From: Atractiella rhizophila
Lineage: Eukaryota
Assembly: GCA_021432655.1 (NCBI GenBank)
Contig: MU271666.1
Span: 1 to 33,630, forward strand
Direction of reading: 5' to 3'
Length of the DNA: 33,630 nucleotides
Part shown: in pieces, positions 1 to 33,630 of the stretch
How positions within the stretch are numbered: position 1 is the stretch's first letter
Layout: each line of letters begins with the position of its first letter
Notes under the pieces: generated by a model
Seen by the model: only the letters and a program-made list of their open reading frames with translations
Databases searched by the model: none
What the model was told of the DNA's origin: nothing
Program-made: the position numbers and the translations under genes

Positions 1-3000
1 GTGCACCAGGAAAGACATGATCTCTAGGCTTGGATACACAGACTGCGAAGAAGTGGAGGGGATTGAGCGTGTCAAGCTTCCAATTGTGGACGGGAGCGAG
101 GAGGGGAAGAAGAGGAGGAGGGATCTGGTGAGGACTTGGGCGGAGGTTGGCGCTAGATTGTATTCTCTCAAGGAGGACCACAGTAAGTCTTAGTTACACA
201 GACGGTGAGCTCTTGTTGATATGTGCGCGCAGAGGAGGAGATCATTGTCCCAGAGAATAAATTCATCCCTCTACATGTCTTTCAGGCTGTCGAGACCTTG
301 AAGAGAGTTTTTGGGCCTATTGGTGAATCAATTTCCACTTGACGCAAGGTGGATACTAAAGATGTCGACAGCGCAACCAGTCAATCTGGCTATCAATGCC
401 CCCGCCTTCTCGAAGTACTACGAGGTCTTAGGCATTCGAGAGATCTCTACAGAGTACGTACCTCCTCTTAAACTATCTAGACGGTCTAAAAAGGAATAAT
501 CTGTATAGTCAGCTCATTGAATTCGCTTACCGACGCCAACGAGCTTCGAATCGACGCAATCACGCCTATTACCTTGAAGGCAGGTGTTCCTCGTACTATT
601 ATCTCGCCATTCGTGTCCAGTTCTAACGGGGGGATGCATTAGCTCTCTCCCGAATTGGAGATGTACGTGGTTCCGAATATCTGAAGGGGATAGTGGTACA
701 AGAACGCTCCTGCGGTCTCTACACAACATCTGACATCGAAAAGGCTTTTCTCGACCTGACATGTCCTCCAGACGCATCAGAAGACATGATCAGCAAGAAG
801 TTCAATGATCGATGGCATGACAATACTGATCCTGCCATACGACACGATCTTCTTGAAGCCCTCAATATTATTGCAACGGAGAGGGAAAGTGACTTGCTCA
901 AGAGTACTCGGGCGAGTTGTAAAGAGGGACCGCGAGAGCCGGCTATGGATATTGAGAAAGCGAGGCTTGTGTTGGGGCATATGGATGATATGGATGACGA
1001 GATGCTGCTCGCGCTTTACGACATTCGGGTGAGTTTCCCTCCTTCGTTTATGTTCGTAGTAGTGGATGCTAAGTCATGCATCAGATTATGGACTCTCCTG
1101 GTTTGAAGGACCAGATGAAAACTGCACTGGAAGTCATTGCCAAGCAGAGGAATAGTGAGGCGTTGCTAGAGTTCGTGAAGACTGGGCAGAAACGTGCGCC
1201 GTTACTTCCAAGAATGGCTCATTAGATTCTGACTGCAGGGGTAGCTTCTCCTGGAGCTTTTGCAGCCGCAAAGGCCGCCCGTCCAGACTTTCCGGTGGGA
1301 CTGGAGAACATTGCCAACACATGCTACCTCAACTCATTGCTTCAGGTAAGCTCCTTGCGGTCTTGACAACTGAGGTAACCGATGAACGGGACTAGTATTT
1401 TTTCACGATCAAAGATCTCAGAGAGATCATTTTGCAGGCTGATCAGTTTGAGGAGGATGACACCTCGTCCAAGCTCAAACGCGTAGGAGGGCGGGAGGTG
1501 ACAAAACCAGAAATTGAACGATCCCGAAGATGTATGCTCTCTACGTTGTCTCACTTTCGGCTCATGAGGGAACAACAGTCATCATCTTGCTTCAGCATCT
1601 CTTCCTTACCTTACTCACCACCAAAGACGGCGCCGTTGTCCCCGAAATTGAGCTTGCAAAACTAGCACTCGTACCTGGCAAGGAAGAAGAACCTCATTCG
1701 AACCCGACAGAAAGTACCGAGGCAACGCTCGTAGACCATGCGGCACCAGCTCATCTGCCCAGTCCGACGACAAGCGTCCTAGGAAAGAGAGGGAGCGAAC
1801 ATTTGGACGAGCGGGAAGGGATGGAGGTGGAAGGGTTGACAGTGGCGAGTCCGAAGCGGCGAAGTGTGGATGAAGATTATGACATGGTAGAGGAGGAGGA
1901 GGAGGCAACTCCTGTCCGTCGTTTCGAACCGTCCAGGCAGACGGTTGCTGTCCCAGATGAAGATAAGACTATGATTGTTGATGAGTCTGTTGAAGCATCA
2001 GCATCATCGTCAGTACAGGATGGCACCCACGAAGACGTAGGGATGGAAATAGCTCCTCCGCCTCTGCCTCCTCGTCCAGAGAACCCTCCTACAGAATTCG
2101 GACCAGCTCTACCTCCGCCAGATCCCAAATCTCAGATGTCGCTTGAGCAACAAGTTGCGTCCTACATGTCTTTCGGTATGTGTCCTACTTGGGCTTCTGG
2201 AAGTGTGTTGAAGCTTTCGCACAGGTAAACAAAACGACGTGTCAGAATGCTTGGATAACATCATGTTCCAGATCGAATCTGCATTAGACTCTGAAAAGTT
2301 AGCGAAGACGAAGGTGGGAACTGAAAACCTTGTGAAGGAGTATGTTCGCTGGCTATTTGGCGTTCCAAGTTGATAATCACTTAGTCTCTTTTACGGCCGG
2401 ACCGTGCAAGAGCTTCGTTTCACAAATCCGACGAAGGACGAGGAACCTCGAATTAAGGAAGAAGAGTTCTTTCACCTTCTTGTCGATGTAGCAGAAGAGG
2501 GCAGGGATCTGTACGACGGTCTTGATGCCTCCTTTGATGAATCCGATGTCGAAATTGAAGGACGAACCGCCCAGCGTAGCGTCATGATCAAGGACTTACC
2601 ACCCATATTACACATTCAACTCCAGGTTTGTTCGCCTCCATTGAATCAGGTTGATGTTACTTAGAAAACGTTAGCGCGTACAATACGATCGGATTCTTAA
2701 GCGAACATACAAATCTAACGCTCATATGGCATACTCTCCTACGATTACGATGGACCGTTATTGTACTGTCGACCCCACCAACAACCAGGCTGTCGAACGC
2801 AAAGAGCGCACGCGAACTTTACGGAAAGAGCTCGATGAGCAACGAAGTCGTCTGACCCGTATCAAGCAAGGATCCAAAGTGCGCCAAAGCCAGTTCATAC
2901 TTGCTATCTACTAATGGGATGAGTAGAAGCCACCGATTACTGAGGTCATGAAGCTCGTTTACGAATCTCTTCCCAAGCGCAATAATCCCATCGAACTCGA

Positions 3001-3470
3001 ATGCATTCCGGATGTTTCTCGCTTTCTAGAGCACCTGATGCAGGAGAAAATCTATCTCGAAAACGAGATCCAATCCACGGAGAAGCGAATAAAAGAGTTA
3101 AAGGATGAGATTGATGAGGTGTGGAAGGGTTGTCATGAAGCGGACTACGAACTCGCCAGTGTCTTCATGCATCGAGGTCGGTCATCTGTTCAAAACCCTC
3201 AATAATCAGCTAAATGTGTCTCTAGGCGAGGCAAATTACGGTCATTATTTTCTTCTGCAACGGACATTTTCTCCAGATAGTGAATCATCAGAGCTGTCCT
3301 CCAGATGGCTCAAGTTGAACGATTCACAAGTGACAGAGATACCCCAAAAGGACGTCTTGGAGTTTCCGGAAGGAACAGGGAGTGCAAATGCTGCCAACCC
3401 TTACTTCTTGAGCTTCGTGAGGAAAGGAAAGGAGAACTATTTCGAAAAAATCCAGAGGCAAATGGACTGA
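1..3470 (+). CDS. UBP2: Ubiquitin carboxyl-terminal hydrolase (USP/peptidase C19, Ubp2-like); multi-exon, 5' end lies upstream of the window
   Basis: Cys box PVGLENIANTCYLNSLLQ (~1293-1345) followed by a GTAAG donor; KQNDVSECL (~2226-2253); LPPILHIQLQ|R; His box LASVFMHRG|EANYGHYF split by an intron; WLKLNDSQV; NPYFLSFVRK; stop at 3468-3470. Many ~50-nt introns (e.g. 183-232, 454-508). The long helical N-terminal region and a coiled-coil insertion before the His box resemble fungal Ubp2; orthology is inferred, not tested. Confidence 0.88.
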
Positions 3471-4207
3471 TGTTGGTTCCATTGTCAGGGAACACAAGGG
3501 TTATCTGCAGTGATGTTACCAAGTTGTCTTTGGTGTGGCGTTTGTTAGACGACTTACTACTACTGTAGTATTAGTGGCATTTCTCGTGCTCAGCAATTGT
3601 GTATAAGTGCAATAACTACTATTCTTGCAGCCTTGATGATTATGTTACAGCCCCCCCACGATGGTCCCTCAAAAGTATATGAAGAGAGGGTGAACTTTAA
3701 GACATCCGCGCGACTTATTGATTTGCTGTATTGTCTGGTTAAGAGACGACCTGGAAAGCTGAATTTAGCTAAGACTATTCTTTTGGCCAGATATTCAAAA
3801 ATTTATTCGTTCCTTGAATGTATTTGGGTCGACAAGAACGGACACCTCAACTGCCCTACCTATTTCTGCTGTCACAGTCCTCGCTTTCAGTGTGTGCAGG
3901 CTAGGTAGCGTGAGCATGTTACGAGAGCTTCCTGTCACTCTTTCTCAGAGGGTAATGGAACCGCCTATAGAAGGTGTCGAGCTAATCGAGCAGCAGAGCA
4001 CATTTGGAGGAAGGATCTTTGGGAAACGACTGGGCTCGTTCAAAGTGTTCAGTGAGGTCGCAAAGCGACGGACTTTGCAAAAAAGACTTCGTCAAGACAA
4101 CAAAATCAGAGGGGAGGTTAGTGAAATAGGATATCAAAACATGGAATGTGAAATGTGAGAGAAGATCCGACAGGAAAGTGACTGTGATCGATGATAAGAG
4201 GTGGGAC

Positions 4208-4212
4208 AAAAA
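4208..4212 (-). terminator. Putative RNA polymerase III terminator (T5) of the tRNA
   Basis: First TTTTT run on the tRNA strand, ~30 nt downstream of the discriminator base. Confidence 0.6.
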
Positions 4213-4241
4213 GTTGATCAGGTGAAGTCCTTTCACTCTTC

Positions 4242-4320
4242 TGACAAGAGTGGGATTCGAACCCACGAACCGAAGATGAGAACTTGAGTCCCACGCCTTT
4301 GACCGCTTGGCTATCTTGCC
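4242..4320 (-). tRNA. tRNA-Leu-CAA: tRNA-Leu(CAA), intronless, 79 nt
   Basis: The reverse complement folds as a cloverleaf: acceptor GGCAAGA/TCTTGTC plus discriminator A; D-arm GCC-AAGCGGTCAAA-GGC; anticodon arm TGGGA-CTCAAGT-TCTCA; variable region TCTTCGGTTC; T-arm GTGGG-TTCGAAT-CCCAC. Confidence 0.95.
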
Positions 4321-4576
4321 ACCTGACAATGGATAACCTGCGCCGCCTTATTTATTCATTCAGGAAGAAACTTTTGGAAGATCAGCTGAGAAAAAATTAA
4401 TGTCCTAGTTTTCGTGTCAAAGTGGCGAAAAAAAGGCCAAGGGCGACAACGACTCTCAGGTGTGCGACTTCTCTGCTGGGCATGTTGCAACGGCGTTCGA
4501 TCAGGTCTGTTCACGTTGTCACAGCTCACGAAAAAGGTGTGAGGTCTTGCCTTTGGGATATTTGTGAGAGCTTTCA

Positions 4577-5292
4577 ATGTTGGTCGTAATGTCGACTACA
4601 TTCCATCCCAAACGCATCGGCGATAGAAAAAAGTGTCCGTCGGCTTTTGCCGATAGCAGCTACGAAAGCATTTCCGACGCTGACGAGGATTCTCCCACAC
4701 ATTCGATGTTGAGCGCCGCTCAGTTGTACTCTGAAGCGCTCAGCATGGATTTCGCTCAAGCCATGCTCTGTGACGCCAGGTTGAATGCTCAAGCGGCGTC
4801 GGACGCTCTCAAGGCCGCTGAGTTGCAAATGAAGTTGTATAAAAGGAGGCAGGATGATCGTGCTGCGGAGGATGGGGCCAGCAAGGATTCTGTGCTGGAA
4901 GGTGTGATAGCCGATGTGACTGGTAGGTAAGTTTATCCGTTTTTCGGCGATCTGTCTGACTATCTAGATGTCGTTTTAGGCATCATAGGGCACCTAACCC
5001 GTCGCCAGTTGCAAAAATTCGTCGCATCGGCGAAATCGAGTTCCGACTTGGTGACTTAAAACCTTCGTTGGCCCAAGAGGCCTATGACAATTCCAATTAT
5101 GATGCGTATTCCGTTTCTTTTCGAGTAGTAGTGATAGCGAGGGCTCTGTCCGGAGTGGTGATTTTGAACTCTGAAATGTATGTTTTGCGTCTCTGTATTA
5201 GTGGCGAATTGCCAGGCGGCGACAAGCGGAAATCGTGTCATGGTGAGATAAAGGGTTGTGGTGAGTGGGGAGAACATTGGCAAAGTGGCTGA
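4577..5292 (+). CDS. Hypothetical protein, probably two or more exons
   Basis: ORF 4577-4930 has a GTAAGT donor at 4927, a CTGAC branch point and a TAG acceptor at 4967. Splicing 4927-4967 joins it in frame to the ORF ending at 5292. No recognisable domain. Confidence 0.4.
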
Positions 5293-5305
5293 TGCCGGAC
5301 TCACA

Positions 5306-5316
5306 CTCCCCTGTCT
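5306..5316 (-). other. Putative polypurine tract (AGACAGGGGAG) of the gypsy element
   Basis: Purine-rich run immediately followed by TGTGAG on the element strand, at the far end of the reconstructed 3' UTR. A complete 3' LTR does not follow. Confidence 0.55.
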
Positions 5317-6291
5317 AGGGGAGGACCCTCAGGCGTTCCTCCCACTAGCTACCCAAGCTTATTTTGGAGCTCGCAACCAAATAGGCCTGGGCCACGCGCT
5401 CATGGACACAACGCGCAGTATAACGTGTCGGCAGTTTGCGTGCTCATTGCCGGTCTGTCTTCTTTGTGGGATAATGTGTTGTCGAGTGAACAAAGATGGG
5501 TAAACAAAAAGGTAAAAAGCAAACATAGGACACCATAAACATCAAAACTAAAACAGAGTGTGAGATGAGGGGGGTCATTGTGCACTTCGCAATTGAGGGA
5601 TTTTGAAATTTGACCAACAAACCGGTCGCAGATCTGTCCGTTGAGCGCCTCGCTTAGACCTATGTTCAACAATGTGTCTATGGAGTCACCTAGCGAGACG
5701 TGCAGAGGAGTAGATCCTCTTAAAGTGAGGGGGAGGGGACCTCGCGATTGAGGGCAATTTTCATAAATGCGACATTGGTGATGGTGTGAGAACGCAATGA
5801 GCATTCGTCTTTGACGGGTGACGAATGGACTCACCAACGACCCAGTCGCTGACTCGCCCGTTGAGAAGCAAGTCGGTGCCTTGTCTTTGTCAGGCTTGCC
5901 CCTACGCATTACCGAAATGCACCATTTGAAGTCACGTGACCTACTTTAATACATCGTAGGATCACGTGCCTACCCGTCGCCGCTTTGCTCACGATTCGCG
6001 CTGACCGCTGCCTTCCCCCATCTCACATGAATCCGCCGCTCAGCAAGCCTTACACATTTCGCCGTTCTGCACCGTCTCCATTATTGCCTTATTATCCTTT
6101 CTCACTTGTACTGCTCAGTATGTCTTATTTCCGAGTATGCCCTTTATTGCTTTCCTGATCTAGCTATCTTACATGTTTCAAGAAACGTATGTTACAGTTT
6201 ATGGTAGTGCCTTTACATATGTATATATACATCGAGATGTAATGGTGGTGACCTCAGAGTATTCTCTTAGGTTTACCTCCACTACAGGTTA

Positions 6292-6319
6292 CATCATGAA
6301 AAGCTTAAATGACTGATCA
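6292..6319 (+). repeat. Left terminal inverted repeat CATCATGAAAAGCTTAAATGACTGATCA
   Basis: Reverse complement of 12927-12954 with one mismatch. Confidence 0.93.
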
Positions 6320-6605
6320 GCATCTGATGGCTCCTGGTGCCTGACGACAACTGAGCCAGCGCTGACCAGGGCCTAGTGAGTTCTTCTCACTGACTGATAA
6401 CCATGATCAATCTGGTGAATCCTGACAAAGTACTGATCAGGAATTGGTCTGCACTGAACGGGTACTGATCATGAACTGGTCTGACGTGAACGTGTTTGCA
6501 AGATAAATGTAATTACAGTATATAGAATGCATTGAAAAACAGCAAAATGAAAGCTATCCATGTTCAAAAGCTAGATATTATGAAAGAGAGAGAAGTCAAG
6601 ACAGC

Positions 6606-9600
6606 TCAGGAGAGATTTTGAAACCGTAGGAATAGATCAGCCTCTGCAAGGTCATTAACATGATAAAACCCATTGTCGACCGGATCTGGTTGAATATAAC
6701 AGCTTCGAGCAATGTTTTCCGTCAGAATAAAGCTGAGTTGCTCTTGTCCTTGGAGAAGAGGCATGCCAGACAAGTAATGCCTTCCGACCATTTATACTCA
6801 CAAACTAATGCCAACTGGAACTCCTTATCTTGTATTCGACAAGAAAGTAGACGGATGACGTGTCCAAAAGAGACCGTGTTGTTGTGGTTGCGCACCATGA
6901 CGTCGTCATAACATGGTTTGCCGCTGGTCTGCCAGTTCGGATGAGAGCGAATGAGGTCTTCGTACTCTCTTTCGTCAACCCACGAATTAAATGAGCAGCG
7001 AAAGAGTGTATAATCCGTAATCTGAGAGCTATGAGTAAGCGATGCTAGTGCATAATCAATTGCGAGAATGGGAACGTACTGTGGACTCGTCAATCTGAGG
7101 TAGGTGCTCCTGGCGGACACGTATGGGGGTTGAAGGATTTGATGGCTCGTAGGAGGAAGAGTCGGAGGTCATTAACGAAGTCTTGTCGATTATTGAATTC
7201 GAGGGAAAGCTGGTGGAAGTAGGTATGAATGTGAAACCGTTTCGACAAGCCACAAAGACGGAAGTTGGGAGTACCGTTCTGAATCGGGGTTCGGCTACGG
7301 TCCTCTTTACCACAATTGAGCTGCAATGCATTGACAGCATCGATGCGCCGTTCAATCGTTTGAATCTGCATCATCTCGAACGCATGCTGTGCCATCTACG
7401 TTCGCCTAAGTTGAGCTTGAAGTTTGAACGGCGCACAAAACTCACCGATTCTCCAGTTTCGCCATCAACTGTACTGCGAATAGCTCGAGCAATTACATGC
7501 TCTTTGAGAGGATGATGAGCCCTCTCGCTGTGTGCTGTGGTTTGATGATCCAGCGTGCCGCCTTCGCTGATCATGTCAACAAAATGCTGTGGTAGATGAC
7601 TTTTCGGAAACTTGTCGGACATGCCGAAATGCTTGTGCAGCGTCTGCAGTGAAGCGTTGTGAGAGGATGCAATTACAAAACTGAGGCGTACCTTGAGGGC
7701 AGCTTCAAACCGCTGCAAATGATGATTTCGAAGTATTGAAATTCGATCATCATCTTGAACGTGCATTTTCACAAGGACTTCGAAAGCGGCCAACGCTCGC
7801 AATGCCGGAATCACCTCTTGCTCAATTTCTGCAGGAAGGAGACCAATCAACCCAACAATCAAGCACTGTACCCCAGCAGTCAGTTCGGTACTAAGTGGAG
7901 AGAACCAAAAGACCATTCACCTTCATTGCATCTTGAATTTCCATGCAAGTAAAGCTCTCAAGGTTAGTCAACCCTCGTTTCGGAACATGCCGCAAAGATC
8001 CATACGACGGCAAGGAAATCAAGCTGGAGTACGCGAGGATGTATTATAAATTTGCTCTGTAGAGAGTGGCAGAGACTCACTATGAATCTACCTGTTCTTT
8101 CTTTGCTGTTGAGAGGTTATCGAATAACTTTTGCATGACGTGATCTTTGTACAGTCCACCAAAGACAAGCAAAGAGTCCGCGGCAATGGATTCGTAGACG
8201 TCACTGCATTTCAAGCGTCGAAAAGCAGACTGCTGAGACCTGAGCATGAGCAATTCATTGCGATGGCGCGGTGGCATACCTTTTCAGGGCGCAAAGACGA
8301 CACGCTTGTCAATTCCTTAACCGCCACACCCGTGCCTTTCGTATCTTGGGTCCGTTGGTATTGCTGGAGCTGACGTTGTGCTTGCTCCAAGCTTCTCTTT
8401 GGAAATTGCTTCGTGAGCCAGTGAAGATATGCTTGTGGAACGAGACAAATTGGGCATTTAAACTCAGAATTGACACCGAGGAGGAGGAGGATGATATAGC
8501 TAGTGAATGATAGTGAGTCCCAACGAAGTAACAGTGGAAACGACTCACAGTTCTGCCAGATCCGCCTGCAGAAGGAACAGACGGGGGAAAATGAGTTTAT
8601 CAAACTCAGTTCCGACTCGAACCCGGAATCCGACTTGCTCGTATCGTCTTATTTGCTTCAAAACTAATCCTATCACCTTGTGATAAACAGAGCGTCGGTA
8701 TAGGCGAAATTTTTTGTTTTTCTTCTGCTGATCTGTAGCAGGAATCTGATCCCTCGTAAATGAATTTGACGAAATTGGGATTGGGAAAGTCAATGTACTT
8801 ACTTCGGACTGAAATCCGATGAGCTGGCACCCTCCTTTTCAATTTCCGCTCCATTCTCGCAAAGGAACATTCCCGAGCCACATATAGATAGGATGAACTG
8901 TTTTTTGTCCAAATTTCACGGCACTCGTCCCATCTGAGTACAGGATGATGGCACCGACGCATCCGTCATGGTTGGGCAATGAATCCTGGGTATTTACTAC
9001 CTCAGCGCCTTTCACTAATGTAGCAAGAATACACACCTGCAGTTTCCCACCATCGTTTGGTTGTCCACACCTCGTCGTACACCCTCACATCGCGCGAGGG
9101 TTGCTCATCAGTCCTTTTGAACTTCTTGACAGGGTAGAATTGCATGTGCTGCCGTGTACTGTCGTCTCGGATCACCTCCTTCATGATATCTATCGGATCC
9201 CGAATGTAGACATGATGCTGTATCCTTTGTCCTTCAAACTCAGCAGAAATAAGATGTGATCGAAACTGCTTAAACTGAGTCAGTATCAATCTTTCAAAAC
9301 TAAGAATCCACAAACCGCAACGGTCACACTCATCCGATCCTTCTTGAGAGTTTGTCGAAGCTCCTTGAAGGAATCAAGGGTAAAGTTTGGAAGGCCACAT
9401 TTCTTAAGGTTACGGAAGTGAGCAGTGATGTCACGCTGGGTCATCCCTTGGAAAAAGACATGGGAAGCCATTTCATAGTCTACTTCGCTCTTGAAAGGAT
9501 GATGGGCTGGAATGCTGCCATTGCAGCTTGCCACCGGAGACTTGGAGACAACACGAAAATGCGAGGAACTTGAAGAGGGGTACGAAGCGGCGAGGGAATC

Positions 9601-10185
9601 GGGATGTAAAACCTGGAAGTAGCGCCACCTAGATCTTGCTGCAACTCTGTATCTAGCTCCTCTTCATTGGCTGAAGAAAGATCAGGAGACTGTACTGGAG
9701 TTGGTAGGGGATCTGGCAGCACGAAATCAAGTGCGGGTGATGGAGGGTTCGATAATTGATAATGTTGTGGCTGATTAAAATGCACTCCGAAGTCTAACTC
9801 CCAATCATTCGGTTTTGTGTGAAGTGAACACACAGACTGACCCACCTTCAACTTGCTTGACATCAGAATGGATGTTCTCATCCACTTCTTCATCATTGCT
9901 CGATTCGGAGGTGTCAGAATCTTGTATATCCTTTGCTTCATCGTCAGTCAATGGAGCTTGAGACAGTAGGAATGAACTCACATCCTCAGCTGATCCTTCA
10001 ACTATCCCCCCGTCTATTCTTATAGATTTCCAGCCAGCTGACGGTACAGTAGCTTGATGCTTCAGAGATCGATGTTTTCTAAAACCACCTCTGGCGAACG
10101 AGATGTGTATAGCGCGATAACATGCGCCAGGAGCTGTCATTATTGCAAGAAAGAGTAGCAAGAGCAGAGGAGGATCAGCAGACAT
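6606..10185 (-). CDS. Plavaka-like DDE transposase, multi-exon, probably damaged; 5' end uncertain
   Basis: Successive minus-strand ORFs give YIRDPIDIMKEVI, VYDEVWTTKRWW, GAIILYSDGT (first catalytic D), HPIYMWLGNVP, FLLQADLAE, CPICLVP, DSLLVFGGLYKDH and FPKSHLPQHFVDMISEGGTLDHQTTAHSERAH (catalytic E). The order and motifs are typical of Plavaka transposases. There is an apparent frameshift near 7125. Confidence 0.82.
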
Positions 10186-11055
10186 GGGAGGAAGAGCGTG
10201 CCCAGCTACGAGAAGAGCTGGAAGCCATGAAAGAACAGCTGCATGCAGACGAACCCCCTGCCAAGAGACGACGCTCGACTCGTGTTGTTCCTACAGCACC
10301 TTCAAAACTCGCCAAACTCCAAGCCTATCGAGCTGGAAAGGCAGCGGTGCTGCTCTATCAAGCGTGGCCAATGGTGGTCGACAGCGTCTTTGCCAAGAGG
10401 TCAGAGACTCCTGAACATCCTGACGATGCAGAGTGTGAAGTGGTATCTGACGATGAAGAGGTAGAGGAAGAAGGAGATGAGCAAGATCGAAAAGAGAAGC
10501 AACAGAGGAACCACGAATGCGAAGTCCGCCACACCTATCGGAGGTCTAACTTCTTCAAGTTCATTTTTGGGCGTCTCCCACCCGAAGCTGTTGAATGGCA
10601 CAACAGCGCATGGTTTCAACGCGAAGTATTGTCTTTCCGCAGATCTGACATTACATCGTAATTGAAAGGAACAGGTGCTACGAGGTCTCGCTGAACAGAA
10701 GAGCGACAACGCCCATCGAATGTGAAACAACCTTGTCGACATCTTTGATGTCAAATCCTCAACTTCAGCAGATCTGAAGTCTCCCAAGGCAAGACAATAA
10801 AATGACAAAATTCAACAGCACACTCTGAAGGAGCAACATGAAAATAAGTTTAGGGAGTTGATGTCTTTGTGGAATAAAGAGGTCTTTCCTCGGGACGATG
10901 ATGAAACAGATAGTTCTCGCGTAGCCCATGGCCATGGCACAAGTGATGCAGATATTTTGGAAGGTTTGATGTCGATGTTCATAATGAAGATAATGAAGAA
11001 GGAGAAGAGATGGAGGATGTGTAGAAATGCTCCACACGAACACAAATTGATGTAG
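10122..11055 (+). pseudogene. Second (accessory/cargo) gene of the DNA transposon: coiled-coil N-terminus, basic NLS-like patch, acidic tracts; two in-frame stops
   Basis: ORF 10122-10626 (QELSLLQERVARAEEDQQTWEEERAQLREELEAMKEQL; PPAKRRR), intron ~10627-10675, then VLRGLAEQKSDNAHRM*NNLVDIF...RQ*NDK...WNKEVFPRDDDETD to 11055. Confidence 0.6.
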
Positions 11056-12926
11056 ATAGATATTCATCTTGCACATAAACATTATTGTTATTCCGACTGA
11101 GAAATGCTTGCAGGAGCCATTAAGAAAACCATCTAACCCATCCAGCAAAGAACACGATGGAAGAACGTACAAATTGGACTGTATAATCCCTTGCAGCCTC
11201 ACTACTTCCTTTGAGACTGTTTAACTAACGTAAACCGTTTTAAAAGCGCGGACACCGGATCAGGAGAGCCTTAAAGGCTTTTAAGAGAGGGGGTAGGTAG
11301 GGGGAAGGGGATGAAATTACGGTAGGAGAAGCACAATACTCTACATTCTGTTCTAAAGCGAAAGGACTAGTCAGTGGCCGTTGCCACCTAACCATTCTGA
11401 AATAAGTGCAATGGCAGAGAATCCATCACCCATTGGTATATTATTTGCTTCCCCCTTTCCCCCTTCCGTTGCTCAGCTCACACTCCTTCCTGCTCAATTC
11501 GAGTTGTGCAATGTAAGTGCGAGAGGGCGTGTAAGTCTGGCTGAAAGTGGGAACTCTGGTCCGCACTCTGCCACAAAGAAGTATAACTCCCCCTGCTTTC
11601 TACGGTGACCCTAGCACGCGAAGAAGAACAGCAGACCGTGGCAGTGAAGGAAAAGGGACTCGAACCAGCTCGAACTCGTTTTGAAATTTTGAACTTTGGT
11701 TTGGTTCAAGTTCTACTTTCGGCCGCCGGTGGCAAAAAGGGCAAAGTTGAACGTCAACGTCGTACGAACGAAGTGGCCACCCTCCTTCAACTGCAGCTCT
11801 CCTACCAACCTTCCGGCTCGTCTGCGCATTGTATGAAGATGTCCCATATCTCCTGAACCCAATCACGGTGCCATGGCAGACGCGGCGGTGGTGAAGCCAA
11901 GTTGCTAATGTTCAGCACTGGCCGTGCAAAATGCAGGTGAGCAGCCATTCAAGTTCAAGTTGGTAAGAGAAGGGTTCAACATTCAAGCTCAAAGTGCCAT
12001 ATTGTGCATGAAAAAAAGGCTGAAAGTGTGATATAAATTGCCACCTGATCGCCTGATGTCTCTCGTGTTACGCTTGACATTTTCAAGTTTTTGAGGTGTC
12101 AGCGTTGCAATTTACTAGGGGGTATGTAGCAAGGAAGGAAAGCGTGATTCTAGCATTGAATCAACACCTTTTCAAGGTTTGGAGTGCTTTCGTCGCTCTT
12201 TTGTTTATTTTTGTCTACTTGGCTCTTCGTCGTCCCTAGTAAGCGGCAGTAACACTGACGTGGTGGTTTGGGGGGTTGAGCCAGGCTCAGTTGTGTCTCT
12301 TTACGATTATTTCCAACCTTCTCCCACTGCTCGCAAGAGGTGTATCCACCGCCCTGCGACCAGCGTCCTTTCCAACCTCCAAGATTCACGCTGAGATGAC
12401 GCCTGACGCCCCACCACTTCGTAGACATGGACAACATCCGTTTGCACCATTCATTCCGAGTCAACCAACAGGTCCGTGGTCCCTTCGTTCGATTAGTTCC
12501 TAGTTATCCTGCTGTGGCATGCATCTAGTGGAGTGTGCTTAATTCTTCGAGCCTACAACGGCATTTGCAATGGATAATGGCTGACATTCCCTTCAGAAAA
12601 GGTCATATCAAGTACTTAAGTGCTTCAGAGTGAAAGAGACATGAAATGGTACTTTCCGCTTACTACCATCTTACTGCCTGAGATGTGCCTGATACACTCC
12701 TATCGCACTCGGATCCCCTTCTGCGCACAATGCTCTAAGTAATGATCACTACCTGATACGACTAAACATCCTTCATGATATGCATCTGTTCAAAAAACTT
12801 CTACATGATCACCGGCTGAAATGTTTCCCTAAGGCTTCCGATCACATCTTCTCAGACTGTTGTATTACCTGATTACTTGGCAATCAGCTTTCCGAAATCT
12901 GATGAACCTGATGGACTGATCAATAT

Positions 12927-12954
12927 TGATCAGTCAGTTAAGCTTTTCATGATG
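12927..12954 (-). repeat. Right terminal inverted repeat (CATCATGAAAAGCTTAACTGACTGATCA on the minus strand)
   Basis: Matches 6292-6319 at 27 of 28 positions. Confidence 0.93.
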
Positions 12955-13148
12955 TAGTCTTCTCATGCCATACTATTCTCTTAGGTTTACCTCCACTACA
13001 GACGCATCGCCCATCGGCGACCGCACATAGTGTTTGCCGTAACAGTCTTGACCTAAGTACCAAAGACTAGGATTTCACCTAGCAGGGCATATAGGGGTGT
13101 TGGACCCCTCAAAGTGAGGAAGACCCTTCAGCGCGTTTTCGTTGAAGG

Positions 13149-13648
13149 TTATGAAAACGCACATTCGGGACGAACTGCGAGAGGGTGTGCAGTATGATAG
13201 TCCTTTATAGCATCCTGCAAATTTTCCTAGATCTGCGATGCTGATCCACTCGTCCTCAGATGGTAAATACCCTTTGTATCGAACGTGATATTTGAAACTC
13301 TATTTCGGGTACCGAACCATTTTCTATCGACAATTTTTACAACTTCCCATTCCTCAATTCCATTTACCAATTCCCAAGGTGGTTTGGGTAACTGGATTCT
13401 GCCAGGGATGTCATCTTCGTTGACTTTCGTACTAGACCCACATGGAACATGGGATGTATCTTCCATGAGGATGGCAACTCAAGTTTAAGGTTGAGGGGAC
13501 TCAAACTTGCAAAACGCAAAATGGGCCACGCCATTTGTCGTCTAACTTTTTGACAGGTCTCGTCGATTTGATGTTTTTCGCGCTCAACCAGACGAAATCG
13601 CCGACGTGATATTCAGGCGCCGGTGCGTGTTTTCCGTCATAATGCTTT
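13149..13648 (-). pseudogene. Displaced 3' end of gypsy pol: integrase GPF/Y region plus chromodomain
   Basis: Minus-strand translation KHYDGKHAPAPEYHVGDFVWLSAKNIKSTRPVKKLDDKWRGPF, then IHPMFH and EEWEVVKIVDRKW (chromodomain), ending at TAA 13151-13149; frameshifted. Confidence 0.88.
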
Positions 13649-13998
13649 TGTCAGGTTTGCATCTTACGCAAATCGGCGCCCGTTCACCGGATTGCATCTC
13701 CTATCGCCCATTTGCGTTCCCTGTGAATCGGCGCCCATTCGCCCATTTGCACCTACATCACCACTTAGCCCAATTGTGCCTATCCTCCTCTTATTAACTC
13801 CGTGTAATCCCACTGTCACTTCCCCTTTTAGTTCTCTTACATGTTTCATCTGCTCTTCTCTACGCTCTGTGGCAGTGTTATTCCACTTGTATATATAGAT
13901 CGGAGAATAGTGGAGGTGACCTTAGAGTATTCTCTTAGGTTTATCTCCACTACAGACGCATCGCCCATCGGTGACCGCACATAGTGTCAGCCCTAACA
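13649..13998 (+). repeat. LTR (350 bp), currently in the 5' LTR position of gag-pol
   Basis: TGTCAGG...CCCTAACA; TATATATA at ~13890; inverted copy at 18369-18818; 5' flank GCTTT (13644-13648). Confidence 0.93.
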
Positions 13999-14038
13999 GA
14001 AAAATACTCTCTCTCTTTTCAAAAACCAAACTTAAAAA

Positions 14039-15345
14039 ATGTCGGAGGTTTGGGGAGATATGGAAACGCGCGAATCGCCGACGAGCGAAGAACACATCCA
14101 TCACTTAGGAAGGATGTTCCAATCTCTACACCTTACAACCGAAAACCAGTTCAAAAAAATCGAACAAGACCTCATAGCAAGTTTCAACCAACAAAATGCA
14201 CAAACCTCCCAAAATGCGCACGAAATTGCGCAACTGAGGTCCGACGTCCAGAACACAAACGACCGAATTTTACAATTACTGGACTCCAGACTGCCTCCTC
14301 CTAGAGACAGTGGAACCACCTCCCCCTTTTTATCGAGAACAGACCCAATACCCCAAACTTACTCTCCTCCCTCTATACCTCAAAATGCACAAGTTTCGCC
14401 TTATGCAGGAATCAGACTTGCCACACCCTCTCTCTTCAAAGGAGTGCCTAGTTCAGCGCCGACCATTCTTCGTGAAATTCACATCTACACGTCTGCCATC
14501 CCACGACAGTTCCCTTCAGAAAAGTCGAAAATCTCATTTACTCTATCGTATATGAAAGAAGGAGACGCTGAAAAATTCGCCTCTGGGATACCCCGCCGAC
14601 TTGTCGAAAATGAGGAACAGATTTCGTGGGAGCAATTTTTGTCGGAGTTCAGATCGCCTTTTTGCAAAACTGACCACAAACTTATTGCACAAACGAAACT
14701 GTCTTCCCTGCAACAGAAGGGCAACCTGGAGTCCTACATCATCAAGTTTGAGGAGTTGGCAAATCAGGCAGACTTTGATGATGAGGCGCTCACATTTTTC
14801 TTCAAACGGGGCCTCAACCCTGCCCTGTACCTTAAAGTGACACAAGGTGATTCCCCAAGTCCCTTGAAGAGTGGAAGAAAAAAATGCGGCGAATTGACGC
14901 AGAAGAATTTGCGCATTCCAGCTTCTTTCAGGGCATCTCATCGGCGACGAGTGGAACCCAAAATACACCTTCAGCAAAGAAAGATCACTCAAAATCGACG
15001 AAACAGAAGGACAACAGCGCACTCCCTCTGTACCGACCGAGCGCGGCTTTGTCGCCCATCGCCGCTTCGCAACCTCATGAAGCCAAAGACCCCGACGATA
15101 TGGAGGTGGACGCAACAAAGTTCAGACCGCCTCGTTGTCGAAGATGCCAAAAGATCGGACACAGAGAGAAGGAATACAAGGTGTCCATGAGCAAAGAGCA
15201 ATATCTTCATGCACAAGGGAAATATTTCGACACTCGTCTCGTAGAACAAGAACGACAATCTGCGCAAATCGCCGACCGGTCGCCGAAAACGAGCGTCGCT
15301 CAATCATCGGATCTGGAGGAGGATTTTTCAGACGGCGATGGGTGA
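14039..15345 (+). pseudogene. Retrotransposon gag, broken by one frameshift near 14850
   Basis: Retrotrans_gag-like motifs KISFTLSYMKEGDA, SWEQFLSEFR, LQQKGNLESYIIKF and FFKRGLNPAL. It continues in the -1 frame as PKSLEEWKKKMRRID, DPDDMEVD and a degenerate zinc knuckle CRRCQKIGHREKEY; stop at 15345. Confidence 0.88.
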
Positions 15346-15365
15346 AAGGAGTGTCCCCGTCGCCG
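15321..15365 (+). promoter_or_regulatory. Putative -1 programmed ribosomal frameshift signal (gag-pol)
   Basis: G_GAT_TTT heptamer (15321-15327) in the gag frame, a 5-nt spacer, then a 10-bp stem CGGCGATGGG (15333-15342)/CCCGTCGCCG (15356-15365). The -1 frame is open past the gag stop. Confidence 0.75.
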
Positions 15366-18300
15366 ACTTGCAATTCATTTTCGTCATCTAAAATCACTTC
15401 CAACAAAATGCTGCTTTGCGCAGATTTCCCTTCTCCCGAACAAGACTCCCCATTCCCAAAATTGTGCTTTCCAACTTGGAGACAAAGATGCGCAGATGTC
15501 GCAAAAATGTACGACAAAGTCCATTTACATTCTTACAATATCGATGGATCCCTCAATCATCAATCAGGGGGGTTCCATCCATTCTGTCGCTTATTTACCC
15601 ATTTCGATCGCCGCCCATCACGAAGTTTGGCAATTCGCTGTGGCGGAGTTGGGGACAGTCGACATGATTCTGGGTCATGACTGGCTAAGACACCACAACC
15701 CAGAGATTAACTGGGCTTCAGGGAAAGTTGAGTTCTCTCGTTGCCCCACCAGTTGCAACGCGGTTGATGTGTCTACCACAGGAGACCAACTTCCATCGTC
15801 TTCTTCCTCAATATGTGCTGCCATGACAAAATCGCAGAAACTGGCGAAAGACGCAGCGGCGATGAGACCAAAGAGCGTTGTCGAAATACCGACGCAAATC
15901 ACCGATTTTGCAGACATTTTCGACGACGAAAAATTCAAAACCTCGCTTCCTCCTCGACGACCTTGGGACCATGCCATCAACCTCAAACCAGAAGCTCAAC
16001 CATATGCTGGTCCCGTCTACCCCTTGAAAAAAGACGAACAAGCGGCGCTCGACCAGTTCATTGATGCTGAACTGAGCGCCGGTCGTATACGTCCTAGCAC
16101 AGGTGAACATGGTGCTTCCGTCTTTTTTACACACAAAAAAGACTCACCCGAACTTCGTCCCCTTTTCGACTATCGTAAGTTGAATGAAGCCACAATCAAG
16201 GACAAAACTCCACTCCCTATCCAAGCTGAGCTTTCTCCATGGTCTCTGGTAAGAAATTTTTTAGCAAGATTGACCTGAGAAAAGGTTTCAACAACATTCG
16301 CATCAAAGAAGGAGACGAGCACAAAGTGACGTTTCGCACAAATCGCGGACTTTTTGAACCATTGGTGATGTATTTTGATCTCTGCAACTCACCGGCAACT
16401 TTTCAGGCTTTCCTGAACTCTATTTTTCGCGCGATGATCGCCGCTGCGTTCATCTTCATATACATTGATGATATCCTCATTGCGACAGAGACTGAAGAAG
16501 AACATTGGGAACGTGTTCAACAAGTTTGTCAAATTTTGCGCGAAAATGGGCTTTACGTAAATTTGCAGAAATGCGTTTGGTGTCATGAGGAGGTGGAGTA
16601 TCTAGGCTTGATCATTTCCAGCAGAGGGATCGAACCAGATCCAGTGAAAGTTGCAGGAGTGATGGATTGGCCGGAACCAAAAAACATGAAGGAAGTCCAA
16701 ATGTTCCTCAGTTTCGCTAATTTCTATCGCCACTTTTGCGACAGATTCAGTTACATCGCATGACCTTTATATGAACTGACAAAAATGGAGGTTTCCTGGG
16801 ACTGGGGGGTAGATCAACAACGTTCGTTCGCCGCTTTGAAACAACTCATGACTTCGGCGCCTGTCTTGGCACATCGCGAACAAATAGGACGGTTTTTGCT
16901 TGAAGTCGATGCATCAAATTTCGTGACAGGCGCCGTTTTGTCGCAAATGAAGCCAGATGGGAAGTTCCATCCTCTCGGTTTCGTGTCAAAATCGCTCAAC
17001 GCCGCCCAGAGGAACTACGACACCTACGACAAAGAAATGCTCGCGATTATGTGTGGACTGCAAGAATGGAGACACCTCCTTCAAGGTACTGATGAGCCAT
17101 TTCTGATCTTGACCGATCACAAAAATCTTGAGTATTTCAGAATGCCTCAAAAGTTGAATCGGCGACAAGCGCGCTGGATCACTGAACTTGCATCTTTCAA
17201 CTTCTCTCTTTTACACCGTCCTGGACGGAACTCCGCAAAACCAGATGCGCTCAGTTGGCGACCGGATCACAAACCGGGGACTTGTGACAACTTCGATGTA
17301 GTATTACTCCCAGAATGTTTTTTCAACACAGATCGTATCACCATCAACGCGACTGGGAGCGCGGTCGCGCTCACAAGATAAATGTCGGAGTTGAGTATAC
17401 TGGAATGTGTGAAAAAGGTACCTGAGAACAAGTAGTCAAGGCCTTGAGAGAGATCCTAAAAGAACCAGTCGATGCAATTCGCCGACGGGAGTGGCAAGAA
17501 GTCGATGGCGCTCTATACTTTCGCGGAAAACTCTACATTCCCCGAGACGACGAAATTCGCTGCTCGATTCTGCAAGATCTGCATGACTCGCAAATCGCCG
17601 GACACCCAGGAGTAAAATCGATGATACCTCTCGCAAAAAGGTACTACTGCTGGCCAGGTTTGGCGCATTACGTTCGCCGCTATGTCAGCGCCTGTCATAC
17701 TTGTCACAGAACGAAAAACTTTCCCCCCCCACCTGTCGGGTTTTTGCAACCAAATGACATTCCCACACGTCGATGGCAAATTGTCACCATGGACTTGGTT
17801 GGACCACTCCCAGAATCTGGGGGGTTCAACATGATTTTCATCATAGTTGACAGACTCTCAAAACACACCCATCTCATTCCCACCCATTCGATGATGGATG
17901 CAGAAGGCCTTGCAAGACTTTTTCGCAACACGTATGGAAGTTACATGGACTTTTCGATATATCACAATTTTTGATCGCAGCAACAAGTTTCTGTCCAAAT
18001 TCACATCTGCGCTTTTTCGCCTATTAGGTATCAAAGGTTCACCATCGACAGCCTATCACCCGCAAGTGATGGTCAGACTGAATGTATGAACCAAGAGGTT
18101 GAGCAATATTTGCGCATTTTCTGCAACCACCTTCAGGATAATTGGGTGGAAGGACTTCCCAACGTAGAATTTGCGCTCAACAATCGCGTTAGTTCGGCGA
18201 CGGGCGTAACTCCATTTTCGCTCGATTGCGGTTAACATCCTCGCATGGCCATTGAACCCATCTCCGACGAAGAAGTTCCCGCAGCAGCGCAATTCGTCGA

Positions 18301-18368
18301 AAGGATGCAAATCACTGACCGGGAAGCACAAGCGGCACTCGAACAAGCAGCTGATCTCATGGCAAAGC
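15321..18368 (+). pseudogene. Retrotransposon pol (PR-RT-RNase H-IN), multiple frameshifts and stops, cut at the integrase by an inverted LTR
   Basis: PR C-terminus DMILGHDWLRHHNPEINW; RT DYRKLN, FSKIDLRKGF, YIDDIL; RNase H EVDASNF, YDKEMLAI, TDHKNL; integrase HHCC (HDSQIAGHPG...CHTC), VTMDLV, STAYHPQ. The Ty3/gypsy domain order is preserved. Confidence 0.93.
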
Positions 18369-18818
18369 TGTTAGGGCTGACACTATGTGCGGTCACCGAT
18401 GGGCGATGCGTCTGTAGTGGAGATAAACCTAAGAGCATGATATGACCTGAAGACTAACCGGGAGTGGAGATAAACCTAAGAGAATACTCTAAGGTCACCT
18501 CCACTACTCTCCGATCTATATATACAAGCGGAATAACACTGCCACAGAGCGTAGAGAAGAGCGGATGAAACATGTAAGAGAACTAAAAGGGGAAGTGACA
18601 GTGGGATTACACGGAGTTAATAAGAGGAGGATAGGCACAATTGGGCTAAGTGGTGATGTAGGTGCAAACGGGCAAACGGGCGCCTATTTGCACGCATGCA
18701 AATAGGCGACGGGAGACACAGATTGGCGACGTGCGCCGATTCGCAGGGAATGCAAATGGGCGATAGGAGACGCAATCCGGCGAACGGGTGCCGATTTGCG
18801 TAAGATGCAAACCTGACA
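18369..18818 (-). repeat. LTR (450 bp) in inverted orientation
   Basis: Reverse complement of 13649-13998 with 11 substitutions and two extra internal repeat units (53 and 47 bp). Flank AAAGC at 18364-18368. Confidence 0.93.
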
Positions 18819-18945
18819 GAGAATAGACACATTTGGGCTAAGTGCTGATGTAAACACAAATGGGTGAAGAGGCAATAGGAAGATGATTTGTGTAGAACAC
18901 AAACCGGTGAACGGGCACTGATTTGCACAGGATGCAAACCGGACA
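18819..18945 (-). repeat. 5' fragment of an older, diverged LTR of the same family
   Basis: TGTCCGGTTTGCATCC...CACTTAGCCCAAATGTGTCTATTCTC on the minus strand resembles the LTR 5' part and is cut off where the 18369-18818 LTR begins. Confidence 0.75.
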
Positions 18946-19199
18946 GATACACTTTTCAGATTGTAGGGTTGAAAATATATCCTTTCGATGAATTGAGGAC
19001 AGAGGAACGAGCTTGTAGCTCCACAATCGAATAAAGCAGTAACTGAGAAAGTTTGTCCATCAATGAGAGATTGAAATTGGATAGGCAGCTTAAGATGAAT
19101 CCTTGACTTTTCAATACCAGTGGTTCAAAAAAAGAGGTGAGTTGGGAACTAGTAGATAGATTGGATAAACTGAATTTTGTACTATCCCTTATCTCATTT

Positions 19200-19858
19200 T
19201 TGGCCAAGGAGGGCATACCCATCACTCTTGATCTTGATCTTTTTCTTGTTCCAACATAGAGGTAGATAAGTTCTCCAAAGCCATTCTGATCACATGTCTG
19301 ACTTGAAGATTGCGGGGAAACGGACGAGAGCAGCATCTGGGCCCTCAGGTTGGACGAAGACATAAACTCCCTCAACCAAGACAAGATTAGAAACCATAGC
19401 TTCATGCCCACAGAGCTACTCCATGAAAGGAACCCATTAGACCGGCACACACTTACACCGGAGGATGTGAGGGACCTGGTGGAGGGCGAAAAGGAACTGA
19501 CAAGGAAGAAGGTCGAGGTATATCTTGGACAGTTGGAGGCAAAAAGGGAACAAGCATTTGTTAACAAGGTCAAGTACACGGCAACGATGCAGGAGAATTT
19601 GGATAAACATGCAAACCCAGTCGAATTTAAGGTGAATAATCTCGTCATGGTGCTTGACAGCACTATCCGCATGCAATCCTCATGAAAACTTGAAGACATG
19701 TGGTTTGGACTGTTCAAATCGTCGGGAAAAGAGGAAACATCAATGGAGAAGAATCAACAAAGGCACAGTCTTGGATTTTGGAAACATTAACTGGAGTGAG
19801 AGTAGGTGGATATTTCCACAACCAACGCCTTAAACGCTTTCACACAAAGGGACCCTGA
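19200..19858 (+). pseudogene. Degenerate integrase C-terminal fragment of a different Ty3/gypsy-like element
   Basis: ORF 19350-19685 ends VEFKVNNLVMVLDS...SS*KLEDMWFGLFK (GPF/Y-like motif), then YFHNQRLKRFH. The protein sequence is dissimilar to the 13149-13648 copy. Confidence 0.6.
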
Positions 19859-19979
19859 AGCGGAAGAGGTTTAGCTACAGTATTATCAGATCATACCTCA
19901 TATTTCATTATCACATATCTTATCATTTACTCATCTCATATCACCATTTTATTCAGCCTGCCACCTATTTTATCTTCTC

Positions 19980-20389
19980 TGTGAGCCGGCACCTGTGGCA
20001 GGCACAAACATGTACAATCCATAGAATGAAAGCTAAGATACATCCACTTTCTCTCACTCACGTTCCATCCCCAGTCGCCCATCCATCTATTGTGCTTCCA
20101 TTACCACTTAGCCCAAATGTGACTATTCTCCTCTTATTGACGCCACGTAATCCCACAATTGCCTTCCCCTTTTGGTCCTCTTACATGTTTCATATGCTCT
20201 CCTCTATACTTCGTGGCAGTGTGATTCTGCTTGTATATAGATCGGAGAGTAGTGGAGGTGACCTTAGAGCATTCTCTTAGGTTTATCTCCACTACAGGCT
20301 AGTCTTCTCATGTCATATCATGCGCTTAGGTTTATTTCCACTGCAGATGCATCACCCATCAGCGACCGTACATAGTGTCCGCCATAACA
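19980..20389 (+). repeat. Diverged LTR (~410 bp) of the same family, no matching TSD
   Basis: TGTGAG...CATAACA. The 3' two-thirds align with the other LTRs (TATATAGATCGGAGAGTAGTGGAGGTGACCTTAGAG). Flanks TTCTC and TAATG differ. Confidence 0.8.
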
Positions 20390-20700
20390 TAATGAGGTTC
20401 TCAGCTTCCTCCTTCCTCCACTTCCTCAAACCATCTCTTAAGGTTGCCTCCTCCAGGAGTTTCAAGCCTTCAATCGCATCCATGATCATCTTCACTTCTT
20501 CTTATTTCCAGAATGCATCGAGGCACGCTTCATTGACATTCAGCATGTCTGCCATGACTTCATTTGGTATGGCAACACTGATATTTTAAAACTGTAGTCT
20601 CTTCCTCCTCCACAAGTATCCAGCACCAGCATGCAGTTTCAAGCAAGAATGTTTCTCCCATGCAAAACAGGTTCGTCTTCCAGAGCTGGCATATTCTAGA
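20390..20700 (-). pseudogene. Fragment of an F-box/LRR-like unit, truncated at the LTR
   Basis: Minus strand gives AFWK*EEVKMIMDAIEGLKLLEEATLRDGLRKWRKEEAENL, homologous to AFWDEEEAKLILNEI...RKWRNEEVENF in unit 2. Confidence 0.7.
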
Positions 20701-21149
20701 GACCCAGAGCATTGGTATAGGTTCTATATCCTTGCTAAATGCAATGAAGATCATGATGAGAGGGATCAACTGAACAGGTAGATGTGAGACAAGTCTTGAC
20801 TAACTGGGGGACTCAGACTCAAATGATAGTCACACTCTGATACAGGGGTGGAGGAGGAAATGATTTGTTATACCTTATAGGGACTTCTGGGGTACAAGAG
20901 TGAGTGCAATCAAATGGATTGTAATGTGACTTATTGCAGAGAACATAGAACATAGGTGCGATTGTCAACCATCGTTTGAACACCGGACTTGTGGTGAAGT
21001 GTCACAACTTTAGCTTGAGGTTGTGAGGCTGTGCCTGGCTATAAAGCGGCTTTCGGACGGTATATCAGAGGAGCATTGTTGTCTTTCTTGATTTCAAGTT
21101 ATCTTTTGATCTGGAAAGCACTTTTCACCAATGAGATGTCTCAAATGCA

Positions 21150-21463
21150 GCTAGAATGTGCACATTCATCTCCTTTGATTCATAGCATTTTTTCTTCTAC
21201 TCTTAAAGGGACTTGGGAAATCTTCTTGGGTCATGTTGTGGAGGGCAGGATTGAGCCTATATTTGAAGAAGGTAAGGGTTAAAAAGCTAAAAAGGGGCAG
21301 CAACAGAAGGGCTACACTGAGTTGATAATAGGAGAGTAAACATAAATCACACCAAGCAGCGGCAGGAAGCATAACACAGTGATGGCAGAGACAAATGGGT
21401 GAACAGGCACCACGAAGTAAACATGCAACCAGGCACCAATTCACACAGAATGCAAACCTGACA
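21150..21463 (-). mobile_element. Internally deleted remnant of the same gypsy family: LTR 5' part (21463 to ~21281) fused to a gag fragment (~21280-21150)
   Basis: TGTCAGGTTTGCAT start at 21463. FFKYRLNPALHNMTQEDFPSP aligns with gag FFKRGLNPALYLKVTQGDSPSP (14790-14865). Confidence 0.75.
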
Positions 21464-23120
21464 CATCTTTGGAGCATAACAAGAAGGTGGCTGTGCCTTC
21501 CATCTCCTCCACACTCCCATCACACTGCTCTACCCGACACTCTCTCAGAGAGTTCCTGGCATTCTTGATCTCCTGCTGGGGCCATGCTCCAAAGAACAAC
21601 AAAAGATGCAAAACCTTTTTTTGTTGCGACTTCACAAAAAACCAATGGATGAAGTCTGCAAAGTCAAAGGGATCCACCACGCAGTACTGGACATTAATGT
21701 GTTGTATCCCCACTGCATTCTTGAGAGTGCTGAAGAAATGTGGGTCGACTAGGCGTGAAGATTCCTCGCCCCCATCGAGGTCGAGGTACTTAAGTTGTCG
21801 GAGGTGTGATATGTCCAGGGGAGCTGGTAGGATGGAGGTTTTTCCATTAGGCGAAAAGGGAGCAAGCCTGATCTCGAGATGTTCCAGAAGAGGCGGCAGA
21901 GGGCAGTCTGAGATGGATGGATGGAGTGGGCAAATATTGGAGAGAGTCAGACGTCGCAGGGAGGGTGGGAGGGAGAAGGATGAAAGAGGCGGGTACTTGA
22001 AAAGAGTAAGGGTTCTGAGGGCAGAAGATAATTGAAGGGTGGCTGAAGCCGAAGATGCGGAGGAGGCCACTTCGCTAGCAATGAGTCCTTTAATCCTTCC
22101 TCTTGTCCTCAACATAAAATCCGCCACCTCCTCGGCTCTCCACTTCCTTCGGCCACAGCGTCCAAAGGTCACCATCTCCACGCATTTCAACTGTGCAATT
22201 TCATTCAATACCATCTTCGTTGCTTCTTCGTTCCAATGTACATCCAGATACACTGCCGTAATATTTGGAGAGCCTACGATGATTTCTTTCAGCGTCGCAA
22301 CCTTGACATATTTTGCCAACCAAAGTTTCCTCCACAGACGTCCAGCACCAGGATGTTCTCGTAAGCGAGCATGTTTACCTTCTGTGGAATCAGGTTCATT
22401 CCGATAAGGAACCCAAAGCTGCCTCCACTTCTTGCACACATGGGAGAGATTGGGAGTGTTACTTCCGACTTCACCACCTGTGACAAAATCGAAGATGGTG
22501 CACAGGAGCTCGACAGGCAGTCGCGAGATAAAGCACGGATTATCCGCTAGCGATGGCGAGAGCGAGACTTGGATGATGGCCGCGGGGCCCGGCTGGAGGT
22601 ATGGCCGGTAAAATGATTCGTCATTACGGTTAGGAACGAAGCGCTGTTTGTGTCCGGAGTATAGCGGAATGGGGCCGAAAATTACTTCAGGCGGATCTGG
22701 AAGAAGTGCAAACGTCCGAGTGATGGGAGTAAAACTTGATGGCAGGGCACCTGCAGTCTGTCTGCCCACCTCACAGGTTGCCGTGATAGCTCCTCCATTG
22801 AATGAGATATCCAAATTTGCTCTATCATCGTTTCCAACTGCATGACAAATGTATTTAAGTGAGCAGCAGGATAGTTTTGAGGACATCTGCGCGTAATTGT
22901 AATCCGCCAGTTGTGGAGGCAAGACAGAAGCGGTGAGTGTGTGGATTGATGAAGGTAGGCACGATAGAAATGAGGGGAGAATAGAGAGGTAGAGTGAAGT
23001 GCAGATTCTCGCTTGGACGATGACATTGATCAGGACGGTTGAGTCTGGTCCCCGTATCGGAGAATAGTGGTGCAAGATAGACATTTGCTGCTCATTCTCC
23101 TGCTCAAGAAAGATGCTAGT
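21441..23120 (-). CDS. F-box/LRR-like (RNI-like) unit 1, intact frame; probable last exon of a multi-unit gene
   Basis: 547-aa ORF with F-box-like ISRLPVELLCTIFDFV...LSHVCKKWR followed by Leu-rich repeats (LRTLTL, LRRLTLSN, LEHLEI, LKYLDLDG). The frame extends 12 codons upstream to an AG acceptor at 23121. Confidence 0.8.
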   Translation of the reverse strand, partial: TSIFLEQENEQQMSILHHYSPIRGPDSTVLINVIVQARICTSLYLSILPSFLSCLPSSIHTLTASVLPPQLADYNYAQMSSKLSCCSLKYICHAVGNDDRANLDISFNGGAITATCEVGRQTAGALPSSFTPITRTFALLPDPPEVIFGPIPLYSGHKQRFVPNRNDESFYRPYLQPGPAAIIQVSLSPSLADNPCFISRLPVELLCTIFDFVTGGEVGSNTPNLSHVCKKWRQLWVPYRNEPDSTEGKHARLREHPGAGRLWRKLWLAKYVKVATLKEIIVGSPNITAVYLDVHWNEEATKMVLNEIAQLKCVEMVTFGRCGRRKWRAEEVADFMLRTRGRIKGLIASEVASSASSASATLQLSSALRTLTLFKYPPLSSFSLPPSLRRLTLSNICPLHPSISDCPLPPLLEHLEIRLAPFSPNGKTSILPAPLDISHLRQLKYLDLDGGEESSRLVDPHFFSTLKNAVGIQHINVQYCVVDPFDFADFIHWFFVKSQQKKVLHLLLFFGAWPQQEIKNARNSLRECRVEQCDGSVEEMEGTATFLLCSKDVSGLHSV

Positions 23121-23169
23121 CTATAGCCAGTACAGGGGTCAGAAGAAGAAAGCTAAGAACAAATCATAC

Positions 23170-24860
23170 CTGTCTCGCATTCCCGGATAATGAAACTTGC
23201 GCCATTCGATCCCCTTCAGTAATCCACGACGATTCATGCGCCACACTCACTCCACATTCTCTCATCGTTCGTCTAGCCATCTCGATTTGCTGCGGTTGCC
23301 ACTCGCCAGGGAATAAGAGCACACATAGATTGCGTTCGATGGTCCAGTCTCCCTTTTCCGATCCATGCTCGTCACTATCCATATCCCCCTTCAACCCACG
23401 ATCCCCAAAAAACCAGCGGGTGAAATCTGGGAAGTCGACACATTCCACCGAGCAGTACCGAAGGTAAATGTGTTTTATGTCCTTTGAATTCCTGAGAGTG
23501 CGAAAAAACCTGGGTAAAACAAAGCGTGAAGTTCCCGCGCCACAGTCTAGGATGAGGTGTGTGAGATGTTTGAGGCATGTCAAGTTGAGCGGAGTGGGTA
23601 GGGTGGAGGCGTTTCCGTCGTCCGAGTAGGGAGCAAGCTTGATCTCGAGATGTTCTAGAAGAGGCGGCAGAGACGAGGTTAAGAAAGAAGGAGGGAGTGG
23701 ACACATGTCGGAGAGAGTCAGCCAGCGCAGAGCGTGTCCGAAGGAGAGCGCTGCGAGAGGCGGGTACTTGTAAAGTTCCAGGTGCTCCAGGCCAGGAGGC
23801 AAGTGAAGGCTAGCCGATGCTGAAGGGGTAAAAAAAGAGTCCGCTACATCACTAACAAGGAGCTTTCTGATCCTCCCCTTTGCCCTTCGCATAAAGTTCT
23901 CAACCTCCTCGTTCCTCCACTTCCTCACGCCACTGCAACCAAAGGTCACCATCTCCACCGATTTCAAGCGTGCAATTTCATTCAATATCAGCTTCGCCTC
24001 CTCTTCATCCCAAAATGCGTCCATATACACGTCCGTAAGATTCGGAGAGCCCAAGATGGTTTCTTTCACTTTCTCAAACTCAATATATGTTTCCAACCGA
24101 AGTTTCCTCCACAAACGTCCAGCACCAGGATGTTCTCGCAGGCGAGCATGTTTACTTTCGGTGAAATCAGGTTCATTCTGATAAGGAACCCAAAGCTCCA
24201 TCCACTTCTTGCACACATGCGAGAGATTGGGAGTGTTACTTCCAACTTCGCCACCTGTGACAAAATCGAAGATGGTACAAAGCAGCTCGACAGGCAGTCG
24301 TGAGATAAAGCACAGATTATCTGCTGGCGATGGCGAGAGCGAGACTTGGATAATGGCCGCGGGATTCTGATGGAGGGATGTGTCATCACGGCAGACGTCC
24401 CTCCGTTTGTTTCTGGAGATGGGGCAAAAATACCCTGGGAGCGATGTTCTGGAAGAAGCCCAAACCGGCAGGTGATGGGAGTGACGCCGGATGGTAGCGG
24501 AACTGTAGCCCATTCACCAACCTCACAGTGTACTGTGATGGATCCTTCGTTGAAGATGATGTACAGGTTCGCTGTACCATCGGTTTCGACTGCATTTTTG
24601 ATGTCTTTAAGTGAACAGCATACTTTCGAGGGCAGCTGTGTATAATCATAACCTGATTGGGGAGGCAAGATCAAAGTGGTAAGTGTGTGGACGGATGAAG
24701 GTAGGCACGATAGAAAAGAGGGGTGGATGGAGATGTGTAGTGGAGTGCTGACTCCCATTCCCGGTGGAACGATGACATTGATTAGTGCGGTAATGTCTGG
24801 TCCACGTGAATCCTGATGTAAGACAGGCCGTTCATTCTCTTGTCGAGGAAAAATGCTAGC
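23170..24860 (-). CDS. F-box/LRR-like unit 2; one frameshift near 24420 (mutation or sequencing error)
   Basis: ORFs 24066-24758 and 23164-24513 together align end-to-end with unit 1 and carry the same F-box-like motif. The segment is bounded by an AG acceptor (24861) and a GTATGA donor (23169). Confidence 0.75.
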
Positions 24861-24880
24861 CTGTAGCTAATGAATCTAGA

Positions 24881-26590
24881 TCAGATGAAAGGAGGAAAAC
24901 CGAAGAGAGACCTTGCCCGCGATGTGTCAACGCCTGATGAAGCTTCAGCTTCCCCGTCACCGTCCCTAATCCACGATGTCTCGCCAGCCCCATACTCTTT
25001 CATCATCTGCCTCGCAATCTCAATAACCTCCTCCGGCCACTGTCCAAAGAATAGTAGTAAACATAAATTGCGTCCGGTCATCCAACCATCCTTTTCAGAT
25101 TCGTCCTCTTCAGCCGACCCCCGACCCCCAAAGAACCAGCGGACAAAATCTGGGATATCGAACGCATCTAACAAACAGTAGCGAATGTCAATGTAATGTA
25201 TTGCCTCTGCAATCTTGAGAATGCTAAGGAAATGAGGGGAAACAAGGCCAGAAGATTCTCCACCGCCATCGAGGTAAAGGTAGGTTAGTTGCGCGAGGTG
25301 TGATAAGTCCAGGGGAGTCGATAGGATGGATGTCGTTCCATCAGGGGAGTAAGGGGCAAGCTGGATGGAGAGGTTTTCCAGTAACGGTGGCAGAGGGAAC
25401 CGTGAAATGCAAGGAGGAGGGAAGCGCATATCAGAGAGAGCCAGGCGCTTGAGGGACGTTGGAAGGATGGGCAAGGGGAAAATTGGGGACCTTCGCAGTG
25501 TTAACTCTGTAAGGCCAGGAGGCAGCCGAAGGCCATCTAATGCAGAAGGGGCAGAGGGAGGAGAGGAGTCTTCGACGCCATGAAAGGTGAGCTTTCTGAT
25601 CGTCTGACGGATCCTCCACAATTCCTCGATCTCTGACGTCTTCCACTTGTTCAAACCCATAGATCCAAATGTTACCTCCTCCAACCGTTCCAGCCCATCG
25701 ATTGCGTTCAACACCATCTTCGCTTCTTTTTCGTTCCGAAATTCATCCATGTACACTTTTGTAACATTCGGGGAGCCTTCGATGATTTCTTTCAGCGTCG
25801 CAACCTTGACATATCTTGCCAACGAAACTTTCCTCCACAGACGTCCAGCGCCACGGTGTAATCCCAAGCGAGCGTGCTTCTCCCTTGCGGAAGCAGGTTC
25901 ATCCCAATAAGGAGTCGAAACAACCCTCCAGAGCGCACATACCTCAGAGACTGGGCGGATCGGCGTGGGACCTCCTTCTTCGCTGAGCGCGAGGAGGTCC
26001 ATGATGATGGAGAGTAACTCTACGGGCAGACGGGAAATATGGCATGGAATAACACCTGATGTGGGCAGCGACACTTGAATGATAGTCACAGAGCTCTGAT
26101 GAAAAGTTTGACAGCATCGTTCGTCATGGATAGGGACGAATTGCCGTTTGAGGCTGGAATATACGGCGAGGGGGGAGAAGATGGCATTGGAGCGATCATG
26201 GACAGGAAAAGTGGTAGTAAAAGTTTGTGTGTCTGCCCTAAGATCATGCAAATGGACAAAGACTGGTTCCGAGAAGGTCGCTGTGACACTTTTCAAGTCG
26301 TGGACGATGAAAAGGTTCACTACACCGTCGTTCCCAATTGCCCCCGATACATCCAAGTCCGACAGTTTGCGGGACACCGTTGTGAAATCTTGAGGCTTCC
26401 ATCGAGGAGGTAGGTCAAAAATGACCCGGAGGGTGTGAATTGATGTTGGCAATCGAGATAGGAAAGAGGGGAGAATAGAGATTTGCAGCGAAAGTTGAAG
26501 TCGTGACGGGGTGATGAGATGGATAAGCGCCATTGCGTCTGGCTTTGTCGAAGGAATAAAGGCTTGTTGATCAAACATTGCTTTGTCCGA
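24881..26590 (-). CDS. F-box/LRR-like unit 3, intact frame
   Basis: 565-aa ORF with ISRLPVELLSIIMDLL...VSEVCALWR and the same LRR-like C-terminal region; in-frame CAG acceptor at 26591. Confidence 0.8.
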   Translation of the reverse strand, partial: SDKAMFDQQAFIPSTKPDAMALIHLITPSRLQLSLQISILPSFLSRLPTSIHTLRVIFDLPPRWKPQDFTTVSRKLSDLDVSGAIGNDGVVNLFIVHDLKSVTATFSEPVFVHLHDLRADTQTFTTTFPVHDRSNAIFSPLAVYSSLKRQFVPIHDERCCQTFHQSSVTIIQVSLPTSGVIPCHISRLPVELLSIIMDLLALSEEGGPTPIRPVSEVCALWRVVSTPYWDEPASAREKHARLGLHRGAGRLWRKVSLARYVKVATLKEIIEGSPNVTKVYMDEFRNEKEAKMVLNAIDGLERLEEVTFGSMGLNKWKTSEIEELWRIRQTIRKLTFHGVEDSSPPSAPSALDGLRLPPGLTELTLRRSPIFPLPILPTSLKRLALSDMRFPPPCISRFPLPPLLENLSIQLAPYSPDGTTSILSTPLDLSHLAQLTYLYLDGGGESSGLVSPHFLSILKIAEAIHYIDIRYCLLDAFDIPDFVRWFFGGRGSAEEDESEKDGWMTGRNLCLLLFFGQWPEEVIEIARQMMKEYGAGETSWIRDGDGEAEASSGVDTSRARSLFGFPPFI

Positions 26591-26661
26591 CTGCAGCCCA
26601 TCCCGTTTGTGTTAAAAGGGAAGAGATGACATCTGAATAGAGAAAGAGGATCAGAATTTAC

Positions 26662-27858
26662 CTGTTTTGCATCATTAACTTGAACCATTTCAGATTCCAC
26701 CGTTCTCGGTTCTTGCAGCGTGACGCCGTGGACTTCTGCGTTCTCTGTGAGGCGAGGGTCAAACCTTCCTTGATCACCGGAATCCACCTTAATCAATTGG
26801 TCCGTCAAGCTCACATCCTGCATGGTAGGGTAATCACGCCTCGCATTGGGGTCCGCCGCCTCTGCCTGGACCGTCGAAGAAATGATTGGGTCTATTCCGG
26901 GATAAATCATGAGCTTTGTCTTCTTCGCCGAATTTTCGAATTCCCCTCCCATCTCATCGCGTTCGAGCGTTGAAAGACGGCGTTTCGGAGGGCGGGAAAG
27001 AGAATCTGAGGAACACTCAATTGCATCCTCTTCGTGAGTGATCATGAGCTTCATTTTCTTTCGCATCTTTTTGAAATCCTCAGTCCTAACACATTCCGCG
27101 GCGGAACGGGGACGTTTTGGAGGGCGCTCAGGGTTATTAATTGGAGAAACGATCTGGTTCTCTTCGTGTGAACTCATGAGTTTTATCTTCTTTCCCCGCT
27201 CTTCGAATTCGAGTTCCCTTGTCGACCCTGGGACGCCAAAGGGGGAAAGAGGGCGTTTGGGAGGCCTGTGTGACGCAACACTGACGGCACCAACGTTCTT
27301 TTGCAAACATGGATCGTTAGCCGACTCGGAGAACGCCGCATCATTCTGCTGCAGCTCCGTTATGCCCTCCGATGAAGCAGCGCTTTCAACTTCGAGTGAC
27401 TCAAGTTTGATCTCCGTTGTCCTCTTGCCATGATCCAGAATTTCTGTCTCCCCTGACGTGGACAGATCATAGAGAGGCTTGCAGTCGTCTTCGATATTGT
27501 CAAAGCTTCTGAGTGAGGCCGTAGTTTGAGAAGTTCCGCTGTCCATCGACGACGGATGGGGAGGTTGCTTCGCTTGATCAAAATGGAGAATGGGATCCGC
27601 GGGACCTTCATCGCCGTCGTTAAAAGAGTCTGCATCGTTGGGTACCCAATATCCTTGGTCTCCTTCCCCTTTCCACCTGTTGCGCTCGAAAAATCTTCGT
27701 CTATCGCTATCGGTAGCACGAGACTCTTCTGGCATGGCTTGCCATGCGTAGACCATCTCTATGAGGGTCCATTCGGAGTTTTCCAACTGAAGCACGTCGC
27801 TCATCAGAGCCATGAAGTTTTCCCTCGAAAAGCCTGAGTTGAGGAAACCTTGATCTCT
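26662..27858 (-). CDS. N-terminal exon (~399 aa) of the F-box gene: short helical segment plus acidic low-complexity linker with three basic repeats; further exons probably upstream to ~28700
   Basis: Long open frame ending AKQ|GTAAAT (donor 26661). An upstream 50-nt intron 27859-27908 (GTGCGT...CTCAG) keeps frame with ORF 27804-28073. Confidence 0.65.
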
Positions 27859-29539
27859 CTGAGAGGGAGTGAGGGCTCTCTCAACCCGCTGAAGGACATC
27901 GAACGCACCTCAGTTCCCAAAGCCACAACACCATTTGCCATCTCTTCGCAATCGCTAACTAGGTCTTGGGAGGACGAATGGCAGCAACGTGTTTTTTGAT
28001 TTCTGGCTGACCAGGACCAAGCAAAAGAGAAGGGCTTCGGCGTCAAGAGCACAGCGTGAAAGTTGGTGAGCAAAGAGGTCGCAGGACTTCAACTGGGGCG
28101 AGGAGAGTGATAAGAGCATTAAAGTACGGACGCTGGAGATTTAGCTTCTTTGTTTGTCACACAGAATCACAGATGGAAGCTACTCCTTTCAATATTTCTC
28201 CCAGCCGTCTGATAAAGTTCCAGGGTCCCTTCCACTACTTTCCCAATCCTCTATGGGACTTTCAAAGCAAAGCGCAATCTCATCGTTGAAGCCCGAACCT
28301 CCGCATGTTCTTCTTGCCCGGCAGAAGAACGACCTCGAAACAAGATTCCAGGATAAGCAGATAGCAGAGTCGAAGTAAACAACGTCGTTGTGCATTATGC
28401 ATGTTCGCCCTAATGAAATGCATCCAAATACAGGAATCAATCAATCGAGGTTCGTCTTCTCCTCAAACTTTGGGCATTCAACTGAATCTGCAACTGAATA
28501 TATCCCAGAACCTTGCTGACAGTCTGACCGCCAGTACGACATCCATTCTTGCTCAGACCTCAATACCGCTCGTAGGTCCTCAACGTCGGGCATAAATGTC
28601 CAATACGCCTTGTCATAAGAACGATGAGGTGAAATTTCTGTGATAATCGCCAATACCGCAGATTTCATGTTGCAAAGAATCGGGAACATTCTCCACAACA
28701 TGATAAGCCGCAGGAGTGGGTCAATTAGGGTTCAAACCAAGCCAAACTCTATTTTCAAAAAGCATTAATATTTTTTGAGCGTACGCTGCCATTACCATGG
28801 AGACTCGAGAGGAGAGCGAGCTCGAAAGTAAGGCTTGGGAACGGTAGGGTGGGTTAGTAGCGGAAACGGTGGAAGCGGTGCGTGGTAGCCGTTTCTTGAA
28901 GGAGGCAGATCGTGTGAATCTGCCAGGTCTGGATGCTTGAGGGAGAAGCGCGGTGATTTGATTTGAGAATTTGAGAGGAGGAAGCTGGGAAGGAAAGTCG
29001 ATTTTTGTCTGAGTTGGATGTGAGTACTTCTACTCACTCACACCCGAAAGTTAATGGTTCTGAAGCATCAAATCGATTTGTAGAATGGTCGAGATTCGTT
29101 GCAGATGTTGATTTCCAGGGCCAATCACAGTTACCGTTCAATTTGTATGATGTAACGTTAATGTACCACCCCGTCACTCTGCGCTTTTGAGTGCTTATGT
29201 CGTGGTTCCAAAATTCGTCGTGCCGCATGGCCCCTCTCGATGTTGTCCAAGTTGGGGAGGGTGATACAAGAGACTTACCTTCTTGTCACGTCTTCTTCCA
29301 AGCATAAGTCATGTACCTTCAAATCACACCTCTTCACCCTCCTGGATCCATGTCATTTTAGACTTCTCACTTACCTCATACTCTCCATCTTGCTTCTGAA
29401 AATAGCCATCCGCTGCTCACACCACTCTCCAAAGAATAGACGAATGCTCAATCACATTCTTTCATCTCTTCCACTTGCTTTGATTGCCTGTTTCCTGGGA
29501 GACCGAACCATTCCACTATACAGAATAAAACTTCCATTG

Positions 29540-29990
29540 TATCGCATTTGCATTTCTGACAGTGCGGAAGAGCTGGAGGGTGGAGCTGAGGTGTGAGCGG
29601 TGAGATAAGTCCAGTGGAGCGGTAGGATGGAGATCTCTCCATCAGGCGAGTAGGGGTGAGGTCTATTAGACGAGGGGGCAGCGGGTCGCTTGAGATACAG
29701 GGAGGGAGGTTAGAGAGCACAAATCGGCGAGCGCGCGTTGGAGGGAGATCGATGGCAGAGGCGGGTATGCGTGAAGCGTTAGATGGTTAAGTTCCGAAGG
29801 TAATTGAACGCTTTGTGATGTCAAAGGTGCAGAGTCCTCCACTTAGAAAGCTGCAAAGTACTTGATCCTGTCACCCATCCTCCGCATAAACTTCTCGACC
29901 TCCTGCCTTCTCTACCTTCTTGAACCCTTACGATCGAATTTCAAGTAATCCACCCTCTTCATACCGTGAACCGCATCCAAACCTCCCCTT
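29540..29990 (-). pseudogene. Degenerate F-box/LRR-like unit fragment
   Basis: Minus strand gives RRQEVEKFMRRMGDRIKY, LNHLTLHAYPPLPSI and LPPCISSDPLPPRL, with stops and frameshifts. Confidence 0.7.
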
Positions 29991-30749
29991 ATCAACTCAT
30001 CCATCCAACCTTCGATGGAGCGCAGTCAAACTGTGAGGAGAGACCGAGACGAGCAACGTGGTCGTCTAACTCATATCAAACGAGGATCCAAAATCAGTTT
30101 ATCACAAGTCCTGCCGTACGCGAACTCATGAGACGAGGAGGCGGAGGTCACGAAGCTCGCCTACAAATTAATCGCTTTCAAGCGCAGTGATCATCTCCAA
30201 CTCGAACGTGGGTCAGATGAAGTTGTAGATATCCGGAGATCCATTGCTTCTTTCCCCTCTTTTATTTCCTAGATGAGACATCGATGCGGCGAGGGGGAGA
30301 TGAAGAGCAGAGAATGTGGCAGAACGCTTCTTGGGAGGAGGACACGAAGAATGGGAGGGTTTGGCAGCTGGTGAATGTGTGGTGACAGGCAGGGGTGGGT
30401 GGTTGGCGGGCACGCAAAGGAGGAATGAGGAGAAAACGAGTTGTCAACTGTGAGTACACTGATCCCTCTAGGACTTGCGCTGTTCTAAAGGCCACCAAAG
30501 GCATGGCCAAGATTAGATTAGGTGCAAGTAGCGCGCTAGTCGTCACTGTCGTCCAAGCTGTATGACATAAACCGCTCTCCGCTGTAGACTGATGCTGGCA
30601 TGTTCCCGTCCCAAAACTTGCGATGTTCCGTAACGCTACATTGATTCCCAGCAATTTTTGTTACGTCTTAGACTTCCCTTTCAATATTTTGCTAGGTATT
30701 AGCGGCATATGAGAGGCTGACCTTCCTGCTATGCCTTCTTTGCGGCACA

Positions 30750-32440
30750 AATGAAAAATCTGACTGCGACTTCAACTTCACGACGGTCCACCCTCCCGAA
30801 CCCAGGTCCAATAGTCTTCCTGGCACTATCGATCTCCTCCTCACGCCACTCTCCAAAAAAACAGACGAAGCCTCAACTCACGTCCTCGCGTCCTTTCCTC
30901 TCTTGCAGTACCCTCTCGCTGTTCCCAAAGAACCAATGGATGAAGTCTGAGGATATAAATCCAGGAAAATTAAACCAGTCTATGACGCAGAACTGAACAT
31001 CTATGATTTGTCCCATCTTTGCCTTTCTGAGAACCGGTGAAACAACGTTTGAAGTTTCTTCGCCGCCGTCGAGATAGAGGGAGGTGAGATGCTTGAGATG
31101 TGATAAGTGAAGCGGAGTGGACAGAATGGATGTTTTTCCATTAGGCGAGTGGGGAGCGAGTTTCACCTCGAGGTAGTCGAGAAGAAGTGCCAGTGTGGAG
31201 CTTGAGGTGGAGGTATGGAGTGGGCACATAGTCAAGCGAGTAAAACGTCGCATGGAGTGTGAGAAGGAAAGCGATGGCATAGGTGGATACTTTCGAAGGA
31301 ATAAGGATTTAAGACCAGGAGGTAACTGCAGCCAGGTTGATGCAGAAGATGCAGTGGAGGAAGAAGAGTCCGGCAAGGTCGGAAGCATGGAAGTGTTTGA
31401 TCCTGTCAACCATCCTACCCACAAACTTCTCGACCTCTTCCTTCCTCCACTTTCTCGCTCCACCATCTCTAAAGGTTACGCCATGCACACTTTCCAAGTC
31501 CTCAATCACATCGAAGACCGTCTTTGTCTCCGCTTCATTCCAAAATGCGTTCACCCACACCTGCTTAACATTCGGTGAGCTCAAGATGACTTTGGCTGTC
31601 CCAACAGTGATATCTTCATCAAAGCACAGTGTCTTCCACAGGCGGCAAGCGTTAGGATGGATCTTCAACTGGGCATGCGCAGAAGCAGGTTCGTCCAAAT
31701 AAGGAGTGACAAGTGACTTCCAGCGTTGGCAAACCTCGGAGAGCAGGGACACTTGATTGTGATGGAATCTTGGGCCACCATTGTTCCCTCTGAAGAAATT
31801 GAAATTGTGAGAGGGCTTTGTTGGGGAGGCGAGAAATAGAGCATGGAGCACTAGCTGGCGATGGGGAGAGCGAGAGTTGGGAAAAGGTTGCAACCTTCTG
31901 ACGGGATGATAGGGCCGACTTATCATCATCAGTCGTGGGTACAAAGCGCCGCTCCTTAAAGGAGTAAGCTGCGACAAGGGTGAAGACCGCCTCAGAGCAA
32001 TCTTGAACGAGATGAAACGTGCGAGTGAAGGACTGAACCAGTGAGGGCAAATGTTCCGAATCGAGACGTACAGGTCCATCGACTTCTCCAATGGCCGTGG
32101 TCACACCTTGCGGGCTGACATCCACACAAAGATTGGCCATACCGTTTTCGACGACATTTTTGATACATTCGAGCGAGAAATAGGACAATTTCGAGGACAG
32201 TTCCCCCATGAGTAGACCACGTAGAACAATAGTGATTCGGAGCGTATGGATTGATGGAGATAGGCGAGAGAGGGAAGAGGCAGAATGGATAGGTGGAGTC
32301 AGGTCTCGTGTGGCGCCGAAACTCCTGGCCCTGGGGTGATGAAGTTGACGAGCACTGTCGATTCCGGTTCGGAATCCTCGCTTGATAGTTGGGCAATCGT
32401 TTCCAAGAAACATTGTAGCACAATCAATCCACATTAGATC
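30750..32440 (-). pseudogene. Near-full-length pseudogenic F-box/LRR-like unit
   Basis: Pieces in shifting frames: SIHTLRITIV, PCSISRLP, LLSEVCQRWK, NAFWNEAETKTVF, RKWRKEEVEKF, KYPPMPSLSF, LAPHSPNGKTSIL, LYLDGGEETS and DFIHWFFG. Confidence 0.8.
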
Positions 32441-33630
32441 AGAGAGAGAAAGTCAGGAATAGAGATCAAATCATGCCTCCCACTCCATAGGGCCGAGCTC
32501 GAAAGCTACATGTAAAGTTACCATCTCCAGTTCTCAGGGGACAGGAATTGAAATATGCACCAAAAAAACCAGAAATGTTTGTGAGATGACCAGAGATGCT
32601 GCCCGCGGAGGATGGGATGGAGAGAGGATTACAAAGAGGACCATCGTGACTATCCGTGAACAACAGGTCTTTATCTTACCCAGTATGGTGGCGCCACGTG
32701 ATATCCCACGAACGACGAATTTCGTGCACCAGCTGCTGTGAAGGATCATGCCTGCCTTCCGTCCTATAGCGCCTTCTATCTCTCGAATATCGCAACTCGA
32801 GTCCTTGCTATACGACAAAGAAATCGAGGTCATCCTTCGAGAGCCAGTGTGGAATGCCCTCGCCTTGGTCAAAGTGCGTCTTCTTCCATTTTCAGTTTTC
32901 GCAGTTGCTTATTGAAACTATGGACAGAATTCGTTCAAAACCAACTTTGAGCCGGAACTTACACTCTTCCTCCGTCTTGTCGTGCTATACACCGCGTTGT
33001 TCTCTAAGCAGAGAGGAACGTATGGTCAGCAACTTGGCAATTTGCGTTATGTGAACGCGGCTTCCATGTCTTCTCATACATTCTCTATCCGTGCGTCACT
33101 TCTCTCTTTTGTCCGGAAAAACATCGTGACAACCAACATGAATGCCTATGTGAACAGTTGACGCCACCCCGTCGCGTTCGAAGCTCCACTCGCTGGTCCT
33201 CCTTTCCACTCTACCCTCCTACCTCTACACCCGTCTACAGGAGCACATGATCCGGCATTCATGGGGGGACGAACCCTCCCCAATCCTCAAGATAACATAC
33301 GACCGTTCCACTGGACGACTGCGGCTGACACGGAGGTGGCCGAGGGGAGGATGGAAGAGGATATTGTACGAACTTAGTGGGAGGCTGGAAAAGGTGTGGC
33401 TGGTGGCTGAGTTTGTCAACTTTGCAGTCTTCTTGAAAGCTGGAAAGTGAGTCGCCTTTCTCGCCTTTTCTTCACATTGCCATCAACTCATTCGTCGGCA
33501 ATCAGGTATGCAAGTCTGATCGACAGACTACTCGGTTTGCGGCTGGCGTATGCTGTAAGGACGAAGGATCGAAATATCAGTTTCGAGTTCCTGAATCGTC
33601 AGCTCATTTGGGAAGGACTCACGGTGCGGC

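Follow-up and report, generated by a model that had tools for sequence, protein, structure and literature searches.

The window analysed here is a stretch of 33,630 nucleotides from Atractiella rhizophila (contig MU271666.1), in which a decayed Ty3/gypsy chromovirus on the minus strand carries two related segments, R1 and R2, in its 3' untranslated region, with a solo LTR and a DNA transposon nested within it. Taken by themselves, this Plavaka-type DNA transposon and an F-box gene array would point to an Agaricomycete host.

The element and its nested insertions

Read along the element strand (minus throughout), the chromovirus sequence considered here includes the frameshifted 3' end of pol (13152-13648), comprising the C-terminal SH3-like part of the integrase and a chromodomain; the Pfam matches to SH3_Tf2-1 (13612-13367) and Chromo (13299-13078 frame) both fall under the curated cut-offs. 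This frame ends in ...HPLAVRPECAFS* at the TAA stop codon (13149-13151), and a tandem array starts at the next base. The first part of unit 1, which is R1, occupies 13045-13148 and has the head CCTTCAAC at 13148. Its second part (5755-5882) begins with AAGGCA (5882-5877), the 3' half of a helix that closes R1, and has its aligned counterpart in the tail of unit 2. Unit 2 (5600-5754), which contains R2, has the head CCCTCAAT at 5754, and the stub of a third unit (5560-5599) repeats CCCTCAAT at 5599 and then reads CCTCATCTC in place of the CCTCACTTT of the full units. The distal untranslated region that follows (5306-5559) ends in a purine-rich tract, ACAGGGGAG (5314-5306), whose position suggests a polypurine tract. 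Beyond it lies a short, strongly diverged LTR-like sequence (5128-5305), which starts TGTGAGTCCGGCA, as does the LTR at 19980, and has weak collinear similarity to LTRs of the LTR-A family. It probably ends at about 5128, with a contig joint at 5127; at 5143 the repeat family is still covered by 8-9 contigs. The array therefore sits between the pol stop and the purine tract with its LTR-like end, the latter being weakly supported.

Unit 1 is split by a solo LTR of the LTR-A family (5888-13044, plus strand; TGTCAGG...GTAACA, with TG..CA ends), which resembles the window LTRs at 13649-13998, 18369-18818 and 20090-20389 and is flanked by a 5-bp target duplication, AAGAC on the element strand (5883-5887 and 13045-13049). 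The solo LTR is itself split by a DNA transposon of Plavaka type (6292-12954), which has inverted ends of ~30 nt (6290-6319 and 12927-12956) and a TA duplication; Pfam places a Plavaka match at 9005-9373 on the minus strand (E 8.3e-10), and LTR copies free of the transposon, with the joint 6289->12955, are present in 11 (X1) and 4 (X2) contigs. The uninterrupted form of the array is likewise found in public runs: a loose end at 13047 runs on into the sequence of the 5882 side (25 of 30 letters, counted by eye), and a 300-nt contig from soil matches 5655-5884 and then reappears at 13110. The preliminary description had rebuilt the untranslated region across both insertions, and the AAGAC duplication, the collinear homology on either side of the break and these uninterrupted copies bear that reconstruction out. 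The window copy itself is dead, since its pol is frameshifted, it has received two nested insertions and it differs by about 8% from the family majority. The locus is nevertheless a well-resolved record of nested transposons (element, solo LTR and DNA transposon) that could serve for the dating of insertions.

A tandem array inherited by the element family

The array consists of two units, of 232 and 155 nt and 66% identical (109 of 166 aligned columns), together with the stub of a third, that is, about 2.2 units with three heads, at 13148, 5754 and 5599. The motif had previously been given an extent of ~90-100 nt; its duplication stands, but the units are longer than this. The local alignment score of R1 against R2 is 73, compared with a null mean of 20.7 and a null maximum of 37 (z 16.3), and when the two parts of unit 1 are aligned one at a time, each is collinear with the second copy (z 10.1 for the first part and 8.3 for the second). 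The longest runs of identical columns (9, 9 and 8) are, by our own estimate, roughly those that chance would give at 66% identity. Tandem Repeats Finder reported no array in 5000-6000 because the units are split and diverged. An origin of the units from a decayed LTR was rejected: in 24 unit-by-LTR-by-orientation comparisons with the LTRs of the window there was no significant similarity, the best z (2.9) lying under the best of 200 shuffles.

The array is inherited by the whole element family, as both units are present in many copies in the runs of the organism and in a soil relative of ~92% identity. Position 13110 is covered by 24 (X1) and 17 (X2) contigs and R2 by 12-15, and one soil contig spans R1 to R2. 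In at least one genomic copy, with the joint 5849->13055, a 43-nt stretch is replaced by 11 other letters and the 3' half of the R1 helix is absent. Some stretches of the array have deeper contig coverage than others, and Logan contig depth is no copy number; an argument for the copy number of R1 based on it was dropped, X1 and X2 being at odds in their depths by position and by bin. Searches further afield for a DNA pattern of three blocks shared by the units gave no match in metagenome contigs or in prokaryote genome contigs, and a looser two-block pattern gave a single match in viral contigs, a chance one without the hairpin. A protein-guided search with the integrase/chromodomain piece recovered two distant relatives from metagenomes, at 46% and 39% identity, and both were without either motif; the same search of viral contigs recovered no relatives. 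The untranslated region of the distant relative L001 has no comparable repeat. The two units, 34% diverged from each other, have both been retained in a family whose copies are only about 8% apart, which suggests that neither unit is freely dispensable.

Hairpins, helices and the folding of the units

On the minus strand every block of the motif lies where it had been placed: CCTCACTTT at 13119-13111 in R1 and 5730-5722 in R2, then hairpin 1, at 13109-13093 (AGGGGT/ACCCCT) and 5720-5704 (AGAGGA/TCCTCT), and then GCTAGGTGA at 13083-13075 and 5694-5686. This pattern of three blocks is present twice in the window and in none of 100 shuffles. The 6-bp hairpin is present in both units with two double substitutions between them, as first described. 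The closing helix, which had also been presented as covarying and as forming in R1 only across the LTR-A insertion point, pairs TGCCCTG (13089-13083) with C (13045) plus AAGGCA (5882-5877) in R1, so that its halves do lie on either side of the insertion, and CGTCTCG (5700-5694) with CGAGGCG (5652-5646) in R2. It is a 7-bp helix with two double substitutions (T-A/C-G in two pairs), but in R1 one position is a C·A mismatch, and RNAalifold favours a different register. At 5698 the family majority has C, and with this letter all seven pairs of the R2 closing helix are Watson-Crick. The window has U there, a change that keeps the pairing as G·U on the element strand only. The G·U pairs of a second shared helix, UCAACGG with UCGUUGG/UUGUUGG, also form on the element strand only. 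GCTAGGTGA, which had been called invariant, varies in the family at 5691, where all contigs with another letter read G on the element strand (12 of 12 in X1 and 8 of 8 in X2), this other letter having a depth of 10,931/11,084 and 6,696/6,696, respectively.

All folding of R1 was carried out on sequence joined from two stretches of the window, and the hairpin was compared with column shuffles and with re-dealt substitutions (20,000 simulations each). A shared hairpin of at least 6 bp with at least two double changes arose in 1.0% of the column shuffles and in 2.0-3.3% of the nulls with re-dealt substitutions. RNAalifold, given two sequences at 66% identity, finds at least four 'compensatory' pairs in 31-42% of neutral simulations. 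The joint fold energy departs from column shuffles (z about -3, p 0.004-0.009) and stands at p 0.055-0.077 against re-dealt substitutions, the neutral-divergence null. Compared with dinucleotide shuffles, R1 is no more stable than its controls (z -0.38, 161 of 500 shuffles as good) and R2 is marginal (z -1.67 to -2.03, with 7 of 200 shuffles as good at the latter value); for R1 this is one of the outcomes that the preliminary description had named as refuting it. The opposite strand folds equally well (z -1.94; alifold energy -21.2 versus -22.45).

The three-way junction of the preliminary description is the optimum fold of R2, exactly as drawn, whereas the corresponding fold of R1 lies 5.1 kcal/mol above the optimum; in the full rebuilt untranslated region the R1 helices have pair probabilities of 0.001-0.14, and the inner helices of the junction are not common to both units. 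The possible pseudoknot between TCACTT and AGGTGA has a pair probability of at most 0.03, and its pairs are uninformative because they never vary. The support for structural selection is no more than nominal: a comparison of just two copies does not show such selection, the R1/R2 data do not bear out a selected structured RNA, and neither a three-way-junction nor a pseudoknot RNA is demonstrated.

The suggestion that the units match no known RNA family was confirmed against the Rfam covariance models. A scan of 5200-5900, which includes the intact R2, gave no matches at E up to 10, and a scan of 13030-13200, which covers R1 up to the break, gave five chance-level matches (12.6-15.6 bits, compared with gathering scores of 43-60). 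The sole match at gathering level in the window is a tRNA.

Origin of the units and comparison with known systems

We consider it probable that R1 and R2 are an ordinary, old tandem repeat of the 3' untranslated region that has diverged, perhaps with one small genuine RNA hairpin in each unit. A head-to-tail duplication, which probably arose through an error of strand transfer or template switching by the reverse transcriptase, fills the start of the chromovirus 3' untranslated region, and the resulting array then passed to the whole element family; the ancestral unit would have had a short GC-rich stem-loop, retained in both descendants. The apparent covariation comes down to four pairs, two of them in the 6-bp hairpin and the others in the closing helix, which carries a mismatch in R1; chance, synonymous-site drift or one-step template-switch repair could each account for it.

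It is possible, though in our judgement unlikely, that each unit is instead a selected, structured cis-acting RNA, in which the hairpin and closing helix would form a repeated site to which Gag/nucleocapsid or a host factor binds, with a part in packaging, export or stability. The retention of hairpin 1 with two double substitutions (p 0.01-0.03), the two further double substitutions of the closing helix, the joint fold energy relative to column shuffles, the agreement of the R2 optimum with the fold first drawn (z -2.03) and the perfect R2 helix restored by the family majority all speak for such an RNA, and the 3' region of Rous sarcoma virus (RSV) offers a parallel in two hairpin-forming copies of a direct repeat that serve RNA export (PMC9143442). 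Against it, only two sequences are compared, with no more compensatory pairs than the neutral null often gives, R1 is unstable and prefers another fold, strand asymmetry is absent, the inner junction helices differ between the units, the pseudoknot pairs are invariant and hence silent, and the 3' half of the R1 helix is missing from one or more genomic copies. A narrower form of the same idea, in which hairpin 1 and the 7-bp helix would make up a selected module, duplicated as a chromovirus cis-element that would act in export, stability or packaging as the paired avian retroviral repeats do, and also bound by an overlapping reading frame such that only the two stem pairs at third-codon positions could covary, seems to us distinctly doubtful. 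If true, no earlier example of a structured element would be known from the 3' UTR of a fungal Ty3/gypsy family.

The equal folding of the two strands and the perfect Watson-Crick inverted repeats formed by the hairpin arms in both units would also be expected of a feature of the DNA without RNA function, either palindromes kept or re-made by template-switch mutation, in which a single event copies one arm from its partner, or DNA sites for protein binding. Template switching reportedly gives rise to hairpins and apparent compensatory changes and maintains them (bioRxiv 10.1101/2021.04.15.439925; PMC8794818), but direct evidence for such an event here is absent and the G·U pairs, at 5698 and in the second shared helix, form on the element strand only; we regard this reading as improbable. 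Least credible is that the units are or were protein-coding, either as repeats that extend Pol at its C-terminus or as an additional small frame, and that the apparently compensatory changes are synonymous changes at third positions. Translated in the frame in which pol ends, R1 gives LTLRGPTPLYALLGE and R2 gives LTLRGSTPLHVSLGD, the latter within an open frame of 181 codons (5945-5403); the four changed stem positions are all synonymous third positions (AGG/AGA, GGT/GGA, ACA/ACT and CCC/CCT), the first block has 6 synonymous and 8 non-synonymous codon differences, and, on our reading, two family-majority letters bring the R2 protein nearer to that of R1 (S to P and V to A). The synonymous excess, however, has a p of only 0.07-0.08 and an antisense frame shows it equally, two in-frame stops lie between pol and R1 and one more within R1, and the gaps between the units measure 4, 11, 2 and 1 nt. 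Pfam gave no match even at E 10, none of 26 candidate homologues of near length passed E 0.001, and among 1.84 billion representatives the single match was a bacterial-type giant of fn3/Ig repeats. Coding was rejected as the main explanation, as was the more specific proposal of an ankyrin-like coding repeat, prompted by an apparent ankyrin-like signature, G-x-TPLH (no match to Pfam up to E 10, stops in and before R1, no homologues).

The diverged tandem repeat that we favour carries a caution for comparisons of this kind, in that two paralogous copies at 66% identity yield chance 'compensatory' pairs in a third of neutral simulations, and in that the apparent covariation here falls exactly on synonymous codon positions. 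To our knowledge the 3' untranslated regions of fungal Ty3/gypsy elements have hardly been studied, and the hairpins, if selected, would provide a first handle on the cis-acting RNA signals of these elements.

Small self-cleaving ribozymes are found in retroelements, the hammerhead in retrozymes and Penelope-like elements and HDV-like ribozymes in R2 and L1Tc, and the units resemble them as compact, multi-helix RNA motifs repeated within a retroelement; unlike them, the intact R2 matches no Rfam family at E up to 10, and R1, scanned up to the break, matches none above chance level, the hammerhead, HDV-like and twister covariance models included. We know of no need for an export element in fungal retrotransposon RNA. 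With the direct repeat (DR) or constitutive transport elements found in avian retroviruses (RSV, ALV) and in MPMV the motif shares a length of about 100 nt, a 3' untranslated position and a hairpin, and with RSV the presence of two copies (PMC9143442); there is no sequence or Rfam-level similarity, and the likeness is one of layout alone. In plant Ty3/gypsy elements of the Tat/Ogre group, hypervariable tandem repeats occupy the 3' untranslated region (Macas et al. 2009, cited in PMC7004042), and an origin by aberrant strand transfer during replication has been proposed for them (PMC7004042). The present array differs from these in its fungal host, in belonging to a chromovirus and in being only about 2.2 units long, with units of 155-232 nt that are 66% identical. 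Like the plant repeats, it is arranged head to tail, extends from the pol stop towards the 3' LTR of a Ty3/gypsy element and is inherited by the family.

A tandem duplication behind the pol gene

We show that R1 and R2, two motif copies on the minus (element) strand (R1, 13130-13045 continuing at 5882-5877; R2, about 5745-5645), are diverged units of a tandem duplication which lies in the 3' UTR of a fungal chromovirus, now decayed, and is carried by the whole family. Upstream of the array, 13648-13152 on the minus strand encodes a decayed Ty3/gypsy integrase C-terminus that includes a chromodomain; its Pfam matches, SH3_Tf2-1 and Chromo, both lie under the curated cut-offs, and its frame is disrupted by frameshifts. 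The pol stop, TAA, lies at 13151-13149 (minus strand). In other copies, a soil-metagenome contig among them, the final pol codons (13165-13169) carry about 27 letters more than in the window copy.

The unit holding R1 is split by a solo LTR (TGTCAGG...GTAACA, 5888-13044, plus strand) of the LTR-A family, other members of which lie at 13649-13998, 18369-18818 and 20090-20389. This LTR is itself split by a Plavaka-type DNA transposon (6292-12954) with inverted ends of about 30 nt, a TA duplication and a transposase match at 9005-9373 (minus strand; Pfam, E 8.3e-10). PMC12730594 counts Plavaka/KDZ transposons among fungal elements. The 6.7-kb transposon has fragmented coding and about two contig variants along its length in X1 and X2, public sequencing runs of the same organism, in which many LTR copies have an empty transposon site.

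The preliminary description had rebuilt the UTR by removing both insertions, and this reconstruction is right, because a target duplication, uninterrupted run contigs and collinear homology agree on it. The solo LTR has a 5-bp duplication on both sides, read on the element strand as AAGAC. Both excisions are confirmed by the runs: 6289 is joined to 12955 in 11 (X1) and 4 (X2) contigs, and a loose end at 13047 runs on into the sequence found at 5882 and below (25 of 30 letters agree by eye count). The join is also bridged in a soil-metagenome contig of 300 nt, which has 19 differences over 5655-5884 and resumes at 13110. The parts of unit 1 flanking the break are independently collinear with the first and second halves of unit 2 (z 10.1 and 8.3; 1000 shuffles each). 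The R1 helix that had been offered as independent support for the reconstruction is not needed for it.

After the join, R1 and R2 are identical in 109 of 166 aligned columns (66%); their local alignment scores 73, where shuffles reach at most 37 (z 16.3), and the head motif CCYTCAAY occurs three times (13148, 5754 and 5599). The array thus consists of a 232-nt unit 1, a 155-nt unit 2 and a third-unit stub, its first base directly after the pol stop. On its 3' side come about 250 nt of unique UTR, then a purine tract (5314-5306), then an LTR-like piece that is short and strongly diverged (5305 to about 5128). The units resemble no LTR of the window, and no Rfam family matches R2 or the part of R1 before the break. 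One contig in each run skips 5183-5303, after which 5127 joins, on the opposite strand, the first base of LTR-A (13649); in another copy, therefore, a complete LTR-A start comes immediately after the short LTR-like piece. The window has a similar layout where a partial LTR (18945-18819) directly precedes the LTR at 18818-18369.

Family copies and history of the element

At 13110, R1 is covered by 24 (X1) and 17 (X2) contigs, and R2 by 12-15. Given this coverage both units are a stable feature of the family and of a soil relative of about 92% identity, though the units differ from one another by 34%. All covering contigs differ from the window at four element-strand places. The family majority has a for g at 13110, with no effect on the fold; c for u at 5714, a loop position; c for u at 5698, which makes the R2 closing helix a perfect 7-bp Watson-Crick helix where the window has G·U; and g for a at 5691, within GCTAGGTGA, which had been claimed as invariant and is not. 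Searches of metagenome, viral and prokaryote contig collections retrieved no more copies of the units.

Between 5000 and 13700, transitions dominate the differences between the window and the run contigs (in X1: A>G 143, C>T 126, G>A 121, T>C 133; each transversion 19-43). At many places here no contig carries the window letter; either the runs derive from a different strain or haplotype, or this copy is private and decayed.

The gag-pol region (14036-18368, plus strand) and the integrase C-terminus (minus strand, from 13648 down) are halves of one element. Their break points, 13644-13648 and 18364-18368, share 5 bp, AAAGC, and coding across them reads LMAK/HYDGKH, where '/' is the break. Each half abuts an end of one of two mutually inverted LTRs, about 97% alike (13649-13998, plus; 18369-18818, minus). 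An inverted LTR likely inserted into the integrase gene, with inversion by LTR-LTR recombination following. If so, the 3' UTR with R1 and R2 is that of an abundant family, LTR-A, to which its own LTR-like 3' end (5305-5128) bears very little likeness.

The window as a whole is a nest of eukaryotic transposons adjoining ordinary genes. Among its features are a ubiquitin-hydrolase-like gene (0.6-3.5 kb), a tRNA-Leu(CAA) gene (4241-4321, minus strand, as the element, and about 800 bp past the end of the nest) and an F-box paralogue array (21-28 kb). This array and the Plavaka transposase match together indicate a fungal host, probably an Agaricomycete. At least three paralogous units of about 1.75 kb each, 65-74% identical, lie on the minus strand at 21400-27900 and 29800-32500; F-box domains occur in two of them and related further pieces at 29.8-31.5 kb.

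Possible conservation of an RNA fold and its alternatives

Selection for an RNA fold on the units is at most a candidate reading, with nominal support. Hairpin 1 was correctly described: its 6-bp stem pairs perfectly in R1 and R2 alike and differs between them by two double substitutions (G-C/A-U and U-A/A-U). The 7-bp closing helix around the proposed three-way junction carries two further double substitutions (U-A/C-G twice), but has a C·A mismatch in R1. The two-sequence RNAalifold energy lies below that of column-shuffled alignments (z -2.7 to -3.0, p 0.004-0.009). A shared local hairpin of at least 6 bp with at least two double changes arises in 1.0% of column shuffles and, when substitutions are re-dealt, in 2.0-3.3% of alignments (20,000 simulations each); hairpin 1 is thus nominally unusual. 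With any helix of this class spanning up to 120 columns admitted, 8-9% of nulls succeed. When one unit is fixed and the substitutions are re-dealt, joint energy reaches a z of only -1.5 to -1.8 (p 0.055-0.077), and 31-42% of these simulations yield at least four 'compensatory' pairs in RNAalifold.

Of the two units, R2 is the only one to support the larger junction; folded by itself it adopts just the drawn structure (z -2.03; 7 of 200 shuffles do as well). R1 does not exceed its shuffles in stability (z -0.38), its optimum differs and the drawn fold costs it 5.1 kcal/mol. The two units do not share the helices inside the junction. Across the whole rebuilt UTR, the pair probability of hairpin 1 is 0.02-0.14 in R1 and about 0.5 in R2, that of the R1 closing helix 0.001 and that of the pseudoknot pairs at most 0.03. 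The TCACTT/AGGTGA pairing is identical in both units and, never varying, is uninformative. The opposite strand folds equally well (alifold -21.2 vs -22.45; R2 z -1.94).

A minor rival, absent from the preliminary description, holds that the units are coding in the frame of the pol C-terminus, where R1 reads LTLRGPTPLYALLGE and R2 reads LTLRGSTPLHVSLGD, the latter within a 181-codon open frame (5945-5403), and that the stem changes are synonymous. All four 'compensatory' stem positions are indeed synonymous third-codon positions, and those two stem pairs are the only ones with both partners on third positions. Codon differences in the first block are 6 synonymous and 8 non-synonymous, yet the synonymous excess reaches only p 0.07-0.08 and an antisense frame is equally good. 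Two stop codons lie between pol and R1 and one within R1, the inter-unit gaps are 4, 11, 2 and 1 nt, and Pfam gives no match for the units even at E 10. Among proteins of near length, none of 26 candidate homologues reaches E 0.001, and the single match among 1.84 billion representatives is a bacterial-type fn3/Ig repeat protein. The chief effect of the coding alternative is to weaken the covariation argument. The hairpin pattern could also arise free of selection, by template-switch mutation (10.1101/2021.04.15.439925).

In the R1/R2 array a fungal element has its counterpart to the tandem repeats in the 3' UTRs of plant Ty3/gypsy elements, for which an origin by aberrant strand transfer in replication is proposed (PMC7004042). 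Should the hairpins be functional, the nearest analogue in layout would be the two direct repeats that lie in the 3' region of Rous sarcoma virus, form hairpins and promote export of unspliced RNA (PMC9143442).

Follow-up and report, generated by a model that had tools for sequence, protein, structure and literature searches.

A transcribed multi-unit F-box gene spliced in frame, and broken by a frameshift, in the sequenced strain of Atractiella rhizophila

Introduction

F-box proteins are treated as adaptors in which one F-box is combined with one substrate-binding domain, and the SCF receptors known to us carry one F-box each. In the FBXL-type receptors (Skp2/FBXL2, TIR1, COI1, D3 and yeast Dia2), the F-box is followed by a leucine-rich-repeat solenoid. 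Same-strand neighbouring genes can also be spliced together with the upstream stop skipped, which gives conjoined or read-through fusion genes (transcription-induced chimeras). Lineage-specific expansions of F-box genes by tandem duplication have been reported in plants and Caenorhabditis, and a Dictyostelium RasGEF has been reported with two F-box motifs (PMC1273635). Several predicted proteins in public databases contain more than one F-box unit, with four in P0106, three in P0090 and two each in P0094, P0096 and P0104. Of 9 proteins scanned with Pfam, 7 show two F-box-like stretches, and the ESM Atlas clusters nearest to P0090 are Basidiomycota F-box proteins.

Here we describe a locus on the minus strand of contig MU271666.1 of the root-associated fungus Atractiella rhizophila (GCA_021432655.1), within a window, the whole stretch of DNA analysed, of 33,630 nucleotides (positions 1 to 33,630). 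The locus is a real, transcribed multi-unit F-box gene that is broken in the sequenced strain. Its three units (A, B and C) share with FBXL receptors the order of F-box and solenoid; however, their F-box follows a beta-rich domain of ~190 aa that matches no solved structure, and a single message contains two to three whole receptor modules in a row. As in the plant and Caenorhabditis expansions, the family is fast-evolving, confined to one species and arranged in tandem with pseudogenes and fragments, but the copies here are not separate genes, since in RNA contigs they are joined in frame by splicing into a single message. The locus resembles conjoined genes in that adjacent same-strand partners are joined by stop-skipping splicing, whereas it differs from them in that the partners are mutual paralogues with no intergenic DNA remaining between them, the joining intron appears from its flanks to be the family's own first intron, and the order of A-type then B/C-type units is old. 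In the Dictyostelium RasGEF, an unrelated protein, the F-boxes are accessory motifs, not repeated whole receptor modules. The multi-unit predictions show the same design, with tandem units of 430-610 aa and an F-box in each within one predicted protein, but they are gene predictions, whereas here the junctions are supported by RNA. Their relationship to the present family is distant and confined to the F-box (E 1e-4 to 1e-7).

Results

Transcript structure of the locus

The transcript evidence consists of assembled contigs from two runs, X1 and X2, in which transcript starts, ends and isoform shares are invisible. X1 is on record as RNA, from a root metatranscriptome. The kind of X2 is not on record, and X2 was taken as cDNA because six of its joints carry GT-AG or GC-AG ends. 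Each of the four introns that the initial annotation had predicted on the minus strand is spliced out in X2 contigs, at a joint with canonical ends (27858 to 27909, 26590 to 26662, 24866 to 24917 and 23120 to 23170). The resulting gene structure is as follows:

27909..27941, minus strand: exon 1, coding part; ATG at 27941, 11 codons (MANGVVALGTE)
27859..27908, minus strand: intron 1, 50 nt, GT-AG, phase 0; joint in X2
26662..27858, minus strand: exon 2, leader; N-terminal region of 399 aa
26591..26661, minus strand: intron 2, 71 nt, GT-AG, phase 0; joint in X2 (contig 11)
24917..26590, minus strand: exon 3, unit A, 558 aa; N-domain, F-box-like motif at ~25916-26038, leucine-rich-repeat region
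24867..24916, minus strand: intron 3 (A-B), 50 nt, GC-AG (CT..GC on the plus strand), phase 0; in contig 10
24883-24881, minus strand: in-frame TGA in intron 3 that would terminate a stand-alone unit A
23170..24866, minus strand: exon 4, unit B, 1697 nt (2 mod 3); F-box at ~24190-24306, in the shifted frame
23121..23169, minus strand: intron 4 (B-C), 49 nt, GT-AG (GTATGA...CTGAC...TAG); joint in X2 and X1
23166-23164, minus strand: in-frame TGA in intron 4 that would terminate a stand-alone unit B
21441..23120, minus strand: exon 5, coding part, unit C, 559 aa and stop codon at 21443-21441; F-box at ~22413-22529

Introns 1, 2 and 4 (27908-27859, 26661-26591 and 23169-23121) have exactly the predicted boundaries. 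The A-B intron is GC-AG and in phase 0 as predicted, but its acceptor is the TAG at 24869-24867 and not the CAG ending at 24861, so that it measures 50 nt (24916-24867) instead of 56, ends six bases earlier and adds Leu-Gln to the product. In the spliced-frame computation all four introns are preceded by exons ending in phase 0. The exons measure 33, 1197, 1674 and 1697 nt, followed by 1680 nt of coding sequence, and encode 11, 399 and 558 aa, 565 codons and 2 nt, and 559 aa. The homologous peptides expected after the acceptors (ASIFPRQENE and TSIFLEQENE) are both present, as are the in-frame stops expected inside the two inter-unit introns.

Both unit-to-unit introns are crossed by a single contig: X2 contig 10, 3,429 nt long, covers 22282-25809 with introns 3 and 4 spliced out and aligns without a single mismatch or gap. 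The B-C joint is also found in an X1 contig (flanks of 71 and 148 nt, 0 mismatches), and X2 contig 11 spans 25785-27792 across intron 2. The RNA contigs reach upstream to 28474, beyond coding exon 1, and downstream to 21309, past the stop of unit C (covered by contigs 8-10), and their depth is similar along the locus (13-16). The public annotation of the locus, P0017 (868 aa), contains the leader and a truncated unit A only. Its N-terminus, MANGVVALGTE followed by RDQGF, matches the join of exons 1 and 2, but it misses most of the transcript.

Domain content of the leader and the units

At the DNA level, units A, B and C share 60-73% identity, and each runs from a beta-rich N-domain through an F-box to a leucine-rich-repeat solenoid. 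The initial annotation had called all three F-box/LRR-like. With the Pfam F-box model PF00646 this holds for 2 of the 3 units, C (25.5 bits, E 1.2e-5) and B (21.2 bits, E 2.6e-4), both above the cut-off of 20.5; unit A matches only PF12937 (F-box-like) at E 0.2, below the cut-off, and retains every family-invariant F-box position (I/L/P/E/V/W). For the three-helix fold of an F-box, the structure model predicts helices at 203-214, 225-235 and 246-255, but at low confidence (pLDDT <50 over 190-223); region 240-530 forms a repeat solenoid (pLDDT mostly 64-93) with strands and helices alternating from ~265 to 527. The four Foldseek matches at E<=1e-3 are all leucine-rich-repeat proteins, with weak E-values of about 1e-3, and COI1, D3, TIR1, Dia2 and FBXL2 rank 5-28 with E-values that are likewise weak (1e-3 to 5e-3). 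As modelled, the unit thus has the C-terminal leucine-rich-repeat solenoid of the FBXL subclass, and the LRR part of the initial annotation is borne out by structure prediction.

The leader in exon 2 is unrelated to the F-box/leucine-rich-repeat units to which it is spliced. It holds three repeats of ~44 aa (RPPKRP...KKxKLM; repeat family D6, 3 copies at a spacing of 135 and 132 nt), matches no Pfam family, and a search of 3130 candidates (219-699 aa) gave no relative. At its end, the residues VESEMVQVNDAKQ are similar to the leader found in single-unit paralogues.

A frameshift in unit B

Aligned with unit A at the DNA level, unit B shows a deletion of 10 nt in a variable linker at about 24418, which shifts the frame by -1. 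A frameshift had been noted at ~24420, and it is real, because exon 4 is 2 mod 3 in length and the RNA contig carries the same break: over 23170-24866, frameshift included, contig 10 shows 0 other letters and 0 gaps relative to the genome. No RNA joint or indel occurs at the site in the contigs. The shift gives two reading frames, delimited by:

24066..24068, minus strand: stop codon of the main frame, out of frame, inside unit B
24511..24513, minus strand: first ATG of the second frame, 1,007 codons comprising the F-box and repeats of unit B and, across intron 4, unit C

Once spliced, the main frame encodes 1,234 aa, made up of exon 1, the leader (399 aa), all of unit A, unit B's N-domain and ~116 aa read out of frame. 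Its product therefore holds one complete unit and a single F-box. The main and second frames share a 0/-1 overlap of 447 nt, five consecutive T (24430-24426) lie where the homology changes frame, and the ATG at 24513 sits 3,257 nt into the message. Between 24513 and 24066 there are 0 slippery heptamers (X_XXY_YYZ) in the zero frame.

The initial annotation had proposed a multi-F-box protein. Its transcript of joined units exists, but the main frame ends after one complete unit. Forms that retain introns, which were predicted to yield isoforms of one to three units, may exist as well. With the product truncated after one module in the one strain sequenced, a multi-F-box protein is at most a possibility, for an ancestral or different allele or through translation of the second frame.

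The main-frame stop lies ~900 nt upstream of an intron, and nonsense-mediated decay is expected from such a position, yet contig depth is similar along the locus; this counts against the explanation that we favour below.

Purifying selection and the age of the break

All three units have been subject to purifying selection (dN/dS of 0.37 for A-B, 0.39 for A-C and 0.44 for B-C, the last at dS 0.67). Unit B shows the same branch-wise constraint as unit C and has no stop in its 565 codons. Its part after the frameshift has a dN/dS of 0.48 relative to C, none of the 975 codons after the break is a stop, and we found no sign of relaxed constraint in the second frame. Among the 8,775 possible single substitutions in this frame, 378 would make a stop, and an untranslated frame would stay stop-free at P>=0.05 only below about 0.024 substitutions per site. 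That the second frame is open means that the frameshift is very recent or that translation has continued, and the constraint fits both equally.

Paralogues and origin of the units

All 23 of 23 sequence matches are named Atractiella rhizophila, and only 108 matches were found among 1.84 billion representatives, which points to a lineage-specific family. In most paralogues there is a single unit, in a protein of 520-600 aa with its own Met. The segments preceding the introns align with the N-terminal leaders of the single-unit paralogues P0011, P0013, P0016 and P0055. The leader motif (VE.EM.QV) has a conserved Met both in the paralogues and ahead of units A and C. The leader before unit B (GEAEASSGVDTSR) has lost this Met, and the first in-frame Met falls inside the conserved N-domain, so unit B is unable to stand alone.

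P0001, a paralogous annotated two-unit model, keeps the A-type then B/C-type order. It lacks parts of both F-boxes and matches no Pfam family. In the tree, unit A groups with P0001 unit 1 (support 100/99), and P0001 unit 2 groups with the pair of B and C (support 100/99), and this order therefore predates both loci. The unit tree and the pre-intron homology to paralogue leaders are consistent with the duplication of an intron-plus-exon module; the initial annotation had proposed symmetric-exon duplication. The window also contains further copies around the locus:

20364..20790, minus strand: decayed fragment of another unit, lying downstream of unit C; covers the F-box and ~100 aa after it, split over two frames (tblastn, repeat family D3)
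30744..32278, minus strand: upstream paralogous unit, a likely pseudogene, broken into three reading frames (tblastn, ORFs)
29537-30007: further upstream fragment (tblastn)

Discussion

We consider it most likely, at a probability of roughly 0.65, that the locus forms a single transcription unit, which arose when SCF receptor modules were duplicated in tandem and whose product is truncated by a very recent frameshift. The duplicated module would have consisted of a short leader, a phase-0 intron and a unit exon of ~1.7 kb. Transcription would start from a single promoter, and with the stop of each unit lying just inside the next intron, splicing would remove it and leave the N-terminal region and units A, B and C as one message. 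Each unit would be a complete substrate-receptor module of an SCF ubiquitin ligase, as its domains show in part, with the F-box expected to bind Skp1 and the leucine-rich-repeat solenoid expected to bind substrate. The 10-nt deletion, presumably coming after the duplications, reduces the encoded protein to the 1,234 aa described above, ending in a nonsense tail; the remainder of B and all of C would form an untranslated tail of ~2.7 kb, in which the 1,007-codon frame is still intact because the frameshift is very recent.

A further reading, tentative and rather doubtful, is that the frameshift is a private, very recent lesion of this strain. The normal allele would then encode ~2,093 aa with three complete F-box/leucine-rich-repeat modules and a repeat-rich leader, a multi-headed SCF adaptor that could dock several Skp1-cullin cores, or several substrates, simultaneously. 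Such a protein would have been kept by selection, because the order of A then B/C is common to P0001, and the same design may be real in the two- to four-unit predictions of other Basidiomycota.

The units could instead be overlapping separate genes, each with a tiny first coding exon inside the 3' end of the upstream unit and a first intron of its own. Upstream genes would then end at the stop in a retained intron, the long contig would reflect overlapping transcripts, and B would be a dead copy. Candidate first exons exist (MAQVSLSGNARQ before unit C and MVQVNDAKQ before unit A), their Met is the conserved one of the leader motif, the majority of paralogues have a single unit and a Met of their own, the stops directly after the donors would give C-termini of normal length if the introns were retained, and a contig across two genes proves no single transcript. 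However, one contig of uniform depth assembles the spliced path across both unit junctions, without the break that a common unspliced form would cause. Between the units there is no intergenic space for promoters, as already stated in the initial annotation, or for terminators, and with intron 2 retained the leader frame would run to a stop at ~26320, more than 100 codons out of the frame of unit A. Moreover, unit B has no usable start codon, yet it shows dN/dS of 0.37-0.44, no stop and C-like constraint, which is difficult to account for if B was not translated in continuation of A. Separate genes are thus unlikely.

Still less probable is that the transcript is noise from a decaying birth-and-death cluster, in which read-through splicing is incidental and no product matters. 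The three-frame broken unit and the two fragments in the window, the incomplete F-boxes of P0001 and the frameshift in B would fit such decay, but all three units are under purifying selection, 2,100 codons contain a single defect, three of the four introns are GT-AG, two have branch-point-like motifs, all four are precisely removed in the contigs, and the same B-C joint occurs in the root metatranscriptome.

It is very improbable that the second frame is still translated into a product with two or three F-boxes, by -1 frameshifting near 24418-24430, by internal initiation at the ATG at 24513 or from an internal promoter: the 0/-1 overlap, the T run at the frame switch and the stop-free codons past the break, with a dN/dS no higher than elsewhere, would suit it, but the overlap holds no in-frame slippery heptamer, five T are short for transcriptional slippage, the ATG is out of reach for scanning ribosomes, the contigs show no joint or indel at the site, and a 10-nt deletion in a variable linker looks like an ordinary mutation.

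On the favoured reading of one transcription unit, the locus provides a clear example of a new gene architecture that arose from tandem duplication of an intron-plus-exon module. RNA evidence shows here that whole adaptor modules are concatenated in frame by splicing, and the two-module order is old enough to be common to two paralogous loci, with its modules under purifying selection. Since the transcript was largely missed by the public annotation, predicted multi-F-box proteins of other Basidiomycota are not necessarily annotation artefacts. If intact alleles exist, the gene would encode a natural multivalent SCF receptor.

Splicing of the multi-unit locus

The multi-unit locus (21441..27941, minus strand) is a transcribed, spliced, three-module F-box/leucine-rich-repeat gene, truncated after one module by a real frameshift in the sequenced strain. 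The initial annotation, made from the sequence alone, had proposed that four phase-0 introns join a leader (exon 2, 399 aa, behind the 11-codon exon 1) and three tandem F-box/LRR copies, here called units A, B and C (exons 3, 4 and 5). We compared the stretch 19800-29500 with contigs of two public runs, X1 and X2. X1 is recorded as a root metatranscriptome; X2, in which 0.94 of the sampled words are present, has no recorded kind of run. The introns and the X2 contigs other than contig 10 are as follows.

27908-27859, minus strand: intron 1, GTGCGT...CAG
26661-26591, minus strand: intron 2, GTAAAT...TTAAC...CAG
24916-24867, minus strand: intron 3 (A-B), GCAAGG...TAG, 50 nt, phase 0
23169-23121, minus strand: intron 4 (B-C), GTATGA...CTGAC...TAG
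27909-28474: X2 contig 12
25785-27792: X2 contig 11, spanning intron 2
21309-21912: X2 contig 8

The X2 contigs show joints at all four of the proposed introns (27858/27909, 26590/26662, 24866/24917 and 23120/23170, the slash standing for the sequence removed). Introns 1, 2 and 4 are cut out exactly as predicted, and the A-B intron is present and in phase 0 as proposed but uses an acceptor six bases upstream of the predicted one, hence its length of 50 nt. Contig 10 of X2 (3,429 nt) corresponds to 22282-25809 and crosses both unit-to-unit introns with no other letters and no gaps, and the B-C joint is also found in X1, in a 219-nt contig with no mismatches. The proposed gene structure is correct in all parts open to testing.

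Two further canonical joints are seen in X2 upstream of the locus, 29019/29084 (GT..AG, plus strand) and 29313/29372 (CT..AC, minus strand), so that the interval from the locus to the family fragment upstream of it contains other spliced transcripts. Because X2 shows six exact removals with splice-site ends, we take it to be cDNA.

X2 also contains four odd joints (21846/23625, 23926/25894, 21958/25875 and 20432/24095), each bridging roughly one or two units in length. Their ends are not splice-like and their short side measures just 21-37 nt. They are probably due to transcripts of paralogues cross-mapping at the 90% threshold rather than to exon skipping, with exon-skipping or recombinant forms as a less likely but conceivable source.

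Domains of the units and of the leader

In an HMM check of each unit, the Pfam F-box family PF00646 passes the cut-off in unit C (25.5 bits) and in unit B (21.2 bits); unit A falls below it, with F-box-like at E 0.2 only, and nonetheless keeps all the family-invariant F-box positions. The AlphaFold model of unit C (mean pLDDT 68, pTM 0.56) consists of a beta-rich N-domain, a helical F-box region of low confidence and a confident strand-helix solenoid at residues ~240-530. Against solved structures, Foldseek matches this model solely to leucine-rich-repeat proteins at E ~1e-3, among them the F-box receptors COI1, D3, TIR1, Dia2 and FBXL2. The fold check on unit C supports the LRR-like character given in the initial annotation. 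By motif and modelled fold, the units appear to belong with the FBXL-type SCF receptors, with Skp1 binding as a putative property.

Two further features of the encoded protein are located as follows.

22536-23057, minus strand: N-domain of unit C (residues 22-195), beta-rich, ~170-190 aa before the F-box, with equivalents in units A and B
26893-27210, minus strand: leader repeats, three copies of ~132-135 nt, each encoding RPPKRP...KKxKLM

The N-domain, which holds the most conserved motif of the family (SILPSFLSRLP), reaches pLDDT 75 and pTM 0.72 when modelled alone. Comparison with solved structures gave no convincing match, the best being at VIA-align Z 2.8 (4 of the 48,161 chains at Z>=2) and Foldseek E 0.47; the domain is thus left without an assigned fold, which is not proof of a new fold. 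The three repeats of the leader, each of ~44 aa (repeat family D6), bear basic RPPKRP...KKxKLM motifs that are, by their resemblance, candidate nuclear-localisation signals. The 399-aa leader falls in no Pfam family, and none of 3,130 candidates with lengths of 219-699 aa matches it at E<=0.01.

The frameshift in unit B and the question of one gene or several

The initial annotation had also placed one frameshift in the second unit. It is real in the source organism, because genome and RNA contig agree letter for letter at the site. When the three units are aligned, the frame is seen to break at ~24418, with a 10-nt deletion relative to unit A, and exon 4 has 1,697 nt, i.e. 2 mod 3. The main frame of the spliced message, read from exon 1, encodes 1,234 aa and stops at 24068-24066; it comprises 11 + 399 + 558 aa followed by 149 in-frame aa of unit B and ~116 aa read out of frame. 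A second frame, 1,007 codons long, opens with the ATG at 24513, takes in the rest of unit B and continues across the spliced-out intron 4 to the end of unit C; it lies in -1 relative to the main frame and shares 447 nt with it. With the frame break mended, the product would be ~2,093 aa.

Among the 8,775 possible single changes in the 975 codons after the break, 378 create stops, which amounts to ~126 stops per substitution per site if these codons are untranslated. To stay stop-free at P>=0.05 requires fewer than ~0.024 substitutions per site since the break; dS on the B branch is ~0.36. As the 975 codons are still stop-free, either the frameshift is very recent or the second frame is still read. 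The overlap of the two frames contains no slippery heptamer, and neither an RNA joint nor an indel is seen at the frameshift site in the contigs. A mechanical scan of unit B for a frame-restoring intron gave 157 GT/GC...AG spans with a length of 2 mod 3 that keep the frame open; near ~24418 none has a branch-point motif or an RNA joint, and an intron of this kind is therefore rejected. In the lack of a slippery heptamer, of an RNA joint or indel and of a supported frame-restoring intron, a recent lesion is favoured. As for other alleles, a metagenome protein scan with the post-frameshift part of unit B matched 46 pattern stretches, none of which was confirmed, and a metagenome scan with the exact 24-nt pattern beside the frameshift gave no matches.

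Because the contigs are blind to transcript ends, the units could possibly be separate overlapping genes with tiny first exons. However, the spliced path is the one assembled across both unit junctions, there is no intergenic DNA between the units, and unit B lacks a usable start, as the Met of its leader has disappeared and the first one present falls within the conserved N-domain. Moreover, unit B is free of stops over 565 codons, dN/dS is 0.37 when it is compared with A and 0.44 when it is compared with C, and branch rates derived from the pairwise values are equal for B and C. Through most of its history, unit B must have been read in translation as an extension of A.

The family and the origin of the multi-unit architecture

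With unit C as the query, 23 proteins were retrieved, all of which are named 'hypothetical protein BT69DRAFT_... [Atractiella rhizophila]'. When 1.84 billion representatives were searched with a 16-member profile, only 108 proteins matched at E<=1e-3 and 43 at E<=1e-30. In most cases a family member consists of a single unit, is 520-600 aa long and has a start of its own. No longer relatives (980-2795 aa) were found among 8,000 scored candidates, which is weak evidence. Several predicted public proteins (P-numbers) are composite models.

P0001: two units
P0002, P0003: one unit and a partial unit
P0032: TPR-like repeats joined to a unit
P0021, P0042: other N-termini joined to a unit

As units are modelled behind unrelated N-termini in P0032, P0042 and P0021, splicing may easily attach the unit exon to exons upstream of it.

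The residues directly preceding each inter-unit intron can be aligned to the leaders at the N-termini of single-unit paralogues (the slash marks the intron).

Before unit A: ...VESEMVQVNDAKQ/
Before unit B: ...GEAEASSGVDTSR/
Before unit C: ...DRMAQVSLSGNARQ/
After unit C: ...SVEEMEGTA...
Leaders of paralogues, examples: P0016, AENVEMVQVAQALQ-S; P0013, AESVEMAQVAQHADALQ-S

This match suggests that each unit is a whole family gene, leader included, and most simply the inter-unit introns would have been copied from the first intron that the family itself has. A maximum-likelihood tree built on 27 rows groups unit A with the first unit of P0001 (100/99); units B and C group together (99/97), and the second unit of P0001 joins them next (100/99). 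The order of an A-type followed by a B/C-type unit is therefore older than the split of the two loci, and the B-C duplication came later.

Public annotation and neighbourhood

The predicted protein P0017 (868 aa) starts with the predicted exons 1 and 2 and is thus the public gene model of the locus. It tracks exons 1-3 into unit A for 449 residues, then takes a 46-nt GT...AC 'intron' (25243-25198, minus strand) and reaches a stop; this joint is absent from the RNA contigs, which run straight through. The searches, in two length ranges, brought up no annotated protein for units B and C, which seem unannotated. Other features of the window are as follows.

30744-32278, minus strand: one full family unit broken into three reading frames
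29537-30007 and 20364-20790, minus strand: family fragments
14036-17974, plus strand: Ty3/gypsy-type retroelement (gag, reverse transcriptase, RNase H, integrase zinc domain), split over several broken frames
627-1106, plus strand: open frame with the Pfam RPT domain (E 3.3e-16), a repeated domain of UCH-type proteins

The array formerly had at least six units. With the RPT-domain frame, the window has a further gene with a link to the ubiquitin system beside the F-box locus.

Comparison with known F-box systems

Tandem, lineage-specific expansions of F-box genes are well known in plants and nematodes. A literature search found no work on proteins with repeated whole F-box modules, and among the papers listed that name Atractiella rhizophila and a genome, none appears to deal with this F-box family. 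A Dictyostelium RasGEF is reported with two F-boxes (PMC1273635). Among public predictions, P0090, P0094, P0096, P0104 and P0106 have 2-4 tandem F-box units of 430-610 aa that are mutually 30-68% identical, and of 9 proteins scanned with Pfam, 7 show two F-box-like stretches. The Atlas clusters nearest to P0090 are, by their labels, F-box proteins of Basidiomycota. Multi-unit F-box gene models, as predicted, may be a wider feature of Basidiomycota. For the locus in A. rhizophila, the weight of the multi-unit gene hinges on the existence of intact alleles or on translation of the second frame.
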